Part shown: positions 1 to 64,000 of the stretch, piece after piece
Position numbering within the stretch: the stretch's first letter is position 1
Layout of the letters: every line of letters begins with the position of its first letter
Virus record (IMG/VR): IMGVR_UViG_3300027782_006229
Location: 1-64,000 of that record
Source of the DNA: a virus
Strand: one strand, 5' to 3'
DNA: 64,000 bases
Program-made: the position numbers and the translations under genes
The notes under the pieces: generated by a model
Database searches by the model: none
Seen by the model: only the letters and a program-made list of their open reading frames with translations
What the model was told of the DNA's origin: nothing

Positions 1-1590
1 ATAGCTCGTTATACCATATAATGATTGTGGGTTAACCATTATGTTCATCCCGAAGTCAGTAACAACTAATTGTTTAGGTTTACCGTTATCATCTGTTTCA
101 GCTATTTCGAAATACATCTGGCAAATGTCTTCATACAATGCCATTAGAGCCCATATAGTTGCCATCACCTTATCATCATGACAACCATCTTTAGCAGCCC
201 ATGAACCGTTAGGGTATCTAGTGAAATCACGGAATTCTCTAATAGTTTCTACATCATTTAACTTAACACACTTAAGTTCTGATACCCAATACCTCATATT
301 AGTTACAGCTTTTCCTTTAGTGTTAGAATGACATATCATTCCGTTTTGTTGTTTACGGTTAGCTAATTGACCACCCCAGTTTACAAGACGTTCATAGGAA
401 AATCTGTTCCTTAAAGCATCAGCAACCTGTGCACCAACACCATTTCTTTCAACAAGAGCTAGTGGGTTACCCCATTGCCTCAATATTTCAGGTACTTTTG
501 TGGAAAAGTCGTAAGGTGATATCTTATTATTAGAATATACAGCCACCTGTTCAATATTAGTGAGATCAGTTAAATCGTATATGGTAATAATAGAGTAATC
601 TTTACCTATACCTTCAGCTGTATCAACACCAGCTGCATAAATTCGTTCAGGTAGTGGTGAAACAAAGATTCTATAACAACCATTTTCATATATTTCAACA
701 GGTTGTTTAACAGCTCTCATTAGCTTATCAAAATATTCATGATCAATAGCACCATCACCATGCTGAAGGAAAACACACTCATATTCTTGTAACCAAGCTT
801 CATAAGAACCTAAGTTTTCAATGGTTTTCTTTTTAAATGCTTCATTTCTATTAGGTGGTTCATCCCATTTAATTTCATCAAAACCGAATCCGTTATCACC
901 TTTTACTGCACCCATCCATAATTTATGAAACAGGTTACCTGTACCATTGGGTGTTGATGCAATTAATATTTTTGCTTTTTCAGCTGAGGAAATCGTAGGG
1001 TAAACGGACTTCCAAAAGTCTTCCATAAGACCAGGTTCAATGAAAGCAAGCTCATCAATGAATAATAAGGAAATAGCCATACCACGAGCAGCACTACCTG
1101 TTGTGGTTGAAATACTAATCTCAGATCCATTAGCTAATTTCATAGACGTCTTACCATATTCTTCAACACCTGGTTTTAACCAGTTTGGTAGTTCCTCATA
1201 TGCTAATCTAATACGTTTAAAGATTTCAATAGCTGTTGCTTCTTTGTTAGCTACAATAACAACACGTTTATCTGCTTCAAAACATGCATGATGTAACGCT
1301 TGGATTGTATAGAGGGTACTTTTACCACTTTGTCTTGGTGACAATAAAATGAAAAACCTGTTATCTCTCATCTTTCTCAACACTCGACGTTGATATGGTC
1401 TAAGAGGTATTTTCATTCTACCTTTATCTGGATGAACGATGAAAAAATACTCTTCTGCAAAGTGTAAAATATTTTGTGCACACTTTTTAATTTCCTTCAC
1501 CTTCAATGGTGTGTACTCAAACACAGCTCCAGCAGTAGGAAGCGAAGGGTTATTTAAGTAAGTCTGTTTCTTTTTTATTGGACCTGACAT
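1..1590 (-). CDS. gp17: Terminase large subunit, T4 gp17-like (3' end runs off the window)
   Basis: Not in the ORF track. Manual translation from ATG at 1590: MSGPIKKKQTYLNNPSLP...LRPYQ...SPRQSGKST (Walker A)...LLFIDELAF (Walker B)...ASTPNG...GCHDDKVMA (nuclease motif). Confidence 0.95.
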   Translation of the reverse strand, partial: MSGPIKKKQTYLNNPSLPTAGAVFEYTPLKVKEIKKCAQNILHFAEEYFFIVHPDKGRMKIPLRPYQRRVLRKMRDNRFFILLSPRQSGKSTLYTIQALHHACFEADKRVVIVANKEATAIEIFKRIRLAYEELPNWLKPGVEEYGKTSMKLANGSEISISTTTGSAARGMAISLLFIDELAFIEPGLMEDFWKSVYPTISSAEKAKILIASTPNGTGNLFHKLWMGAVKGDNGFGFDEIKWDEPPNRNEAFKKKTIENLGSYEAWLQEYECVFLQHGDGAIDHEYFDKLMRAVKQPVEIYENGCYRIFVSPLPERIYAAGVDTAEGIGKDYSIITIYDLTDLTNIEQVAVYSNNKISPYDFSTKVPEILRQWGNPLALVERNGVGAQVADALRNRFSYERLVNWGGQLANRKQQNGMICHSNTKGKAVTNMRYWVSELKCVKLNDVETIREFRDFTRYPNGSWAAKDGCHDDKVMATIWALMALYEDICQMYFEIAETDDNGKPKQLVVTDFGMNIMVNPQSLYGITSY

Positions 1591-1607
1591 ATCTCTAAAT
1601 ATTATAT

Positions 1608-1823
1608 ATGACCAATGCATTAGTATCGCGAGTGGTTGCAGTCTGTGAGGAATTTACAGATACCGTATTATATGATAACATACATAAGAGTATTATTGTC
1701 AATATACATAAGGAAAGATTTCCAACCTTGAGGAAAGAACTTAAAAAATACGGTTACAGGCTTGTACATATGTCAAAAATGATAGAAACAAACTCTTTCA
1801 CTTGTGTTTTTATTCGCTTTTGA
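1608..1823 (+). CDS. Hypothetical protein
   Basis: 71-aa ORF preceded by a TAAATA late-promoter-like motif. Confidence 0.6.
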   Translation: MTNALVSRVVAVCEEFTDTVLYDNIHKSIIVNIHKERFPTLRKELKKYGYRLVHMSKMIETNSFTCVFIRF

Positions 1824-1836
1824 CTAAATAAAATAT

Positions 1837-2718
1837 ATGTCAAAAAAATCTCTAATGAATTTAGGTATGATCTACAGTAATATACTCAATAACGTTAAAG
1901 TTGTTGAGGAAAAAAGTTTACCTAAAACCCGAGGTACTGGTGCTAAAGAACTTAATGATAAAGGCGCAGCTGATTTACAAGATGGAGGTCCAACAGAAAA
2001 GGGTGGATTTAAGCCAAGTGAGATTGATTCTAAAAAGCTTTCTGAAAAAGATATTGAAGAAAATGAATATGCAGGAAACACACTTACTGCAGAAGAAGAT
2101 GAAGAAATTCTTGGAAAATCATCACACCGAGCAATAAATAAGTTTATGAGCAAATCTATTTTTGATAAATTATATGAAAACGTAATGTCTGATTCCATGA
2201 TGGGAATGGATAACGAAGACGCCGAAACAATGGAACTTGATGCCCTTGGTATTGATAGTGACATGGGTGGTGAAGATATGGGTGGTGACGAAGACACAGT
2301 CACAATCACACTATCTAAAGACCTCGCTAAACAACTTCACGACGTACTTATGGGTGTGATTGGTGATGAAGGTGAAGGTGAAATGGAAGATATGGGTGAA
2401 GAAGATATGGGTGGTGACGAACTAGATTTCGAAGCTGAAACACCAGAAGAAGATGAAGAAGAAATGGGTCACTCTATTGTAAATGCTAAGAAGCCTAATA
2501 TGGGTGAAAAAGGCAACAATAAAGTCAACGTGAAACTTAAGCCAAGTGGTGGTTCAAGTGGTGGTGACGGCAAATATACCGATGAAGTAAATGGTAATGC
2601 TGGTGATCTTGGTCACGCTCTTGTAAATGCTAAGAAGCCTAATATGGGTGATAAAGGCAACAACAAGGTGAGTGGTCAAACAAAGACTGGTAAAGTTGGT
2701 AGCGACTTCTTCGCATAA
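1837..2718 (+). CDS. Acidic low-complexity prohead core/scaffold-like protein
   Basis: Very D/E/G/M-rich; two GHxxVNAKKPNMGxKGNNKV repeats; lies among head genes; TAAATA just upstream. Confidence 0.55.
   Translation: MSKKSLMNLGMIYSNILNNVKVVEEKSLPKTRGTGAKELNDKGAADLQDGGPTEKGGFKPSEIDSKKLSEKDIEENEYAGNTLTAEEDEEILGKSSHRAINKFMSKSIFDKLYENVMSDSMMGMDNEDAETMELDALGIDSDMGGEDMGGDEDTVTITLSKDLAKQLHDVLMGVIGDEGEGEMEDMGEEDMGGDELDFEAETPEEDEEEMGHSIVNAKKPNMGEKGNNKVNVKLKPSGGSSGGDGKYTDEVNGNAGDLGHALVNAKKPNMGDKGNNKVSGQTKTGKVGSDFFA
2467..2669 (+). repeat. Intragenic direct repeat (~59 bp x2)
   Basis: TTGTAAATGCTAAGAAGCCTAATATGGGTGA is identical at ~2477 and ~2621. Confidence 0.9.
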
Positions 2719-2744
2719 TATTTAAATAGAAGCTAATAATTGGG

Positions 2745-2776
2745 GAGCTCGGATGTTAATTCATCCGAGCTTTCTA
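2745..2776 (+). terminator. Intrinsic terminator-like hairpin
   Basis: GAGCTCGGATG-TTAATT-CATCCGAGCTT followed by T-rich sequence, downstream of 1837..2718. Confidence 0.7.
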
Positions 2777-2797
2777 CTGTTTATATTAAATATTATT

Positions 2798-3124
2798 GTG
2801 ACTTCTTTTAAACAGTTCATGGGTCAACCCAAAAATTCCAAAACACTTCATATAACTGGTCGTAACCAAAGAATGAATCCTATGAACCCTAAGGTTGCTA
2901 AGGATAAAAAGATTAGCGGTCAAAGAAAGACTATTGAGGTTGAATCTTTATTCAAAGGCATGAATCCAAAGCCTTTTTTAACAGATGATAGAGCTTTTAC
3001 AGTAAGTAAAGAGTATGGTATTAATTTACCACAAGAGGGTGAGATGGTTAAAGTCAATTCAAACTCGGATATCTCAATGACAAAGGAAAACGGAAAATAC
3101 TATCTTACAAAATCTAATGAGTAA
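2798..3124 (+). CDS. Hypothetical late protein (start probably GTG 2798, MTSFKQF...)
   Basis: TAAATA-N5-GTG; N-terminus resembles a capsid-targeting sequence. Confidence 0.55.
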   Translation: MTSFKQFMGQPKNSKTLHITGRNQRMNPMNPKVAKDKKISGQRKTIEVESLFKGMNPKPFLTDDRAFTVSKEYGINLPQEGEMVKVNSNSDISMTKENGKYYLTKSNE

Positions 3125-3950
3125 TTGTCGTCCATTACAAAGCTGTGATATATTTGCTGGTTCTAACACAGCGGATTGTGAAATCTTTAACGCTAACAAT
3201 TTTCAAGGTGAGCAGATCATCTACGATAATGCTTTCAAAGACTTAATTAAGAATTTTGGTACAAACGTTAACTATTACGTTAATACATACAATGTATCTG
3301 CAACGGATAACTTTTATGGTGAGGACCCTACAAGACCATACTCAGCTCCACGAAATGTGAGAATGTATGTTGAGGTAGGAGCTAATGCAATCACTCTTAG
3401 AAAGTTTGGTTTCGTAAGTGATGAAGAATTTACAGGATATTTACATATCGATACGTTTACTTCATTATTCAGTTCACTTGCATATAGTACATTTGGTCAA
3501 AGAACTGAACCTAAATCTGGTGATGTTGTGGAATTAGTTGATTACTTCTGTCGACCAGGTGATAGAGGTCCAAGAATGTATGAAATCACTGAGAGAGTTG
3601 ATGAAGATATACCAGCAATCAACCCACTTTACGGTTCATATGTATATAAATTAAAAGGTAAACGTTTCGAATACTCATTCGAACCTGGTTTAACTGGTGA
3701 ATCTGGTAACAATCAAGTTTACGATAACACATTCTCTGGTATTGTTTCATCATCACCAGATTATTATGTATTGAGTCTCAATAATGAAGATGTGATATTA
3801 CATCTCAATGGTGATTTTGAACTTGCAATTGCAGAGATACAACAAACTATAGGTGTGAAATCATACCCAGGTAATGTAGATCAACTTAGTATTGACATGG
3901 TTTTTGACCAGGGTGTCAATAACACTGATATCTACGGAACTTACGGTTGA
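3117..3950 (+). CDS. gp14: Neck/head-completion protein, T4 gp14-like
   Basis: FYGEDP, RKFGF.SDEE, EPKSGDVV and YVYKLKGKRFEYS motifs typical of gp14. Confidence 0.75.
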   Translation: MSNCRPLQSCDIFAGSNTADCEIFNANNFQGEQIIYDNAFKDLIKNFGTNVNYYVNTYNVSATDNFYGEDPTRPYSAPRNVRMYVEVGANAITLRKFGFVSDEEFTGYLHIDTFTSLFSSLAYSTFGQRTEPKSGDVVELVDYFCRPGDRGPRMYEITERVDEDIPAINPLYGSYVYKLKGKRFEYSFEPGLTGESGNNQVYDNTFSGIVSSSPDYYVLSLNNEDVILHLNGDFELAIAEIQQTIGVKSYPGNVDQLSIDMVFDQGVNNTDIYGTYG

Positions 3951-4669
3951 GCTAATGGTGTTAATTTAGACGCCATTACACACAGTCTTTTTCTTTCTGC
4001 AGATTTGAACAACACTTTGAAATGTTTGAACCCTAGAGCTTTGAGCATGTAAATCAATACTCGATCATCATTTGGTTTCCATGAAACACCTTCAATACCT
4101 GTTAGTCCATGTTCAAGTTCTTTGCTTTCAGTATTAAACACCAAGCATGGTTTATCACTTTGCACACTTGGATCATATGCTGTATTGATTGTGATAACAT
4201 CTGTTGTTAAATTGGCTACTTTGGCTAGATCTGCAAATGGAAATGCTAAGTGATAGAAAATACCATTAAAAAATGTAATATCAAATGGTTGTAATGTATC
4301 CAAAATCTTGAAATCAGCAACTTGAAAAGTTAGGTTATCAGTATTGTAAAGATTGATATTTTGCTTGAGCCAATTTGCTTGATTGATCCACAGGTCCCTC
4401 ACATCAAAGCCAAATCCACGCTTGATGCCCAACTTCTGACATTCAAACAAGTGTCCCCCTGCATTGCATGCTACATCCAACACAGTCTTATCTTTGATAG
4501 TATCACCAAAAATCCTTGTTAATGGTGCACTGATGTATTTTTGACTGCTGAACCCAGACTCACTGCCAATAAAGTATGGTTGTGTTAAATCACTTGTTTT
4601 TAGTGTTTCAGTAATTTGGACATCATGATGCCATTTACCCACTAGCTGTTCGTTATATGTCAGTTCCAT
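3941..4669 (-). CDS. Class I SAM-dependent methyltransferase (CmoB/DUF1698-like)
   Basis: VLDVACNAG motif I; FDITFFNGIFYH. Confidence 0.85.
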   Translation of the reverse strand: MELTYNEQLVGKWHHDVQITETLKTSDLTQPYFIGSESGFSSQKYISAPLTRIFGDTIKDKTVLDVACNAGGHLFECQKLGIKRGFGFDVRDLWINQANWLKQNINLYNTDNLTFQVADFKILDTLQPFDITFFNGIFYHLAFPFADLAKVANLTTDVITINTAYDPSVQSDKPCLVFNTESKELEHGLTGIEGVSWKPNDDRVLIYMLKALGFKHFKVLFKSAERKRLCVMASKLTPLAQP

Positions 4670-5282
4670 AATTAAATTTTGTAAATATTTCTTTTTCTGT
4701 GTTGTATATAATACTCTTTGTTGTTGAGCTTATATTTTTTCTATCATAAACTTGGATATTTGTATGAGTTGGTGGCATCTTTACTTTACCATCTGCAAGA
4801 TCTTGCATACGTGTAACATTGTATGGTTCACCAATTTCATCAAGTATATTTATCAAATCTCTGTACAAATGTTCTGTTTTTCCAATTTTGGTGACTTTAT
4901 TGGTAGTTGGAAAATTAGCATCTTCACCCATGTATCTCTTCACTAACACTGTAAACTTACCAAGCCAGAATTGCCCGTAATCATCAATCCACTTATCAAA
5001 TGATTTGCTTTTCAGCTCATCACCACTGAACCTAGACAGTGGTTGCATTTTATTCCAGTGATACCATGAATGCCACCAAGTAATGGGGTTTCTAACAAAT
5101 GTAAAATTGATTCTATTGTCCTGTGGCATCTGTGATGCAAATAAGTGACCATGATGAGGTGTTGTGAATACTTGATCTTTATCCTTGATACACCCAACAT
5201 TCCACAAAATAGATTGTATTGATGTACCACCACACTTGGGTATGTGAATAAACTTACTGTTTTGTAAAATTGCGTTTGACAT
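4653..5282 (-). CDS. Sulfotransferase family protein
   Basis: FIHIPKCGGTS (5'-PSB) and FTFVRNP...S (3'-PB) PAPS-binding motifs. Confidence 0.85.
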   Translation of the reverse strand: MSNAILQNSKFIHIPKCGGTSIQSILWNVGCIKDKDQVFTTPHHGHLFASQMPQDNRINFTFVRNPITWWHSWYHWNKMQPLSRFSGDELKSKSFDKWIDDYGQFWLGKFTVLVKRYMGEDANFPTTNKVTKIGKTEHLYRDLINILDEIGEPYNVTRMQDLADGKVKMPPTHTNIQVYDRKNISSTTKSIIYNTEKEIFTKFNYGTDI

Positions 5283-5283
5283 A

Positions 5284-6519
5284 CTATATATTATTCACTA
5301 ACATATAATTATCAATGTGTTCAAGCTTAACTTTTGCATTTAAAGCAGGTCCAATGAAGTGGAGAATCATTTCAGCGCCAGTGGGCGGCTCCATGTTACC
5401 AAAACGCACAACACCTGTTTCAGTATTGCTTAAATTGCCAGTAGGAATGAGTTTTACTTTTTTATCAAACATCACTGAGTTAGTAAGAGCATTTGTACAA
5501 AAATAGTAGTTCATAAATGACTGCTCAAAGAAATATTCACCAGGCCAATTCTGCATAAACCAATTTACATTTTGAAAATGTAATTTCATTTTTGTGGAAT
5601 TTTTAAACAAAAATTGTCCAGCATTGAATGGCATCTGGTTGTTATCTGTTATAACAGTATAGTCAGCATCATTTATCATTGCAAATCCATGATAAAAGCT
5701 TGTTTTGTGAGTATCTAATTTAAGATTTTTATTGTATGCAGTGTAAATTTTGTTGTATTGTATGTTTAAACCAAATACTTCTGAAATATCACGTGTTATA
5801 ATTGTATCTGCATCCAAATACAATATTTTTTCATAGTTGTTTATGTTTTCAAAGTCAAATATTGTTGTTTTAACTGTTGATGCAGCAACACCATCAATTG
5901 GTGTAGATACTAGTTTGTAAGTTACTGCTCTATTGTTTGTACCCAATGCTGTTACAATTTTTTCTTTTGTTGATGCATCTGTAAACACCAAAATATCAAA
6001 GTTTGCAGCATTGCTTAAAGAGTTAATTGATTTGACTAATAGGTTAACATAATTAATGTCACCAAATACTACATAATACAGTAAATTTTTACCAGTACGA
6101 ATGTTTCGACTAGTTGTACTATTCTTAACAGTCAAAGCTTTGGTTCTCACTTGTTCTAACAACTGCCATTTAACTTGCTCTGTATCTTCATATGGAGTGT
6201 TGGTATTTTTACGCATCAATGTTCCGCGATTGTATTCAACACCTGACAATTTTTCAGTACGTGTTGATGCATATCTGCGTAAATCCTCTGCATTAACAGC
6301 TTTATTTTTACTAACAGATATGCTGCTAGTTTCTCCAGTTATAAACTCAATATCGAACGATAAATTTGTAGCTTTATGAAACTCATCGTCATGTAACCCA
6401 ACTGCACCCAAGGCTAATGTCTCTGGTGTGAGTGATACAGAATAGTTGTTAACATTCAAAGTAACTGCATGAATGCTTGATAAATTACTTGTGATTGATT
6501 TTGGAAGTAAAATTTTCAT
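5284..6519 (-). CDS. Glycosyltransferase, GT8-like, with N-terminal extension
   Basis: KILYLDADT (DxD), FNAGQFLF, EQSFMNYYF, ILHFIG. Confidence 0.8.
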   Translation of the reverse strand: MKILLPKSITSNLSSIHAVTLNVNNYSVSLTPETLALGAVGLHDDEFHKATNLSFDIEFITGETSSISVSKNKAVNAEDLRRYASTRTEKLSGVEYNRGTLMRKNTNTPYEDTEQVKWQLLEQVRTKALTVKNSTTSRNIRTGKNLLYYVVFGDINYVNLLVKSINSLSNAANFDILVFTDASTKEKIVTALGTNNRAVTYKLVSTPIDGVAASTVKTTIFDFENINNYEKILYLDADTIITRDISEVFGLNIQYNKIYTAYNKNLKLDTHKTSFYHGFAMINDADYTVITDNNQMPFNAGQFLFKNSTKMKLHFQNVNWFMQNWPGEYFFEQSFMNYYFCTNALTNSVMFDKKVKLIPTGNLSNTETGVVRFGNMEPPTGAEMILHFIGPALNAKVKLEHIDNYMLVNNI

Positions 6520-6522
6520 ATA

Positions 6523-7659
6523 TTATGTTGGACAGCTGTTTATACTCTCAACTACACCGTTAATGTCAGTATTAAAGTATGTATTATAACCGTATCGGTA
6601 TAAAGACAATGCGGCTAGCCTACCTCCTAGACCATCATTACTATAAATAATAGTTCCAATACTAATAGATGTAGTTGTAGTATAAAAGTAGGTATTTAAC
6701 AAATCTGGTTGACCACAACCAGAAATATTATATGGCCATGAATACACACAAGCTGCAGTACTGGTGATTGCACCTGTATGTGCAGTATAAAGTATACCAG
6801 CGTAAGCAAATGTAACAAATCCCACCGGTACAGTAAGGTTACTGTCAGTATACACTGCGACACCATTTTGAAGTGTTGAATCTAACCACGCTGTGTAGTA
6901 AGTTGTTGGTGTGCCGCCATCCCTATAGCTATTACAATCAGCATATGTAACCCATGATCTATAACAAGGGTATAATGCTGTAACAGACCCAGCAGTCGCG
7001 TTATAGTTGTAATTACTCCGGACAAAATTACCATTATATTGAATAGTTAATCCTTCATCAGTATATATACTACCACCAGGGAATGGGGTGCTATCATCAC
7101 TCCAAACCGTTGTTCCACCTCCAGACTGATTACAATCACCATAAATTGTAAATTGGTAAGGACATGTAGCTAAACCAGATGCAGCTGAGACTAAACCATT
7201 ACCATCTGTTTGATATCTATAGTAAGTACTGGAACCATCATAATATACGAATAGTGTTTGATTAGCCCATGGTATTATCAATGCTGTATCTGAGTATATA
7301 GTACTAGTAGCTGTCGGTGTTGTTCCAACTTGCGTATATACAGTAGCGCTCGAAAGGAGTGTGCAATCGGTATATACTGTGTATGAACTGTAACAAATTG
7401 CTTTTGTGGTAATTAACCCAGAACCATTAGTTGTGTATGTATAATTTGAATATACAAATGACGTATTCGTAAGTGGTGTTGTTAATGCTGCAGTTGTATA
7501 TACAATGGTACTAGTACCAATATCTATAGGAAACCCAGAGTAAACGTAAATTGTGTATGGAGAACTACCACCACAATTGGGAGATACCGTATATGAATCA
7601 CTAGCAGGAAGGCTACCACGCTTTGAACTAGCTATTATACCAAAAACTACAGGAATCAT
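6523..7659 (-). CDS. Cys/Tyr/Thr-rich repeat protein, putative fibre-tip adhesin
   Basis: About six ~60-aa repeats (Y.v..C...tvY...g..iY.D..Lt.p...G.i....C); N-terminal MIPVVFGIIASS. Confidence 0.55.
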   Translation of the reverse strand: MIPVVFGIIASSKRGSLPASDSYTVSPNCGGSSPYTIYVYSGFPIDIGTSTIVYTTAALTTPLTNTSFVYSNYTYTTNGSGLITTKAICYSSYTVYTDCTLLSSATVYTQVGTTPTATSTIYSDTALIIPWANQTLFVYYDGSSTYYRYQTDGNGLVSAASGLATCPYQFTIYGDCNQSGGGTTVWSDDSTPFPGGSIYTDEGLTIQYNGNFVRSNYNYNATAGSVTALYPCYRSWVTYADCNSYRDGGTPTTYYTAWLDSTLQNGVAVYTDSNLTVPVGFVTFAYAGILYTAHTGAITSTAACVYSWPYNISGCGQPDLLNTYFYTTTTSISIGTIIYSNDGLGGRLAALSLYRYGYNTYFNTDINGVVESINSCPT

Positions 7660-7660
7660 G

Positions 7661-8239
7661 TTATTTTAAGTTACCAATCAAATACCAAGTGTTGGTATCT
7701 GTTTTAATTAATGTACCAGCAGCATAATTACCAGCAAGAGATAGTGAATTGTTAAAACTATTGATGGTTACACCAACACCTGCAGATAAAACAGTGTAGT
7801 TGCTGGCTGATTTATTACCTTGCACGACAACCAGTTGTGATCCTGTAGGAAATGCTACTGTATTATTACTTGGTACACCATAATATGTATTTGTACTGAA
7901 TGTATCTATGGTAGTTTTATTAGCATTTGCAAGCGTTAAACGGTAATTTGCAGCTGCTGTACTGCTAACAGATGTTACAAAAGTTGCAGCACTTACTGTA
8001 CCTGTAAATACAGACCAACTACCACTATTTGCTTGAACCGTACTGTAGACTGATGTATTATTTGCACTTTGAGAACTTACTATACTATAAATCGTTAGGG
8101 AACGCTCTAGACCACCAACACTAATTTGATTGAATGCACTGGTTCCCGATAAAACTGTACTAATGTTTAATAACAGACGATCAGTACTAGCAGCAGTAGT
8201 AGTAAGTTGAAGAGATGAAAAGTTTACAGGTGTTGACAT
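7661..8239 (-). CDS. Short tail-fibre/adaptor protein
   Basis: N-terminal ~60 aa paralogous to 8626..10146; C-terminal AFPTGSQL...AGTLIKTDTNTWYLIGNL domain common in phage fibre proteins. Confidence 0.6.
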   Translation of the reverse strand: MSTPVNFSSLQLTTTAASTDRLLLNISTVLSGTSAFNQISVGGLERSLTIYSIVSSQSANNTSVYSTVQANSGSWSVFTGTVSAATFVTSVSSTAAANYRLTLANANKTTIDTFSTNTYYGVPSNNTVAFPTGSQLVVVQGNKSASNYTVLSAGVGVTINSFNNSLSLAGNYAAGTLIKTDTNTWYLIGNLK

Positions 8240-8258
8240 AGAGATAAATTAAAACAGA

Positions 8259-8600
8259 TTAAACTTCATTCAAAGTTACGGTACCATCTGCATGTATAGT
8301 AACAGGTTTATAGTAGTTAGCCATAATACCTGCAGTGCATCCTGGTTTAAGAGATTCAAGATAAGAACGAAGACCTTCTGAAATTACAAACAAATCTTTT
8401 GCATCAGTTCCAAGATATTCTAATGTTTCTTTGGCACCAAAAGCAACACCATTTTCATCTGTTTTTTCACTCCATAGCAACGACATACCAATTTCCCACC
8501 GTCTCAATAAATTATCAAAGCTGTTACGAGTGTAGTCAACTAATGCAGTTGCTGTTTGTTGTTTGATGTCAATTGCATGAGGTGGGTTTAAAATGTTCAT
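8259..8600 (-). CDS. Hypothetical protein (possible fibre assembly chaperone)
   Basis: 113-aa ORF between two fibre genes, with its own ATAAATA. Confidence 0.55.
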   Translation of the reverse strand: MNILNPPHAIDIKQQTATALVDYTRNSFDNLLRRWEIGMSLLWSEKTDENGVAFGAKETLEYLGTDAKDLFVISEGLRSYLESLKPGCTAGIMANYYKPVTIHADGTVTLNEV

Positions 8601-8625
8601 AATACTATTTATATGCTAAACTAGT

Positions 8626-10146
8626 TCATGCAGAATATTTCATTTCTATACCATCAACAACTGCGACCCATCTCCAATTTTCATTTGTAATTCCAGTAAC
8701 TGAAACATTTACAGCACCACCACCAACAGTTATAGTTGCGTCCGTATTAGTATTTCCTTCGTAGGGTGTTGTAATATCTACAACATTTACTGCAGATAAA
8801 GTACCACTTACATTTCTAAGTATTGCTCTTTTATTATATTCTGAAATTGTTGTTCCATCATCTTTAGAACCTATAATTTTGAAATTCAAAGAATATGTAT
8901 AACCACTTTGTAGGGTTATTGGTTGACTTGAACCATCGAGATATAGTTGTGTTGGTGAGTTAGTAGATAAAGTACTATTTCTTAAAGTGTATCTTACATA
9001 TTGTGCATCTCCACGTTCACCAAACATTCCAGATGCATGTGCATATTGACCATACAGCACACTATTGGATTGAAATCCAGACGCAACAGAAATGTATCCT
9101 GCTGCTCTACAGCTTAAGCCACCACCAACTGTTGCATAACTCCCCTCTACAATGTTATAAGCACCACCACCAATTGTTGCTAAAGGACCATTGGTCCTAT
9201 TGAAAAATCCACCACCAATTGTTGCATTAGCACCATCCGCGGTGTTGTAACCACCACCAGCAATTATTGAAGAATCACCATTTGCATTGTTTTGCTGACC
9301 ACCACCCACTGTTGCAGCATAATTAATTGCATAATTTACACCACCACCACCAATGGTTGCATACTGACCTGAAGCAATGTTACTTTGACCACCAGCAACA
9401 GTTGCATAAGTTCCAACAGTTGCTCTGTTATATTGACCACCACCAATTGTTGAATAGGATGCGGTTGCATCGTTATCAGTACCACCACCTACTGTTGATC
9501 TGGGACCTGCGTCGTTAAGTGTACCACCTGCAACAGTCCCTAATTCACCGGCAGTATTGCTAGAACCCCCACCTATTGCTCCATAATCACCACTTGCTCT
9601 GTTTCCATTCCCACCTGCAATCGTTGCAGCTATACCCGGTATTTCATTATATGCTCCACCACCAATTGTTGAATAATTTCCACTTGCAACTTGGGTTGTT
9701 GAATTTCTTAACTTTTGCCAATCTGTTGCATACTGACCTCGTTTATCACCTCCAGAGTTTTGATTATTTGGAATTTGTGCTAGGGTAGCACCAGTACCTT
9801 TAGCTCCTATCACAAAATCAACGTTAGTTACAGCTGAATTAATATTTAATGCATGTGCAGTGGTTACATCATTAGGTGAAGTGATGGAAGATACTTGTGT
9901 AAAAATGGTTAACGCATTATTCCACAATGCAGAACTAGCTCCGACAGTTGTATACGTACCTTGCCAGTTAGCACTCTGTGAGTTAACTGTACTATAAACA
10001 GTTAAAGAACGCTCTATATTACCAACACTAATTTGATTGAATCCAGAAGCTCCAGACAAAGCTGAACTATTTCTTAATAAAAGACGATCAGTACTAGCAG
10101 CAGTAGTAACAGGTTGGAGAGATGAAAAATTTACCGGAAATGACAT
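8626..10146 (-). CDS. Tail fibre with 14-aa Gly-rich (ATIGGG..N.A.G) beta-roll repeats
   Basis: About 14 tandem xTIGGGxxNxA repeats, YadA-head-like. Confidence 0.75.
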   Translation of the reverse strand: MSFPVNFSSLQPVTTAASTDRLLLRNSSALSGASGFNQISVGNIERSLTVYSTVNSQSANWQGTYTTVGASSALWNNALTIFTQVSSITSPNDVTTAHALNINSAVTNVDFVIGAKGTGATLAQIPNNQNSGGDKRGQYATDWQKLRNSTTQVASGNYSTIGGGAYNEIPGIAATIAGGNGNRASGDYGAIGGGSSNTAGELGTVAGGTLNDAGPRSTVGGGTDNDATASYSTIGGGQYNRATVGTYATVAGGQSNIASGQYATIGGGGVNYAINYAATVGGGQQNNANGDSSIIAGGGYNTADGANATIGGGFFNRTNGPLATIGGGAYNIVEGSYATVGGGLSCRAAGYISVASGFQSNSVLYGQYAHASGMFGERGDAQYVRYTLRNSTLSTNSPTQLYLDGSSQPITLQSGYTYSLNFKIIGSKDDGTTISEYNKRAILRNVSGTLSAVNVVDITTPYEGNTNTDATITVGGGAVNVSVTGITNENWRWVAVVDGIEMKYSA

Positions 10147-10221
10147 AGGTTTTCAATTATTTATACTAAAAAGTAGATACAAGATAGGTTATGTATCGTT
10201 GATTAATGGATAAATATAATT

Positions 10222-13200
10222 GTGAGTCTTCAAAAACATAGTTTCTCCGAGTTAACATCACCTTCTGCAAGATATTTAGATGAGTTTCTTAAATTTAACC
10301 AGTCTAAAAATAGCTTTGAGCAAGGGGTAACACTTAATTTTATTGATGCATTATCATCTGTGAATGATGTGAAGATAAACAACTATAGTAGTGTATATTT
10401 AACTACAGTACTACCTGACACTATAGTTTTTAGTACAGATCTATTAAAACCTGTATCGCAAAATATTGTAACATATTTTAGTATACTATCATCTACCGGT
10501 GAAATATTGTATCTCAACTTTTCAAATTTACAACCACTATCTGTAGCTAATAGTACAGAATTAGCCCCTACATATACAAATTCCTATTCCTTTACCCTAT
10601 CTAGTGATGAACTAAACACATCTAGTCTTTATTATCAGCTTGAGTTAATAAATGAAAATACATGCCGTATTAAACATACAAGAGCTCAACTAGATTTTTA
10701 TTTAGTGGGTGGTAATAGTACCCCGTATTCATCTCTGTTTTATTTTATAACATCACAAAACGTTGATGAACTACCACCGTTTTATAATTCATCCTTCATA
10801 GATGGTTTTGATTATGTACTAGATATTAGTGGTTTTATATACCTTACAAAGTGGGTAAAAGGTGATTATTACCTGGTAACAGCCAATAATGGTGTATTAG
10901 GATTAACCTTATTTACATCAAATACCATTATAAACGAAAATAACTGTTTGTTTAGAATTGCAATTACCGATACATCTATTTCTCCGAAGCTCAATTCATC
11001 TTGGGTGTCGTATAAACCTGATCAAATAAATAATCTTGTAGTTAACACTGCAAGAAGTGTTGTGGGTTTAAAGAATAATAGTATTTTACATTTTGAATAT
11101 GAAAATATAGATGATATTTCTGTTGTTGATGTAAATGCATTTAAACTCAAAAATGCATACACAAACAAATTTGTAACAAAAAGAGGTAACTGTTTAATAA
11201 ATTCATCATCAAACACACCTGTTCCATTTTTTAGAGAATACACTACAATTTGTACAGGTGGTAATCAGGAAGCTGGTTATAGGGATTTAGCTTTAAACTA
11301 TGTTTTTCATAATTATGACCTTAGATTTGAACCTGGCATTAGAACTGAATTCACAACACCATCATCAATGTACCCTTACGATCAAATAAACGTAAATGAT
11401 ACAAATTTTGCTACAGATGGAGCGTTTGGCTTCGATATACCTATTTTAAGCGATAGAATTACCACAAAAAATAGTTTGAACACAACAGATGTATATGGTA
11501 GTTACCTTACAACTTGGTTATCTGGTGGTATGTGGCTTGATAGGTATTATTTTCCTGATATTGTTACAAGACAAAATGCATTAAGTGGTATTGCATTGTA
11601 TAATCCAACGTTTAATAATGTTATCAGTCAGTTAGCTTATCAAAACGTTGATAAAATTAGAACGCAACAGTATTTTGATGTGGTTAGTGATCTTGCTTTT
11701 TATCCTAATGAATCATACTACTATGAGAGAGTGAGTGATTCTACGATAACATCATATGTTGATACAATTTCAAATTTAGTACAGAATGGGTTTGAAAATG
11801 TAACAAATAACAGTAGAATAACAACATTAGCTAATGTTGATACGTTAGTGTTAGATGCAAGTAATTATTCATCCATACCAATTGAAAGTATAAACAACAC
11901 TGGTTCTTTTACTGTTGTTTTCACCATTAATAATAATTTTACTGAAAAGTTTAGCTATGTAATGGGTAATCTCATCGAAGAAGGGTTTGGTATTTACAAT
12001 GATTCAGCTATTACACCATTACTTTACATAAGAAGTGGTAAAAATCTGAATGCATACAACACAGATACGTCACTTATTTACTCTTTAAGTTTTGATGATA
12101 TAGTATCTGGGGTCGTTGATCCGGCTGGTCTCGGTGATTATCATATCATCTCAGGTACTAGCGTTTATAACATTGCAACTGATGGTACAATCGTAGCTAA
12201 GGTGGATATAGCTGGTTTAACTGGGTATTTAGATTATTACCATGCTGGAGGACACATATATTTCCTAACATCGTCAGGATTAACTTTTATTGATTACAAT
12301 ACAACATCTAATCTTTATGTTACAGGTGGTATTACAGTTTTTGCATCAAATGAATCAGCACCAGTAGGTATATATGCGCACCAAGGTGTAGTTTATGGGT
12401 TTGAATCAACTCAACTTAAGAGGGATTCTAGAGGTTATCTATATGGTATATACACCGATGATATTATACTAAGGTATCAATTAGATGAACCTTTCGAAGA
12501 TTCTCTTTTATTTGCAAGATCCAATACTATAATAAAAGATATCAATATCGACAATGAAGATAACGTTTGGATGCTTCATAATGCATATGAACTTACCAAA
12601 GTTGATCAAAATCGTAGATTAATTGGTAATATGTCATTTTTAGATACACTTACATGTTATGATATCGACTTTGTGAATGAATATAAGAATGATGGTACAA
12701 ATTATTTTTATCCGGTAATATTAGCTACTGATGCTGATAAAAATGTATACACAATTAAGGATTTTGATTTTAATGTTAACACTAATACAACAACTCAGGC
12801 AATAAGTAGTGTTTATAATGGTGAAGAACAAGATACAACCGGTTATAATGAGTTTGTGGGTAGCTTAGATTATAAAAATCTTAACTTTGAGTTAAGATTG
12901 GTAAATATTTTTAACTACCTAGATAGACAATCAATTAAGTTTTCTATACCTACTAATAATCTTTCTAAATTTAGTAACACACTATGTTTTTCATATAGTA
13001 ATGATGGTAAAGCTTCATTATATTTAAATGGTGTTATTATTGATAGTGTGGATGTAGACCAGTATAAGTATATTGGTAACATATTTGTAAGAGATAACAT
13101 TGTTGTTGGTACTATTCCTTTCCATAACAACACAATCTTAGGTGATTTTTTAGGTATACCATCCTATGGTAAGCTCAATAACACCACAATTACTGATTTT

Positions 13201-13506
13201 AGACTCTATAATAGAGGTTTGAATGATACTGAGATAAAAGCTCTTTATTTGGATATTGGTGCTGCGGTGGGTTCACTAGCGACGTCGTTACCTTGTGGTC
13301 AACGTAATGATATTGAGGAAATACAGAGTATGTTTAAACTATCTCAACCGGTTTCTAAGTCTAATGTTATAGATGTTATTGTAAAAAATACAGGCATTGC
13401 AGATATTGTTTTGCAAAATGAGCTAGCTACTAGTATTGTACAGGAAATTAACAATACATTACCTGGTGATGTTACAGTTAGGGACATAAACTTCATTAAT
13501 TATTAA
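10222..13506 (+). CDS. Large virion structural protein with C-terminal LamG/concanavalin-like domain
   Basis: 1094 aa, N/S/T/Y-rich; ASLYLNG...ITDFRLYNRGLNDTEIKALY; late promoter upstream. Confidence 0.65.
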   Translation: MSLQKHSFSELTSPSARYLDEFLKFNQSKNSFEQGVTLNFIDALSSVNDVKINNYSSVYLTTVLPDTIVFSTDLLKPVSQNIVTYFSILSSTGEILYLNFSNLQPLSVANSTELAPTYTNSYSFTLSSDELNTSSLYYQLELINENTCRIKHTRAQLDFYLVGGNSTPYSSLFYFITSQNVDELPPFYNSSFIDGFDYVLDISGFIYLTKWVKGDYYLVTANNGVLGLTLFTSNTIINENNCLFRIAITDTSISPKLNSSWVSYKPDQINNLVVNTARSVVGLKNNSILHFEYENIDDISVVDVNAFKLKNAYTNKFVTKRGNCLINSSSNTPVPFFREYTTICTGGNQEAGYRDLALNYVFHNYDLRFEPGIRTEFTTPSSMYPYDQINVNDTNFATDGAFGFDIPILSDRITTKNSLNTTDVYGSYLTTWLSGGMWLDRYYFPDIVTRQNALSGIALYNPTFNNVISQLAYQNVDKIRTQQYFDVVSDLAFYPNESYYYERVSDSTITSYVDTISNLVQNGFENVTNNSRITTLANVDTLVLDASNYSSIPIESINNTGSFTVVFTINNNFTEKFSYVMGNLIEEGFGIYNDSAITPLLYIRSGKNLNAYNTDTSLIYSLSFDDIVSGVVDPAGLGDYHIISGTSVYNIATDGTIVAKVDIAGLTGYLDYYHAGGHIYFLTSSGLTFIDYNTTSNLYVTGGITVFASNESAPVGIYAHQGVVYGFESTQLKRDSRGYLYGIYTDDIILRYQLDEPFEDSLLFARSNTIIKDINIDNEDNVWMLHNAYELTKVDQNRRLIGNMSFLDTLTCYDIDFVNEYKNDGTNYFYPVILATDADKNVYTIKDFDFNVNTNTTTQAISSVYNGEEQDTTGYNEFVGSLDYKNLNFELRLVNIFNYLDRQSIKFSIPTNNLSKFSNTLCFSYSNDGKASLYLNGVIIDSVDVDQYKYIGNIFVRDNIVVGTIPFHNNTILGDFLGIPSYGKLNNTTITDFRLYNRGLNDTEIKALYLDIGAAVGSLATSLPCGQRNDIEEIQSMFKLSQPVSKSNVIDVIVKNTGIADIVLQNELATSIVQEINNTLPGDVTVRDINFINY

Positions 13507-13507
13507 T

Positions 13508-15331
13508 ATGGCAATAAATTTTAGCTCATTAAAGGTTGGATACACGGAAGGTGATGCATTTAATTACAATAATGCACCATACACTGGTTATTATACAGTT
13601 TTAAGTGGTACACCTTATAGAGGTAAACTAACAACAACAGATATTTTAAGTAATCAAGATAACTACACAAACAATGTATTGGTTTCTGATTACCTATTTG
13701 ATAGAACGTTAGTTGATACCATTTCTTTAGATTATACTATAGAAGATCTCACCATTCCAAATGGTGAATTTATCACAAGTGTTAACATAAACAAGTATTT
13801 TGAAAGGTTTCATCAAAATACTACCTACCTATACTCTAGATTGTTTATGTATGATAGTAATATACCTAGAAATGTTACTGCAGTTATTGGTGTTACTGGT
13901 ACTAACGATAGTTTAAGATTTTATACTGACCTAGATAACTTTACACCAGGGAGTTTTACTGCGAACTCCCAAGTTTCATCGTATAATTTTGGTAATATAG
14001 AGAGTATAGCTTATAAAGTGAATCCTGATACTGGTAATTTTGCTTTATTTACAGCTACATCGTCAAGTATAATTGCTCTTACAGGTAATATTGCAAATTT
14101 GACCCAAAATCCCACATCTGTTGGTATTTCATTATCAACTTCGTTAATTAACCAACAACCAGACGATTTATCATTTTTACAGATTGTTGATATGGAAATT
14201 ATTGGTGATTTCCTTTATGTGCTAGATAAAGATAGAAATAGTCTTGTAAAATATAACATATATAATTTCTATAGTGGTGATCAATCAACACCTGTACCTA
14301 AAGTAACTGTTGAAATAAAAAGTGGTGGTGGTAAATTTTTACCTTCATCGTTCAATTACCCAGATTTTATGACTACTACAGGTAGTAGTATTATTATATA
14401 CCAAAGTAATGATAGATTCTTTAAGCAATATGATACAAGCTTGAATTTAATTAACTTTGGTAGGGTATTTAGAAGACAAAATGAAGAGGTGATTAGTATT
14501 GGTTACAATAAAATCTTTAATTTGGTTGCATGTATTGTAAAAGTGAATGACGTTTATAGTTTTTATTATCTTGATAATACATTCAATATTGTTGAAAAAT
14601 ATAGTTTTGGTATTAACCTCACTCAGGGTGAATTTATTAAAAAACTAATGTTTAGTGAAAATGATTCAAATATTTTTTATATTACTACTAATAAATTCAT
14701 TTATAAAATGATGGTTAACCAACCTGATAAAATTGTAGGTATATTTTCAGATAAAAGGTTAAAAATAACTGATGATTCTTCAGGTGATTATTTAGGTACA
14801 ATACTTGTTGGTACATCTAACAACTACGATACTATTATTTTGGTTAAAAATAATAGATTTATGTTTTTAAATGAACCCAATACATTTACTGATGTGTTGA
14901 AAACAAAAGACTTTAGTAATTATCCAATAGAACAAATTAAACTGGATAAAGAAGAATATTTACAAGCTAATTATATCAATAAAGAGCTGTACAAACTTTT
15001 TGAAAATATAATAAGAATTAAAAATCAGGTAATTGGTTCATTTTACGGGGCGTATGAAATTACTAATCAACAACTTACATACGAAGATTCATTATACTCA
15101 CCATCTTTAGTGTTAAGAGGTATAAATTATTTTTTAAATTATGACTTTCTAAATATTACAAACGATAATGATTTTTTTATTCATGAAAATGAACCAATTA
15201 ATAATTTGGTGTTGAATAGATGTTTCACCAACCTATATAGATTACAAGAATCTATCCTTCTCTCTACTAAAATTGTTAACACCTCTCTAGTACCATACCT
15301 CACAACAGATAATGTATTGTATCTCAACTAA
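13508..15331 (+). CDS. Virion structural protein (baseplate/tail region)
   Basis: 607-aa beta-rich ORF in a structural operon. Confidence 0.55.
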   Translation: MAINFSSLKVGYTEGDAFNYNNAPYTGYYTVLSGTPYRGKLTTTDILSNQDNYTNNVLVSDYLFDRTLVDTISLDYTIEDLTIPNGEFITSVNINKYFERFHQNTTYLYSRLFMYDSNIPRNVTAVIGVTGTNDSLRFYTDLDNFTPGSFTANSQVSSYNFGNIESIAYKVNPDTGNFALFTATSSSIIALTGNIANLTQNPTSVGISLSTSLINQQPDDLSFLQIVDMEIIGDFLYVLDKDRNSLVKYNIYNFYSGDQSTPVPKVTVEIKSGGGKFLPSSFNYPDFMTTTGSSIIIYQSNDRFFKQYDTSLNLINFGRVFRRQNEEVISIGYNKIFNLVACIVKVNDVYSFYYLDNTFNIVEKYSFGINLTQGEFIKKLMFSENDSNIFYITTNKFIYKMMVNQPDKIVGIFSDKRLKITDDSSGDYLGTILVGTSNNYDTIILVKNNRFMFLNEPNTFTDVLKTKDFSNYPIEQIKLDKEEYLQANYINKELYKLFENIIRIKNQVIGSFYGAYEITNQQLTYEDSLYSPSLVLRGINYFLNYDFLNITNDNDFFIHENEPINNLVLNRCFTNLYRLQESILLSTKIVNTSLVPYLTTDNVLYLN

Positions 15332-15349
15332 ACTAACTAAATATTTAAA

Positions 15350-16024
15350 ATGGCTGATAAAATTGAAATTTTCGAAAACACTATAACTAAATTGTTATTT
15401 AGAAGAGGAACAGATAACGATAGGCTAGCGGTAACTCTTAGTTTGGGTGAACCTGGATTTACCACTGATACTAAAAGATTATTTGTTGGTGATGGTAGTA
15501 CTGCAGGTGGTATTGTAGCTGGGAACAAATATTTAGGTACAACTTTTGTACCAACTACAATATCAACAGCATTAACAGGTGATTTATGTTACGCGACGAA
15601 AAATAATTTTGATCAATATTTCACAACTTTTATTAAAACATCCAATACTAATGATTTAAGTAGTTGGACACCAGTTGTACCAGTAGCTTCTACCCCGAAA
15701 GCATGGGTGTGTTTTAATGGTTCTTCATCAACACCTGCAGTATCAACAACTATTTGGGCCTCACATAATATTAACCAGGTGGATGTGGTTAATCAAGGCG
15801 AATTTAAAATCTATTTTACAAATACCTTTGCAACTTCTACATATGCTGTTGCATTCAGTAATTCAGGTTCAAGATCTAATCTTAAACTCAAAACAGATAA
15901 TAACGCTGACGATGGTACAACAAATACCACTAAAACAACAACATCTGTAACTGTTATCAACACTAATTCATCAGGCACACTTACCGGTACTAGTAATGCT
16001 AGTGTGTTTATTTACGCACCATAA
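15350..16024 (+). CDS. Tail fibre protein with Mtd-N/hyaluronidase-N-like anchor
   Basis: LFRRGT...LSLGEPGFTTDTKRLFVGDG.TAGG; C-terminal KAWVCFNG...SHNI domain. Confidence 0.7.
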   Translation: MADKIEIFENTITKLLFRRGTDNDRLAVTLSLGEPGFTTDTKRLFVGDGSTAGGIVAGNKYLGTTFVPTTISTALTGDLCYATKNNFDQYFTTFIKTSNTNDLSSWTPVVPVASTPKAWVCFNGSSSTPAVSTTIWASHNINQVDVVNQGEFKIYFTNTFATSTYAVAFSNSGSRSNLKLKTDNNADDGTTNTTKTTTSVTVINTNSSGTLTGTSNASVFIYAP

Positions 16025-16833
16025 TGGGTAGAGTATCAAATATTTTAAATCCTGTAAGTAGTAACGCAAACTATGATATAGTTTGGTCATTTAAGTTCTT
16101 ACTATCAAGTGTAAGTGCTACACCGGCAGATCAAGGTGGTTTTGTAACATATCTCGTACCATCAACTGCTACTAATCCTAACACCTCACCACCTACATAC
16201 ACAGTAGGTGGTTCTGGATTATTTTTAGGCTACGATAATACACCACCAGGTGGTATTATAGATGCTGCTATTGGTATCGGGTTCGATACAATGGGATTGT
16301 TTGCTGTATCAGGCATTGATTCTCGTACATATGGAGTTAATATATCTGCTGCTAAAAGAAACTCTGTAACTATACGAGGAGGTTATAGCGCTTTTGAAAT
16401 GCTTTATAACGAAAGTCTTTCAGCTTTAAATACAAATTTTACTCTTTTAACAACAACAGAGAATTACCAATGGCTAAGATTTCGCTTAGGTAATATCGGT
16501 CAGACTCTTTATTTAGACTACAGACATAGAGACAATGATTCTTATTCGCAATTGTTAGAGTTACCAGTTAATTTACCAATTAATGATAACACCTTTTATA
16601 GTGTTGGTATTTCATACGCATACCCTCTTAGTTCTACTACGTACAGTGAACAATCTAATACTATCCTCAGAATTAAAAACTTTCAAGTTGAAGGTAGTAT
16701 AAGTGCGCCAGATACTTTCGTGTATAGTACAACTAGTATGTCTATTACAGCTCTTGAATTTGAGACAAACACCTCACCTATTACTGGTAATAGTATTCTC
16801 GCTGTACAAGATGAACATATATTCCTTACATAA
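16024..16833 (+). CDS. L-type lectin-like structural protein
   Basis: GGFVTYL...LGY...IGIGFDT pattern of the legume-lectin fold. Confidence 0.5.
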   Translation: MGRVSNILNPVSSNANYDIVWSFKFLLSSVSATPADQGGFVTYLVPSTATNPNTSPPTYTVGGSGLFLGYDNTPPGGIIDAAIGIGFDTMGLFAVSGIDSRTYGVNISAAKRNSVTIRGGYSAFEMLYNESLSALNTNFTLLTTTENYQWLRFRLGNIGQTLYLDYRHRDNDSYSQLLELPVNLPINDNTFYSVGISYAYPLSSTTYSEQSNTILRIKNFQVEGSISAPDTFVYSTTSMSITALEFETNTSPITGNSILAVQDEHIFLT

Positions 16834-16845
16834 ATAATATAAGCA

Positions 16846-19074
16846 ATGAGTACATATATAGTCCCAGGTACAAGACTTACCACTTTAACAGCTTTAAGTG
16901 TTCTTACAGATGCTGATTTGTTTTATGTGGTAGACACAACAACAAATACATCTCGTAAAACAACTTATGAATCTCTTACATCAAATGTACTTAGAGATTT
17001 AACTTCATTTTTCTTGAATTCAACTGGAGGTCGAGTTAATGGTCTGGTTACGCTACTATCTGGTGTTTCAGCTACAAATTTCTTCTATACAAGTGGTGAT
17101 GGTTTAGTTGTACCTTATGATAGATCAGACTTTTTATATTTGAGTTCAACTCAGACGGAGATGTCTAAAGCTGCATCACAACAATATGTTATATCTCAGC
17201 TAGCATCTGTTAGTGGTATAACTCAAACCTATTTATTTCAAAATTTTGTAGCTCTTTCTGGGTCTGTATTAACTGCAAATCTTTCAAGTTCAATTGTACC
17301 TACTACATCTAGTCAATATGTTAATTTAAAGTATATTACAGATAATTATGTACCAAAAACAGGTGGTGTGTTTACTGATTTTATTTCAGTACCACAACCA
17401 TCTGTTGGTGATCCAAGTGCAAGGGTTGCAACAGTTGGTTATGTTGAGAGTAGAATTGCTGCACAACCTGGTTCTAGATTGAATAACCTTTCTGCTTTTC
17501 CGATTAATAATCGCGACAACAAGCACAATAATAACGGTAGGGGTAATAGCGGTAATGGTGTTACTTTTATACGAGATAATGATAGTAAAGTAAGATCTTG
17601 TGGTCTATATAGTAACGTCAACTCAGGTGGTTATGGATTTTACCAAACACAACTTTATAGTTTTCCTCAACTGCCTATTGAATTTCAAATTAATAACGGT
17701 ACGGAGTTTGCTACAAAGGTACTCAATACTGGTCAATCTACTTTTATATTATCTAATTTAGGTTATGTATACACTGCAGGTGATAACACTGCAGGTCAAC
17801 TTGGTGTTGGTGGTATAACTAGAAGAAACACCTTTGTTAATATTACTTCTAGTATTACACCATCAACAACCGGTACTCAAATTACTGGATTGTTTATTAG
17901 TCAGGGTAATGACCAAACAACAACTAATAACTCTGTTTATTTATTGAGTGGTGGTCAGTTATGGGCATGGGGATCCAATAAAATAGGGCAACTTGGTGTT
18001 GGATCAACCACAAATGTTGCTGTTCCAGCACTTGTAAATTTAGTGAGCCCAGGTTCATCAATTGTTGGTCAATATTTAACTAAAATTGCAGCGTCTAACT
18101 CAGCTGCGTTAGGCTATGTATTAGCTATAGATAGTAATAAAATAGTGCATGTCGCTGGTTGGAATGCCGCTGGTCAATTAGGATTGAGTGCAGCTATAAA
18201 TGGTACGGGATCAGGTAGACGTACTGGTGCCTTTCCAACAAATACCACAACATTTAAAACATCTCAGTTGTGGACAATCTCTAGTGTTCAAGTTTCACCT
18301 CATCTACAAACTGTTCCATTACCGGTATTAATATCCCCTACAATAACTGCAGATGAAGTTTATACAGCTGGGTCAAATTCATACATACTTACTGGTGGTA
18401 GTGTATTGTCTTGTGGTAGAAATGGTACTGGGGCTTGTGGTCTTGGTAACACAACAAGCGCTCCAGGTATCTTAAGTCCAGCTACTACTAGACCTTATTG
18501 GCAAACAGTTATTAGTGATACATCAGGTGCACCCCTAACAGGTGTAGAATATTTAACTACTAGTGGTGATCCAGCTAATATAGGTATCGTAAGCGTTTGT
18601 GCTTATATATCATCTTTATCAACAATTAAAGTGTGGGGAAGCAACAGCAGTGGGCAGCTTGGTACTGGAAATAACGGAAATCAACTAGTTGCGACAACAC
18701 CATCTAGTGCTCCAACAGGCATTCTCAAAGCTAAAATGGTTGGTCAACAGCATAACACCACATTATTTGTTTTAGATAGTGCTGGTGACATATATGTTAC
18801 AGGTTATGTTGATGGTGGTTTAGATGGTCGTGGAGAAGGTAACATTAAAGTACAAAATACATTCCAGAAAGTAATTCGACCACAAGGTATTAAATATGTT
18901 GACTTCGAAGTGTTTTCATATGGTAATATGTCTCAATTTAAAACTGTATTAGCTCAATCACTTACCAATGAATTATATGCATGGGGTTACAATACATATA
19001 ATCAAGGTGGGTTTATTAATATACCAGCTACTAAAACAATTATCGATGTACCTATCAAGGTAAGTCTATTCTAA
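16846..19074 (+). CDS. RCC1-repeat tail/fibre protein
   Basis: Repeated VYTAGDNTAGQLG / WAWGSNKIGQLG / WGSNSSGQLG motifs. Confidence 0.85.
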   Translation: MSTYIVPGTRLTTLTALSVLTDADLFYVVDTTTNTSRKTTYESLTSNVLRDLTSFFLNSTGGRVNGLVTLLSGVSATNFFYTSGDGLVVPYDRSDFLYLSSTQTEMSKAASQQYVISQLASVSGITQTYLFQNFVALSGSVLTANLSSSIVPTTSSQYVNLKYITDNYVPKTGGVFTDFISVPQPSVGDPSARVATVGYVESRIAAQPGSRLNNLSAFPINNRDNKHNNNGRGNSGNGVTFIRDNDSKVRSCGLYSNVNSGGYGFYQTQLYSFPQLPIEFQINNGTEFATKVLNTGQSTFILSNLGYVYTAGDNTAGQLGVGGITRRNTFVNITSSITPSTTGTQITGLFISQGNDQTTTNNSVYLLSGGQLWAWGSNKIGQLGVGSTTNVAVPALVNLVSPGSSIVGQYLTKIAASNSAALGYVLAIDSNKIVHVAGWNAAGQLGLSAAINGTGSGRRTGAFPTNTTTFKTSQLWTISSVQVSPHLQTVPLPVLISPTITADEVYTAGSNSYILTGGSVLSCGRNGTGACGLGNTTSAPGILSPATTRPYWQTVISDTSGAPLTGVEYLTTSGDPANIGIVSVCAYISSLSTIKVWGSNSSGQLGTGNNGNQLVATTPSSAPTGILKAKMVGQQHNTTLFVLDSAGDIYVTGYVDGGLDGRGEGNIKVQNTFQKVIRPQGIKYVDFEVFSYGNMSQFKTVLAQSLTNELYAWGYNTYNQGGFINIPATKTIIDVPIKVSLF

Positions 19075-19323
19075 TAGACCGTTCGTATATTCGTAAGTGA
19101 GATCGTGCTTCATCGAATGAAAGCGCTCGTTGATGTATTTTTGGAATGCAATCGGTTTTACCCAGTCGATATTTTCAATATCTACATCCATATCCTCACA
19201 TTTTTTATCAATATAGTCAATTGCTTCAACCAAACATAACCACCTTGCATACTGATCAATATGCATTTTTTCTTTACCTTTATTTGTATTAATTGAAATA
19301 TAAATGTTATTATCGTTTTTCAT
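19066..19323 (-). CDS. Hypothetical protein
   Basis: 85-aa ORF directly behind an AGGAAA-N5-TATAAT promoter. Confidence 0.65.
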   Translation of the reverse strand: MKNDNNIYISINTNKGKEKMHIDQYARWLCLVEAIDYIDKKCEDMDVDIENIDWVKPIAFQKYINERFHSMKHDLTYEYTNGLLE

Positions 19324-19329
19324 AATATC

Positions 19330-19346
19330 ATTATAGTCAATTTCCT
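19330..19346 (-). promoter_or_regulatory. AGGAAA-N5-TATAAT promoter
   Basis: AGGAAA TTGAC TATAAT, 6 nt before ATG. Confidence 0.7.
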
Positions 19347-19355
19347 AACTACAAT

Positions 19356-19760
19356 CTATAGATTTGTGATAGTTAGTAGTGGATCTGTAGTTAAAGGTTT
19401 TGTGACGATAATAGGTGTAAATGTTACCTCTACTTTAATTTCTTGATTACATTTTTCACAAATAAAGTTGTTATCCTGATTAGGGTAGATTATTTCTTCG
19501 AATGTATTACTACCGCAAGGACATGGAAATGATACAGTATTACTTGAAATAATTTCAAGCCTTTCATTTAAAAGAAGTTCTTTCTTAATTGAATCATTAC
19601 GCAATGTAATGTCATTATAAAAATAATTACCAATTAATTGTATTAAAAAAGAAAATATAAATGCATGTAACCAACCACCAAATAATGGAGCAAGTGCATA
19701 TCCTAGAATACAACTAATAGTAACTGTAATCACCACACTTTGCAAAACTTGTTTAATCAT
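19356..19760 (-). CDS. Membrane protein with C-terminal Zn ribbon
   Basis: Two hydrophobic helices, then CPCG...CEKC. Confidence 0.65.
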   Translation of the reverse strand: MIKQVLQSVVITVTISCILGYALAPLFGGWLHAFIFSFLIQLIGNYFYNDITLRNDSIKKELLLNERLEIISSNTVSFPCPCGSNTFEEIIYPNQDNNFICEKCNQEIKVEVTFTPIIVTKPLTTDPLLTITNL

Positions 19761-19761
19761 A

Positions 19762-20091
19762 TTATAATTTAAGATCAATAAGAGAATTATTCAACTCGAA
19801 TAATTCTTCTCTAATCCTAATTATCTGATCTATTTGATTATCAATACGCTTACCCTTTAAAAGTGGTATTTCCTTTACACCAGTTTCTAAAACTGACGCA
19901 ATATTATTAAGGGTGTTAACCATTTCTCCTATTTGAGAATAAATCTGTGTTAATTCATGAGGTAACTCTGGAGGAGCTTGAGCAGCTGCTTCTTGTTCGT
20001 TTTTAAGTAAGTCGTAAGCAGCTGAATAATCATCACCTAGCTTAGGTGGCTGAGCTCTTGCAACAGAGTATGGATCTCCTACATGTATCAT
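19762..20091 (-). CDS. Hypothetical late protein
   Basis: TATAAATA-N6-ATG. Confidence 0.6.
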   Translation of the reverse strand: MIHVGDPYSVARAQPPKLGDDYSAAYDLLKNEQEAAAQAPPELPHELTQIYSQIGEMVNTLNNIASVLETGVKEIPLLKGKRIDNQIDQIIRIREELFELNNSLIDLKL

Positions 20092-20124
20092 TAAATATAT
20101 TTATAACAATCAATAAATAATAGT

Positions 20125-20544
20125 ATGAGTAGCTTTACAAAAAAATTCTTCACACTCCTCGAACAAGATGGACAAGAACAAATCCCAACCCCAGATCAAG
20201 AAGCAATGGCTTCAACATTAGATGCTGAAACAGATCCAGCATCTCTTGGAGCTGATATTAATTCCCAAGCTGCAACAGCTGTAGCACAACAGCAACAACA
20301 AATGATTGGTACAGTGCAGTCTTGGATTGCTAAGCTTGATGAGTTTGTTAAGTATCTTAACTCACCAACAGGTGAATCTATTCAGAATACCCTCAAGGAT
20401 GCTTTACCTGATACAATTCTTGATAAAATTCGTACAACTGAAACAAAGAAGATTGCTCGTTCAGCTATGGACCTTGCAGCTCTTTCACAGATTTTCCAAG
20501 GTTACCTAGCAACAGCAAGAGATCCGAAGTACAAAGGAGTATAA
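20125..20544 (+). CDS. Putative capsid-internal protein
   Basis: ATAAATA-N5-ATG; MSSFTKKFFTLLEQ N-terminus. Confidence 0.6.
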   Translation: MSSFTKKFFTLLEQDGQEQIPTPDQEAMASTLDAETDPASLGADINSQAATAVAQQQQQMIGTVQSWIAKLDEFVKYLNSPTGESIQNTLKDALPDTILDKIRTTETKKIARSAMDLAALSQIFQGYLATARDPKYKGV

Positions 20545-20558
20545 TTTATAAATTAACG

Positions 20559-20595
20559 AAAAAAGCGAGTAGATTAGTTTCTACTCGCTTTTTTT
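20559..20595. terminator. Bidirectional intrinsic terminator
   Basis: AAAAAAGCGAGTAGA-TTAGTT-TCTACTCGCTTTTTT between convergent genes. Confidence 0.85.
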
Positions 20596-21614
20596 ATCTC
20601 TGCAAGTTTCACCATACCCATTAATCCGGTAAAACTATTTTCAATAATGAATTCAGGTGTAATTTCATTAAGACTATACTTCATAACAATGTCATTGAAG
20701 TCTTTTAATTTTTTACCATATTTTGCAGGCCAAATAAAAACGGTTTCACTTTTATCAAGTAATTTTTCAGTTTTAACTAATGATGTATTATCAATCCACT
20801 GAGAGTCTAGCACCCAAATACGAGTATAAAATTGAAAACGAGTAAGCTGTTGTTGTTGGGTCTCGGTAAATAGATGTTCTCCTTTCGAAATACCAGCAAC
20901 AGCTAACCCATTTTTAGTAAACATTGCATTAATTGGACCTTCAAACAGAAATATATAGTTAAGATCGTCTTTTACATTACTAATGCCATAAAGAGACTTA
21001 TCGCTCCCCATCTTAGACGTATATTTTGACTTAATATCATTACCACTCTGTATGACCGTTCGAGACTGATAGAAAATAATATCTCCATGTTCATTATAAA
21101 ATGGAATAACCAATCTATTTTTATGTACCTTATCTTTTAATGAAACATACAAAGCTTTGGGTTTGTTGATAGATTTATGAATTCGTCTTTCCTTGATAAG
21201 CTTGAGACATGCTCTAACAACCTCATTATCTTTATGAAAATTTACTTGAGTTTTATCAAATAGATTGATTGAATCAGTAGGCAATGTTGGTGCAACATAT
21301 TCTTTCTTTATTACCGCATCTTTGAAATCGTATACCTTTGAAGTATCGTACTTACTAGCTTCATCTAGAATTTGAGCATATGTAAGCCCTGATATTTTTT
21401 CAATCCACTTAAGTGGTAGTGAACTCCAACCACAATTATGACAGAATATATTATTATTCTTCGGAATGTAAAAACATCTGCGTTTTGAACCTAAAGATTT
21501 ACCTTCACGACAAATAGGACACCCGCATTGATAAGTTTTATTGTATTTGTTGCGTTTAGGCTGATACCCGTACGTATAAAATTTTTCAATGATGTATTCT
21601 TCAGGTAATATCAT
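20574..21614 (-). CDS. gp61: DNA primase, T4 gp61-like
   Basis: CPIC...CHNCG zinc finger, RLVIPFY, FEGPINA TOPRIM, KDFND. Confidence 0.9.
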   Translation of the reverse strand: MILPEEYIIEKFYTYGYQPKRNKYNKTYQCGCPICREGKSLGSKRRCFYIPKNNNIFCHNCGWSSLPLKWIEKISGLTYAQILDEASKYDTSKVYDFKDAVIKKEYVAPTLPTDSINLFDKTQVNFHKDNEVVRACLKLIKERRIHKSINKPKALYVSLKDKVHKNRLVIPFYNEHGDIIFYQSRTVIQSGNDIKSKYTSKMGSDKSLYGISNVKDDLNYIFLFEGPINAMFTKNGLAVAGISKGEHLFTETQQQQLTRFQFYTRIWVLDSQWIDNTSLVKTEKLLDKSETVFIWPAKYGKKLKDFNDIVMKYSLNEITPEFIIENSFTGLMGMVKLAEIKKASRN

Positions 21615-22477
21615 TTTAATAGTTTCACAATATAACTTTCATAGTCGTTACCAAAGCAAAAAATATCGTACCATCTATCTTGCTTCTTCAAAATAGAATC
21701 TAATTTAAGTTCTTCACAATACAACTTAAATTGTTTGAAATCATGATTTTGTGCAATATCTAATTGCTCTTTATACCATTCATGTTCATCTGCATGCATA
21801 GTATACTTGTCTAATCTAAAAAGACTATAGTTTCTTTTAAACTCTTCGCTTTGCTCAGCTGTAGTTGCATATTCACCATCAAAATATTTTTTAATTTTTT
21901 TCTTACCCATACCAGTTACACCAGGTACGTTATCAGACTTATCACCTCTAAAACATTTTTCAACGAGATAATGCTCTTTTGTAACTTTCATTATATCTAA
22001 AAAGTTATCAGCGGTAATTTCACACTTTTTAATAGGATCATATACAGTAACGTTAGCATTAATGCATTGACATAGGTCTTTATCAACAGTAACTATAACT
22101 TTCTTACCAGGGAGCTCTTTGCAAAGGTAAGCCATGCAGTCATCTGCTTCAAGACGTAACGGGAAGAAGTTTTTTACACCAAGACAGCTTAGTAAATGCT
22201 TAATATGCTCGTTTTTAGAGTGAACTTGAGCACTATATTCACGATCTCGATTACCTTTATAGTCAGCGAACATATCTTTACGTTCGTTTACACCATAATC
22301 CTTCTTTTCATCCCAGCAGCAGTAAATTTTATCAGGTTTAAACTTTTCTACATAGGTTTTAACTGAGTTAAGTACCATATATACATGGAGATAAGAGTCT
22401 TCACCTTTAACTTGGTTGTTAGCTACCCAGAAGCAACGATGCACAAGGTTATTTCCGTCTATAATAAGGGTCTTCAT
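21611..22477 (-). CDS. rnh: 5'-3' exonuclease / T4 RNase H
   Basis: IIDGNN, YKGNR, EADD, DKDL.Q, GDKSDNVPGV. Confidence 0.9.
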   Translation of the reverse strand: MKTLIIDGNNLVHRCFWVANNQVKGEDSYLHVYMVLNSVKTYVEKFKPDKIYCCWDEKKDYGVNERKDMFADYKGNRDREYSAQVHSKNEHIKHLLSCLGVKNFFPLRLEADDCMAYLCKELPGKKVIVTVDKDLCQCINANVTVYDPIKKCEITADNFLDIMKVTKEHYLVEKCFRGDKSDNVPGVTGMGKKKIKKYFDGEYATTAEQSEEFKRNYSLFRLDKYTMHADEHEWYKEQLDIAQNHDFKQFKLYCEELKLDSILKKQDRWYDIFCFGNDYESYIVKLLK

Positions 22478-22483
22478 AACCTT

Positions 22484-22500
22484 ATTATAGACGTTTTCCT
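22484..22500 (-). promoter_or_regulatory. AGGAAA-N5-TATAAT promoter
   Basis: TTGATT...AGGAAA ACGTC TATAAT, 6 nt before ATG. Confidence 0.7.
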
Positions 22501-22507
22501 TATAAAA

Positions 22508-23743
22508 TCAAGCTAAAAGAGCTTGAACAGGTTTACCTTTATCTGCAACCTTGAATGGTCTGCCTTCTGGTGAGATTACAATTTGATCTACTGGTAATCC
22601 TGCTGCAGCTGCAATAGTAGCATTGAAGTCAGATGGGCTAACAATGTTTTCAACTGATTTCATACCTTTTTCATCAGATTTACCATATGCTTGACCACCT
22701 TTGATACCGGCACCAATGAGTACTCCAGAGAAAGCACCTGGATGGTGGTCTCTACCGTTATTAATGTTAATATTTGGTGTTCTACCAAAGTCTGTTGCAA
22801 TTACAATAAGGGTTTTATCATAAAGCCCAGATGCTTTAAGGTCTTCAATGAGAGCATTAACAGCTTGATCAAGAATCTTAAGTTTACCTTCAAGAGATTC
22901 AAAGTTATTAACGTGAGTATCCCAACCACCATCAGTAACTTCAATAAACTTACAATTACCTTGTTCAATTAAACGTTTTGCTAAGCAAACACCTTGACCA
23001 AAACGATTATTACCGTATTTGTCTCTGGTTACTTGATCTACCTTAGAAAGATCGAAGACATCAAGCTCATTTGAATTAAGAAGACGAATTGTTTGGTCAT
23101 AAAACTCAGCATATGACTTTTGAGCTGGGTTAACAATCTTATTAGCATCTTTTTCAAGCTTATCTAAGATTTCAATTCTCTTAGAAAACTCTGCTGCATT
23201 TTTAAGCTTAGTATTATCAAGACCTCTCATTGGATCTGCTATTGGAATAGGAGAATACTTTTTAGGCATCCAACCAGAACCAGGATGATCAGCACCACCG
23301 CCGATTAAAACGTTTTGAGGTACAACTTTTGGTTTATTATCCTCTGTATAATGACACATCCATGCTCCCATATTAGGGTGAACGATTGTACCAATCTTCT
23401 TGAATGATGTTTTTTGTAAATACTGTGCTGCAGCGTGATCACCTGTTGTAACCATCATAGAACGAACAACAGCCATCTTATCACCATGTTTTGCCATGAG
23501 AGGAAGGTGTTCTGAAATCTGATAACCAGCATTAGTGTTAATTGGATTGAATACACCCTTTACTTCTGCATGTGCTTTTGGATCAAATGTATCCAAATGG
23601 CTCATACCACCATTCATAAAGAGGTAAATGATATGTTCTGCTTTTTTACCTGCAGGAGCAGCTGCTACATGTGGTAGAACGGTTACACCTAAGCCTGCTG
23701 ATGCAAGATTAAGCACGAAATTACGTCTTGTTAAGTTATTCAT
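22508..23743 (-). CDS. DUF1501 family protein with Tat signal
   Basis: TRRNF Tat motif; IYLFMNGGMSHLDTFDPK, GGWDTH, TDFGRTP, GRDHHP. Confidence 0.9.
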   Translation of the reverse strand: MNNLTRRNFVLNLASAGLGVTVLPHVAAAPAGKKAEHIIYLFMNGGMSHLDTFDPKAHAEVKGVFNPINTNAGYQISEHLPLMAKHGDKMAVVRSMMVTTGDHAAAQYLQKTSFKKIGTIVHPNMGAWMCHYTEDNKPKVVPQNVLIGGGADHPGSGWMPKKYSPIPIADPMRGLDNTKLKNAAEFSKRIEILDKLEKDANKIVNPAQKSYAEFYDQTIRLLNSNELDVFDLSKVDQVTRDKYGNNRFGQGVCLAKRLIEQGNCKFIEVTDGGWDTHVNNFESLEGKLKILDQAVNALIEDLKASGLYDKTLIVIATDFGRTPNININNGRDHHPGAFSGVLIGAGIKGGQAYGKSDEKGMKSVENIVSPSDFNATIAAAAGLPVDQIVISPEGRPFKVADKGKPVQALLA

Positions 23744-23751
23744 GGCTTTTA

Positions 23752-25539
23752 TTATTTATTGAATTTGAACTCCGAACTATTAACTAGTGCCCAGATGATG
23801 TCATCATCCTGAACACCAACAAACTTACTTTTTTCATCAATTGTTGGTTTTCTAACCAATATAGACTTAAAAATAACATCAATTGTATCAGCTGGTGATT
23901 TGCCTGTAAGTGTTTTTGCAAGATTTGTGTCTTTATTGATTGCAACTTCAGCTAATTGACCATTCATAAAAGAAATAACTTGTGTAACTGAACCTTCCTT
24001 TGAAGATGTATCAATTAATTCTCTATCACTACGACCAAGTTGTTCAAGAATCGTATTAACTGGATTGTTATCATTAACTTCAGACGCTCTCACTAGAGGG
24101 TAGTTACGATATTTTGGAGCTGTTTCATATTTTGAACGAATCACCTTTTGATATTCTTCATTTTTAGCTTTTAATTTATCAATTGCCAAATCTTCGATAC
24201 TATATCTCATTATTTTAACATATTCATCTTGGAAAGTTAACTTAAATGTTTCAGGCTTAGCAATAGCGATAGACATAACTGAATCCCACAATTGCTCTGC
24301 TGTTAAACGTTGTTTGACTGGTCCAATGAACACAAATTTATCTGTATTAGTATACATGCCGTCATAGAGTTCTCTTTGAAACAATGTTGTATTGTAAAGA
24401 ACATACAGGAATTGCTTAGTATCATAGTTAACGTCTACCATAATCTTAGCAAGAGTGTTCATAAGCTCACCATTAAGCTCTTTTTCATCGTGAATATTAT
24501 CATAGTTATCCATTATATGTTTACCAAACACCCATTTCCAGTAACGATTAGCAATGTTTTTAGTGAATGTTGGATGATTTGGGTTAACTAACCAGCTAAT
24601 AACATCCTTTCTCATATCAACCTTATTGTTAATTTCAGTCTTACCAGAAAGGACTGCAGGTATAACAACATCGCCTGGTTTTGCATCTTTATAATTGTAA
24701 TCATGAGGTAGTTTCAATACACGCTTTTCATCTACTTCAATATTAGATCTCATAGCATTAACAAAGTTGTTAATAGTATTGTTTAACCCACGGTTCTTTA
24801 TAGGATCAGCTTTAATTATAGCATCAATTTCTTCTCTCAAAGCTTTCTGACGAGCTGCTACCGCTGGATCTTTATCTTTACCACGACCTCTAAGTTCTAT
24901 CTGGGTAAACATAGCAGCCATCTTATAAAACTGCATTTGGGTGAAGTCTTGGAAAGGATCATCATGGCATTGTGCACAACCAATATCGGTTCCCATGAAT
25001 ACTTTACCTGTACCAATAAGGTTATCTAATGGCATTCCTAAATCACGATAGAAGTATCCTGTTGCTGGGTTATCATAATATGAACCTGTTGATGTTAACA
25101 GATCTGTAACAAACTTTGAATAAGATTTGTTAGCTGTGATTGAGTCTTTAACATAATCAATGTAAGGACCACCAGAAAAATTGTTAGTGGTGTTAATTCT
25201 ATCACGCAATCTTAATGATTCAGCCCAGAAGTTAAACATATGTGATGTATAACCTGGATGGTTCATAAGAAACTGTATTAAACCTCGTCTCTTATTAGGG
25301 TCTGTTGCTTTATTAAACAAGTCATACTCTTCATAGGTTGGATTTCTACCAATTATTGTAAGATACGCTCGTCGTAAAAATTTATCATCATCAATTTTAC
25401 CAAGTGGTATAACATTAGCTGCTACGTATTGTTTTTGTAACACAGAATCAATATTACTACTGTATGTGTTAAGTTGATCTAAAGTTGCACCAAATGATAG
25501 AGCGCAAACACTTACTAATATAGCTATAAGTTTTTTCAT
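23752..25539 (-). CDS. DUF1549/DUF1553 (PSCyt2/PSD1) planctomycete-type cytochrome-domain protein
   Basis: Signal peptide; FLRRAYLTIIGRNPT, FMGTDIGCAQCHD (CxxCH), NRYWKWVFG, RLTAEQLWDS, DIIWALVNSSEFKFN. Confidence 0.9.
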   Translation of the reverse strand: MKKLIAILVSVCALSFGATLDQLNTYSSNIDSVLQKQYVAANVIPLGKIDDDKFLRRAYLTIIGRNPTYEEYDLFNKATDPNKRRGLIQFLMNHPGYTSHMFNFWAESLRLRDRINTTNNFSGGPYIDYVKDSITANKSYSKFVTDLLTSTGSYYDNPATGYFYRDLGMPLDNLIGTGKVFMGTDIGCAQCHDDPFQDFTQMQFYKMAAMFTQIELRGRGKDKDPAVAARQKALREEIDAIIKADPIKNRGLNNTINNFVNAMRSNIEVDEKRVLKLPHDYNYKDAKPGDVVIPAVLSGKTEINNKVDMRKDVISWLVNPNHPTFTKNIANRYWKWVFGKHIMDNYDNIHDEKELNGELMNTLAKIMVDVNYDTKQFLYVLYNTTLFQRELYDGMYTNTDKFVFIGPVKQRLTAEQLWDSVMSIAIAKPETFKLTFQDEYVKIMRYSIEDLAIDKLKAKNEEYQKVIRSKYETAPKYRNYPLVRASEVNDNNPVNTILEQLGRSDRELIDTSSKEGSVTQVISFMNGQLAEVAINKDTNLAKTLTGKSPADTIDVIFKSILVRKPTIDEKSKFVGVQDDDIIWALVNSSEFKFNK

Positions 25540-25551
25540 AGTAGTCTTTTA

Positions 25552-25845
25552 TTATTTAATAACTTTATTTTTATTATAAAGATATTGTGATTTTAAAAGA
25601 CTATAAATGTTGTTAGGTAACTTTTCAACTTCTTCGAGTATTTTATTTTCAACACCGAAGAAAAACCTATCTTTAGGTACTTCTCTGTTTATATTTTTAG
25701 GAATAGAGATGAAATAAAAATTTTTATCATCCTTTTCCATGTAAACGAACATTTCACCTACATAATGCCCATTCTGAACAGCATATGGTATGCTTTTTTT
25801 AGGTTCAGGCTCTCGTTTAAAAATCATCCCCACCATATTTGTCAT
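25552..25845 (-). CDS. Hypothetical protein
   Basis: ORF within the replication operon. Confidence 0.6.
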   Translation of the reverse strand: MTNMVGMIFKREPEPKKSIPYAVQNGHYVGEMFVYMEKDDKNFYFISIPKNINREVPKDRFFFGVENKILEEVEKLPNNIYSLLKSQYLYNKNKVIK

Positions 25846-26188
25846 TAAATTTACCCATTTGAATTGCGAAAAACTTCATTAGTAATGAATGTAATGCATC
25901 TGCATGTATGGGTGTATTACATTTTGTTAAAGCTATAGGTACACCTTCACTATTATACCCTAATAACATAAAACAATCAAGAAATTCACTTATTGTACAA
26001 ACAAGAGCATTATTAATATCTTCAACCCCTTTGTTTTTCTTTACTTCTTTCAGTTTGTTAGAAAGAATTTCATTTATTAGATTTTTAATATCTATATTCG
26101 ATTGCACCTTCTCAGTCTCATCTTGAGAAGGTGCTTTGGGAGTGATTTTTTTCCTTTTATATTTTTTAGGTTCATCACTCATAAACAT
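25817..26188 (-). CDS. Hypothetical protein
   Basis: ORF within the operon; TAAATA upstream. Confidence 0.6.
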   Translation of the reverse strand: MFMSDEPKKYKRKKITPKAPSQDETEKVQSNIDIKNLINEILSNKLKEVKKNKGVEDINNALVCTISEFLDCFMLLGYNSEGVPIALTKCNTPIHADALHSLLMKFFAIQMGKFNDKYGGDDF

Positions 26189-26190
26189 AT

Positions 26191-26544
26191 TTAATCCAGT
26201 TTATAAAACGGATTAGTTGTGTCATTTTGTGATATACCTTTTTCAAGCAAATATTCCACAATAACCTCAATAGAATGGGTTTTGATAAAGTAGTTACGAG
26301 GAAACCTCACCCCACCATCATCAATTTCAAACATAATTTCATTAAGTTTTTCTTTATTTTGATAACATGTAATAAACACAGATGTAACACCTGGATCCAC
26401 AAGAATAGTCCACTTACGTGGATCAGAAATCCCATATTTCTGGAATATTCTAAGAGTAATAAAACCACTATCTTTTAAACGCTTAATAAAATATCCTGAT
26501 GTTTTAAGCTTATTTTTGTCTTGGTATGTTAGTATGTGGTCCAT
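26191..26544 (-). CDS. Hypothetical protein
   Basis: ORF within the operon. Confidence 0.65.
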   Translation of the reverse strand: MDHILTYQDKNKLKTSGYFIKRLKDSGFITLRIFQKYGISDPRKWTILVDPGVTSVFITCYQNKEKLNEIMFEIDDGGVRFPRNYFIKTHSIEVIVEYLLEKGISQNDTTNPFYKLD

Positions 26545-26545
26545 G

Positions 26546-27256
26546 TTATTGTGTGAGTGATGATAAAATATATCTTAATTTAAGCGGCCCTTGATCAATA
26601 TCAAATATAAGTACCCCATACTTATTATTGATCGATACACTTACATTATCTGAATTAATAAGTTTAAAGTTATCAAAGTTAATAGGTATATTTTTAAGTT
26701 CATTACCAACTATATTTTTACCTACTTGCAATTGAAATGAATCTGTATTATGTCTAGCTTTATCTGTAAGCTCACACTTTACCATACCATCTTCAAGATA
26801 AAAATAAATTTTATTAGTTTCGGTAGTAAAAGTAGAAGCTTTATTAATTTTACTAAAATCCTCTTTTACCAACTCAAAAGTAAAGTCGGTATCAAAGGAC
26901 ATAATCTTTTCAGGTTTAACTGAAGGGGGTGCAATGAAATCATCTTCAAAAAGGTGATATTTAAATTTAATTTCTGGGGATTTATACTCCAGGTTATTTT
27001 GATTAACCTGGAGTTCAATTTCATCACTATTAATACAGTCTAAAACTCGATTAAGTTTTTTTAAGTCCGGTATACATAAGGATCTTTCGGATTCATTCGA
27101 ATGGTTTAGAATCGCGTAAAGGATCAACGTATTGTCCGTCGACGTTACTATCGACGATATTTTCTCCTTCTCCACTTTCACTATACACTGATCGTTTATC
27201 TTCGCTAGAGACTCTAGAAACTTTTCGATTTGTTGCTTTTTTAACTTTAACTTCAT
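26546..27256 (-). CDS. gp45: Sliding clamp, T4 gp45-like
   Basis: 236 aa; CIPDLKKL, IKFKY, NFKLI patterns; located near SSB and helicase. Confidence 0.7.
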   Translation of the reverse strand: MKLKLKKQQIEKFLESLAKINDQCIVKVEKEKISSIVTSTDNTLILYAILNHSNESERSLCIPDLKKLNRVLDCINSDEIELQVNQNNLEYKSPEIKFKYHLFEDDFIAPPSVKPEKIMSFDTDFTFELVKEDFSKINKASTFTTETNKIYFYLEDGMVKCELTDKARHNTDSFQLQVGKNIVGNELKNIPINFDNFKLINSDNVSVSINNKYGVLIFDIDQGPLKLRYILSSLTQ

Positions 27257-27614
27257 ATTGTGTGAATAATTCTACTAACTTACCAAGATTGCTTTCAATA
27301 CCTTTTAATATAGAAACAATATCTGAATTATCAACTAGTTGAATAGGTCTAGATTCTTGTGGGTGTTGAATAACATGTGGTAAATTAACAGTATTTGGTG
27401 GTAGTTGAGGTGGTGGAGCAAATTGAGGTTGTGGTGGTGGAGGTGGCTGAGCATTTCTCAACGTACTCTCAAACAACTGCTTAACCTGCTCACTTTGAGG
27501 TCTCAAATGAGCTGATTGACCAACTAAATTTTGATCAATTTTTCTAGCCTCACCATAAACGCTACCCATTAAATTGAGTAGCATTTTTTGTTGTTCAATT
27601 GCGTCTGGGTTCAT
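27093..27614 (-). CDS. Pro/Gln-rich hypothetical protein (3' end overlaps the clamp gene)
   Basis: Starts at the SSB stop (ATGA overlap). Confidence 0.6.
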   Translation of the reverse strand: MNPDAIEQQKMLLNLMGSVYGEARKIDQNLVGQSAHLRPQSEQVKQLFESTLRNAQPPPPPQPQFAPPPQLPPNTVNLPHVIQHPQESRPIQLVDNSDIVSILKGIESNLGKLVELFTQYEVKVKKATNRKVSRVSSEDKRSVYSESGEGENIVDSNVDGQYVDPLRDSKPFE

Positions 27615-28462
27615 AGATCTTTAAGAAGTTCATCGATATCAGCATCTTCAATACTAGAAGAATTAACTGATGGTTGCTTAACCTTATTACTAAGCTCTGC
27701 AATCGCTTCATCTGCTTCAGGTAATGAAGTTGTAGTTTCACGGTCTTCAGCGGTCTTACAATAAAAATGCTCATCAAGCATTTGCTTAAGCTCATCTTCA
27801 GTCTTAACCCGGAATACATTTTCAAGGTCATGTGTAGACTCAAGAACTTCATCTTGCTTGGATTCACTCAAACCAAGATCTTTACCCACAGAAGTAAATC
27901 GTGAAGAAGTATATACTGGATAGTCACCTTGCTTTTCAACCTTAATCTTGAAGTTAACACCTTCTTTAGATAGATCAAAAACTCGCATACCGAACTCTTC
28001 AGCTTCATCACCACTAATAGCGCTATTGATAATATTACCAAGCTGTTTACCATAACGAAGAATTTTTACTTTGCCGTTATTTTCTGGCTTAGACGGATCA
28101 TCAATTACATAAACATTAGTAAGCCATTGTTCGGCACGACGAATAGTTTTCATTTTCTCTTTTTCTTCTTCAGTACCGGTACGAAGAACTTTATATCTTT
28201 CTTCAGCAATAGGATCACGTTCACCGAATGTAGTAGGTGAAATAGCACTTACATACTTACCAGTAGCAAGAGAATTCCAACCATGCGTAAAATGATGAAA
28301 AAGAGACTGCTTTGGATTTTTTGTATTAGGTAGAAGCCTTACTGTATAGGTATTACCAGGTTTAAGTTGCATAATATCTTGCAAACTTCCTTGCTTATTA
28401 TCTTGCGAAGTTAAAGCTTCTTTAATGGAATCGAACATTGACGTTAGGTTATATTTACTCAT
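27611..28462 (-). CDS. gp32: Single-stranded DNA-binding protein, T4 gp32-like
   Basis: VRLLP, NVYVIDDP..PENNGKVKI.RYGK, acidic C-terminal tail DIDELLKDL. Confidence 0.9.
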   Translation of the reverse strand: MSKYNLTSMFDSIKEALTSQDNKQGSLQDIMQLKPGNTYTVRLLPNTKNPKQSLFHHFTHGWNSLATGKYVSAISPTTFGERDPIAEERYKVLRTGTEEEKEKMKTIRRAEQWLTNVYVIDDPSKPENNGKVKILRYGKQLGNIINSAISGDEAEEFGMRVFDLSKEGVNFKIKVEKQGDYPVYTSSRFTSVGKDLGLSESKQDEVLESTHDLENVFRVKTEDELKQMLDEHFYCKTAEDRETTTSLPEADEAIAELSNKVKQPSVNSSSIEDADIDELLKDL

Positions 28463-28473
28463 AGTATATCTTA

Positions 28474-29163
28474 TTATAAATTAGGTTTTGATAAATTCAA
28501 CAGTTTTTTTTCAATTATTTTTAATCCTTCTCTAATTACTATTTTAAGTCTTTGAGATGCAATAAATCTATTTCGGGTTTTGTAAAATAGATCGTAAAAA
28601 TCTTTACAATAAAAGTCTAATAACTCTGGTTCTACACTCTTAATTTGTTTTTCCACATCTAACCCATGTAATATATAGAAATTAATTAAATGGGATTTGA
28701 GGTTAATTAAAAATAACGGTACGGGTGGTTGTGATGTCTTGTACTGTGATAGAGTTATACTATTTTGCAAACACTGATTGTATATATTTTTAAGAGCATC
28801 TTTACAATCTTGAATAGTTAGCTCATTATCTGGGTCTTGAGTTTCTTTTTTTCTCATATATTGAGAATAAGCAATAATTGCCTTTCTCATATGATAAAAA
28901 CTCAAATCAAAATATTCTTCTTTTGAATAAATTTCATATGGTGCCCAGAAAAAGTCATTACATGAAATTGTCTGGTTTGTATTAAAAAATACACCGAGTT
29001 TTTTTAGACTGATATAAATTTCATCTGATATATCAGTAAAATTTTGTCTTAATCTGAATGGTTTGTTTTTAGCTTTTTTGGATGCAATTAAGAATGCATT
29101 ATAAATTCTCTTTTCATCTTCTGTGATATCATTTTTTGAGAGAATTGATGTATTTTGTGACAT
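28474..29163 (-). CDS. Hypothetical protein (position of the T4 gp59 helicase loader)
   Basis: Synteny next to gp32 only. Confidence 0.45.
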   Translation of the reverse strand: MSQNTSILSKNDITEDEKRIYNAFLIASKKAKNKPFRLRQNFTDISDEIYISLKKLGVFFNTNQTISCNDFFWAPYEIYSKEEYFDLSFYHMRKAIIAYSQYMRKKETQDPDNELTIQDCKDALKNIYNQCLQNSITLSQYKTSQPPVPLFLINLKSHLINFYILHGLDVEKQIKSVEPELLDFYCKDFYDLFYKTRNRFIASQRLKIVIREGLKIIEKKLLNLSKPNL

Positions 29164-29416
29164 ATTTTGACTTTGTAATTGTATTATCGTAATCTATAAA
29201 CATTTTAACTATTTCAAAGTCAGAATCAACGTCTAAAATTCTCTTTAATATGTTTTTCAATTTTATATCTTTAAGAATCAATAGAAATACGTTTTGAAAA
29301 GAAAGTTTTTTACCAACTAGAAGTGTACAAAATGTACAAAAAGATAATAAAGAGTGCTCTGTTTCATCTTCAACCAAAAAGTGGGCTGGATTATAGTTTT
29401 TGTTTGTAATTAACAT
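29129..29416 (-). CDS. Hypothetical protein
   Basis: ORF within the operon. Confidence 0.55.
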   Translation of the reverse strand: MLITNKNYNPAHFLVEDETEHSLLSFCTFCTLLVGKKLSFQNVFLLILKDIKLKNILKRILDVDSDFEIVKMFIDYDNTITKSKYVTKYINSLKK

Positions 29417-29736
29417 GGCTTGAAATGTTTGGTTAGACCTAAAAATTCTTTAGTGAATGAGAAAATATGGCCTGAGCCTTTATTAAACACCTTTTTGTTA
29501 AAATCATTGATGTTAACATCAGAAATTTCACTCTTATACACAACAACCTCTTTGTTTTTAGTGTTAACAACTAGTAAAACATCGCAGTTAAACTTCTTTT
29601 GGCATAATTTAATAAATTCAGGTGTTACAACACCAGTATCAAAAAAACTTACAAACATTTTACCGTTGAGTTTTAGTTGAAAAAACTGTGTTGTTTTGAA
29701 TTTTTCTTTAAGGTAATCTATAAAGCTTTGGTTCAC
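29410..29736 (-). CDS. Hypothetical protein, possibly a DHHA1-like fragment
   Basis: DVLLVVN...KGSGH pattern; TAAATA-N5-GTG start. Confidence 0.4.
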   Translation of the reverse strand: MNQSFIDYLKEKFKTTQFFQLKLNGKMFVSFFDTGVVTPEFIKLCQKKFNCDVLLVVNTKNKEVVVYKSEISDVNINDFNKKVFNKGSGHIFSFTKEFLGLTKHFKPC

Positions 29737-29764
29737 CTCATTATTTAGAGGTTACTCCAAATAA

Positions 29765-31084
29765 TCAACTCGCAAACATACTCAATGAACTTAACATTTC
29801 ACTTTCCATACCACCTGTTTGGCCATCTGCTTCTGAAATAGTTAAAGTTGAATAATCTATTTTCATTGATGTAGTTGTTCCACGTGCTCCAAATCGGTTT
29901 TTCATCATACCCATTTTAATAATCTCTAGTTCTCTATCTTCATCATTCTGGAAGATAGAAACAATAACATCTGCAGTAGCTGCAAGACCGATAGACTCAC
30001 TAATAGTATTAAGATCAGGGTTAGAAACATCAAATCCTGAACGATTAAGCTGGGTTGCACTAATAACAGGACAGCTAAAGATGTATGACATAGCACGAAC
30101 CTGCTCAGTTACATGTTTAATACGTTCATAACTGTTATTACCCATTGGAGAATGTAGTAGATTCAAGTAATCTAACACAATAGCATCAATTTTAATACCT
30201 TTATCTTCAATTTTTTTAATGAAAGCTTGAATCTGCCTTGGAGTCATTGTTGCAGGAGGAAATTCTTTGATAAGAATCTTACCACCTGGCTTATTTTTCT
30301 TAATATCTTCAATGGCTGCTTTAAGAGATCCAGTCTCTAAATGAAGAGTCTTCATTGGAATCTTACTTACATTAGTACAAATACGTTTCGCATACAATAT
30401 TTCAGGCATTTCTAACGTAATTAACAGTACAGTTTTATTCTGATCTGCTATATTAGCTGCAATATTGCCGAGAAAAATAGATTTACCAATATTAGTCTCA
30501 CCTGCAAAGACATATAAAGCTCGACCATCTCTCATAAAGCCCCCACCAATATAATCATCCAACCAAGGCCATGTACTTGGAATAGTTTCCTGTACATCCT
30601 GGATTTGCTTGATTACATTATCAATATCTGCATACAAGTCTAATCCAACATCAGTCTGCAAAGATATATTACAGCTTTTTTCAAATTTATCAAGAATTGC
30701 AGAGGTATCAGCCTTATTACTTGAAATATCAGCAGCAACCTCAAGTAAAGTACTAAAAACAGCCTTCTCTTTTAAAAATTGCTCGGTATTTTCATACAAT
30801 TCATCTTCGTTGAAGCTTTTATCAAGGCTTTGAAAGCTGGTAAGCACGTTTTTAAATGATGATCTACTTACTTCATCACCACAATACTGCTTTATTTCCG
30901 TTAAATTAGGTAATTCATTGCGAACATCATAAAATCCTTTGATAATCTCAAATATTTTTTTATTATCTCTGTTTTTAAAATAATCTGATTTGGTGTAATC
31001 AATAGTAGTTGCAAGATATCGTTTATCTGTACAGCATTTATACAAAAAGATATTCTCAAAAAAGTCCAAGTCTAATTTTAACAT
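29765..31084 (-). CDS. gp41: Replicative DnaB-like helicase, T4 gp41-like
   Basis: AGETNIGKS, ITLEM, IKEFP, VLDYL, SATQLNR, SESIGLAATAD, KNRFG. Confidence 0.95.
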   Translation of the reverse strand: MLKLDLDFFENIFLYKCCTDKRYLATTIDYTKSDYFKNRDNKKIFEIIKGFYDVRNELPNLTEIKQYCGDEVSRSSFKNVLTSFQSLDKSFNEDELYENTEQFLKEKAVFSTLLEVAADISSNKADTSAILDKFEKSCNISLQTDVGLDLYADIDNVIKQIQDVQETIPSTWPWLDDYIGGGFMRDGRALYVFAGETNIGKSIFLGNIAANIADQNKTVLLITLEMPEILYAKRICTNVSKIPMKTLHLETGSLKAAIEDIKKNKPGGKILIKEFPPATMTPRQIQAFIKKIEDKGIKIDAIVLDYLNLLHSPMGNNSYERIKHVTEQVRAMSYIFSCPVISATQLNRSGFDVSNPDLNTISESIGLAATADVIVSIFQNDEDRELEIIKMGMMKNRFGARGTTTSMKIDYSTLTISEADGQTGGMESEMLSSLSMFAS

Positions 31085-31162
31085 TACATTATAATAGTAG
31101 CTAGATATAGTATATCAAGATGGTAATTGTGGTATATTTTTTAAACAGTATTAAATAACCAT

Positions 31163-32419
31163 ATGAATAGACGTGAATTTATACGAGTTGGTGCTGCTGG
31201 TTCGATGTTATTGCCTGATTTTTTAAGAGCTCAATCACAAAACAAAGCAAAAGCAACATCAGTTGTACAGATTTATTTGCCAGGTGGTATGAGTCATCAA
31301 GATTCATGGGATTACAAGCCATTTGCACCATCTGAATATAGAGGACCATTTGATCCAATTAAAACAAAAATTGACGATGTGACTTTTGGGTCACTTCTTA
31401 AAGAAACTGCTAAGATTAGTGATAATTTAACTGTTATCCGTTCAATGACACATGGCGAAGCTGCTCATGAGCGTGGAACACATAATATGTTGACTGGTTA
31501 TAAGCCATCACCAGCACTAAGCTACCCATCTTTTGGTAGTGTTATTAGTCATGAATTAGGAAATCGCAACAATTTACCAGCATACGTTCTTGTTCCAAAC
31601 CAATTTGCACCAGAAAATGGTACAGGTTATCTATCAACAAAATATGGAGCATTTTCTCTAGGTTCTAACCCAGAAGATCCAGGATTTGCTGTTAAAGATC
31701 TCAATTCACCTGCAGGTATTAATGATAAAGCATTTGATAGACGTCGTAACCTACTTGGTGCTGTTGATGAACACTTTAAAACCCGTGAATCTAATGTAGA
31801 TGCTGTTAAAGCAATGGATTCGTTTTATAATGATGCATATGCAATGATGTCGTCAACACAAGCACGTGAAGCGTTTGAGTTATCAAAAGAACCAGATGTG
31901 GTAAAAGATGCATATGGTCGTAATGCAGCTGGGCAACGGCTGTTATTATCTCGTAGATTGATTGAAGCTGGTGTAAGAATGGTTACAGTAACGTATGGTT
32001 CATGGGATCACCACTCAAATCTTAAAGGATCATATGAGCAAAACATGATTAACTTTGATAGAGCCTTTGCTGCATTCATTACAGACCTTAAACAACGTGG
32101 TTTACTTAGCTCTACACTGGTAATGGTAACATCTGAATTTGGTAGAACACCAAAAATTAACGCAACTAATGGTAGAGATCATTGGCCAAGAGTATTTTCA
32201 ACAGTACTAGCAGGTGGTGGTGTCAAATCCGGATATGCTTATGGTACATCCGATGCTTTAGCTTCAGAACCAGATAATAATCCAGTAACTCCTGGTCAAC
32301 TAGCTGCTACAATGTATAGTTTAATAGGTGTTTCACCAAGAAAGAAGCTAATGACACCAGATTTAAGACCGATTGAAGTCGTTTATAACGATTCACCAAT
32401 TGAAGATATCTTAGTTTGA
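31163..32419 (+). CDS. Second DUF1501 family protein with Tat signal
   Basis: MNRREFI; IYLPGGMSHQDSWDYK, GSWDHH, SEFGRTPKIN, GRDHWP; TAAATA-N5-ATG. Confidence 0.9.
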   Translation: MNRREFIRVGAAGSMLLPDFLRAQSQNKAKATSVVQIYLPGGMSHQDSWDYKPFAPSEYRGPFDPIKTKIDDVTFGSLLKETAKISDNLTVIRSMTHGEAAHERGTHNMLTGYKPSPALSYPSFGSVISHELGNRNNLPAYVLVPNQFAPENGTGYLSTKYGAFSLGSNPEDPGFAVKDLNSPAGINDKAFDRRRNLLGAVDEHFKTRESNVDAVKAMDSFYNDAYAMMSSTQAREAFELSKEPDVVKDAYGRNAAGQRLLLSRRLIEAGVRMVTVTYGSWDHHSNLKGSYEQNMINFDRAFAAFITDLKQRGLLSSTLVMVTSEFGRTPKINATNGRDHWPRVFSTVLAGGGVKSGYAYGTSDALASEPDNNPVTPGQLAATMYSLIGVSPRKKLMTPDLRPIEVVYNDSPIEDILV

Positions 32420-33055
32420 CCACTTATTCAAGAACCATTCTTGACCATTATTCCACTCATCTGTAAATTCTTTCAATCCAGGTGACGCATGAGTGATAGT
32501 TATATCACCTACACCGATTTTAAAGCCAGCTTTATGGCAAGCCATTGAAAAGTCTAGGTCATAAAAGTGAAACCCAGCAGGATTTGTTTCATCAAACCTT
32601 ACTTTTTGTAATACTTCTGTTTTAACAGCCATAAACACACCATCAATTAGTATAACACGATCAGGATAACTACCAAAACTGGTCATAAACTTGGTACCTG
32701 TAGGTTCACATAGATGAGCTACAGCTCCTCTATGATGTTTTCTATTACTCATTAGATGCCATAATGCTGGTTTCTGTAATTTTGCTTCTCTTGTTCCTGC
32801 TAGCCCTACAACATCAAAGTTTGTTCCAAGATTATAGAGTTGCCTTTCAATTGCTTCAGGTGCTTCTATAATAACATCATCATGTACGAATACAATCCAG
32901 TCTGATAATATAAAATCGTCAATAGCATCATTATAGACAATAGGTAAAGGGTCTGTATTGTTTGCTGCCCAAGATACATCATATATATCTTTTGTGCTGC
33001 GATATAGTAAAGTTGATTTTGGATCACCTTTGGTTGCTGATACGAATTTTATCAT
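32411..33055 (-). CDS. Glycosyltransferase-like protein (GT2-related)
   Basis: YNDAI, VFVHDDV, VVGLAG, IDGVFMA, FHFYDLDFS. Confidence 0.8.
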   Translation of the reverse strand: MIKFVSATKGDPKSTLLYRSTKDIYDVSWAANNTDPLPIVYNDAIDDFILSDWIVFVHDDVIIEAPEAIERQLYNLGTNFDVVGLAGTREAKLQKPALWHLMSNRKHHRGAVAHLCEPTGTKFMTSFGSYPDRVILIDGVFMAVKTEVLQKVRFDETNPAGFHFYDLDFSMACHKAGFKIGVGDITITHASPGLKEFTDEWNNGQEWFLNKWSN

Positions 33056-33753
33056 ATAATTAAGAATGGGGAGTTAGGTTTGAATTTACCAACTTCTTTA
33101 AATTTATACTCTTTTGTAAGTTTAACAACCTTTCCTTCAGGTAATTCAACCCAACCCTTTCCTTTAATAGACGAATAACTACCATTATCATTAATATAGA
33201 GGGTACTACCTTGTCTTACTAGGTAGACGTTAAGGGATGTAGTGTTAACAATACAGAGAGCAAACGTCCCATTAAGTCTCTCGCATATCGTTTCAATTAT
33301 TTTAACTTCATCAGTAGAAGAAGATCGAGATTTATTACCTTTGAGCTCATTCCATTTTTCTTGAATCATACACACAATAACAGATGTATCTACAGGATTT
33401 TCATTCCAATTACAATATTGTTCATTCAAACTTTCATGATTTGTTAAAACACCATTATGAAACACAAGCCAATCTTCTTGCTCAAATGGATGTGATGTAT
33501 CATAGTTATATTTTCTTACTGAAGATGTTGGAGCTTGTACATGCCCCATATAGTAAGCATGGTTTTTAGGTTTGAGCTTTTGCTTTTCGAAGTTAATATA
33601 ACCTTCCTGCTTTAAAATACTTACATCGTCAACATTACCAGCTGGTGCTTTCATCAGCGTTAGTAATGACGATGCAAAGTTTCCACGAGCTTTATTAGCT
33701 TCATATAAAACTTCAAACATTGATTGATCGGCTGAACCGAATATAGAACACAT
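33052..33753 (-). CDS. Class II (Ntn) glutamine amidotransferase
   Basis: N-terminal MCSIFG, GH.QAPT, SHPF, HNGVL.N, VDTSVI. Confidence 0.85.
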   Translation of the reverse strand: MCSIFGSADQSMFEVLYEANKARGNFASSLLTLMKAPAGNVDDVSILKQEGYINFEKQKLKPKNHAYYMGHVQAPTSSVRKYNYDTSHPFEQEDWLVFHNGVLTNHESLNEQYCNWNENPVDTSVIVCMIQEKWNELKGNKSRSSSTDEVKIIETICERLNGTFALCIVNTTSLNVYLVRQGSTLYINDNGSYSSIKGKGWVELPEGKVVKLTKEYKFKEVGKFKPNSPFLII

Positions 33754-33801
33754 AATATATTAAATATAGACGTTAATACACAAAAAACAATAAATAATTT
33801 T

Positions 33802-34854
33802 ATGAATTTTAATTCTCTCGTTACCAAACTAGAAATCCTTGAAGAAGCTAAAACTGGCCGCTTTGAAAAGCTCTTCCAAACAGGCTACCTTAAAAAAGCT
33901 ATTGAAGATAAAAAACTTGGTACAGCAAGACCGTTAATGTTTGAATTTATTATTAACTTTTTGAAAGAGAAGGGTGTAGTACCAGATGAAACATATTTTA
34001 AAGGTTCACGCGCTGCTGCTGACGCAGGTGAATTTATTAAAAATCTTATTGATACAGGTTTACTTAAAGATGAAATTGCTGATGAATTCAACGAGTATAT
34101 AAAAACTAATTTAGGTGACTGGATTGGACTTAAAGTGAGATCTTTACGTGAACGCGGTAAAGGACAAAATCGTGGTAAAACATTCGGATCTGCTGAAGAA
34201 TTTAACGCATTTAAAAATGTTAAAACCAAAGAAGAAATGGATGCTGAAAAGCAAGCTGCAAAAGATAAAAAACAAGCTGCAGCTGACGATACATCACCGA
34301 TAGCCCCTTATGAGTTTACCGATTATTTAGTTAATATAGTATCTAAGGTACCTCTAGATATTAAACTAGTAGCTAGAATTTTAACAGCTGCAAGTAATGG
34401 TAAATCAGTTAATGTGGATGATACTAGCACACCTACTAATATTGATATATCTTTAGATCCTGAATCAGCAATTGTAGATAAGGTTAAAAAGAACGGTGCA
34501 GATGCAACAGCTGACTCACTTTTAAAAGTATTGCCGAAATATTTAAAAGTTGATGCTGAAGATATGGAAATTTTTATAAGCTCACCACATACAATGGATA
34601 TTGAATCTGAGTTTGAATCTAAAAAACCAAAAACTAAAGCTCAACGAACTGGTGTTGATTTACAAGGTTATGGAATGGGTACTATTGCTCCAGATGACTC
34701 TGAGAGACGTCTTGCAAACCCATTTGAAGATGAGGAAGTCCTTGTTCAAAATGAAAACCACAAACCAAAAGTGACATTCATTTCAACCAAGGACCGTTTT
34801 AAGCCAGCAAATTCCTGGCAACAAGCTGCTAGAGCGGAGATGTTTTACAAATAA
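33802..34854 (+). CDS. Hypothetical late/capsid-internal protein
   Basis: ATAAATA-N5-ATG; MNFNSLVTKLEILEE. Confidence 0.6.
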   Translation: MNFNSLVTKLEILEEAKTGRFEKLFQTGYLKKAIEDKKLGTARPLMFEFIINFLKEKGVVPDETYFKGSRAAADAGEFIKNLIDTGLLKDEIADEFNEYIKTNLGDWIGLKVRSLRERGKGQNRGKTFGSAEEFNAFKNVKTKEEMDAEKQAAKDKKQAAADDTSPIAPYEFTDYLVNIVSKVPLDIKLVARILTAASNGKSVNVDDTSTPTNIDISLDPESAIVDKVKKNGADATADSLLKVLPKYLKVDAEDMEIFISSPHTMDIESEFESKKPKTKAQRTGVDLQGYGMGTIAPDDSERRLANPFEDEEVLVQNENHKPKVTFISTKDRFKPANSWQQAARAEMFYK

Positions 34855-35582
34855 GTCTCATAAGGGATTTTTTTGCAGTTATGCTTAACCCATACAGACG
34901 ATAAGTCTTGTTTATATTCGATTGGATCAATATAACCTGCTGAAACAAATCCAGCTAACCTTAAACTACTAGAAGGTGAATAAGCATCTGCTTTATCTTC
35001 ACCTGCATAGCAAGTCCAAGTATCGCTAAACTTCACACCAAGTCTAATACCCTCTTCAATAATCTCTTTTTTAGACATTGTAATTAGAGGAGCTTCAACT
35101 TTAATGCGATGCTCTCGATTTAAGTCAGCAACTGCATTGATTGCATCTAGAAACTCAGGGCTTCCATCCCAATAACCTGCTAATGAATCAACTTGAGCTG
35201 CTCCATACCAAACTGTGCTCGCTCCAACTCCTTCTGCATATGATAGAAGGTAAGTAATAAAAAGCATATTACGGAATGCAACGTAGCTTTTCGGTTGAGC
35301 CTCACCTCTCATCTCTCTAACGTCTGGTGTATCAATATCTAGATTAGTTAGAGAAGAAGTTGGTGCTAATACATCTAGTGGTGTATTAATAATTTTCATT
35401 TTGATAATTTTCTTATGACCTACACGGCGTATAAGTTGTTTATGAGCGCAATCTAGTTCTTTTTTATGTCTTTGACCATAATCAAAAAATAAACAATAAA
35501 TTTCATCAAACTGTTCAATCGCTTTTTGAAGTAGGACAGAAGAATCCATACCACCAGAGAATGCTAATACTATTTTCGACAT
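34845..35582 (-). CDS. queC: 7-cyano-7-deazaguanine synthase
   Basis: LAFSGGMDS, FDYGQRH..E, YVAFRN, TWTCY. Confidence 0.92.
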   Translation of the reverse strand: MSKIVLAFSGGMDSSVLLQKAIEQFDEIYCLFFDYGQRHKKELDCAHKQLIRRVGHKKIIKMKIINTPLDVLAPTSSLTNLDIDTPDVREMRGEAQPKSYVAFRNMLFITYLLSYAEGVGASTVWYGAAQVDSLAGYWDGSPEFLDAINAVADLNREHRIKVEAPLITMSKKEIIEEGIRLGVKFSDTWTCYAGEDKADAYSPSSSLRLAGFVSAGYIDPIEYKQDLSSVWVKHNCKKIPYETYL

Positions 35583-35584
35583 AT

Positions 35585-35854
35585 TTAAATTGTAGCTTCG
35601 TCTAAGAGATTTTCAAGATATACAATACCTTTCATCCCAGAAAAACGTGAAACTTCTTTTTCGTTTTTAACAAATACACAAGTCGGTACAGCATTAATGT
35701 TGTAATTTTTAACTAATTGTTCATGTTCTTCGATGTTGATGTGCTCAACATCGCAATTATGATGTTTTTGTTTAAACTGCTCAATGATTGGTTTAAACAT
35801 TTTACAAGGTCCACAATAACTAGCAGTAAAGTATAACAATTTAATTTCATTCAT
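35585..35854 (-). CDS. Thioredoxin
   Basis: YCGPCK active site, AVPT. Confidence 0.9.
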   Translation of the reverse strand: MNEIKLLYFTASYCGPCKMFKPIIEQFKQKHHNCDVEHINIEEHEQLVKNYNINAVPTCVFVKNEKEVSRFSGMKGIVYLENLLDEATI

Positions 35855-35855
35855 A

Positions 35856-36545
35856 TTACAAATATAATATATTGTTGGTTGTTTTCAACTTATAAGGTGA
35901 AAGTGAAAAATACCGACATGCATCAGCTATACAATTAAAAATTTTACCATCTATTGATATTTTTTTTGCATTTGAATTATTACTACCACTATTACTACCT
36001 CGTTCTTTAGCTGTAGCAGCAGCTTTAGCTGCACCTTGTTTATATTCTTCTTTGGTCCTTGTCGCTTTTTTTCTTTTGTTTATTTCTTCTAAATAATTTT
36101 CACCGTAAATTTCTTTATAGGTTTTACCTTTCTTTGCATTTGGGTTATTACTATAGAATTCTAATAAACCATCAGAAATCTTTTTTCTATTTTCAGGACG
36201 CTTTGATGGGTTATTTTCACCTCTTTGTGATTCATATATAGCATCTAATAGCTTTTTATCTATTATAGAGTTTTTAGCTAAAAGCTTTGCGGATCTTAAA
36301 TTTGATATAAACTCATATGAACCCTCATCAAAACATTTTGCCATTAATAAGTGTGCTTGTACGTGGTCTTCAACAGACAGCTCGACTGTAGCTTCGGATA
36401 AATTACAGTCGAGCTTAAGAAATCGTGGATAGATATGATGTGTATGTAATACTAAATTAGAGTTGTAAATTTTTGTTTTGCAATTTTTTATGAACTGTAA
36501 ATATTTTTGATATTCTATAACCCACAATAAATTAGTTTTATTCAT
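35856..36545 (-). CDS. HNH homing endonuclease with NUMOD-like C-terminus
   Basis: HHIYPR...LSVEDH.QAH.L; GENNPSK, C-terminal IDGKIF..IADACR; start probably ATG 36545 after TATAAATA. Confidence 0.8.
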   Translation of the reverse strand: MNKTNLLWVIEYQKYLQFIKNCKTKIYNSNLVLHTHHIYPRFLKLDCNLSEATVELSVEDHVQAHLLMAKCFDEGSYEFISNLRSAKLLAKNSIIDKKLLDAIYESQRGENNPSKRPENRKKISDGLLEFYSNNPNAKKGKTYKEIYGENYLEEINKRKKATRTKEEYKQGAAKAAATAKERGSNSGSNNSNAKKISIDGKIFNCIADACRYFSLSPYKLKTTNNILYL

Positions 36546-36607
36546 ACAACTATTTATAGCGTCGTGGTGTGTTTCACCACGGAGCACTAAAATATAGCAT
36601 TTTGATA

Positions 36608-37735
36608 CTATTCATCTTTATCTCCTTCTAGTTCGTCAATTTCGTCGATTTCATCTGGTACATCAGCTTCGACTTCATTACCATTACTATACAACCAATT
36701 TTTAGTAATTTCTTCTTGTAATTTAGGTAAGATATCCTCTTCCCACAGCTTAGCATTTTTACGCCAATTTTTATAATACCCAAGCTTGGTACCACTTGGT
36801 AATGCATATGTTGCACCATTTTGAATAACGGCTCCCATACCAACAGCTAAGTCAAGAAGACCGTAATACTTGTCTAAACCTGATGAGAATGACAAATACA
36901 TCTCACCCTCGAGATACTGCTTTACAAAACGATTCTTACGTGTGAGAGCACGAATAATAACACCAGAATAATTTTTCTGACCAGCAACCATATTACTATC
37001 AAATGTCTTACCTCCATCGTCTTTCATAGGTTTACGAGCTAGTTGAACAGATACAGACGGTAAATAAATTACAGACTTACCACCAGGCATATTCTTCTCG
37101 AGAGACGGAAACATTGCAGATGGATCATCATACACATGATTAGTACAAAGAATGGTTGTCTTAGTAAGAGCACCCATATTATTGCATGTCTTAAGAAGTG
37201 ATTTCATAGCACGAGCAGCACTACCCATATCAGCGGAAGTACTTTCTTTTTCCATTCGATTCATTTCCATCTGTGACTGTAGATTACCTAGAGAGTCAAT
37301 CGCAATGATGAATTTACCTTCAAGCTTCTTTTCTTTTACAGTTGTAAGAAATTTAAAGATTGTGTTACGAGTTTCTTCAATTGTTGTTGAAGGGATGTAT
37401 TTCACTTTTGAAATATCAAGACCAAGACGTTCAGCACCTACAGGATCAATCGAATTTTCTGTATCAAATATAAGTACCGTCTTACCCATCTTTTGCGCAT
37501 TCGCTAGAATTTTTTGCACAAATAAACTCTTACCTGTCATTGATTCACCTGCAAGTAATGTTACACGACCTACTGGTATACCACCATCAAACTTACCTGA
37601 AATTAACGCATTCAATACGTAGCTTCCGGTATCAATCCAACCATCAACCAAACTAAGGGAATTTTTATCCAAATATGTAGCATAGGGATTGATTTCATCT
37701 ATACTATCTAAAGCAGCTTTTAATTCTTTATCCAT
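36608..37735 (-). CDS. uvsX: RecA-like recombinase UvsX
   Basis: IDTGSY.LN, AGESMTGKS, FDTE, IDSLGNL, TNHVY, GG. Confidence 0.93.
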   Translation of the reverse strand: MDKELKAALDSIDEINPYATYLDKNSLSLVDGWIDTGSYVLNALISGKFDGGIPVGRVTLLAGESMTGKSLFVQKILANAQKMGKTVLIFDTENSIDPVGAERLGLDISKVKYIPSTTIEETRNTIFKFLTTVKEKKLEGKFIIAIDSLGNLQSQMEMNRMEKESTSADMGSAARAMKSLLKTCNNMGALTKTTILCTNHVYDDPSAMFPSLEKNMPGGKSVIYLPSVSVQLARKPMKDDGGKTFDSNMVAGQKNYSGVIIRALTRKNRFVKQYLEGEMYLSFSSGLDKYYGLLDLAVGMGAVIQNGATYALPSGTKLGYYKNWRKNAKLWEEDILPKLQEEITKNWLYSNGNEVEADVPDEIDEIDELEGDKDE

Positions 37736-37770
37736 AAGTCTATTATAATCTATATTTTACATTTATCCAC

Positions 37771-37804
37771 AAAAAACCCCTCTGAGATAATTATCTCAGA
37801 GGGG
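37771..37804 (-). terminator. Intrinsic terminator
   Basis: Perfect palindrome CCCCTCTGAGATAATTATCTCAGAGGGG with T6 on the minus strand. Confidence 0.85.
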
Positions 37805-37819
37805 TGATATAATTTTTAA

Positions 37820-38161
37820 TTAATCGTCAAACAACTTGATAACCTGTGGGTCCGCTGTCGGTTGAATGATTGGTGATGGATTAGCAATAGCCAAGTATTG
37901 GTTAAGCAACCTATCATCAAGTTCAACGTCGCTATACGAAATTGTTGATTTGGTATAGTGCCATACATTTGTGTCTTTTTCCTTTACAAACTCACCAAAG
38001 AACAATGGAATAGTTTGAACTTGAAGCTGACCTGTCTGGCTTGGTTGTACATGAATAATTACAGGTGTCTTAAGAGACAAAACCGTATCAGTTTCTGATA
38101 CAACTTTACCAATAATAAACCTACCAACGTTGTCGATAATAACTTTAATGTTTTCGCTCAT
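37820..38161 (-). CDS. Small Sm-like conserved phage protein
   Basis: GRFIIG...LKTPVII; lies downstream of the polymerase. Confidence 0.5.
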   Translation of the reverse strand: MSENIKVIIDNVGRFIIGKVVSETDTVLSLKTPVIIHVQPSQTGQLQVQTIPLFFGEFVKEKDTNVWHYTKSTISYSDVELDDRLLNQYLAIANPSPIIQPTADPQVIKLFDD

Positions 38162-38191
38162 ATGTATATTATGAATTATAATTGTGATATA

Positions 38192-40768
38192 TCAACCAAA
38201 TAAATCAAATAATTCTGTTTGTACGTTATCTTTAGGTTTACGAATTCTCCAATTTACAGCTTCATAAAATCTTTCAATTGCTTGAAAGAGAATTTTCTCA
38301 AACATTTTATCATAGTCAATTTTGAAAAACTGATGAAACTCTTCAGGGAATTCATTCTTAAATGCAACAGATTCTAACATATATTTATTAGGAGTTTCAA
38401 CATACAAATATCTCACTTTATCACCTGATGAAAGAGTCTCATATTTGTTATCGAGGTTAAACTTTTCAAGAAGTAAATTATAGTAATAACTCGATTTCAC
38501 ATGTAATGGCATACCTTTTGCAGTTTGAAATTCATTACACTGCGCAGAATATTTTTCATATCCTTTTAGACCCATTACAAACGCAACATCTTGAATAGAA
38601 AGACTTTTGAAAATATCATACGTTTCATTCAATACTTTATTAGTTTCTATCTGCGATTTCGATAACATCATCGTTTCAATAATCTTTTTAGCATAGGGTT
38701 TAATCGCATTAGGCATAGTCGTACGTACTACTTCCACTCCAGTATACTTAAATTTATTACAAGGGATACCTTCATCATCTAACACATGTAATACATAACG
38801 TTTTTTCTGCAAAAATATTCCAACATCACCAATACTTTCACGTTTAAATACAAACCGACAATCTTTTGAATTAAGGTTCTTTTTACCCCAAATCTTAATT
38901 TTTTCATTTAAGAAATTTTCAATATTTTGCACTTGCTCATGAGTTTCTTTAGTAATACTACCATCCTTATCAAGGAACTGGATTTTATTGTCTTTAAAGA
39001 GAGACTTAATGGATACATAAGAAGAATCTGTATCATTATATATGATAGCTTCTTCTAGTTCATTCTTAGTAATACCACTGACGGTATTTTCGAGATATTC
39101 TCTAATGAGGATATTAGACTCTTTAATTACTGCTTGACCAGTTAAGGTTACAGAAGATGCAATATCATCATCACCAATAGGAGCTTGCTTGTTACCAAAA
39201 TAACCATAACAAGAGTTAATCAAAACCTTCACACACATCTGATGTGCATTAAGTTTAGCAACCATATCAGATACTCGTCTATATTCAGTAGTACCTTTTT
39301 TAAGTTTACTCAATTCAACTTTATATATTTGAAGTTCTTTCTTAATTTCAACACGTTTATTATAAAAGTGATCTACAAATAAAGGAACAATACCTTTAAA
39401 CTTCTGCGTAAACAAAAAGTTTGCTTTAGTAATTGCAAGATCTTCTGCTTTAATTAATTCAGCAAATTTAGCTTTAGTTAAATTAAAAGTTTTACCACTT
39501 ACATGCCTAATTATGTAATTATCATCGTCAACTTTTTCAAACTTACCTACTTTAGTTTCAGGTGATAAGTTAAGTGAAATCATAACGTTCGGATATAGTG
39601 AATTTGCGTCAAAAGAGATTATGTTTTCTTGAAAACCACCTTTAGGTTCTGCAACATATGCACCAGGATTTACACTATCAGGATCATTACGAATAAACGT
39701 TGATATAACCTTACCTAGCTCACGTGCTTTGATACACAATGCACCATTGATAACTGAAAGGGTACCCATTGCTTGCTCAAAGGTACAAAGACCAGCATAT
39801 GATAACATTCTTAATAAATTAACATATTGCAACTTCTCTTCTAGACGAACAACAATATTAACGTCCTGAATATTATAATCAATAAATGTATCCCAATCAG
39901 TATCAGTTAATTGAGCAATGGACATACCATTTAAGTTTACCTTTTTCTCACCAAGTTCAATTTCACCAATATTATCTAGTTTATAACTATCACGTTCTTT
40001 AAAACAAAAACGTTTGTAAATATCCAAATAATCAAGAATAGCCATACCATCGATATAATATCGGCGTTGCTGCCTACCAAACTTACCAATAATATCCCGA
40101 TAATGAACTCTACCAAGAGGTGAAAGTTCTTTAGTATATTCTTCACCTAAAATACGAGTACATCTATTAATGATATATGGAATATCAAAAAACTCGGAGT
40201 TCCACCCAGACATAATATCAGGGTAATCTTTCTTTAGGTACTCAATAAAATTAATAAACAACTCTCTCTCATTTTTACAATGAGTGTATTTTACAGTCTT
40301 GTTACTACCATTATATGGCTTGATACCAAACGTATGGAATTCTTTACTTAAACTATCATAACAAGTGATTACAGTTACTTCATGAGTAGGGTCTTCTGGA
40401 TTCGGAAAAGAATCAACAGAATAAGTTTCAATATCTAAAAAGCAGATCTTAATCGGATGCTGAGTAAATTCTGGCTTTTCATTTTCACGCCAAAATGTAT
40501 CAAGTAAGTATTGCTGAGCGGGTGGTATATTTTCAAACACCCTTCTAATACCACTATCTCTTAAAAATTTACTACGCTCATATGAGTTACGAAAATATTT
40601 CTTCTTGAGTTTAGTATTATAAATTGATACACTTTCACCTTTAGGGTCTTCTAAGTACAAATAAGGATCATGCGATACAGTATACTGCACACGATTACCA
40701 TCTTTATCCCACGCAAATAGCTCTACGGATCGATTATTATTATTGTAAAAACAGTTTCTATAAGACAT
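38192..40768 (-). CDS. gp43: Family B DNA polymerase, T4 gp43-like
   Basis: Exo DIET, GWN..FDIPY; SFDANSLYP, K..INS.YG, YNDTDS, KKRY. Confidence 0.97.
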   Translation of the reverse strand: MSYRNCFYNNNNRSVELFAWDKDGNRVQYTVSHDPYLYLEDPKGESVSIYNTKLKKKYFRNSYERSKFLRDSGIRRVFENIPPAQQYLLDTFWRENEKPEFTQHPIKICFLDIETYSVDSFPNPEDPTHEVTVITCYDSLSKEFHTFGIKPYNGSNKTVKYTHCKNERELFINFIEYLKKDYPDIMSGWNSEFFDIPYIINRCTRILGEEYTKELSPLGRVHYRDIIGKFGRQQRRYYIDGMAILDYLDIYKRFCFKERDSYKLDNIGEIELGEKKVNLNGMSIAQLTDTDWDTFIDYNIQDVNIVVRLEEKLQYVNLLRMLSYAGLCTFEQAMGTLSVINGALCIKARELGKVISTFIRNDPDSVNPGAYVAEPKGGFQENIISFDANSLYPNVMISLNLSPETKVGKFEKVDDDNYIIRHVSGKTFNLTKAKFAELIKAEDLAITKANFLFTQKFKGIVPLFVDHFYNKRVEIKKELQIYKVELSKLKKGTTEYRRVSDMVAKLNAHQMCVKVLINSCYGYFGNKQAPIGDDDIASSVTLTGQAVIKESNILIREYLENTVSGITKNELEEAIIYNDTDSSYVSIKSLFKDNKIQFLDKDGSITKETHEQVQNIENFLNEKIKIWGKKNLNSKDCRFVFKRESIGDVGIFLQKKRYVLHVLDDEGIPCNKFKYTGVEVVRTTMPNAIKPYAKKIIETMMLSKSQIETNKVLNETYDIFKSLSIQDVAFVMGLKGYEKYSAQCNEFQTAKGMPLHVKSSYYYNLLLEKFNLDNKYETLSSGDKVRYLYVETPNKYMLESVAFKNEFPEEFHQFFKIDYDKMFEKILFQAIERFYEAVNWRIRKPKDNVQTELFDLFG

Positions 40769-40786
40769 TTCGTCTTATTATATGAA

Positions 40787-41986
40787 CTAATTCCATTTCT
40801 TCAAGTATTTTCTTTCAGGTGAATTATATGGTGTAGTATATGCTTCATAAATACACCCAATATTTTCTTGCTTTTCAAGAATGCGTTGTTCACCAACCTG
40901 TCTCATCTCCATAGACATCTTACGATATTTTGGTTTATTTTTAAGAGTGGCTGCAATAAGTTCTTTAAGTTGCTCACCTGTTTTAAATTTGAGTGGTGCA
41001 TCCTTATATGTGACCATATCTTGACAGATAACTGGTATACCAAATAGACATGCTTCAATAAATTTAATATCTGATTTGGATCTGTTGAAATGGTTATCTT
41101 GCAACGGAGCAATCATCAAATTAATATCTAGTTCAAAAATTTTCTTTGGATATTGATAAAGGGTCTGCCATGGGTGGAATTCAATCTCACCAGATTCAAT
41201 ATATGGCTTCAAAGGTGGTGGGAATGAACCCATAAACACCCATTGATATTTTGTTCTTGTATCAATAACTGCTTTGATTACATGTTCAAAGTCATCTTTA
41301 CCACCTACTTTATTATCTACATCATAATGTGCACCTGATCCTGTATATAGAATGCGTGGTTTTTTGTGGTTTTTATCTAGTGAATTACAAACCTTTGAAT
41401 GGTTGAAGAAATAACCCATCCAGAAAAATGGAGGGAAGTTAGGAATGACTGTAATTTCTTGTTTACCTGTCTTCTCCCTATACAAATCTCTCATGTAATC
41501 ACATGTTACAGTAACTTCATCAGCCATGTTAATAATATCAATGCAGTTTTGTCTTACTTCATCATTATCAAAAGCAAATTTAAACTTATTATAATCTGGA
41601 ATATCTTCTCTGAAAACTACATCATCAACTTCGTAAATAATTTTAAAACCACACTGCTTTTGAATTGATTTTAGGTATTCAATAAATCGTTTTTGATCTG
41701 TTGTAGCTTGTCTTTGAATTTTAATTGCTGTAACACCTTCATACCACTTTGGTTCAAATACCATACAAGTATTAGATTGTGAAATCATCGCACCATTACC
41801 GTTTAAAATTTGTTCTGGCCAAATAACCCTCCAGTGACCACAACCACTATAATCAGCAAGATAATTGATAACACGTGGTAAAGAAAGTTCACGTGGTGCT
41901 ATATTTTCCCTCGGTGGTGTGGGTGGTTGAGCTAATTTAGCACCTTGAACTGGAATAAATGGTGATACAAACGGTGATGGAAACAT
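40787..41986 (-). CDS. GT-B glycosyltransferase-like protein
   Basis: DYSGCGHWR..WP, YEVDD, IAPL.DN.FN.SKS.IK.IE. Confidence 0.75.
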   Translation of the reverse strand: MFPSPFVSPFIPVQGAKLAQPPTPPRENIAPRELSLPRVINYLADYSGCGHWRVIWPEQILNGNGAMISQSNTCMVFEPKWYEGVTAIKIQRQATTDQKRFIEYLKSIQKQCGFKIIYEVDDVVFREDIPDYNKFKFAFDNDEVRQNCIDIINMADEVTVTCDYMRDLYREKTGKQEITVIPNFPPFFWMGYFFNHSKVCNSLDKNHKKPRILYTGSGAHYDVDNKVGGKDDFEHVIKAVIDTRTKYQWVFMGSFPPPLKPYIESGEIEFHPWQTLYQYPKKIFELDINLMIAPLQDNHFNRSKSDIKFIEACLFGIPVICQDMVTYKDAPLKFKTGEQLKELIAATLKNKPKYRKMSMEMRQVGEQRILEKQENIGCIYEAYTTPYNSPERKYLKKWN

Positions 41987-42000
41987 ATCATAAATTTATG

Positions 42001-43806
42001 TCAGATATCTTTAAACTCAACCCTATTAGTAATACCATTTTCTTTTTCTAAGAAAATGACTTCACCTGTTACAGATTTAAGTGATTCAAGTCTATGTGAT
42101 ATGATATAGATACATTCATCAAATTGATCTGAACGTTCTTTAAGTAAATCACTTATAAGTTCAATACCCTTTTCATCGAATGACGAATCAAATAGTTCAT
42201 CATAAAATGCAATATTGTATTGTACCCCACCTTGCATTCTTCTTAAATCTGAAAACGTAAATAAGCATGCTAAGTCTACACTCTTGCGTTCAGCACCTGA
42301 AAAATTAAAGTATGAACAGATTTTATTCTTATCATTAACTAACTCCTCTTCGAAAAATTCATTAAAATAACAAATTGCATTACTATCTAATTTCTTGAGA
42401 TAATAAAGCAATCGGCTATTAAGAAGTTCAAGCAATTTATTTACAATATAAGATTTAACACCTTCTTCACTGATGACATATTTTACAACATCAAGCATTT
42501 GAATTTGCTGCTTCTTTTGAATAATAGTTTGATCTAATTCACTTAAACGTTTTTCAGTATCTTCAATAATACCATCAAACTCAGTTGATGTACCAGTAAC
42601 CTGATTTATATCATCAATTAGTGATTCTTGCCATTTTTTGATCTGTTGAATCTTTTCTAAAATATTTTTTTCTTCTTGATTGAGAAGTTTATTTTTTGCA
42701 ATTTTACCTTCTTCATCTTTCAATTTTTTATTAACAGCATCTTTCTTTTGCTGTATTGAAATAATTTCATCCTTTGTTGCTTTGAGTAATTTAGTTAGAT
42801 TATCGATTTCGATCTCAATCTTAACCTTTTCTTCTTTAATATATTTTGCGTCGTGATCTTTAATTGATCTTAAACATACAGGACACTCTTCTTGATCCGT
42901 ACCGATCTTTTCATACGTGCTTTTTAAAGTTTTAATTCTAGTTGTATATTCACCAACTAATAAATTTTTATCGGTAATTACACTTTCACATTTTTTAATA
43001 CCAGTTTGTAGTTTACTAATATTTTCTTGTATTATACTACTATCCCAAAAAACCATTCCAGCAAGTTTAGCGTCAAGTTTACCCCATGTATCATCATTTT
43101 CTTGTTGACGTTGTAAATAAACTTGATGTTTTTGGGTACGGTGATCTAAAATTTTCTGTCTTTGTTTTTTATAATCAAAAGTAGATCTGTTAACTTCAGA
43201 AAATTTTGCTTGTTCAAGATCATACTCCTTTGATATGTTGTTATATTCACCACGTAACTCAGAGATCATCTGACTAAACACTTCCAAGCCAAAAATATCT
43301 TCAATAAACTTGCGCTTTTCTACTTTATTTTTAGCCATGAAAGGTATTGCATTATTAACTGTCATAATAACACAATTCTGAAATAAAGAAGGGGTAGCAC
43401 TTAGAGTATCACAAATATACTTGTTTGTATTTGATATAGTATCTCTAGTTGCATCTTCACCATCTTTATAGATATATACCTTTGATGGGTTAAGTTTACG
43501 TATAAGCTTATACGTATTAGTCTCTTTAGGGGTAACTACATCGCATTCAATTTCAATTGTAGTTGTACCACCTGTAATATTGTTAACAATAAGATCCTTT
43601 TTAATTTCACGCAAAGGATCTCCAAAAATACCAAAGTACAAAGCATCAGCAACAGTAGATTTACCGATAGCATTTCTACGATCAGGTTTATCTTTATTGA
43701 TACCGGTAACTAGATTGATACCCTTTTTAAAATCGATACATACAGGATTATTACCAACTGAGAGATAGTTTTGAATTTTAAGACTTTTAAATATTACTTT
43801 TTTCAT
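42001..43806 (-). CDS. gp46: Recombination endonuclease ATPase subunit, gp46/Rad50-like
   Basis: NAIGKST, CPVC zinc hook, FSGAE signature, DELFDSSFD. Confidence 0.93.
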   Translation of the reverse strand: MKKVIFKSLKIQNYLSVGNNPVCIDFKKGINLVTGINKDKPDRRNAIGKSTVADALYFGIFGDPLREIKKDLIVNNITGGTTTIEIECDVVTPKETNTYKLIRKLNPSKVYIYKDGEDATRDTISNTNKYICDTLSATPSLFQNCVIMTVNNAIPFMAKNKVEKRKFIEDIFGLEVFSQMISELRGEYNNISKEYDLEQAKFSEVNRSTFDYKKQRQKILDHRTQKHQVYLQRQQENDDTWGKLDAKLAGMVFWDSSIIQENISKLQTGIKKCESVITDKNLLVGEYTTRIKTLKSTYEKIGTDQEECPVCLRSIKDHDAKYIKEEKVKIEIEIDNLTKLLKATKDEIISIQQKKDAVNKKLKDEEGKIAKNKLLNQEEKNILEKIQQIKKWQESLIDDINQVTGTSTEFDGIIEDTEKRLSELDQTIIQKKQQIQMLDVVKYVISEEGVKSYIVNKLLELLNSRLLYYLKKLDSNAICYFNEFFEEELVNDKNKICSYFNFSGAERKSVDLACLFTFSDLRRMQGGVQYNIAFYDELFDSSFDEKGIELISDLLKERSDQFDECIYIISHRLESLKSVTGEVIFLEKENGITNRVEFKDI

Positions 43807-44858
43807 ACTGTAGTGCACTTACCATAAAGGTTAAGAGTATAATCTAATATAAATTTTTTATCTTCAATATCCAGTAAATTAATAAATTCTTCAATTGCAT
43901 TAGGTATATTAATACTATCAGATAAAGCATCCGATAAGAACGTATCTTTTGTGATTAGTTTGTTGTAATCAAAATCATACTCCACAGTAAAACTTGCTGG
44001 TTTAAGTTGTAGTAGTTTACTATGCAAAAAATCCATATCTTCAGAACTAATATTTTTATCAACCTTTAGTTTTACAAAATTACTATTGAAGGTAGTTCTA
44101 ATATAGTTATCAATAGTACCAGCATTAACCATTTCACTCAAAGATAGTTTTTTATATTTTGGTGAAATGTTATTATGAATAAACTGTAACTCGGTAGTTT
44201 CAATATTAAGGATGTAATAACCTTTATCGTTACCACAATCACCGAAATCCATCTCAAAAGGATTACCTGTATAAAGGATATTACCTGCTCCAAAATTGCG
44301 TTCATGTCTTGTATGAAAGTGACCTGAAATAATAAGATTAAACTTACGTAATAAATCACTAGCTTTCATACCTTCATCGCAATCTTTCATTGAATTCATT
44401 TTAAAAGATTCAATTTCGAGATGTCCGAATAATATATCACCGTTAGGTACATCATTTACAGAAAACCCCCAAGGTAAAAATGCTAATGTTTTATCAAAAC
44501 GTTCTAAGACGAATGGTTTGTCAATAACATTTACATTTTCTTTACCTTTCACAATATTAAGTGAATGTACATCAGTTCGATGCTTAAAATACATATCATG
44601 GTTACCAGTTATTACAGTGAGATTAAACTCACTCAATAATTTAAACACTTCAGCTGATACTGTTAATGTATCAACAGAAATTTCACTTCTATTATGATAC
44701 CAATCACCACAAAATATAATATCTTTGATATTATTACGTTTTAAATCTTCAACGAACCAACGACACCAATTTAATGCAATATCATGCCATTGGTTAGAAT
44801 TACCATGAACACCTAAATGAAGATCTGAAAAGATTGCTACTCTTGGCTTATTGATCAT
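43803..44858 (-). CDS. gp47: Recombination nuclease subunit, gp47/Mre11-like
   Basis: SDLHLG, GD, GNHD, GH.E, SGHFH. Confidence 0.93.
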   Translation of the reverse strand: MINKPRVAIFSDLHLGVHGNSNQWHDIALNWCRWFVEDLKRNNIKDIIFCGDWYHNRSEISVDTLTVSAEVFKLLSEFNLTVITGNHDMYFKHRTDVHSLNIVKGKENVNVIDKPFVLERFDKTLAFLPWGFSVNDVPNGDILFGHLEIESFKMNSMKDCDEGMKASDLLRKFNLIISGHFHTRHERNFGAGNILYTGNPFEMDFGDCGNDKGYYILNIETTELQFIHNNISPKYKKLSLSEMVNAGTIDNYIRTTFNSNFVKLKVDKNISSEDMDFLHSKLLQLKPASFTVEYDFDYNKLITKDTFLSDALSDSINIPNAIEEFINLLDIEDKKFILDYTLNLYGKCTTV

Positions 44859-45306
44859 TTTCGTTATAATAAGAATCCATATCGTCGTTATCATTTTCAG
44901 GTTTTACATATATGTAACTCGACATTTCTGGATCAGTCATCATAGATTCATACACTTGAGACTTGTAATTAGTGATAGTTTGATGATGTTTCTGCTCTTT
45001 CTTAATCCTATTAATGAAAGCATGAAATGCAATAGTGGTAAAATACGAGAAAGGGTTAGAACCAGACGCAAAATTATACTTTTTATTCTTTACAGCACTG
45101 TACATCTTGATGAGAGCATCACCTATCATGTCATCCTTATAGGTATAATTGATAAAATTGGGTAAATAGCTAAGGCCTGTTGCAATTTTCTTGATATACA
45201 CACCTAATATCTCTGTCATTACATCAGAGTCGTAATACTTTTGAAGTTCTCTTTTGAAATCATCAGAGTTTACGTAGTGTTCTTTCTTTTCTTTTTTGGA
45301 ACTCAT
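44848..45306 (-). CDS. gp55: Late transcription sigma factor, gp55-like
   Basis: HYVN, PNFINYTYKDDMIGDA, NPFSYFT.I..AF..RI.KE. Confidence 0.92.
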   Translation of the reverse strand: MSSKKEKKEHYVNSDDFKRELQKYYDSDVMTEILGVYIKKIATGLSYLPNFINYTYKDDMIGDALIKMYSAVKNKKYNFASGSNPFSYFTTIAFHAFINRIKKEQKHHQTITNYKSQVYESMMTDPEMSSYIYVKPENDNDDMDSYYNENDQ

Positions 45307-45335
45307 AGCTTAATATACGATAGGTTTATAATAAA

Positions 45336-46751
45336 TCAAGGTTCTCTAATATTTTTTTCAACAAACTGTATTTTTTCTCGTTGATAAATGTCTTTTCTTG
45401 CATCTCCATGGTCAGAACCATAACGAAGGTTGTCAATTAAATCAAAAATATACAATTTATTCTTGGAAGGGTGTAGTCGCAAGCCACGACCAATGGACTG
45501 AACTGTACGAATGAAGGCTTTACCACCGGCCGCAAACATGATCATGTGTAAATTCTTGATATTTACACCTGTTGAAAAGATAGAACTGAGGGCTATACAC
45601 ACAACATCATCATGTTTTTCAATGATTTCCTTAATTCTTTCCCGTTCCCCCACCTCAACTTTCCCTTGAATAAAGAAAACCTTTTTGGAAATACCTTGGA
45701 ATTTTTCCATTAGAATTTCCCCATGCCGAATATGGTTGATGAGAATGAGGATATTTTTAGGAAATTTGGTTGCAATTTCCTTAATTGTGTTGTTCCTAAA
45801 TTCTGATTCGTAAAGGAAATCTAGTTCCGCACGATAATTCATTTTAGGAACAGGCTTGTAATGTAAGTTTACACACTTAACATCCACGTTTGTAAGGAAA
45901 TTTTCCTGTCTTAAATCATAAGAATTCTTTTCAAATATGACTGGACCAAGTTTTCCAAGTACAGACCACCTATCTCCACTCTTATCAGGTAATGTTCCTG
46001 TAAAACCATACTTGTGTGGTGTTTTGATCTTGGAAATAATCTTTCCTGTAACTTCTGCCTTTCCTTTATGACACTCATCAACGATCAACAGATCTACATG
46101 TTCCAGCCACTTGTTTTCCTCAAATTTACTTTGTAAAATACCAAGATTGACTACAAACACGTTAGATGTTAAATCAGGTAAATGTTTTCCTGTCCATTTA
46201 GTTGTTTTGAAAGAAATACCATATGATAGGAAATCATTGTATGTTTGAGTAACTAAACCAAGATCAGGTACAACTACAAGACATTTAAACGTGTTTTTAT
46301 TAGGGGAATTTAAGTAATAATTTTCTACTAAAGTTGCAGTCGTTATGGTTTTACCTGCACCTGTTCCCATTAAGCATATACCACGACCATACTTTAAAGC
46401 TAGTTTAACTGCATCTTCCTGATACTCTCTTAGGGTGTTACCATCAGCTTTTAAATTGTTATAGAACTTTGAATCGTACTGTTTACCTAGATAATCTGAT
46501 AATTCTTTCGTGATGCAAGATTCAGGTGCAATAATATTACACTCATGAAGATATTTGTTTATCTCCCAAAATAACCCCATCTCACATTGACCGGTGGGTG
46601 TAATATAATACTTACGACTAGGCATGAATCTATTCTTTCTTTTCATAAAAGAATGACCTTCATACGGACAACTAAAATGTTCTCTTACCTGATTGAATAA
46701 ACTAGTTTCACATTGAAAAATAAGCTTATGACCTTTAATATCAAATTTCAT
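45336..46751 (-). CDS. uvsW: SF2 helicase UvsW
   Basis: LREYQ, GTGAGKT, VDECH, GFTGT, STGVNI.NL, QSIGRGLR. Confidence 0.93.
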   Translation of the reverse strand: MKFDIKGHKLIFQCETSLFNQVREHFSCPYEGHSFMKRKNRFMPSRKYYITPTGQCEMGLFWEINKYLHECNIIAPESCITKELSDYLGKQYDSKFYNNLKADGNTLREYQEDAVKLALKYGRGICLMGTGAGKTITTATLVENYYLNSPNKNTFKCLVVVPDLGLVTQTYNDFLSYGISFKTTKWTGKHLPDLTSNVFVVNLGILQSKFEENKWLEHVDLLIVDECHKGKAEVTGKIISKIKTPHKYGFTGTLPDKSGDRWSVLGKLGPVIFEKNSYDLRQENFLTNVDVKCVNLHYKPVPKMNYRAELDFLYESEFRNNTIKEIATKFPKNILILINHIRHGEILMEKFQGISKKVFFIQGKVEVGERERIKEIIEKHDDVVCIALSSIFSTGVNIKNLHMIMFAAGGKAFIRTVQSIGRGLRLHPSKNKLYIFDLIDNLRYGSDHGDARKDIYQREKIQFVEKNIREP

Positions 46752-47143
46752 AATGTTTCGAGTTTATTGAGGTCAATAATATTTTTTACTTCCCAGTGCA
46801 TACTTGCAAGTATTTTTTCAACCTTTTCGAGGTATTCAATGACGTTGGAAAGATCACGCTTTTGTTCTTTAATTGATGCCATTTCTTCTTGCTCATCAAT
46901 AAGTGCATTAACAGCTTTATCAGTAAGATGTACTGGTGCTTGCTCCTTTACTTTAACGGAAAGTTTTTTAGTTAACTTTTTTTCCTTTTCAATTAGATTT
47001 TGGAGATCACGTTTTGCTTCAATAAGTCTTGCTACCCAAAAGTGTTTACGAGCTGGTAGTCTTAGTTGAGTTTCTTTAATATTAAAATCATTTAACGCGA
47101 GGTCTTGCTCAACCTCTTTTATATATTTACTTAATAGACTCAT
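46748..47143 (-). CDS. uvsY: Recombination mediator, UvsY-like
   Basis: Helical 131 aa ending W.VKNIID; adjacent to uvsW. Confidence 0.75.
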   Translation of the reverse strand: MSLLSKYIKEVEQDLALNDFNIKETQLRLPARKHFWVARLIEAKRDLQNLIEKEKKLTKKLSVKVKEQAPVHLTDKAVNALIDEQEEMASIKEQKRDLSNVIEYLEKVEKILASMHWEVKNIIDLNKLETL

Positions 47144-47169
47144 ATCTAATTATAAATACTAATATCGAA

Positions 47170-47415
47170 ATGTCAACTTTCAAAAATATTTTTTTATCCC
47201 TTATAGAAGAAGATAATGTAGCTGGAGGAGCTAGCTCTGTCTTCGGTGGTGCAGTTGATAAAGACGGTGGTATCTATAATCCTAATGAAGGTAGATATAC
47301 ATCAAATGATTCTATCTATGCACCAGGTGATGCTAGAGTGCCTAAAGCTTTGAGTGGAGTACAACGCAGAAGTGGTATAAGTAAGAAGAGACGCAAAAAG
47401 CGTAAAACTAAATGA
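47170..47415 (+). CDS. Small late protein with basic C-terminus
   Basis: TATAAATA upstream; MSTFKNIFLSLIEE; YAPGDARVPK. Confidence 0.65.
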   Translation: MSTFKNIFLSLIEEDNVAGGASSVFGGAVDKDGGIYNPNEGRYTSNDSIYAPGDARVPKALSGVQRRSGISKKRRKKRKTK

Positions 47416-47828
47416 CAGACTTAGGACATTGGACATGCGATATACATATACCTGAAACTCCATATGGGTTTGTGTATAAAATAACGAATCTAGTTGATGG
47501 TAAATGTTATATAGGTAAAAAGCAAATGATATCTGTAAAAAAGATGCCACCTCTTAAAGGTAAGAAAAATAAGCGTCATAAAGAGGTAGAAACAGATTGG
47601 CGTGCATATACAGGCTCTTCAAATGATTTAAATGCTGATATTAGTAAACATAGTAAAGATAATTTTAAATTTCAAATAGTACGTTTTTGTACCAGCAAGT
47701 GGGAGTTATCATATTATGAAACTAAAGCTCAGTTTGAGGCTGATGTTCTTGTATCAGAAAAATTTTATAATGGAATTATAAATTGTCGTATTGGAAAAGC
47801 GCCGAAGAGTCATATAATAGATAAATGA
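47412..47828 (+). CDS. GIY-YIG nuclease family protein
   Basis: GFVYKITN...YIGKK...W..Y.GSS...E...YN. Confidence 0.85.
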   Translation: MTDLGHWTCDIHIPETPYGFVYKITNLVDGKCYIGKKQMISVKKMPPLKGKKNKRHKEVETDWRAYTGSSNDLNADISKHSKDNFKFQIVRFCTSKWELSYYETKAQFEADVLVSEKFYNGIINCRIGKAPKSHIIDK

Positions 47829-48358
47829 TTCAGGTATATAATAGGTGTGGTGTACATATTATCGATTTTTTATCTTTTATCGATAAACATTGCTGTAAAA
47901 AATATCTTAATACATTGAATATATATGATTTGCAAAATGACATAACTAACAAAGATGTGCAAAAGCTTTTCTACCATTCAATAATAGAGAGTGTAATAGA
48001 TTATTATCTAAAAATAAAAATATTAGATACAAAAGTTTTTTACGTGGATAAACTTAAGCTTGCAAGTTGCTGCCTTATCGGTGATAATGACGTTAAAATA
48101 TTTTTGAAGTTTTTTATTAAGTTTATAAAGGATATCAAAAATAAACTCAATATTAATATTGTTAGCGATATACATTCATTTAAAACATATTATGAAATAT
48201 TGGATACTGACGCATATCTTGTTGAAAATCTTAATAGTGCAATAAAGAGTAAAAATATTAAATCAGAAAAAGTATATATATTTTTAGAAAAGTGTGGATT
48301 AAAAAAGCTTTCAGAAATATATAAAGAGGATGTGAAGGTTAAATTCTGGTTGAAATAA
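47825..48358 (+). CDS. Hypothetical protein
   Basis: 177-aa ORF. Confidence 0.55.
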   Translation: MIQVYNRCGVHIIDFLSFIDKHCCKKYLNTLNIYDLQNDITNKDVQKLFYHSIIESVIDYYLKIKILDTKVFYVDKLKLASCCLIGDNDVKIFLKFFIKFIKDIKNKLNINIVSDIHSFKTYYEILDTDAYLVENLNSAIKSKNIKSEKVYIFLEKCGLKKLSEIYKEDVKVKFWLK

Positions 48359-48369
48359 TAAATAATTTC

Positions 48370-48738
48370 ATGTCGAAGTTTTTAAAGCTGCTAGAAATGA
48401 ATAACCCAACTGATGGATTTAAAGATCCTAACGATACAGTTGTTAATTCTATTAAAAAATTATGTGATGCACTAAAAATACCATATGAGGTTGCAGCAGA
48501 TGGTTTATTAATTTTAAATAAACGTGATCGTAAAGCTAATGAAGAAGAAGCAGAAGATTTTACTGCAGATGGTGCAGCAAGAACAACTAGTGCATTAGGA
48601 GCCCTTCTTAGTATACCAGATCAAAAAACTGGAATTTTTGGTCAGAATAAATCAGCTAAAAAAATAAACGATGCAAAGCAGAAAATTGCTGATGGTATTT
48701 CAACATGGGCAGATAAATGGATCTCTAGTTTAAGATAA
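48370..48738 (+). CDS. Putative capsid-internal protein
   Basis: ATAAATA-N5-ATG; MSKFLKLLE. Confidence 0.6.
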   Translation: MSKFLKLLEMNNPTDGFKDPNDTVVNSIKKLCDALKIPYEVAADGLLILNKRDRKANEEEAEDFTADGAARTTSALGALLSIPDQKTGIFGQNKSAKKINDAKQKIADGISTWADKWISSLR

Positions 48739-48745
48739 AAATATT

Positions 48746-49129
48746 ATGAAAAAGACCCTTAAAATTTTTGAACAAGCATATTCTCTTTTAGAAGCTGCAC
48801 CATTCCCAGAAGCTGAAGCAGCTGCTCCTACAGATCTAACACAAGCTGATCCAACAATGGCAACGGAACCACAAGCTCCTGAACAACAAGAAGTTTTAAA
48901 ACTTACTTCTCAGGGTGAAGTGAATATGATTAAAAAACTTATAACATTATTACAAACTGTTGTAACATCTGAACCAGATGAGTCTACAAGATCAATGATT
49001 GTAAATTTTGATATTGACTCCATTGATGAAGGTAATGCAAGAGATATGCTTAAAAAGTTTGAAACTACGTTAGTGTCAAATAAATCTGATTACGAAACAG
49101 CAGAAATTGATAATAAATATGGAATATAA
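48746..49129 (+). CDS. Acidic hypothetical late protein
   Basis: MKKTLKIFEQAYSLLEA. Confidence 0.6.
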   Translation: MKKTLKIFEQAYSLLEAAPFPEAEAAAPTDLTQADPTMATEPQAPEQQEVLKLTSQGEVNMIKKLITLLQTVVTSEPDESTRSMIVNFDIDSIDEGNARDMLKKFETTLVSNKSDYETAEIDNKYGI

Positions 49130-50162
49130 TTTAACAAAACTTTACGAACAGGTGTACAATGGTAAACATACACCTATTGTAAGATTAGATGAAATTTATA
49201 ATAAATCGATTATAAATTCTAAGTTAAAACCACCTGCATCGAAAGCGCAAATAGCTGCTAAAATATCAGCTATAGATAAAACTGTTACAGTTAAAGCAGG
49301 TAAGGATATTCGTTTACAACCGGTTGTTGGTGAATATAGTACCGAGAAGTTATATGATATATTAAAATTAGCTAACTTACAGGTAGTGGATGTTAAAAAA
49401 CCAGGTACACCTGGGAGTACATCTAGTCAATTAGTAACATACATAGTAAAAGATGAAAATGGTAATGAATATCCAATAGTAATAGGTAAAGGTAAAGGAT
49501 TTGGTACTAGAGCTGAAGATTCTGTAATTGCTAGTTTAGCCGAACAAATTGATAGTTTAATAGCTAGAAGCGATAAAGATAATATAATAGTCAACATTAA
49601 TGGATATAAACAGAAAGTAGATGGTGTTGCGAGTACACCAGGTACACCAAAGAGTGACTTTTCACTAACATATAAAGGTAAACCTGTGTTATATATATCC
49701 CATAAAGACGGTAAGTCTGCAAAAGATTATCAACAGTACGGTGGTACATCATGCCAATCTGGAGAAAACATATGCAATGATGATGAGGTTAAAAAGTTTG
49801 TATCTAAGCTTAAAGAGCTATATCCAAATGGTATGACACCTAAGAGTTCAGTATATATGAAAATAAAAAATCCTGATCTCAAAAAATTTGCTATTTTTGG
49901 TACAAATGCTAATGAAGCATTTGGTATTAATAATGTTAATGCTGTATATCAAGGTGATTTAAAGTTAGTGGAAATTGGTAAAAATGAATTCGAAATACAG
50001 TCTAAACACCATATATATCCTGATGAATTACCTAGTGGTGATTATGAACCAGTATTGTATGCAAGATACAGTGGTAGTCGTGGTGGTAATCATGGTATAA
50101 AAGACTTACGATCTATGATTGCACCAATTGCAAAAATATCACCAGCTACGAAAAAAATATAA
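49119..50162 (+). CDS. Putative PD-(D/E)xK-type endonuclease
   Basis: E...TPKSDF...YISHK...YQQYGG motif. Confidence 0.55.
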   Translation: MEYNLTKLYEQVYNGKHTPIVRLDEIYNKSIINSKLKPPASKAQIAAKISAIDKTVTVKAGKDIRLQPVVGEYSTEKLYDILKLANLQVVDVKKPGTPGSTSSQLVTYIVKDENGNEYPIVIGKGKGFGTRAEDSVIASLAEQIDSLIARSDKDNIIVNINGYKQKVDGVASTPGTPKSDFSLTYKGKPVLYISHKDGKSAKDYQQYGGTSCQSGENICNDDEVKKFVSKLKELYPNGMTPKSSVYMKIKNPDLKKFAIFGTNANEAFGINNVNAVYQGDLKLVEIGKNEFEIQSKHHIYPDELPSGDYEPVLYARYSGSRGGNHGIKDLRSMIAPIAKISPATKKI

Positions 50163-50164
50163 TC

Positions 50165-51448
50165 ATGATTACATTTAAACAACATCACAATTTATTGTTA
50201 GAGTTCTTCGAAGAGGTCGAAGGCGCTGTAAAACATATCGACCACCTAGAAGAAAACATTATCAATAAGGGTGAAGACGGTGTTATGGAAGCTCTTGAAT
50301 ATATCGATAAAGCTATTGAATATTTTGTTAGTGAAACAGACTATAAAATAAGTACCAAGTTCGATGGTTCACCAGCTATTGTAGCAGGTAAAGATCCAAA
50401 AGGTAAATTTTTCGTTGCTAGTAAATCTGCATTTGCAAAAAATCCAAAGATTAATTATACAGTTGAAGATATTGATGTTAATCATAGTTCAAGTCCAGGT
50501 TTAGCTGAAAAACTTAAACTAGCTTTACAGTACTTACCATCTCTCAACCTTAAAGGTATATATCAAATGGATTATATGTTTGATGATCAAATCAAGCAGA
50601 TGGAAAAACCAAATACAATTGATGGTGTTACTAACTACAATAATTTTATAGCTTTCAAGCCTAATACTATCAAATATGCTGTTTCTCCAGATAGTCCGTA
50701 TGGTAGAGATATTCAAAACGCTAAGATTGGTGTTGCAATCCATATTGAATATGAAGTTGTTGGTGGTATTTTAAAGGTTAAAAAATATACCACTTCACCA
50801 TCTGAATTTTCTCGTTCGAATAGTGTATTTGTATTCAATGTTTTAATTGACAAACAAGCTAATCCAAATCAACGGATCATGGGTATGCTTTTAAAAGATG
50901 TTGATAATAAGAAAGCTCAAATTCAAAAAGTTCTTAATCAGATTGATTTTCAAGGCATTCAAAAGTATGCAATGGAATTAAAAGCATACATTAACTCTGA
51001 AATTCGTACAGGTAAGTTTTTAGATAATACAAATATTTCTTCGCAGCAGTTTGTTAATTATATTGCTAGTAGATATCAAAAAGAAATTAATGCATTGAAA
51101 AGTGAAGCAGGTAAAACTAGAAAACAAGCACAACTACAGGCTACAACAAATGAACTTAAAGGTTTACGCAAGTCTATTAAGTTGGTTTTTGATGTTACTA
51201 AAACAATCGCGATGCTTAAAAATAATCTTGTTAAAATCTTTAATGAGATGACTAAAAATTCATCACTTGGTACATATTTAGATGCAGGTCCTAATGCATG
51301 GAAAACAACACAACCAGAAGGATTTGCTGTTTCCAGAACAAAGGGTGGTCCAGATATTACAAAATTTGTAGATCGAAAAGAATTTTCAGCAGCTAACTTC
51401 CAATCTGGTAGACCTGGAGCTCAGGTTATACCACCAACCCAACAATGA
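50165..51448 (+). CDS. DUF6267-like protein with KxDG nucleotidyltransferase/ligase-like motif
   Basis: HIDHLE, KFDGSPAI..G, FFVASKSAF, F.PNTI.Y, EGF, KFVDR..FS.ANF. Confidence 0.65.
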   Translation: MITFKQHHNLLLEFFEEVEGAVKHIDHLEENIINKGEDGVMEALEYIDKAIEYFVSETDYKISTKFDGSPAIVAGKDPKGKFFVASKSAFAKNPKINYTVEDIDVNHSSSPGLAEKLKLALQYLPSLNLKGIYQMDYMFDDQIKQMEKPNTIDGVTNYNNFIAFKPNTIKYAVSPDSPYGRDIQNAKIGVAIHIEYEVVGGILKVKKYTTSPSEFSRSNSVFVFNVLIDKQANPNQRIMGMLLKDVDNKKAQIQKVLNQIDFQGIQKYAMELKAYINSEIRTGKFLDNTNISSQQFVNYIASRYQKEINALKSEAGKTRKQAQLQATTNELKGLRKSIKLVFDVTKTIAMLKNNLVKIFNEMTKNSSLGTYLDAGPNAWKTTQPEGFAVSRTKGGPDITKFVDRKEFSAANFQSGRPGAQVIPPTQQ

Positions 51449-52047
51449 ATACATTTAAACAATTCTTTTTAGAGCAAACAGATAAAACCGCTGTTATAGC
51501 ATATGGTCGCTATAACCCACCTACTGTTGGTCACGAGAAGCTTATTAATAAACTAGCTGATGTAACAAAGAGTGTTAACGGTGATGGATTTCTGGTACCG
51601 TCACATACACAAAACAACAAAAAGGACCCACTATCTTTTAAAGAGAAAGAAGAAATCCTAAAGTATATGACACCACCAAATATTCAAATTTTGGAATCTG
51701 GTGCTAATTTAATTTCTGTGCTAAAAGATTTGCAAGATAAAGGGTATACGAACGTGGTACATATTGCTGGTAGTGATCGAATTCCAGAGTTTGAAGGTTT
51801 GGTTGCTAAATATAACGGTAAACCTGATTCAAAAGGTAATATTCCTTTTCAATTTAAAGATTATAAGTTTGAATCAGCAGGTGAAAGAGACCCAGATTCT
51901 GAGGGAGTTGAAGGTATGAGTGCTTCAAAGCTCAGAAAAGCTGCTCTCGATAATGATATAGATCTTTTCAAGCAGGGTATGTCTCGTATGATACCGAGTA
52001 TTTTAGTAAATAAAACTTATAATGCAATAAGAGAACGTATTAAATAA
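51445..52047 (+). CDS. Cytidylyltransferase-like (HxGH) nucleotidyltransferase
   Basis: YGRYNPPTVGHEKL, AGSDR, SAGERDPD, MSASKLR. Confidence 0.85.
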   Translation: MNTFKQFFLEQTDKTAVIAYGRYNPPTVGHEKLINKLADVTKSVNGDGFLVPSHTQNNKKDPLSFKEKEEILKYMTPPNIQILESGANLISVLKDLQDKGYTNVVHIAGSDRIPEFEGLVAKYNGKPDSKGNIPFQFKDYKFESAGERDPDSEGVEGMSASKLRKAALDNDIDLFKQGMSRMIPSILVNKTYNAIRERIK

Positions 52048-52051
52048 CTAT

Positions 52052-52390
52052 ATGGATAAAAAGGATAAAATTTCTATTGCTGCTTTATATGAAAATGCTA
52101 TTTTTATAACAAGGGCATCTAATCTATCACCAGAAACCCATATGCCTGGTATGGCTAGTGATTCAGAAGGTCACAACGTGGATGAAAGTGATCCTAGTGA
52201 GATTCATATGGCAAAAGCTGATCTTAAAAAGCTTGCAGAGTATTCTCAAAAGCTTTACGATATGGTAGACCAAACAGATGGGCTTGAAGGTTGGGTAGCT
52301 TCTAAAATTACTAAAGCATCTGATTATATCTCTTCTGTGTATCATTGGTTAGATTATGAACACCAAAATAAAGGATGCGGCTGCGAATAA
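52052..52390 (+). CDS. Hypothetical late protein
   Basis: TAAATA-N5-ATG; LEGWVASKITKA.DY motif seen in T4-like head proteins. Confidence 0.6.
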   Translation: MDKKDKISIAALYENAIFITRASNLSPETHMPGMASDSEGHNVDESDPSEIHMAKADLKKLAEYSQKLYDMVDQTDGLEGWVASKITKASDYISSVYHWLDYEHQNKGCGCE

Positions 52391-52391
52391 T

Positions 52392-52832
52392 ATGATTAAT
52401 TTCAAAAAATATTTTAACGAAAAAACGGTAATTGGTTTAATTGAAACCATTTACATTAATGATATCGGTGAAGTACAAGCTAAAGTTGATAGTGGTAACG
52501 GTGCTTTTAACGTATTGCATGGTGATAATGTATCTGTTAAAGATGACACAGTTACGTTTAATACAATTAATGGTAGAACCATCACCAAACCAATTGCAAA
52601 TCATATTAAGATTAACGTCGGTGCAGGTAACTTCGAAGAAAGACCAGTTGTTGAGTTTGATATAAAAATTGGAGATAGAGAATTTGATAATGTAAAATTC
52701 TCTATTGGTAATAGAGCTAGTAATGAATACCCTGTACTCATTGGTAAAGACTTTATTAGAGATGAATTAGATGCTCTAATAGATGTAGACGCTAAAAATA
52801 TTTTTGATAACAATATCGAAGTAGACTATTGA
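52392..52832 (+). CDS. Retropepsin-like protease (RimK-associated 'ATP-dependent Zn protease' family)
   Basis: AKVDSGN, ERPVV, R....YPVLIG; start probably ATG 52392 (MINFKKYFNE). Confidence 0.75.
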   Translation: MINFKKYFNEKTVIGLIETIYINDIGEVQAKVDSGNGAFNVLHGDNVSVKDDTVTFNTINGRTITKPIANHIKINVGAGNFEERPVVEFDIKIGDREFDNVKFSIGNRASNEYPVLIGKDFIRDELDALIDVDAKNIFDNNIEVDY

Positions 52833-52835
52833 GTT

Positions 52836-53279
52836 TTGAAAATTTTAATTTGTGGTCGTAGTGGAAGTGGTAAAAGTTTTTTTACCAAATATTTGAGAGA
52901 GCATATTGAGTTCTCTCACTTTAACGGTGATTTCATTAGAGAATTAACTCGTAACACTGATTTTACTATTACCGGTCGAACCCGTCAAGCTTTTTGTATG
53001 AAGCTTTTAGCTGATAATTGTGGTGATAAAGTTGTTGTTTGTGACTTTATTTGTCCTACAAAAGAATTACGAAAAATATTTACACCAGATATTATAGTGT
53101 ATTGCGTTCATCCTGGGTCAGGAAAATATGCAGATACAGATTTATTATTCCAGGAAGTTGCTTCATCTGAAGCAACAAATGTTTTCCGTTTTGAAAGGGG
53201 TTATGAAGAAAATTTAGTAAAAGAGATACTTAAACTTTGCATTAACAATGATAGTTTAAGTATCTCTGAGCAGCTTTAG
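52836..53279 (+). CDS. Adenylylsulfate kinase-like P-loop kinase
   Basis: GRSGSGKS, NGD.IR, DFT..GR.RQ, DFICPT..LR, DTD..F. Confidence 0.75.
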   Translation: MKILICGRSGSGKSFFTKYLREHIEFSHFNGDFIRELTRNTDFTITGRTRQAFCMKLLADNCGDKVVVCDFICPTKELRKIFTPDIIVYCVHPGSGKYADTDLLFQEVASSEATNVFRFERGYEENLVKEILKLCINNDSLSISEQL

Positions 53280-53436
53280 CTGTATTGTTACCTTTGTTCT
53301 TCTGTTTAGATTTTAACGCTCTCGCTTTAGAACAAGTCATCTTACCTTTTGTCTGTCTCTTTAGTATACCTGGTCTAACAGGATCGTGAACGCTCTTCTT
53401 TTCGGTAATATTGAAGTATTCAGCAAAGGTAATCAT
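53242..53436 (-). CDS. Small basic late protein
   Basis: TAAATA-N5-ATG at 53436; MITFAEYFNITEK...RPGILKR...C...NYHC. Confidence 0.65.
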   Translation of the reverse strand: MITFAEYFNITEKKSVHDPVRPGILKRQTKGKMTCSKARALKSKQKNKGNNTAKAAQRYLNYHC

Positions 53437-53454
53437 ACCTTTATTTAATCTAAA

Positions 53455-53550
53455 TGGTACTCCAGGCCGGGATCGAACCGACAACCGCGGCCTAATCTGG
53501 GCCATACGAAAGGTATAAGCTTTCCGCTCTGCCAATTGAGCTACTGGAGT
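53455..53550 (-). tRNA. tRNA-Ile(UAU) with long variable arm
   Basis: ACTCCAG/CTGGAGT acceptor, loop CT-TAT-AC, 25-nt variable region, TTCGATC T-loop, ACCA end. Confidence 0.85.
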
Positions 53551-53588
53551 GTTATTAAATTTAATGTCTTTATTTTACAGATCAACTA

Positions 53589-54182
53589 TTAGTTTTTTAA
53601 ATCTTCAAAATCGTTGTAAATATGCTGGTATGTTTGTCCAGCTTCCTCAGTTTGAGGTGTAAAATATTCTGATGTTATAGCTGTATTTTTAGCTTTTTCT
53701 CCAGCAGCATTAATCTGATCATTAAAATCGTCAATTTGATCACGATTAGGATTTCTTAAACTAGATAGTTCATGATCTAGTTGATCGAGCAATGATGTAT
53801 CACCATTACGTCTTGCTTCCATTTTCTGTCTCATTAATGAATGACGTTTTTTATTAAACTCAGGTTCCGCATGCAACTCATTCATTTTAGCTCTTAACGG
53901 TTGTGTTACTGGCCACATGATGTTTTGATGGAAAAACAAACTTAATGTTTGTAGTAGCTTTGATAATTTTTTATCACGATGTTCACCAGATGGTCCTATT
54001 CCATGTTTATTCATCGTATATAAAGATAGATAAGACACTTTATCAGCGAATTCTTTTAAAGTCATCGGTTTACCAGTTCTAGTGTCGGTGGTAATCGATT
54101 GCAAAAACTCTTCAATTGTATTGAAGTTTGGTTCTGCAAGTTCGTAACTCTCGTTAAAATAAAATTGACTAAATGTTATCAT
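53589..54182 (-). CDS. Putative capsid-internal protein
   Basis: ATAAATA upstream; MITFSQFYFNES. Confidence 0.6.
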   Translation of the reverse strand: MITFSQFYFNESYELAEPNFNTIEEFLQSITTDTRTGKPMTLKEFADKVSYLSLYTMNKHGIGPSGEHRDKKLSKLLQTLSLFFHQNIMWPVTQPLRAKMNELHAEPEFNKKRHSLMRQKMEARRNGDTSLLDQLDHELSSLRNPNRDQIDDFNDQINAAGEKAKNTAITSEYFTPQTEEAGQTYQHIYNDFEDLKN

Positions 54183-54239
54183 CTATGTTATTTATTTAAT
54201 GCAGGGGTTTTACGTGATTAACCTGCAACCACTTTTAAC

Positions 54240-55256
54240 TTACTTATTGTAAATATCAAGTAAGTTAAACTTGAGATTTGGTCCATTAGTAAAGATTTCA
54301 CCAGCAGATTTATTCAAGCGCATTGCAGTATCATTACCAATAACACTACGTTCATGACTTGCAAGATTGGTAGCAAGGTTGAATACATCATATAGATTTT
54401 CATCTGTATAAATAAACTTCTGACGTTTTGCGCTAAAGTTATCAACTGAATGACCAGCGTTATGGAAGTCAGCAACAATACTTGAATATTGAGGCATAAA
54501 ACGTTCACGAGATTCTTTATTAAGTTGACTTGCAACACAATTGACTTCATATAGAGAGGCTCGAGCATTTCGTAGAGCATCAACGCGAGGTTTAACACTG
54601 CTAATTATACTATCGTTATTAGCGAATTTCAAAAATTGCTTACCGATATTCTTACTAACAGCTGCCACACGATATGCAAGTTGCTCACGAGTAGTCATAC
54701 CATTTGTGCACATAAGACGCAAAAAGTAATTTGCAAATTGCTGACTTGCGTGACCAATAATAGAGGTTGCTCCGAACTTCCAAAGATCACCGAGGCCGCA
54801 ATTAATATCATCACCACCAACAGTATGCACTTCTACATTACACGTTTCGCTATTCCATTCGATACGTTGCAGGTTGTGATTAATATTTTCGTCAATAGTA
54901 TTGAAGAGCTCATCAAGACGTTCATCAAAATTGAGTTGAGTATTTTCTTTTACGTTAGAATTAACTAGCGTATTAACGTTATTATTGTGATCAACAATAC
55001 AGGTAAACTGCTTATTTTTATCAATAGTATTCAATGCGGTACGAATTGAATCCCAATTTTCTGCTGGCTTTGCAAAAATCTCTTTTGAAAGATTTGTACG
55101 AATACCGATTGCATCCATAATTCGCCTGGTATTGGTCGTTGAGTACTTATCAGCGATAATAAGTCGATTATGCTCACATGTAATATGCTGAGTATTAAAA
55201 GGTACGATTGTGTGTTGCTTTACTTTGTCTTTTACTTGTTCTAATGTATTTGTCAT
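54240..55256 (-). CDS. DUF932/DUF945-like protein
   Basis: FLRLMCTNGM motif; NLYDVFNLAT. Confidence 0.6.
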   Translation of the reverse strand: MTNTLEQVKDKVKQHTIVPFNTQHITCEHNRLIIADKYSTTNTRRIMDAIGIRTNLSKEIFAKPAENWDSIRTALNTIDKNKQFTCIVDHNNNVNTLVNSNVKENTQLNFDERLDELFNTIDENINHNLQRIEWNSETCNVEVHTVGGDDINCGLGDLWKFGATSIIGHASQQFANYFLRLMCTNGMTTREQLAYRVAAVSKNIGKQFLKFANNDSIISSVKPRVDALRNARASLYEVNCVASQLNKESRERFMPQYSSIVADFHNAGHSVDNFSAKRQKFIYTDENLYDVFNLATNLASHERSVIGNDTAMRLNKSAGEIFTNGPNLKFNLLDIYNK

Positions 55257-55290
55257 ATATTTTGTAGTAATTGTTTTGTTACTTACTACT

Positions 55291-55307
55291 ATTATAATGT
55301 ATTTCCT
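55291..55307 (-). promoter_or_regulatory. AGGAAA-N5-TATAAT promoter
   Basis: AGGAAA TACAT TATAAT. Confidence 0.65.
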
Positions 55308-55362
55308 TTAGAGTTCCACTATTGTTTTAAATTTTGATCTAACACCAAACATAAATAATGAT

Positions 55363-55449
55363 ATGAATGTCCTTGAAATATTAGAAATGTTTTTAGGACT
55401 TTTTTGCATTACTGCAATCTTCATCGCTATAGCAAAAGTTTTGCCTTAG
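55363..55449 (+). CDS. Small single-TM peptide (28 aa)
   Basis: ATAAATA-N5-ATG; MNVLEILEMFLGLFCITAIFIAIAKVLP. Confidence 0.5.
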   Translation: MNVLEILEMFLGLFCITAIFIAIAKVLP

Positions 55450-55466
55450 CTTGAACTGCAGTCCTT

Positions 55467-55547
55467 ATGGACTATTTATTTATAATTTTAGGAATTTTTG
55501 GCATTGCGTTGGGCTTGTACCTCATTGCAACAGCCAACCATCAATGA
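55467..55547 (+). CDS. Small single-TM peptide (26 aa)
   Basis: MDYLFIILGIFGIALGLYLIATANHQ. Confidence 0.45.
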   Translation: MDYLFIILGIFGIALGLYLIATANHQ

Positions 55548-56385
55548 TGTTGTTGCACCTGTTCATACAGTGCAATTAAATTTTTCATGTCAGTGGTGTG
55601 ATGATCAACTGCAAGTTTGTATCCGTGCTGTTCAGAACCACCCTGCGGCGCACCTCCAAGATAATCTGCTGGAGAGTATTCAATGCTGTTAGCATATGCT
55701 TTTTCTTTTTTCTTTTCACCCATTTCACTCTTGACAACCTTGATTGCATCGTTGATAACTGAATCAATAGTGCTTATTATTTCTCGATCACCGTGAAATA
55801 ACCCTTTATCTATCATTTTTTCAGCAGGGTACAATACTCTTGGTTCACCCATTGCGTTTTTAAAATAAATGTCACCGGCTGAATGATATTTAGGATCTTT
55901 TAAAAACTCCATGGCTTTGTCTAGAGGGTGCTGCACAAATTGTTCGACATCTTCTGGTGTAAAATTTTTATTACTTGGAAATTTATCTAATAGTGTTTCT
56001 TGTACATAATCTGCAAATGTATCCCCATCTTTTGCAACATAATTCACAATTGCTTTTGCTAATTCATCATTTATTTTGATTGAACTCAATTGTTGATTTG
56101 CTTTTTGTGCAAATATTTTTGCGTTATCACTAGTGGTAATAGTCGAAAAAATATTATACCAATCGCCTTTTTTAAATCTACCAATGTTGATTGTAGCACC
56201 TTTTAATCCGCTGCCAACAGATGAAAGTCTTTTTGCTGCAGGTAAAGCTTGTATTGGTTTAGCAAAAGAAGCTATCAATGTACCAATCATTTTTTTGAGA
56301 ATATTTCTGCGTGAATCCATCATGCATATATTTATATAAAAATTTGTTAGATTTTAAATTTATAAATACCTCATTGCAACTGCCA
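55518..56385. repeat. 19-bp direct repeats flanking an ~850-bp insertion
   Basis: TACCTCATTGCAACAGCCA (55518-55536) and TACCTCATTGCAACTGCCA (56367-56385). Confidence 0.8.
55541..56323 (-). CDS. Hypothetical protein with twin-arginine-like N-terminus
   Basis: MMDSRRNILKKMIGTLIASFA...; TATAAATA-N5-ATG. Confidence 0.65.
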   Translation of the reverse strand: MMDSRRNILKKMIGTLIASFAKPIQALPAAKRLSSVGSGLKGATINIGRFKKGDWYNIFSTITTSDNAKIFAQKANQQLSSIKINDELAKAIVNYVAKDGDTFADYVQETLLDKFPSNKNFTPEDVEQFVQHPLDKAMEFLKDPKYHSAGDIYFKNAMGEPRVLYPAEKMIDKGLFHGDREIISTIDSVINDAIKVVKSEMGEKKKEKAYANSIEYSPADYLGGAPQGGSEQHGYKLAVDHHTTDMKNLIALYEQVQQHH

Positions 56386-56390
56386 GATGA

Positions 56391-56633
56391 TCATATATCG
56401 AAGAACCCTTCAGCTTTAAGATATTTTTCAACTTTCATAAAGAAATTAATGTCTTGCAATGAGGGGTAATCCACATACTCTTTAGAAATATCACTGCCCT
56501 CAAAATCTAAGGATGCAATGTATTGTAATGTTAGATTTAAATTTGCTCTACATTTTCGTCCATGAAAATCAAATACTATGTTTCTTCGTAAACACTTGTT
56601 GAGCATTTGTTGTAATGTTTCTTCTTCTTTCAT
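56391..56633 (-). CDS. Hypothetical protein
   Basis: Start probably ATG 56633, just after tRNA-Leu. Confidence 0.5.
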   Translation of the reverse strand: MKEEETLQQMLNKCLRRNIVFDFHGRKCRANLNLTLQYIASLDFEGSDISKEYVDYPSLQDINFFMKVEKYLKAEGFFDI

Positions 56634-56642
56634 GTAGTAAAT

Positions 56643-56719
56643 TGGTACCCTGAGTCGGATTCGAACCGACAACACACGGATCTTAAATCCGATGCATCTA
56701 CCAATTGTGCTACCAGGGC
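56643..56719 (-). tRNA. tRNA-Leu(UAA), short variable loop
   Basis: Cloverleaf, loop TT-TAA-GA, ACCA. Confidence 0.88.
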
Positions 56720-56727
56720 ATTGAAAG

Positions 56728-56802
56728 TGGTTCTCTTGGATGGTAATGCTCCATCTTAGATCGCTTCACAGGCGATGACATTACTTTTATGATACGAAGA
56801 GA
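56728..56802 (-). tRNA. tRNA-His(GUG), atypical
   Basis: Loop CT-GTG-AA; T-loop AGCATTA; no G-1; A73. Confidence 0.75.
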
Positions 56803-56811
56803 TTTTGAAAG

Positions 56812-56886
56812 TGGTACCTGGTGCGGGAATCGAACCCACATAAAGGCTTTAGAAGAGCCTTGTCCTATCCGTTGAACGAACCAGGC
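56812..56886 (-). tRNA. tRNA-Arg(UCU)
   Basis: Loop CT-TCT-AA, ACCA. Confidence 0.93.
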
Positions 56887-56894
56887 ATTTAAAT

Positions 56895-56969
56895 TGGAGC
56901 GCAATCAGGGAATCAAACCCTGCTAAGCGATTTTGCAGACCGCCACCTACATCAGCTGGCTCATTGCGC
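56895..56969 (-). tRNA. tRNA-Cys(GCA)
   Basis: Loop CT-GCA-AA, U73, CCA. Confidence 0.88.
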
Positions 56970-56980
56970 ATTTGAAAATT

Positions 56981-57326
56981 GTTGACACTCTATTGAGTAG
57001 CTAATTCAACGAGTGCCTCAGAAACCATTCAATGAGCTTGTGCAAGCGCACCCAGTCAGACGTGAATCTGAACAGCCAAAGTGCCAGGAACAGCAACGAA
57101 ACTGACAGTTAGTTGAATATTTCTGAATATCGATAGCCGGTGAGGTATCCAAGAGTATCTGGTCTATCTACAGATCCCTCTCTGCCCATTCTCCGTTTGT
57201 AATATACACTTCATAATGCTTCCGTCCAGTATTATCATACTTTGCATTGCAATGCATTTCAGGTCTTACCCGGCCCCTCACATTATTTTCTCATTACACG
57301 CAACCTGCGTCTTTCCTTACTATCAA
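56981..57326 (-). ncRNA. Unassigned ~350-nt structured RNA in the tRNA operon
   Basis: GC-richer, no convincing ORF, multiple hairpins, bounded by the same AU-rich spacers as the tRNAs. Confidence 0.6.
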
Positions 57327-57329
57327 AAT

Positions 57330-57404
57330 TGGTGGAGCGTAAGGGATTCGAACCCTTTCTTCAACCGTGCAAGGATCATGTGCTACCATTATCACTAACG
57401 CCCC
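57330..57404 (-). tRNA. tRNA-Ala(UGC)
   Basis: G3:U70 pair, loop CT-TGC-AC, ACCA. Confidence 0.9.
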
Positions 57405-57410
57405 ATAAAA

Positions 57411-57485
57411 TGGTACCCGAAGTAGGATTCAAACCTACAACAATCCGCGTGTAAGGCGGGCGCTCTATCGTTGAGCTATTCGGGC
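57411..57485 (-). tRNA. tRNA-Val(UAC)
   Basis: Loop CT-TAC-AC, ACCA. Confidence 0.9.
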
Positions 57486-57492
57486 AATTTAC

Positions 57493-57690
57493 CTACTCTG
57501 AAACTTTTGTCTCTTTACGAGCATTTTTCTCTGCTGTAATTTCATTACGACGAGCTTTAGCTAGTACGATAATCTCTTGTAGACGCTTTCGTGCGTTTGT
57601 ACTTGCAGATGATTTACCGTTGATGAATTTTTCATCATCAATTGCAAAAGCTTCAGTTAGTTCTTTAAGTTGGTCATATGTTTTTGTCAT
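57493..57690 (-). CDS. Histone H1-like Hc1 family protein
   Basis: KF.NGKSSAST.ARK.LQEI...AK.RR.EI; has its own promoter. Confidence 0.75.
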   Translation of the reverse strand: MTKTYDQLKELTEAFAIDDEKFINGKSSASTNARKRLQEIIVLAKARRNEITAEKNARKETKVSE

Positions 57691-57695
57691 ACTTT

Positions 57696-57712
57696 ATTAT
57701 AATATCTTTCCT
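57696..57712 (-). promoter_or_regulatory. AGGAAA-N5-TATAAT promoter
   Basis: TTGATT...AGGAAA GATAT TATAAT, 5 nt before ATG. Confidence 0.7.
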
Positions 57713-57732
57713 ATCTGAATCAACTATTAAAT

Positions 57733-57807
57733 TGGCTCCCCAGGTACGGTTCGAACGTACGACATGACGGTTAACAGCCGTCCGCTCTACCACTGAGCTA
57801 CTGGGGA
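57733..57807 (-). tRNA. tRNA-Asn(GUU)
   Basis: Loop CT-GTT-AA, GCCA. Confidence 0.95.
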
Positions 57808-58145
57808 TTTTTATCTGCAACAATATATATTCTGTCTAATTGTTGTTCAACTAAAATTTTGTTTAAATCTTCTCTGTATATTTTACACAATGCAAAAACT
57901 CTATCGAGCATTCTATTTGCATTGGTAATCATCTTATGTGACTCAAAGCTGTAGATGCAATCATGAACTCGATGCATTCTAATACACCCAAATTCAGTTG
58001 CCTCGTTATCGAGTTTTTCAAAAAGTTCTTCAATTGATTTAATATGACCCCAATCTAGAGAATAAGGAATTCCTGTAAACTTACACTGATGCTCAACTAT
58101 CTCTTTGATTTTACTTTTATTGATAACGAAGATTGGTTGTTTCAT
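57798..58145 (-). CDS. Hypothetical protein inside the tRNA array
   Basis: 115-aa ORF; its stop codon lies inside the 5' end of tRNA-Asn. Confidence 0.55.
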   Translation of the reverse strand: MKQPIFVINKSKIKEIVEHQCKFTGIPYSLDWGHIKSIEELFEKLDNEATEFGCIRMHRVHDCIYSFESHKMITNANRMLDRVFALCKIYREDLNKILVEQQLDRIYIVADKNPQ

Positions 58146-58150
58146 AAAAT

Positions 58151-58224
58151 TGGATGCAGGTCGGGAATCGCACCGCGCTCTATGGGTTATGAGCCCAGAA
58201 TGGTCACTAGACCACTTACCTGCA
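58151..58224 (-). tRNA. tRNA-Met(CAU), initiator-like
   Basis: Loop CT-CAT-AA with three consecutive G-C pairs in the anticodon stem; T-loop TGCGATT. Confidence 0.75.
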
Positions 58225-58233
58225 ATTTGAAAT

Positions 58234-58311
58234 TGGCAGAGCTGATGGGTGCTGCCCCCACTCTATATCTCGCTCGACAGGCGAGTGTCAATGCTGTTTG
58301 ACTTCAGCTCT
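58234..58311 (-). tRNA. tRNA-Asp(GUC)
   Basis: Loop CT-GTC-GA, G73, T-loop GGCAGCA. Confidence 0.85.
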
Positions 58312-58320
58312 ATTTGAAAT

Positions 58321-58397
58321 TGGTAACGGCGACGGGGATCGAACCCGCGGTCTTCACGTTGAAAGCGTGACGATTTAACCAACTAATCTACACCGTC
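58321..58397 (-). tRNA. tRNA-Glu(UUC)
   Basis: Loop CT-TTC-AA, ACCA. Confidence 0.92.
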
Positions 58398-58443
58398 ATT
58401 TAAATTAATTACTCTTTTATTATAACTTATTTCCTTTTGAAAT

Positions 58444-58520
58444 TGGTCATCCCAGAGGTAGTTGCAACCTCACCATACCGGATTAAAAGTCCGGTGCCGG
58501 TCTACTGTGGCTTTAGGATG
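58444..58520 (-). tRNA. tRNA-Lys(UUU)
   Basis: Loop CT-TTT-AA, T-loop TGCAACT. Confidence 0.85.
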
Positions 58521-58529
58521 TTTTGAAAT

Positions 58530-58603
58530 TGGTGCCTCTAGCTGGAATCGAACCAGCGTTTATCGCGTATGAAACGATCATTCTACCATTGAATTATAGA
58601 GGC
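58530..58603 (-). tRNA. tRNA-Met(CAU) (elongator, or Ile2)
   Basis: Loop TT-CAT-AC, ACCA. Confidence 0.85.
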
Positions 58604-58612
58604 TTTTGAAAT

Positions 58613-58687
58613 TGGCAGCTCCCCCAAGACTCGAACTTGGACTAAAAGATTCAAAATCTTCTGTGCTAACCATTACACTAAGGAGCC
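58613..58687 (-). tRNA. tRNA-Gln(UUG)
   Basis: Loop TT-TTG-AA, GCCA. Confidence 0.92.
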
Positions 58688-58696
58688 ATTTGAAAT

Positions 58697-58773
58697 TGGT
58701 ACCCGTAGAGGGATTCGAACCCCCAACATTATGATCCTAAATCATATGCATCTACCAGTTGTGCTATACGGGC
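58697..58773 (-). tRNA. tRNA-Leu(UAG), short variable loop
   Basis: Loop TT-TAG-GA, ACCA. Confidence 0.88.
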
Positions 58774-58782
58774 ATTTGAAAT

Positions 58783-58859
58783 TGGTACTCTCGGAGGTAG
58801 TTGCAACCTCATCATATCCGGTTAAGAGCCGGGTGCCGATCTACTGTAGCATCGAGAGT
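58783..58859 (-). tRNA. tRNA-Lys(CUU)
   Basis: Loop CT-CTT-AA, T-loop TGCAACT. Confidence 0.85.
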
Positions 58860-58867
58860 ATTTGAAA

Positions 58868-58942
58868 TGGTGGCGCATCAGGCTTTTCACCCTTCCTCTG
58901 GCACCAGTGTGGCCAGCGTGCTTTACCTTACACTATTGCGCG
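58868..58942 (-). ncRNA. tRNA-like RNA with no canonical anticodon loop
   Basis: D-arm GTGT/GCAC, stem CTGGC/GCCAG closing a 9-nt loop CACACTGGT, C1:C72 mismatch, ACCA end. Confidence 0.7.
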
Positions 58943-58946
58943 GAAA

Positions 58947-59021
58947 TGGTACCTCATAGAAGATTCGAACTCCTACTTTTTCGTTCGTAGCGAAACGTGC
59001 TTTCCATTACACTAACGAGGC
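58947..59021 (-). tRNA. tRNA-Arg(ACG)
   Basis: Loop CT-ACG-AA, ACCA. Confidence 0.92.
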
Positions 59022-59029
59022 ATTTAAAA

Positions 59030-59105
59030 TGGCACCCGGTGTGGGAATCGAACCCACCCACTCAGATTTGGAGTCTAAGTCGCCAGCCTTGGAACATTAC
59101 CGGAT
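59030..59105 (-). tRNA. tRNA-Trp(CCA)
   Basis: Loop CT-CCA-AA, GCCA. Confidence 0.9.
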
Positions 59106-59111
59106 ATAAAT

Positions 59112-59185
59112 TGGTCCTTCTGGCAGGAATTGAACCTGCGTCGCTGCCTTATCAAGACAGAGCTAAACCACTCAGCTACAGAAGG
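59112..59185 (-). tRNA. tRNA-Ile(GAU)
   Basis: Loop TT-GAT-AA, ACCA. Confidence 0.88.
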
Positions 59186-59193
59186 TTTGAAAT

Positions 59194-59268
59194 TTGCACC
59201 CCTAGTTGGATTTGCACCAACGTCTATGGTTTATCGGTCCATTGCTAAAGCTGCTCAGCTACAGGGGC
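59194..59268 (-). tRNA. Atypical tRNA-Ile(GAU)-like gene (C33, G73, 3' CAA)
   Basis: Cloverleaf with loop CC-GAT-AA; no encoded CCA. Confidence 0.6.
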
Positions 59269-59277
59269 ATTTGAAAT

Positions 59278-59355
59278 TGTAGGATGGTTGCGAGGTTTTA
59301 CCCGAAACGCCTCACCATCAGTCTTTCGGCCACACACTAGCATTGCTGCTCTACA
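59278..59355 (-). ncRNA. Unassigned 78-nt four-way-junction RNA
   Basis: TGTAG/CTACA closing stem, AGCA-GCAA-TGCT and GAAA tetraloop hairpins, GATGGT-GAGG/CCTC-ACCATC stem. Confidence 0.6.
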
Positions 59356-59359
59356 AAAA

Positions 59360-59453
59360 TGGAGGAGAGCTGCGGTCCTGCCCCGCACACCTCTTTTTAG
59401 GAAGTGCGTGATGTTTAGCAAACATCCCTAGCGCCTTGTCTAGTTAACTCTCC
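59360..59453 (-). tRNA. tRNA-Ser(GCU)
   Basis: Loop TT-GCT-AA, long V-arm, T-loop GGCAGGA, U73. Confidence 0.85.
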
Positions 59454-59456
59454 ATA

Positions 59457-59537
59457 TGGGCCGGTCTTTGGTAAGTTTTCGCTATGCGAAGGTTTCTTTC
59501 TAAGTGCCTTTTTATCGGGTATGCTCCGGGCCGATCT
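59457..59537 (-). ncRNA. Unassigned CCA-ending structured RNA
   Basis: ATCGG/CCGAT hairpin, TTCGC/GCGAA hairpin, 3' ACCGGCCCA. Confidence 0.5.
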
Positions 59538-59544
59538 TATAAAC

Positions 59545-59621
59545 TGGTCAGGATAGCGAGATTTGAACTCGCGCTTCTAGATCCCAAATCTAGTGTGCTA
59601 CCAGGCTACAACTATATCCTG
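59545..59621 (-). tRNA. tRNA-Pro(UGG)
   Basis: Loop TT-TGG-GA, C1-G72, ACCA. Confidence 0.88.
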
Positions 59622-59632
59622 TTGAAAATTAA

Positions 59633-59724
59633 TTAGGCTGATGTGCTTATTCCGCTATCTATGCATCAATAATCAATATCTGGCTCCCACACACATCATA
59701 AATGGCCATTGACCTGCCGCCTAA
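59633..59724 (-). ncRNA. Unassigned ~92-nt structured RNA
   Basis: TTAGGC/GCCTAA and TGATGTGT/GCACATCA stems. Confidence 0.55.
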
Positions 59725-59726
59725 AT

Positions 59727-59803
59727 TGGTCAGGATAGTTGGATTCGAACCAACGACCACTCACTTCCAAGGCGAGTGCGCTACCAGACTGCGCTATATC
59801 CTG
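59727..59803 (-). tRNA. tRNA-Pro(UGG), second copy
   Basis: Loop CT-TGG-AA, ACCA. Confidence 0.92.
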
Positions 59804-59810
59804 TTGAAAT

Positions 59811-59885
59811 TGGTGCGGTGTGAGGGAATCGAACCCTCTCCTTCTGATTGGAAGTCAGGTGTGCAGCCATTAACATTTACACCGC
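59811..59885 (-). tRNA. tRNA-Gly(UCC)
   Basis: Loop CT-TCC-AA, A73. Confidence 0.9.
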
Positions 59886-59894
59886 TTTTGAAAT

Positions 59895-59978
59895 TGGAGC
59901 TGGATGTGAGATTCGAACTCACGAAGCTATCGCAATGGTTTACAAAACCATCCCCTTTGGCCACTTGGGTAATCCAGC
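59895..59978 (-). tRNA. tRNA-Thr(UGU) with extended variable arm
   Basis: Loop TT-TGT-AA; 12-nt variable region; Tyr-like D-arm. Confidence 0.85.
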
Positions 59979-59986
59979 ATAAAAAT

Positions 59987-60060
59987 TGGAGCGTTATATG
60001 GGATTCGAGCCCATTCAATAACCTTGGCAAGGTCATATGCAGCCATCACATCCATAACGC
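59987..60060 (-). tRNA. tRNA-Gly(GCC)
   Basis: Loop TT-GCC-AA, TCCA. Confidence 0.88.
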
Positions 60061-60061
60061 A

Positions 60062-60153
60062 TGGAGGAAGAAGTGAGATTCGAACTCACGGAGGTTTTTA
60101 GGCCTCAACGCATTTCAAGTGCGCCGCCTTAAACCAGGCTCAGCCATTCTTCC
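60062..60153 (-). tRNA. tRNA-Ser(UGA)
   Basis: Loop CT-TGA-AA, long V-arm, U73. Confidence 0.92.
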
Positions 60154-60159
60154 ATAAAT

Positions 60160-60226
60160 TGGACGGTGTTTTCTTTTACTTCAGATCACCGAAAGTCTGA
60201 ACTTCAGAGGTCGGGTAGAAGCCGAC
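60160..60226 (-). ncRNA. Hairpin plus H-type pseudoknot RNA ending in UCCA
   Basis: GTCGG-CTTCTAC-CCGAC; TTCAGA/TCTGAA with loop CGGTG pairing to 3' CACCG; then TCCA. Confidence 0.6.
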
Positions 60227-60231
60227 ATAAA

Positions 60232-60319
60232 TGGTGGGGTAGGTTGGATTCGAACCAACTCAGCCGCAGAGGCTACAGATTTACAGTCTGTCCTGACTCT
60301 CCAACTTCAGCGCTACCCC
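60232..60319 (-). tRNA. tRNA-Tyr(GUA)
   Basis: Loop CT-GTA-AA, long V-arm, ACCA. Confidence 0.92.
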
Positions 60320-60324
60320 ATAAA

Positions 60325-60400
60325 TGGTCCCTGTGTAAGGAATCGAACCTTACCGTCTCACTCTTCAGGCGAGCGCAATCTCCAGATTTGCTTCACAGGG
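60325..60400 (-). tRNA. tRNA-Phe(GAA)
   Basis: Loop CT-GAA-GA, ACCA. Confidence 0.9.
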
Positions 60401-60409
60401 TTAAAATAG

Positions 60410-60557
60410 ATAGTTTTTGGTGGCTACACCAGGCAACTTCACGATATCGTTACAAACCCATATGCTATTTTTCTTTATTATTAATCACTGTAGACTTTCA
60501 TCTCCGTCGCATTCTGCGAGCTCTTGGGCTATTTTGGTTATCCCTCGTCGTGAACCT
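60410..60557 (-). ncRNA. Structured leader/ncRNA at the head of the tRNA operon
   Basis: TTCACGA/TCGTGAA, AGCCCA/TGGGTT, TCGCA/TGCGA, AGAT-GAAA-GTCT and GGTG/CACC stems. Confidence 0.5.
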
Positions 60558-60573
60558 TATTTATTATTCTAAT

Positions 60574-60590
60574 ATTATAATCTATTTCCT
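60574..60590 (-). promoter_or_regulatory. tRNA-operon promoter (AGGAAA-N5-TATAAT), followed by ATAAATA
   Basis: TTGAGA..AGGAAA TAGAT TATAAT. Confidence 0.7.
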
Positions 60591-60615
60591 TTATCTCAAC
60601 TATCTTTTTTAATTA

Positions 60616-60714
60616 TTATCTTAAAATCGATTGAGGCATCGGAATAGACCAATCATATCCCTCGCAACCTTTACTAAAGGCGCGCTGTTTGAGATATGTT
60701 AGATTTTGGTTCAT
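60616..60714 (-). CDS. 32-aa small ORF upstream of the tRNA operon
   Basis: TATAAATA-N7-ATG; MNQNLTYLKQRAFSKGCEGYDWSIPMPQSILR. Confidence 0.45.
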   Translation of the reverse strand: MNQNLTYLKQRAFSKGCEGYDWSIPMPQSILR

Positions 60715-60844
60715 CTGAAATTATTTATATCAGACGGCCTAATTATCCACATCAAAAATGCACTTTTTAGTAAATTTGTGAAGTTGTATTAAATTAATTG
60801 TATTACTACTTTCATTCTTTACACCTTTATTATAACGACTTTCC

Positions 60845-61387
60845 TTATGATATTTTCTGATACCAACAAGGTTGTTTTCTCTTTGTCCAAGTTGCAAAAT
60901 CTTTATCGTGTATAATATATTGCTTATATTGATCAATAACAGATAGCTTATCAAAACCTTTAGTTTGACGGCATTTACTATCCTTACTAATTGCAACCGT
61001 AAATGGTGTTAAACCACGTTGCTCAACAATAGTATGATTTCGATTTTGATCACACCATTTTAAAAATATTGAACTAAAATGTTCTGGGCTACCAACCCAT
61101 CTAAAATTACGTTCATCAACCATCGCAAGAGCATGGTCAAGTAACCACTCAAAATTTGCTTGAGATTCAATCGTCCAAAGAGTACATTGATGCTTTGCAT
61201 AACCTTTACCTCTACGACGTACTGACCCAGCTTTAGTTCTAGGACATGTCTCATGAGACAACGAGTCCTGCGAAAATGCGTTTTGAAGCATAATGCAGGA
61301 CTCAATAATCATTTTAGATCTTGCATGTTGATCGCAAAGATTGATTGCAGATACAACAGGATCTTTATCAGTTACAAAAATATTCAT
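60845..61387 (-). CDS. Pyrimidine-dimer DNA glycosylase (DenV-related) family protein
   Basis: MNIF..D.DP..SA...CD.H..KM..E..Q...H.CT.W...N..WL...Y..Y...K..FATW. Confidence 0.75.
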   Translation of the reverse strand: MNIFVTDKDPVVSAINLCDQHARSKMIIESCIMLQNAFSQDSLSHETCPRTKAGSVRRRGKGYAKHQCTLWTIESQANFEWLLDHALAMVDERNFRWVGSPEHFSSIFLKWCDQNRNHTIVEQRGLTPFTVAISKDSKCRQTKGFDKLSVIDQYKQYIIHDKDFATWTKRKQPCWYQKIS

Positions 61388-61393
61388 AACTGA

Positions 61394-61410
61394 ATTATAT
61401 TTTATTTCCT
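61394..61410 (-). promoter_or_regulatory. AGGAAA-N5-TATAAT promoter
   Basis: AGGAAA TAAAA TATAAT, 6 nt before ATG. Confidence 0.7.
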
Positions 61411-62020
61411 AAACCAAAGATCTACTACCTTGAGCAAATTCAATAAATTTATAAAATTCATTTCTACTATTATCACCCGTCTCATGGAATGAACCAGACA
61501 TACGAGCTGTACGCATAGTTGAATTTTGTTTAATACCTCTCAAAGAACAACAAGTATGATTTGCTTCAACCATAATTGCAACACCTTTATTATTAATACA
61601 TAAATCACTAATATATTTGTGAATACTCATCGTTAAATTTTCTTGTACAGAAGGTCTGCGTGAAAAATAATCAACAATACGATTTAGTTTAGATAAACCA
61701 ATTACTTTACCATCTGGATCTGGTAGATAAGCTACGTGAGCATATCCAAAGAAAGGTAAGTTATGATGTGCACACATACTCACAACAGGTATATTAGTTT
61801 GACATACCATACCATCATATTGACCATCATTAGTAAATGCAGTAATTTTAGGTTCATCCATAAAGCAACCTGCTGCTAGATCGTTAACCCATGCTTTAGT
61901 AACTCGACGAGGTGTATCTTCCATATGCGGATGATTTTGCCAATCGAAGCCAAGTGCACTTAGAAATTGACCGTAAGCTTGCTCTGCTTGTTTAATATCA
62001 TATTTTTGACTCATATTCAC
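61409..62020 (-). CDS. folE: GTP cyclohydrolase I
   Basis: DTPRRV, SMCAHH.LPF.G, IGLSKLNR, VQE.LT, H.C...RG. Confidence 0.95.
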   Translation of the reverse strand: MNMSQKYDIKQAEQAYGQFLSALGFDWQNHPHMEDTPRRVTKAWVNDLAAGCFMDEPKITAFTNDGQYDGMVCQTNIPVVSMCAHHNLPFFGYAHVAYLPDPDGKVIGLSKLNRIVDYFSRRPSVQENLTMSIHKYISDLCINNKGVAIMVEANHTCCSLRGIKQNSTMRTARMSGSFHETGDNSRNEFYKFIEFAQGSRSLV

Positions 62021-62168
62021 TATATTATGGCTTATTAATTACAATATTCAAGATAAAAATAATAAAAAAATAGTCAGTTGATTTTTGATCTCATACCATA
62101 TTAAATAAAGTCATAACATCTAATAAAAAAAAAGTTGAAAAGATAAAAATACCAGCTATAATAAATGT

Positions 62169-62843
62169 ATGAGTAGCAGTATATATTCTTCAACAAAATT
62201 AATTAGTCTTGGTTCTTGTGCATTCCGTCAGTGGAGAGCAACACATAGTCATTGTTCAAAAATTCATGGTTATGAATTAAAAGCAAAGTTTAATTTCGCA
62301 GGTCCATTTTTAGATGGTCGTAATTGGATTATTGACTTTGGTGAACTTGATGAGATTAAAAATACATTAAATGGTATCTTTGATCATACTCTTTGTGTAG
62401 CAGCAGATGATCCTCATCTAGAAGATTTTAAAGCCCTTAATGAAAAAGGTATTGTTGATCTTCGTATTTTCGAAAGAGGTGTTGGTGCTGAAAGAGTTGC
62501 TGAAATTTGCTTCGAAGTTGCAACTAATTATTTAAAATCAAAATATGGTGAACTACGTTGGGTTGAAAAAGTTGAAGTATTTGAACATGATAGAAACTCA
62601 GCAATTTATTCTAATCCTCGTTATGTAGATAATTCAATTTTTACACCAACTACAGAAGATGCTGAAGCTATTGTAAAAACATATCTTGAAAATGAAGCTA
62701 AAAAAGCACAGCAACATGTAGAACAACAGGTAGCTGAAGTAGAAAAAGAACAGGTAGCTACAGAAAGTAATGCAGCTCCAGTAGGTAAGCGAGCAACTAG
62801 TGGTAATTACTCAGGATTATTTGCTGGAACGAGGTGGGGATGA
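62169..62843 (+). CDS. queD: 6-carboxy-5,6,7,8-tetrahydropterin synthase
   Basis: HC.KIHGY, W..DFG, FDH, GAE, V.VFE...NSA. Confidence 0.9.
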   Translation: MSSSIYSSTKLISLGSCAFRQWRATHSHCSKIHGYELKAKFNFAGPFLDGRNWIIDFGELDEIKNTLNGIFDHTLCVAADDPHLEDFKALNEKGIVDLRIFERGVGAERVAEICFEVATNYLKSKYGELRWVEKVEVFEHDRNSAIYSNPRYVDNSIFTPTTEDAEAIVKTYLENEAKKAQQHVEQQVAEVEKEQVATESNAAPVGKRATSGNYSGLFAGTRWG

Positions 62844-63583
62844 TATTTAGGTATACCTTCTAATACTTTAACAATATGTTTTAGTATTTCAGAACGTACA
62901 ATTTCGTTTATACCAAACTTTAAGCAATAGATCTCATTATCTTTACTAAATGGTGTATTGAATGCGTTGAGCACATCTCTAAATCCAGAATTTCTAATAT
63001 CTGTTTGAAATGTGTCACCAACGATTACGTACTTGGATTTATGTCCAAATCTAGTAAGAATGGTAGTTAGTTCTTCTTTACTTAAATTTTGTGATTCATC
63101 AACGATTACAAGAGATCGATTAAAGGTAAGACCACGACAATAGTTAACAGGTATACCTTTAATCATCTCACTTTTATAGAGGTTATCAGCTGTAGATTTG
63201 CTGCTAATTTCTGTAATTTTTTCAATTAGTGGCATTGACCACGGTAAAAATTTATCATTTACTTCACCAGGAAGTGATCCCATCTGCTTTGATGCAGATT
63301 CTACAATTGATCTGATATAAAAAATTTGATCAATATAATGTTCTTTTAAAAGATGTAAACCAGCTAAGACAGCAATATATGTCTTAGCTGTACCTGCAGG
63401 TCCGTCTACAAATACCATTTTCGTTTTATTTGTCTGTAATAACTGCAAAAACTCTTTATGTTTATCATTAAACTGGAACGGTGTTTTTATCTCATAATTT
63501 AGTACAGCATTTTTATTAATGTTTTCATAAATTTCTGCAACTAACTCAGGATTTTCATCCCGACGTCGAGGTTTTTTGGTCAT
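62807..63583 (-). CDS. phoH: PhoH-like ATPase
   Basis: GPAGTAKT, LPG...K, RGLTF, VDESQN, LTRFG, GD..Q.D, IVRS. Confidence 0.92.
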   Translation of the reverse strand: MTKKPRRRDENPELVAEIYENINKNAVLNYEIKTPFQFNDKHKEFLQLLQTNKTKMVFVDGPAGTAKTYIAVLAGLHLLKEHYIDQIFYIRSIVESASKQMGSLPGEVNDKFLPWSMPLIEKITEISSKSTADNLYKSEMIKGIPVNYCRGLTFNRSLVIVDESQNLSKEELTTILTRFGHKSKYVIVGDTFQTDIRNSGFRDVLNAFNTPFSKDNEIYCLKFGINEIVRSEILKHIVKVLEGIPKYHPHLVPANNPE

Positions 63584-63649
63584 ACAAATATTTAGAGTAT
63601 TTTACAGTAAAAATGTTGAGTTTTTGAAAGTGTCAATTATAATATAAAT

Positions 63650-64000
63650 ATGGATTTAGAAAACGAAACTATATTTTTATCTGACGATAAATTGTTTTAT
63701 ACTTTAGAGGGAGAAGGTGAATACATTGGGCAGCCTTCTGTGTTTATGAGAATGTCGATGTGTAACTTAACTTGCAAAGGTTTTGCATCAGAAAGCTCAC
63801 CTCATGGTTGTGATTCATATGTCTCATGGTCAGTAAAAAATAAAATGTCATTCAAAGATATTTGGGAAGAATTTTTTGTTAATCAAAATTTTGCAGATAG
63901 ACTTAGGAATGGTGCAATTTTAAAATTAACTGGAGGTGAACCTCTTATTCAAGAAAAACAATTAATTAAATTTGTTGAGTACTTAGTAGAAAAACTCGGT
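63650..64000 (+). CDS. queE: 7-carboxy-7-deazaguanine synthase (radical SAM), runs off the window
   Basis: Manual translation: MDLENET...FYTLEGEG..IGQPSVFMR...CNLTC.GF.......GCDS...LTGGEPL. Confidence 0.92.
   Translation, partial: MDLENETIFLSDDKLFYTLEGEGEYIGQPSVFMRMSMCNLTCKGFASESSPHGCDSYVSWSVKNKMSFKDIWEEFFVNQNFADRLRNGAILKLTGGEPLIQEKQLIKFVEYLVEKLG

Follow-up and report, generated by a model that had tools for sequence, protein, structure and literature searches.

What is a phage doing with a gene pair whose orphan families are among the largest that Planctomycetes and Verrucomicrobia have? The window that we analysed, 64,000 nucleotides (positions 1 to 64,000) of IMG/VR record IMGVR_UViG_3300027782_006229, an uncultured metagenome contig of 84.8 kb rated 40% complete, carries a PSCyt2-PSD1 (DUF1549-DUF1553) gene beside a DUF1501 gene, DUF1501a, and a second DUF1501 gene, DUF1501b (Table 1). 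Kamneva et al. 2012 (PMC3542564) described DUF1501 with PSCyt1, PSCyt2 and PSD1 as a 'conserved genetic module' shared by Planctomycetes, Verrucomicrobia and Lentisphaerae, and PSCyt module genes are also treated in passages of He et al. 2017 (PMC5615132). An excerpt of PMC2754498 counts each domain 41 times in Rhodopirellula baltica, and the PVC genomes examined here have 12-27 strong DUF1501 matches each. The families have been functionally unknown since their first description, and their function is called unknown in PMC3542564 and in passages of PMC5615132.

The sequence-only reading had assigned the pair to its three families and listed a leader peptide, a CAQCH motif, a twin-arginine signal and four DUF1501 motifs. 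These observations were confirmed: the ORF check returned both genes at the coordinates it had given, 8 nt apart and on the minus strand, and all three Pfam profiles match strongly, so that the failure of the HMMs, which that reading had named as a possible refutation, does not apply. In the partner, PSCyt2/DUF1549 (PF07583; E 1.1e-34, 120.7 bits, cut-off 29.8) covers residues 29-215 and is followed by PSD1/DUF1553 (PF07587; E 7.6e-25, 88.2 bits, cut-off 28.5) at residues 310-573, both above the gathering score. DUF1501a matches PF07394 over positions 1-390 of the 390-position profile (E 3.1e-97, 326.7 bits, cut-off 27), and its translation contains the twin-arginine stretch TRRNFV and the motifs GGMSHLDTFD, WDTH, FGRTP and GRDH. 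The partner has the N-terminal hydrophobic stretch MKKLIAILVSVCALSFGA, a Sec-type leader that predicts export, and the twin-arginine leaders of DUF1501a and DUF1501b predict export by Tat; R6 and R7 are retained in at least 90% of 70 DUF1501 sequences. The module has no internal stops and retains all family-invariant residues; it is an intact, phage-resident version of the PVC-type DUF1501 and PSCyt2/PSD1 module.

Table 1. Positions of the genes, motifs and candidate regulatory elements in the window
Feature	Position	Strand	Basis and remarks
Strong terminator-like hairpin, 15 pairs	20559..20594	-	End of co-directional gene string
Weak terminator-like hairpin, 7 pairs (3 G-C), with T-run	22508..22526	-	DUF1501a 3' end
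DUF1501a gene	22508..23743	-	ORF, 411 aa; Pfam; Tat leader TRRNFV
13-mer TAAATAATAAAAG, second exact copy	23746-23758	-	Around the DUF1501a ATAAATA box
ATAAATA box	23753..23759	-	16 nt upstream of DUF1501a start
PSCyt2 (DUF1549) + PSD1 (DUF1553) gene	23752..25539	-	ORF, 595 aa; Pfam
CAQCH motif	24964-24978	-	Residues 188-192 of PSCyt2-PSD1
13-mer TAAATAATAAAAG, first copy	25546-25558	-	Around the PSCyt2-PSD1 TTAAATA box
TTAAATA box	25553..25559	-	20 nt upstream of PSCyt2-PSD1 start; late-promoter-like
TTAAATA box	31151..31157	+	12 nt upstream of DUF1501b start
DUF1501b gene	31163..32419	+	ORF, 418 aa; Pfam 364.3 bits; Tat leader NRREFI

Does the pair belong to the phage? As claimed from the letters, it is surrounded by a T4-like string of replication genes (5'-3' exonuclease, primase, sliding clamp, gp32 and DnaB), and 7 of 25 IMG/VR loci, drawn from several metagenomes, repeat the order exo - DUF1501a - PSCyt2PSD1 - orf97 ... 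clamp - gp32 - DnaB. Both module junctions are bridged by contigs from another study (run X3) at ~95% identity, and one of them also by an X2 contig. Two complete relatives with terminal repeats and gp23 capsid genes, G006 (184,542 bp) and G007 (224,703 bp), have two DUF1501 genes each. Since the junctions recur in independent contigs and another study, and complete genomes carry the genes, the chimeric assembly named in the sequence-only reading as its possible undoing is excluded. No integrase was found in either complete genome, nor a tyrosine integrase in any of the three relatives with a completeness rating of 90% or more (two of which are complete), so that 'lytic' is a reasonable description of this T4-like phage. 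The AT-rich, phage-like codons noticed earlier are borne out by GC3 values of 0.211 and 0.232 for the pair, where 68 phage genes average 0.212 (sd 0.039). Five cellular homologues have a gene GC of 0.58-0.62, and this difference supports amelioration of the module to phage composition. The pair consists of intact phage genes and not of contamination, and its carrier is an uncultured T4-like phage of fresh water, whose genome measures about 185-225 kb.

Where did these genes come from? The best 80 cellular DUF1501 loci among the matches listed comprise 39 from Verrucomicrobiota, 34 from Planctomycetota and 7 others, and 54 of them have a co-oriented PSCyt2-PSD1 gene that ends at most 400 nt upstream, with 6 loci too short to tell. 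Trees built for the two proteins agree, each with a virus/metagenome-only clade of support 100, and the viral clades of both genes are nested among Planctomycetota and Verrucomicrobiota pairs of the same gene order. In a wider tree the virus-only clade holds 55 rows (support 99). The pair was thus captured as a unit, long ago, from a Planctomycetota/Verrucomicrobiota-type bacterium. The operon has since been retained under strong purifying selection (dN/dS 0.04-0.19 for DUF1501a, and 0.05-0.16 for PSCyt2-PSD1 where dS could be estimated) in a large virus-only lineage that reaches down to about 40% identity within itself. It has sometimes been exchanged within that lineage as a cassette, given a module dS of 0.21-0.34 against one relative (L002) whose flanks differ by a dS of 1.3-2.4, and its presence at three or more genome positions among relatives.

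DUF1501b, about 32% identical to DUF1501a and from a separate subfamily, was captured separately. No PSCyt2/PSD1 gene adjoins it in the window's phage. Its nearest named relatives are from Verrucomicrobiaceae/Prosthecobacter (59-63% identity), it is sister to Verrucomicrobiaceae in the tree (SH-aLRT 93), and its dN/dS is 0.06-0.12. Both captures were from PVC lineages, and the PVC host proposed earlier is plausible, with Verrucomicrobiota somewhat more likely than Planctomycetota. The donor of the 'a' pair is not necessarily the present host, because the pair sits in an old virus-only clade, which joins a polytomy in the trees, and its best cellular match among those listed is just 49% identical.

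The sequence-only reading had also noted a TAAATA late box, and this held for the motif class but not for its canonical form. An NTAAATA late-type box, of a kind shared with tail genes, precedes each of the three genes. In the 84.8-kb record, 16 of 42 ATAAATA copies lie 8-25 nt before a start codon (1.2% expected by area), as do 6 of 41 TTAAATA and 6 of 26 CTAAATA copies, compared with 1-5% for six control heptamers. The canonical TATAAATA, however, is absent between 20105 and 36551, and no exact copy precedes the three genes. At the position of the PSCyt2-PSD1 box, TATAAATA is found in one relative (L013) and ATAAATA in three (L012, L018, L019). The DUF1501a box overlaps the last codons and stop of the PSCyt2-PSD1 gene. 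The weak hairpin after DUF1501a is followed by a sigma-70-like hexamer pair before the exonuclease gene; both come from a consensus scan and are not functional evidence. The 15-pair hairpin closes the co-directional string DnaB ... PSCyt2-PSD1, DUF1501a, exonuclease, primase. Contigs from RNA libraries of two studies map onto the genes, a weak hint of expression that may reflect DNA carry-over.

What could the proteins do? The AF2 model of DUF1501a (pLDDT 91.3) is matched best by VIA-align to nucleotide pyrophosphatase (NPP) and PafA-type structures: ENPP6 (Z 20.9), PafA (20.5) and Xac NPP (20.2), with ENPP7 also among the matches (Z 20-21) and choline sulfatase at 18.9. The alignments to NPP/PafA span 242-280 residues at an rmsd of 3.0-4.1 and 10-14% identity. 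Both phage DUF1501 copies have all 21 invariant columns of the family, among them D54, K56, H103, D275, R321 and H333; H277 (69/70), E/D318 and D332 (66/70) are also conserved. The Asp/His-rich set D54, D275, H277, E/D318, D332 and H333 resembles the two-metal sites of AP/NPP enzymes. As modelled, DUF1501a is an alkaline-phosphatase-superfamily enzyme domain, and to this extent the 'hydrolase' of the sequence-only reading stands, its one support being the fold. Unlike NPP/PafA enzymes, DUF1501a scores below the cut-off with Pfam Phosphodiest (PF01663; 17.7 bits, cut-off 23), and no conserved Thr/Ser nucleophile was identified in it. We used the model's DSSP string to place the nucleophile position, where the helix that follows the second core strand begins. 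DUF1501a reads MMVTTGDH at residues 96-103; of 70 DUF1501 sequences only 33 have Thr at position 99, and the invariant residue nearby is H103.

On balance, if only just, it is probable that we are looking at a T4-like phage with a PVC-captured operon for a periplasmic, metal-dependent ester hydrolase and its helper, both made late. NTAAATA late-type promoters would drive the two proteins late in infection. The helper, PSCyt2-PSD1, would be exported unfolded through Sec, perhaps with haem c attached at its CAQCH, and DUF1501 would be exported by Tat, folded and with its metals already loaded. In the host periplasm DUF1501 could work as a metal-dependent enzyme of the alkaline-phosphatase superfamily, hydrolysing esters or acting as a transferase, with the all-helical partner as its dedicated substrate-binding, activating or redox subunit. 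Organic phosphate mono- or diesters are our tentative choice of substrate class, and we would not be surprised to be wrong; their cleavage might supply the phosphate that building a large phage genome requires. There are parallels in the Tat-exported phosphatases PhoD and PhoX and in phage pho-regulon auxiliary genes. Cyanophage pstS and phoA are auxiliary genes for nutrient acquisition, with known functions and host regulation; they are host-derived, exported or periplasmic, and under selection in T4-like phages of nutrient-poor waters. The phage pair is likewise host-derived, predicted to be exported and under selection; unlike them, it appears to be late-expressed.

Late-type promoters suit lysis or egress at least as well as nutrient supply. 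It is possible, though we consider it unlikely, that the late periplasmic pair instead targets a host envelope polymer such as a peptidoglycan-linked glycan, a lipid head group, capsule or holdfast, where it would cleave or transfer a group linked through phosphate or sulfate, and so aid lysis or egress, destroy receptors or exclude superinfecting phages. The boxes shared with tail genes, the predicted export of both proteins and the position of the module beside a tail-sheath-stabiliser gene in 9 of 25 related loci are consistent with such a role. Foldseek with DUF1501a also returns LtaS/LtaP and a profile search YejM/PbgA, which are envelope lipid enzymes of the alkaline-phosphatase superfamily; DUF1501, however, lacks a membrane anchor like that of LtaS or EptA. 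In two Prosthecobacter genomes the b-type gene lies amid envelope-biogenesis genes, in a conserved block that includes genes for BamB, a PPIase and an S11 DD-carboxypeptidase. This counts against phosphate supply, but two genomes of one genus are a thin basis. Against envelope remodelling, too, no lysis genes were identified beside the module. The passages of PMC5615132 describe PVC PSCyt genes as often bearing carbohydrate-binding modules and, in freshwater Verrucomicrobia MAGs, as neighbouring sulfatase genes, which suggests glycans rather than phosphate.

It is tempting to speculate that the pair is a minimal, self-sufficient new class of periplasmic enzyme, deployed late by T4-like phages of PVC bacteria against an envelope or periplasmic polymer, but we think this quite improbable. 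A haem-bearing helical subunit would act with an alkaline-phosphatase-fold subunit in which invariant His103 stands in for a Ser, Thr or formylglycine nucleophile. If true, the pair would represent a novel phage device for egress, exclusion or scavenging, and working it out would assign a function to hundreds of Planctomycetes/Verrucomicrobia paralogues. PADLOC matched none of its families to the three proteins.

There is perhaps less to be said for a sulfatase-like role, in which sulfated glycans or organosulfates would be attacked to obtain sulfur or carbon or to break down slime, and we doubt it strongly. With E values of 6e-8 to 1e-5, type I (S1, formylglycine) sulfatases head the Foldseek matches of DUF1501a, HMM alignments match DUF1501 to the sulfatase 'SDHG' strand so that a C-terminal metal-site strand is shared, and the sulfatase neighbours of PSCyt genes in the MAGs just mentioned point the same way. 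However, DUF1501a has no C/S-x-P-x-R formylglycine motif at the nucleophile position and no conserved Cys/Ser in its columns, Phe319 is invariant (70/70) where sulfatases have a His/Asn ligand, Pfam Sulfatase (PF00884) scores 20.4 bits under a cut-off of 25, and VIA-align ranks NPP/PafA above sulfatases.

Lower still we rank a redox module, in which PSCyt2-PSD1 would be a genuine c-type cytochrome that exchanges electrons with DUF1501, the latter working as an oxidoreductase rather than a hydrolase, as in the electron transport proposed by Kamneva et al. 2012 (PMC3542564). As for the 'redox' part of the sequence-only reading, the CAQCH that ends PSCyt2 is invariant in all the aligned homologues, phage and cellular (59 of 59), but neither a cytochrome family nor a cytochrome fold matches the protein. 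Invariant Met169 is a possible sixth ligand, and Sec export suits haem c attachment. Yet no cytochrome Pfam family hits PSCyt2-PSD1 even at E up to 10, and no cytochrome is among the Foldseek or VIA matches of its all-alpha AF2 model (pLDDT 90.6, pTM 0.91), for which no PDB fold was found (Foldseek best E 0.64; VIA best Z 5.6, a phycobilisome linker). PSCyt1 (PF07635) is absent from the phage protein even at E up to 10 and from 4 of 4 nearest cellular partners tested, which have PSCyt2 and PSD1 only; a PSCyt1-less subtype therefore exists in cells. The DUF1501 fold, moreover, is that of a hydrolase or transferase. PSCyt1 is the domain that Pfam names 'Planctomycete cytochrome C'.

The idea that chimeric assembly or contaminating bacterial DNA produced the pair, or that it is a passenger decaying without function, as an incomplete metagenome contig might suggest, is already refuted by the junctions shared among independent contigs and studies, the genes in complete DTR genomes, the dN/dS of 0.04-0.19, the open frames with their invariant residues and the phage-like composition.

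How does the phage version compare with the cellular module? It shares with that of Kamneva et al. the Pfam families, the order PSCyt2-PSD1 then DUF1501, the Tat motif on DUF1501, and the signal peptide and CxxCH on the partner. It differs in being phage-encoded in T4-like genomes, in its GC (33-38% versus 58-62%), late-type boxes and virus-only clade, in lacking PSCyt1, carbohydrate-binding and Big_2 domains, and in comprising one pair and one solo enzyme rather than the many DUF1501 genes of a PVC genome. DUF1501b is 52-58% related to the enzyme gene of the Kamneva four-gene cluster (DUF1501 / PPC / Big_2-PSCyt2-PSD1 / PSCyt1-WD40), which is intact in one locus (L106) and partly so in another (L103). 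The same two-gene logic appears in DUF1800 -> DUF1501 pairs of Proteobacteria such as Caulobacter and of the PVC genomes searched, where a mostly uncharacterised protein of roughly 420-570 aa precedes a DUF1501 relative of ~410 aa on the same strand (4/4 loci); the profile-profile match of four DUF1800 proteins to PSCyt2-PSD1 is not significant (probability 1.3%, 39 columns).

The sequence-only reading had held the module to be undescribed in phages, and we found no published description; it had also asked whether the module might be common and characterised, and only the first applies. DUF1501 is encoded by 343 viral stretches in IMG/VR. Phage ecology gains a widespread class of exported auxiliary genes that the 50,697 deposited phage genomes searched do not contain. 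The interpretation offered by that reading is partly supported overall. Because the phage keeps exactly one pair, under strong selection and in a long-lived virus-only lineage, one particular paralogue is useful alone during infection. The pair offers a small, single-copy, highly conserved version for biochemistry, co-folding and expression, and the module is a marker that may link a group of abundant freshwater T4-like phages to PVC hosts.

The window's genes are a phage-resident lineage of the DUF1501/PSCyt2-PSD1 module of PVC bacteria, the group that includes Planctomycetota and Verrucomicrobiota. Two papers describe the module as a PVC hallmark whose function is not known (PMC3542564, PMC5615132). 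In keeping with the sequence-only reading, both ORFs are intact and their translations carry the claimed motifs, and Pfam searches match all three expected families: the 595-aa ORF contains PSCyt2/DUF1549 (PF07583, E 1.1e-34) and PSD1/DUF1553 (PF07587, E 7.6e-25), and 8 nt downstream the 411-aa ORF (DUF1501a) spans the entire DUF1501 profile (PF07394, E 3.1e-97). At its N terminus PSCyt2-PSD1 carries a Sec-type leader, MKKLIAILVSVCALSFGA, and residues 188–192 are CAQCH. DUF1501a begins with a twin-arginine leader, TRRNFV, and contains GGMSHLDTFD, WDTH, FGRTP and GRDH. We assigned the leaders by visual inspection and from conservation, with R6 and R7 kept in at least 90% of 70 DUF1501 sequences. 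Searching all 84,841 bp of the record turned up a further DUF1501 gene, DUF1501b, whose product is about 32% identical to DUF1501a, and only one PSCyt2 gene.

Features of the window, with positions in nucleotides
Feature	Position	Strand	Source
742-aa RCC1-like repeat protein	16846-19074		
Terminator-like hairpin, 15 pairs, end of co-directional string	20559-20594		
DUF1501a, 411 aa	22508-23743	-	ORF
ATAAATA	16 nt upstream of DUF1501a		
PSCyt2-PSD1 protein, 595 aa	23752-25539	-	ORF
CAQCH of PSCyt2-PSD1	24964-24978		
TTAAATA	20 nt upstream of PSCyt2-PSD1		
Sliding-clamp ORF	26546-27256		
Pro-rich 173-aa ORF	27093-27614		
DUF1501b, 418 aa, leader NRREFI	31163-32419	+	search of whole record
TTAAATA	12 nt upstream of DUF1501b		
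Glutamine-amidotransferase-like protein	33052-33753		
QueC	34845-35582		
243-aa ORF with I-TevI-type DNA-binding domain	35856-36587		
375-aa ORF	36608-37735		
DUF6267 protein	50165-51448		
Array of 23 tRNA genes	53455-60400	-	ARAGORN
GTP cyclohydrolase I	61409-62020		
PhoH-like protein	62807-63583		

The pair belongs to a run of co-directional genes: DnaB, gp32, sliding clamp, three small ORFs, PSCyt2-PSD1, DUF1501a, 5'-3' exonuclease and primase (Pfam, PHROGs). It thus sits between replication genes, as had been claimed, with DnaB, gp32 and the clamp on one side and the exonuclease and primase on the other. Elsewhere the window encodes an SbcC-like protein, a helicase, QueC, GTP cyclohydrolase I, PhoH and an RCC1-repeat protein. 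The IMG/VR virus contig is 84,841 bp long and has a completeness rating of 40%. Its closest complete relatives, G006 (184,542 bp) and G007 (224,703 bp), both rated 100% complete, carry direct terminal repeats; each encodes a gp23-type T4 capsid protein (E 5e-91 and 7e-93) and exactly two DUF1501 proteins, and neither has a tyrosine integrase. Because of these relatives, with their gp23, terminal repeats and lack of an integrase, we take the window to come from a T4-like phage whose genome measures about 185–225 kb.

A chimeric assembly would place cellular genes in a phage contig by error, and this alternative fails at the junctions. Contigs from X3, a sequencing run of a different study, are about 95% identical to the window over 21000-22870 and 22886-27000. 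They run across three junctions, exonuclease/DUF1501a, DUF1501a/PSCyt2-PSD1 and PSCyt2-PSD1/orf97, the last of which is also crossed, with zero differences, by a 632-nt contig from another run, X2. Close DUF1501a relatives are encoded by 25 IMG/VR loci, and in seven of them (L001, L002, L003, L006, L007, L008 and, partially, L024) the flanking genes are as in the window on the sides present. The AT-rich, phage-like codons were also borne out: GC3 of the three genes is 0.211, 0.232 and 0.174, compared to a phage mean of 0.212 (sd 0.039; 68 genes of at least 150 aa), and the gene GC of five cellular homologues is 0.58–0.62.

Where the pair came from was addressed with a profile scan of one genome per prokaryote species, using an alignment of DUF1501a relatives as query. 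Relatives are encoded by 597 of at least 600 stretches, and the best 80 of at least 597 cellular loci were used for the origin analysis: 39 from Verrucomicrobiota, 34 from Planctomycetota, two from Acidobacteriota, one each from Omnitrophota and Myxococcota, and three others. The top cellular identity to DUF1501a among the matches listed is 49% (a Fuerstiella MAG). Of the 80 loci, 54 have a co-oriented PSCyt2-PSD1 homologue that ends no more than 400 nt upstream; 20 lack one by this criterion, and six are too short to judge. In the closest loci the cellular PSCyt2-PSD1 is 30–37% identical to the phage protein over near full length. The phage architecture exists in cells, since all four cellular partners tested likewise have PSCyt2 and PSD1 without PSCyt1.

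In the DUF1501 tree (114 rows), DUF1501a groups with all viral and metagenome relatives in a single clade (26 rows, SH-aLRT 100), which joins Planctomycetota and Verrucomicrobiota clades at a polytomy. The partner tree has a 25-row virus/metagenome-only clade (support 100) adjacent to a 10-row Planctomycetota and a 15-row Verrucomicrobiota clade, so that both proteins fall beside PVC homologues, as the sequence-only reading would have it. Because the two trees agree, we conclude that the pair was captured as a unit from a PVC bacterium, for which Planctomycetota and Verrucomicrobiota fit alike.

DUF1501b was captured separately. Its nearest named relatives are Verrucomicrobiaceae/Prosthecobacter proteins (59–61%), and among genomes it is 61–63% identical to proteins of three Prosthecobacter and 55–58% to those of two Planctomycetota. 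A tree of 51 rows joins the phage b clade (24 rows, support 99) to Verrucomicrobiaceae as its sister group (SH-aLRT 93, not starred), and Planctomycetota form the next branch. A placement of the b copy next to Planctomycetota, seen in the 114-row tree, was dropped once Verrucomicrobiaceae proteins were added; picking the 80 genome loci by likeness to DUF1501a had skewed the sampling and produced that placement as an artefact. In L106, a planctomycete locus, a b-like gene heads a cluster of DUF1501, PPC, Big_2-PSCyt2-PSD1 and PSCyt1-WD40 genes, and PPC and PSCyt2-PSD1 members were confirmed in a second cellular locus, L103. This four-gene cluster is described by Kamneva et al. (PMC3542564). Unlike L106, the phage record lacks homologues of PPC and of PSCyt1-WD40. 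In two Prosthecobacter genomes (L194, positions 4596-15766, and L195) the b-like DUF1501 is solo, inside a conserved block of BamB, PPIase, S11 DD-carboxypeptidase, a 400-aa protein, DUF1501, a prenyltransferase-like protein and UbiE. The 400-aa protein is a membrane-anchored (TM) zinc-ribbon protein without a Pfam match.

DUF1501 genes are widespread among viruses. A wider IMG/VR scan gave 408 pattern matches, 343 of which encode DUF1501 relatives, and with 57 viral loci added (171 rows, FastTree) the viral sequences form three virus-only groups, so there were at least three captures. The first group (55 rows, 42 viral and 13 metagenome proteins; support 99) includes DUF1501a, the copy in L023 and one copy in L025, both being very different phage contigs; the second has 28 rows (support 99) and the third is the b group. 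By this comparison the DUF1501a lineage is old within phages.

The pair is maintained by selection in phages. Pairwise dN/dS against relatives is 0.04–0.19 for DUF1501a, 0.06–0.12 for DUF1501b and 0.05–0.16 for the partner, the last from four of seven comparisons, dS being saturated in the other three. The module shares 99% and 92% identity with that of L002 (dS 0.21 and 0.34), whereas gp32 and the exonuclease are 69–71% identical (dS 1.3 and 2.4); because the module is so much closer than its flanks, this points to recent exchange between related phages. The module is not uniformly the most conserved part, since against L003 it is 92% and 88% identical and the flanks 88–95%. It lies directly upstream of a tail-sheath-stabiliser homologue (phrog_227) in nine of the 25 loci. 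The order DUF1501b, about 1 kb, partner, DUF1501a is found in seven (L004, L005, L009, L010, L012, L013 and L025); in L005 the 1-kb stretch comprises a 272-aa and a 108-aa ORF. The former (L005 positions 7385-8203) matches FMN_red (NADPH-dependent FMN reductase; E 6.5e-5) at 23 bits, under the cut-off of 24, and might be a redox accessory or a mere neighbour.

Had the module been both common and characterised in phages, there would be little to add; common it is, characterised it is not, for full-text literature searches turned up no report of it in phages. Among the DUF1501-mentioning papers listed, the sole phage paper records a weak CDD match in a 61-aa Pseudomonas phage protein. No match was obtained by tblastn with both pair proteins against 50,697 GenBank phage records, a set from which the window's record may be excluded, and PHROGs, NCBIfam and PADLOC hold no family for the three proteins. 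Automatic annotation of phage DUF1501 does exist, since BFVD has one 'DUF1501 domain-containing protein' from an uncultured Caudovirales phage (14% identity to the window's).

The proposed TAAATA late box stood in part. In the 84.8-kb record, 16 of 42 ATAAATA, 6 of 41 TTAAATA and 6 of 26 CTAAATA copies lie 8–25 nt before a start codon, compared to 1–5% for six control heptamers and 1.2% expected by area, and the genes so marked include tail genes. The late promoter of T4 is TATAAATA. This canonical form occurs 12 times in the window (13.5 expected), and never before the pair or DUF1501b. In relatives the partner gene is preceded by TATAAATA or ATAAATA, even where the upstream gene differs. We read the NTAAATA-type boxes, by analogy, as putative late-type promoters. 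Exact copies of a 13-mer, TAAATAATAAAAG, occur only twice, before PSCyt2-PSD1 and before DUF1501a; coding constraint may partly explain the latter, because it overlaps the conserved C-terminal FKFNK-stop of PSCyt2-PSD1. Two lake metatranscriptomes from different studies, whose libraries may contain DNA, match without differences: X8 has five contigs inside the partner gene and one across the exonuclease/DUF1501a junction, and X15 has two inside the partner gene.

The DUF1501a model (70 sequences; pLDDT 91.3, pTM 0.88) is predicted to have an alkaline-phosphatase-superfamily fold with a conserved Asp/His site. Its best Foldseek matches in the PDB are S1 sulfatases, LtaS and alkaline phosphatase (E 6e-8 to 1e-5, TM about 0.4). 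Re-ranking with VIA-align gave ENPP6 (Z 20.9), PafA (20.5), ENPP7 (20.5) and Xac NPP (20.2), compared to 18.9 for choline sulfatase; because these values are close, NPP/PafA is preferred over sulfatase only weakly. Sequence searches of solved structures returned weak sulfatase, LtaS and YejM C-terminal matches only, and the Pfam Sulfatase (20.4 bits, cut-off 25) and Phosphodiest (17.7 bits, cut-off 23) scores are below threshold. D54, K56, H103, D275, F319, G320, R321, P323 and H333 are invariant in 70 of 70 sequences, position 318 is E or D in all 70, and H277 (69/70) and D332 (66/70) are near-invariant. In an HMM alignment TEFGR lies opposite the sulfatase 'SDHG' strand, so DUF1501 keeps the acidic ligand and has Phe where S1 sulfatases have a His/Asn ligand. 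In this superfamily the nucleophile sits where the helix that follows the second core strand begins. There the window protein reads TTGDH (Thr99 in 33 and Thr100 in 29 of 70, His103 in all) and, unlike S1 sulfatases, lacks the formylglycine motif C/S-x-P-x-R.

PSCyt2-PSD1 is modelled as all-alpha (59 sequences; pLDDT 90.6, pTM 0.91). Its fold has no convincing counterpart in the PDB by Foldseek (best E 0.64), among 48,161 chains by VIA-align (best Z 5.6, a phycobilisome linker, under the meaningful level for helical proteins) or in the ESM Atlas (best 0.76–0.77, PSCyt3 and PSD2 clusters, under lead level). By sequence it matches no solved structure, and a Pfam search with the limit relaxed to E 10 gave no cytochrome family; against DUF1800, with only four sequences, hhalign gave PSD1 a probability of 1.3%. 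CAQCH and Met169 are invariant in 59 of 59 sequences, and haem binding at CAQCH is possible.

Leaders and models together show two proteins predicted to be exported, the DUF1501 with an alkaline-phosphatase-superfamily fold; cells and phages alike encode the two side by side. They would be a periplasmic metal-dependent ester hydrolase or transferase and its dedicated helper, made late. For its substrate we tentatively favour organophosphates, hydrolysed for phosphate supply, because DUF1501a resembles NPP/PafA, has a ligand set of the two-metal type and lacks the formylglycine motif, and because there is a parallel with Tat-exported phosphatases and phage pho genes. A role in remodelling the envelope or glycans, to aid egress or exclusion, is doubtful in itself but nearly as likely; the late boxes, the tail genes beside the module in relatives and the envelope genes around the Prosthecobacter b-type gene speak for it. 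A sulfatase is weaker than the phosphate and envelope readings and improbable, and a redox role, likewise weaker than both, is more improbable still. As both captures are from PVC lineages and DUF1501b is nearest freshwater Verrucomicrobiaceae, we infer a host that has about an even chance of belonging to Verrucomicrobiota; Planctomycetota, and equally some other group, are possible at clearly lower probability.

Several further features of these phages were noted. The glutamine-amidotransferase-like protein, QueC (7-cyano-7-deazaguanine synthase, slightly below the equivalog cut-off) and GTP cyclohydrolase I between them provide components of a 7-deazaguanine (preQ0-type) pathway, which may serve DNA modification. 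The 243-aa ORF with an I-TevI-type domain (E 2e-9), probably a homing endonuclease, is flanked by a thioredoxin-like ORF on one side and, on the other, by the 375-aa ORF, RecA/UvsX-like by eye. In L008 the DnaB match (positions 1917-3890) is in two pieces of 358 and 57 aa, about 730 nt apart, which may reflect an intein, an intron or a homing-endonuclease insertion. The RCC1-like protein (E 9e-36), with ATAAATA 16 nt upstream, is possibly a tail-fibre or receptor-binding protein. The clamp and Pro-rich ORFs overlap by 164 nt in different frames, an arrangement maintained in relatives. PhoH-like (E 1e-48) and DUF6267 (E 2e-77) proteins are also encoded, and window GC reaches 0.45 at 58–60 kb.

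Follow-up and report, generated by a model that had tools for sequence, protein, structure and literature searches.

The tRNA arrays of phages are now regarded as counter-defence and translation-tuning devices. GOLLD and ROOL are structured RNAs of phages and prophages, of unknown function, that are often found near tRNA islands. To our knowledge, no function has been assigned in up to fifty years to the non-tRNA RNAs of such arrays (T4 RNA C and RNA D, GOLLD, ROOL). In phage T4, two small stable RNAs of unknown role are described as being transcribed from the tRNA region in two published accounts (PMC3014915, PMC9697503). According to the genome annotation and the same accounts, these are RNA C (species 1) and RNA D (species 2), small non-coding RNAs that lie side by side in a T4-type tRNA cluster, on the tRNA strand. 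A further report describes the Yrl (bacterial and phage Y RNA-like) RNAs as modular, tRNA-related RNAs of phage genomes whose ends are paired in a stem (PMC4201824).

This analysis has focused on one tRNA array in a window of 64,000 nucleotides, the whole stretch of DNA analyzed, from an uncultured freshwater T4-like phage that is a distant relative of T4. An earlier note had described the interval 56981-57326 as one structured RNA of ~350 nt that occupies a tRNA slot. The interval is two separate conserved folded non-coding RNAs, termed here module A and module B, and not one RNA of ~350 nt. Like T4 RNA C and RNA D, both modules lie within the tRNA cluster and on the strand of the tRNAs. The placement of the interval on the minus strand between tRNA-Ala and tRNA-Cys was borne out by ARAGORN, and the letters of the sequence agree that its 3' end runs into the usual spacer of the array, AATTTTCAAA. 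The locus is arranged as follows.

57330..57404, minus strand: tRNA-Ala(UGC), the upstream neighbour, with an encoded CCA and then ATTT (ARAGORN; Rfam tRNA, 49.5 bits; downstream letters)
57130..57326, minus strand: module A, a structured non-coding RNA of ~197 nt with a four-way junction of P1, a P2 hairpin, a long arm (P3/P4 and a variable arm) and a P6/P7 arm (homologues L042, L041 and L088; RNAalifold)
56984..57124, minus strand: module B, a structured non-coding RNA of ~141 nt with a three-way junction closed by P1, then a 3' hairpin (8 aligned homologues; covariance model R1)
56970..56983, minus strand: spacer AACAATTTTCAAAT, the usual array punctuation (3' flanks of the array's tRNAs)
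56895..56969, minus strand: tRNA-Cys(GCA), which follows B downstream in every array, either directly or after an inserted protein gene (ARAGORN)

Directly 3' of 20 of the 23 array tRNAs stands ATTT or TTT, and the same is true of A and B. Neither ARAGORN nor Rfam called anything in 56970-57329 except one tmRNA_permuted match of 13.9 bits (E 2), and this overlaps tRNA-Ala. The array contains several further odd tRNA-like slots.

The reading as one large RNA was abandoned because the 3' half, B, stands alone in five contigs (L004, L006, L045, L129 and L131). B was found in 10 contigs and A in 4, all from related phages, so that the family is small. Among the nine contigs in which the upstream side of B is visible, five have B without A; A is followed directly by B in all four contigs that have A. 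B lies alone between tRNA-Ala and tRNA-Cys in L004, L129 and L131, and L006 and L045 have other modules ahead of it. Between B and tRNA-Cys, L006 and L042 carry a protein gene. When the 260-aa neighbour protein was used as a query, one relative was found, and its contig stops short of the array. The covariance models for B (R1) and A (R2) located one A and one B in a complete relative of 224.7 kb, and B only in a complete relative of 184.5 kb. R1 found a single copy in each of 5 phage records, and R2 a single copy per genome. Weak second matches to R2 were seen in G003 (18 bits, within a protein-coding frame) and in G001 (11.7 bits).

Homologues of the modules are scarce. A low-stringency blastn search of 50,697 cultured phage records returned nothing for the window's 360 nt, and the A and B of L041 gave only 22-nt chance matches (E 0.3) in the same records. 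A pattern scan of bacterial and archaeal genomes yielded 34 stretches, none of them homologous by nhmmer. The metagenome scan yielded 48 stretches with one true homologue (L088), and L046 and L133-L135 from the viral pattern scans were chance matches. No description of the A or B RNAs was found in the literature; an IMG/VR-derived catalogue with 8,495 candidate structured RNAs may list them (PMC10690425). Neither module matches any family of Rfam 15 in the window, L041 or L088, in agreement with the earlier note's proposal of a candidate new RNA.

The structure of B is supported by its homologues. Its 44 pairs include 18 compensatory ones with 96% of cells paired, a result that was reached by none of 500 shuffles, and slid controls gave 0-5. 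The parts of B are given below.

57115..57124, minus strand: 5' strand of P1, AGAAATATTC, pairing with 57020-57030 GAATGGTTTCT (10 pairs, 3 compensatory)
57054..57107, minus strand: 5' subdomain, of unrelated sequence in the window, with a canonical hairpin common to the other 7 homologues (alignment)
57034..57053, minus strand: H2 with the invariant GCGCTTGCAC (3 of 4 outer pairs compensatory)
56984..57017, minus strand: terminal hairpin of 7 bp, one bulged base and 5 bp, with the invariant 9-nt loop ATTAGCTAC at 56997-57005 (5 of 12 pairs compensatory)

P1 appears in the single-sequence fold of four of six homologues, its register is shifted in L129 and L006, and its 5' part overlaps what looks like array spacer. 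The terminal hairpin, which had been proposed from the window alone, is now strongly supported by compensatory changes in 5 of its 12 pairs among 8 sequences. Its loop is identical in all eight, and the alignment shows many invariant joining regions besides. The 5' subdomain has been exchanged: the window and L042 are identical on either side of it and unrelated within it. Eleven of the 18 compensatory pairs belong to helices outside this replaced subdomain. The TCAGA/TCTGA pairing suggested earlier is present in the window, but the subdomain that holds it is replaced in every other homologue. The proposed GCACTT/GGGTGC pairing conflicts with the family consensus, in which GCTC is the partner of GGGT.

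The alignment of A is smaller, as it comprises two diverged lineages only. RNAalifold predicted 39 pairs from four sequences, 4 of them compensatory and 98.7% of cells paired; slid controls gave 0-1. The shuffle control is uninformative for A, since 305 of 500 shuffles match its count of compensatory pairs, which leaves the slid control and the cell counts as the only discriminating evidence. The parts of A are the following.

57319..57326, minus strand: 5' strand of P1, TTGATAGT, pairing with 57130-57137 GCTATCGA (8 pairs, 100% of cells paired; one-sided U-G/U-A or U-G/C-G changes in 2 pairs)
57298..57310, minus strand: P2 hairpin ACGCA-GGT-TGCGT (no covarying pairs; 1 cell broken)
57281..57286, minus strand: 5' strand of P4, ATAATG, pairing with 57213-57218 CATTAT (two compensatory pairs, AU to GC and UA to CG, in L041 and L088)
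57224..57275, minus strand: variable arm of lineage-specific length and sequence, always hairpin-forming (alignment; single-sequence arm folds)
57186..57195, minus strand: 5' strand of P6, CGGAGAATGG, pairing with 57138-57145 CCTCACCG and abutting P1 (compensatory C-G to U-A, columns 147/204)
57152..57181, minus strand: P7 arm with base AGAG/CTCT (compensatory pair at columns 161/190; folds)

Several of these helices had already been proposed in the earlier note. TTGATAG/CTATCGA is real and corresponds to the 8-bp closing stem of A, which is paired in all four homologues with U-G to U-A changes. ACGCA/TGCGT is kept, with one of its five pairs broken in one of four sequences. TGCAT/ATGCA is present in the window and specific to it, as it falls within the variable arm. 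For ATCTG/CAGAT, at the apex of P7, a hairpin does exist at that place, but the pairing itself is swapped for GCTGG/CCAGC in L041 and L088.

Folding energy gave no separate indication of structure. With z -0.52 on one strand and -0.71 on the other, the 360 nt of the interval fold no better than shuffles, and A and B alone fold no better than dinucleotide shuffles (z -1.2 to -1.9). The evidence for structure therefore comes from the homologues and not from the window sequence itself, and covariation among these in both modules upholds the proposal of a structured RNA. By sequence identity, A and B are about as conserved as the adjoining tRNA genes. Between the window and L041, A is 77.5% identical and tRNA-Val, tRNA-Ala and tRNA-Cys are 69-74% identical; between L004 and L006, B is 83.8% identical and the tRNAs 71-92%. 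The compensatory substitutions together with the invariant loops indicate purifying selection on structure. One open reading frame had been listed as a possible source of the conservation.

57168..57257, minus strand: 29-aa ORF MHCNAKYDNT..., not a gene (in the window and L042 only; frame lost in L041 and L088)

The non-coding assignment holds, with this ORF confined to the window and its near-identical relative L042 and absent from L041 and L088. No ORF is common to the four sequences that have A and B.

How do the modules compare with the described RNAs? Homology of A or B to T4 RNA C or RNA D was not detectable in either direction by covariance models; the position in a tRNA operon is analogous. 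With filters off, R1 reached at most 8.1 bits and R2 at most 4.1 bits in the T4 region, both on the strand opposite rnaC and rnaD, and R1 gave nothing above 1.7 bits on the rnaC strand. Across 7 array loci, a model of RNA C built from 4 rnaC homologues (R3) did not exceed 13.3 bits (E 0.12), and that match was driven by the T-arm of tRNA-Cys. Local alignment to rnaD was not above shuffles in any case, its score being reached by a fraction of 0.15-0.42 of 500 shuffles, and local alignment to RNA C was not above shuffles for the window and L129. RNA C and the canonical subdomain of B have a local motif of 20 nt in common, which the B of the window lacks. For this motif, L004 scored 26 against 15.1 +/- 2.3 for shuffles, and L006 scored 21, which was reached by 6 of 500 shuffles. 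RNA C resembles B in that its middle subdomain is swapped in one relative, KaAlpha. It differs in carrying a tRNA-like T-arm and acceptor end, as seen in the rnaC alignment, which A and B do not.

GOLLD and ROOL share with this locus the layout of a constant 3' unit (here B) and an optional 5' unit (here A). They are far larger, at about 600-800 nt and more compared with 197 nt for A and 141 nt for B, and their Rfam models gave no match in the window. With the Yrl RNAs, A and B share paired ends and modularity; unlike these, they lack a tRNA-like T-arm, and they match nothing in Rfam. The four phage records searched, two of them complete, have no gene for a Ro60/TROVE protein, a CCA-adding enzyme or RtcB; the host may encode a Ro60. 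Three other assignments were considered and rejected. A group I intron finds no match among the Rfam intron families, and the last base of module A is G in the window and A in both L041 and L088. A sponge of the CsrA or anti-Shine-Dalgarno type was suggested by GGA and Shine-Dalgarno-like motifs seen by eye only, without an Rfam match. A riboswitch had no family match, and the downstream feature is an RNA gene.

The reading favored here, on balance, is that A and B are two independent conserved non-coding RNA genes that serve as extra slots of the tRNA operon and are released as stable trans-acting RNAs. Comparison of the homologous sequences establishes the folds of A and B, their separability, the compensatory upkeep of their helices, the absence of a conserved reading frame and a degree of conservation close to that of the adjoining tRNA genes. 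The modules would be transcribed together with the tRNAs, and host enzymes that cut tRNA precursors would free both. Release by these enzymes is proposed because ATTT punctuation bounds each module and the terminal helix resembles a tRNA acceptor; the modules have neither an encoded CCA nor a T-arm, which makes recognition by tRNA enzymes a conjecture. Once free, A and B would accumulate as stable small RNAs whose place in the operon corresponds to that of T4 RNA C and RNA D. They could then act in trans by using their invariant unpaired segments to bind a partner, either a protein or an RNA. The likeliest partner would be a host factor that handles tRNA-shaped RNAs, for which A and B may be a decoy or a scaffold.

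Three lake metatranscriptome studies yielded contigs that match A and B at 100% identity; these contigs do not show RNA ends and may stem from DNA carry-over. RNA-library contigs cross the A-B and B-tRNA-Cys junctions uncut, which counts against the favored reading. The RNA runs have no cover over 56600-56722. One RNA-library contig spans 56896-57269 and stops no more than 1 nt away from the 3' end of mature tRNA-Cys; such library evidence is a weak hint, given that it may derive from DNA.

Could B, together with A where present, instead act in cis as a structured leader or punctuation for the read-through, stability or 5' maturation of tRNA-Cys? This is unlikely, though it would fit the position of B just 5' of tRNA-Cys, or of the gene inserted before tRNA-Cys, in all 10 contigs, as well as the library contigs that bridge the two. 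In L006 and L042, however, the inserted protein gene parts B from tRNA-Cys, and the other 22 tRNAs have no such leader. The T-run after the 3' hairpin of B would suit an intrinsic terminator, but it begins 3-4 nt past the stem, the loop is 9 nt long and a consensus scan made no terminator call. The invariant 9-nt loop and joining regions also exceed what a leader or terminator needs.

It is more doubtful still that the modules are decayed or expanded relics of tRNAs (tRNA-like pseudogenes) with no function of their own. A is cloverleaf-like in its connectivity, with four helices of which the last arm runs straight into the closing stem, it is dispensable in close relatives, and there are the other odd tRNA-like slots in the array. 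Relics would not be expected to show the purifying selection on structure seen in the compensatory substitutions and invariant loops, nor conservation equal to that of functional tRNAs. Neither module has a T-arm or an Rfam tRNA score, and no CCA follows either terminal helix.

The interval had also been likened to RNase P, as one minimal RNase P-like RNA or other new ribozyme of ~350 nt that would process the array. RNase P RNA and the modules are alike in being conserved, in having a closing helix formed by both ends and in lying beside RNase P substrates. The purine-rich, highly conserved core with long-range helices also speaks for this reading, as does the order of short motifs, which recalls RNase P and is an observation of the earlier note. 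The differences weigh against this, as A and B have no P4 long-range helix and are nested, not pseudoknotted. RNase P models (Rfam bacterial A and B, archaeal, nuclear and type T) gave no match at E up to 10 in the window's 56600-57500, L041 and L088, and no RNase P family reached its gathering score in the whole window. The crossed pairings GTGAGG/CCTCAC and GGCCGG/CCGGCT fail on the alignment: none of their 11 pairs is compensated, and since no substitution leaves its pair intact, 7 of 44 cells are unpaired. The 3' strand of the proposed P4-like helix pairs instead with columns 147-156, compensatory change included. The P4-like or pseudoknot pairing is contradicted because one partner (column 204) covaries with a different column (147). 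With the halves occurring apart and A missing from a complete relative, a single ribozyme of this kind is very improbable, and the attractive but mistaken idea that the phage encodes its own RNase P falls away. Least credible of all are small protein-coding genes or a remnant of them, for although minus-strand ORFs of 26-44 aa are present (29/37 aa or 44 aa), none is in frame in L041 or L088 and the substitutions track helices, not codons.

As independent RNA genes, A and B add two further conserved, covariation-supported RNA families, both of freshwater T4-like phages. Compact at 140-200 nt, they are modular as well, in that near-identical phages may differ in having them, and natural variants with swapped subdomains exist; these properties make them small and tractable for the study of array RNA function. 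A bolder proposal, which we regard as a long shot, is that they are the first members of new phage RNA classes with an active part in how the infected cell manages its tRNAs. They might form a self-assembling particle through loop-loop contacts, as a small counterpart of ROOL and GOLLD, or act as a decoy that shields phage tRNAs from host defence nucleases targeting tRNA. Self-complementary hexamers are not enriched in the seven sequences counted, where a fraction of 0.04-0.74 of shuffles reach the observed number, so the only assembly lead left is the invariance of the loop that bears TAGCTA. This self-complementary hexamer lies within the 9-nt terminal loop of B, a layout that we take to resemble a retroviral dimerisation loop.

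The 84.8-kb IMG/VR virus record that includes the window carries a tRNA array on the minus strand, running from 60400 down to 56643. Its DNA polymerase shows about 30% identity to the polymerases of T4-like cyanophages and Vibrio phages, and the locus occurs in runs from freshwater and lake metagenomes; the source is accordingly an uncultured phage of fresh water and a distant relative of T4. The window has 23 tRNA genes according to ARAGORN; against Rfam, the whole window matched only the tRNA family at gathering score, 20 times. The array tRNAs end in an encoded CCA in 22 of 23 cases, and ATTT or TTT lies immediately 3' of 20 of the 23. The gap at 56981-57326 was found in the position described by the earlier note, between two of these tRNAs:

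57330-57404, minus strand: tRNA-Ala
57130-57326, minus strand: module A, the 5' unit of the gap, about 197 nt
56984-57124, minus strand: module B, the 3' unit of the gap, about 141 nt
56895-56969, minus strand: tRNA-Cys

The gap had been proposed to encode a single RNA of about 350 nt. This is not supported, as homologues divide the gap into A and B. Related contigs were fetched with a neighbouring 180-aa protein, which returned 38 loci, and the set was completed by pattern scans of IMG/VR and metagenomes. In L004, a contig of a very closely related phage (98% in the 180-aa protein), just about 157 nt separate tRNA-Ala and tRNA-Cys, and this interval matches the 3' part of the window gap only (nt 273-360, 96.6%). 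In a second relative, L006, B is preceded by a different tRNA-like module. B was found in 10 contigs (the window, L042, L041, L088, L004, L006, L045, L129, L131 and the 5'-cut L130) and A in four (the window, L042, L041 and L088). B directly follows A in all four A-bearing contigs and occurs without A in five of the nine contigs with a visible upstream side. Covariance models of B (R1) and A (R2) detected a single copy per record, with both modules in a complete 224.7-kb relative and B only in a complete 184.5-kb relative. No homologue was detected among 50,697 cultured phage records by blastn, or in prokaryotes by a pattern scan of one genome per species.

The structure of B was derived with RNAalifold from an alignment of eight sequences and 166 columns. 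In the consensus, two hairpin domains are enclosed by a closing helix of 10 bp, the 5' strand of which starts within the apparent array spacer. Beyond it comes a terminal hairpin with a 9-nt loop, its stem made of 7 bp and 5 bp separated by one bulged base. Across the eight sequences 96% of cells are paired and 18 of 44 pairs are compensatory (both sides changed, pairing kept), part of them in a domain where the window sequence is unrelated and its alignment arbitrary. Eleven of the 18 lie outside that domain, in the closing helix, the hairpin H2 and the terminal hairpin. None of 500 shuffles reached the observed compensatory-pair and paired-cell values, and sliding the pairing partners by 1-3 columns left 0-5 compensatory pairs. 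No variation among the eight sequences is seen in the loop ATTAGCTAC, in the block GCGCTTGCAC or in several joining stretches. Within 57054-57107 the window is unrelated to L042, but on either side the two are identical; the window's B therefore carries a subdomain that was swapped recently.

The alignment of A holds four sequences from two diverged lineages, window/L042 and L041/L088. Its consensus has an 8-bp helix, P1, formed from both ends, a short hairpin, P2, and a long arm with the helix ATAATG/CATTAT in one lineage and GCAATG/CATTGC in the other. The tip of the long arm is a variable extension that differs in length and sequence and is hairpin-forming in every case. Directly adjoining P1 is the helix CGGAGAATGG/CCTCACCG, where C-G is exchanged for U-A, and another arm carries a single compensatory pair at its base. 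Overall, 4 of 39 pairs are compensatory (0-1 in slid controls) and 98.7% of cells are paired. Four compensatory pairs were reached by 305 of 500 shuffles, so this count does not discriminate, as expected with only two lineages; the observed paired cells and covariation score were reached by 1 of 500. The predicted fold of A is supported, within a thin sample of two lineages. Its connectivity is cloverleaf-like, with four helices at one junction and the last arm joining P1 without a linker; tRNA models gave no score on A.

Several pairings read earlier from the window alone are borne out by the homologues, namely TTGATAG/CTATCGA, ACGCA/TGCGT, ATCTG/CAGAT (a different hairpin takes its place in L041 and L088) and the terminal hairpin of B, in which 5 of 12 pairs are compensatory. 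TGCAT/ATGCA and TCAGA/TCTGA fall in regions that vary between all lineages, and GCACTT/GGGTGC is at odds with the B family consensus. The crossed pairings GTGAGG/CCTCAC and GGCCGG/CCGGCT were contradicted, with compensation in 0 of 11 pairs and breakage in 7 of 44 cells. A G-to-A change at column 204 of A has its matching C-to-U change at column 147 rather than column 59. A pseudoknot or RNase P P4-like helix rested on these crossed pairs, and the substitutions go against it. The RNase P-like reading, taken from the order of short motifs, is not supported, as membership failed on both testable features. A 29-aa ORF (57168-57257) is intact in the window and L042 only, which differ at five positions in A by manual count on the alignment. 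L041 and L088 do not keep its frame, and the four contigs share no other ORF. This is the opposite of conservation confined to the ORF, which had been named as evidence against an RNA, and the noncoding RNA reading is supported.

The window sequence by itself would not carry the claim of a structured RNA. Folding of the 360-nt gap gave energies no better than shuffles on both strands (z -0.52 and -0.71), and A and B folded separately gave z of -1.2 to -1.9. With Rfam at E up to 10, nothing was found inside the gap except a 13.9-bit tmRNA_permuted match (E 2) leaning on tRNA-Ala.

The modules are held about as tightly as the neighbouring tRNA genes. Between the window and L041, A is 77.5% identical including its variable arms, compared with 73.7, 72.0 and 69.3% for tRNA-Val, tRNA-Ala and tRNA-Cys. 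Between L004 and L006, B is 83.8% identical and the same tRNAs 77.6, 71.1 and 92.0%. Contigs from three lake metatranscriptome studies match the locus at 100% identity. One (56896-57269) covers tRNA-Cys, the whole of B and part of A, with an end within one base of the tRNA CCA end; another (57085-57311) takes in the beginning of B and the greater part of A, and a third runs from 57190 through tRNA-Ala, tRNA-Val and a small ORF. Such contigs are blind to ends and levels and DNA is possible in RNA libraries, so they give a weak hint of transcription and nothing firm on processing.

In bacterial tRNA operons, RNase E cleaves A/U-rich spacers directly after the CCA, and RNase P recognises the coaxial stack of acceptor and T-stem, about 12 bp. 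The ATTT/TATT punctuation that follows tRNAs is also present 3' of A and of B. Taken with these cutting rules, the shared punctuation suggests that A and B are set free from the operon transcript in the same way as tRNAs. The features serving this release would be P1 stacked on its abutting helix in A, and the 10-bp closing helix and 7+5-bp hairpin in B. Both modules would persist as stable RNAs and would act by binding a putative partner with those unpaired stretches that do not vary. A search of four phage records revealed no gene for Ro60/TROVE, a CCA-adding enzyme or RtcB.

Neither A nor B is in Rfam 15, and both represent new families of structured RNA; the original observation of a structured RNA in the gap is partly confirmed. 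RNAs of this kind, lying within phage tRNA operons without being tRNAs, are already known. In T4, rnaD and rnaC are adjacent at the end of the tRNA cluster, a position analogous to that of A and B. Passages in PMC3014915 and PMC9697503 describe the roles of RNA C and RNA D as still unknown, and the latter classes them as Northern-confirmed late RNAs. No homology was detected: on the T4 region R1 scored at most 8.1 bits and R2 at most 4.1 bits, on the wrong strand, and a model of four rnaC homologues (R3) reached at most 13.3 bits on the arrays (E 0.12), through the tRNA-Cys T-arm. A 20-nt local motif is common to the canonical B subdomain (L004:6160-6182) and T4 rnaC (L132, minus strand, about 2499-2521). 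In L004 it scores 26, against 15.1 +/- 2.3 in shuffles (reached by 0 of 500); in L006 its score was reached by 6 of 500. Neither L129 nor the window's own B has the motif; among four rnaC homologues, three keep it and KaAlpha has other sequence in its place. The resemblance may reflect chance or a submodule common to both RNAs. GOLLD and ROOL are phage RNAs frequently found near tRNA islands, and the 3' region of GOLLD is constant and the 5' region variable, according to PMC12286853. The setting is similar, but A and B are much smaller and do not match the GOLLD or ROOL models. The literature searched held no description of A or B; they could be among the candidate structured RNAs that have been catalogued from IMG/VR (PMC10690425).

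Other unusual units were observed in the relatives. A module of a third type, about 100 nt long and with an acceptor-like stem and CCA at its end, adjoins B in relatives without A (L006:14546-14651, and L045) and also lies upstream of 780 in L041. Directly upstream of A in L041 is a tRNA-like gene (780-919, with a counterpart in L045) with normal acceptor, D-arm and T-arm and an insertion of about 65 nt in place of the anticodon arm. Downstream of B, a longer unit with a tRNA-Cys-like start followed by an insertion occupies the tRNA-Cys position in L088 (700-837, minus strand) and L130 (129-260); it is not called as tRNA-Cys by ARAGORN, and its tRNA-Sec-like Rfam match, at 29.3 bits, is below threshold.

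Within the array itself, several tRNA-shaped units with CCA and the usual spacer at their end were seen by eye on the minus strand (58160-58232, 58441-58520, 58780-58866 and 58868-58942); neither ARAGORN nor Rfam at gathering score detects them. Two of them resemble Lys tRNAs, with anticodon loops CTTTTAA and CTCTTAA and an unusual T-loop, TGCAACT. Three further non-tRNA gaps on this strand, each closed by the usual spacer, lie at 59269-59544 (276 nt), 59622-59726 (105 nt) and 60154-60231 (78 nt); none is matched by R1 or R2, which makes them candidates for additional RNAs. ORFs adjoining the array (61409-64000) have translations that resemble GTP cyclohydrolase I, QueD, PhoH and QueE, which would presumably make up a 7-deazaguanine pathway. 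A 65-aa ORF within the array (57493-57690, minus strand) gives a match to PF07432, the family of histone H1-like protein Hc1 (E 2.3e-10), and is kept in L004, L042 and L129.
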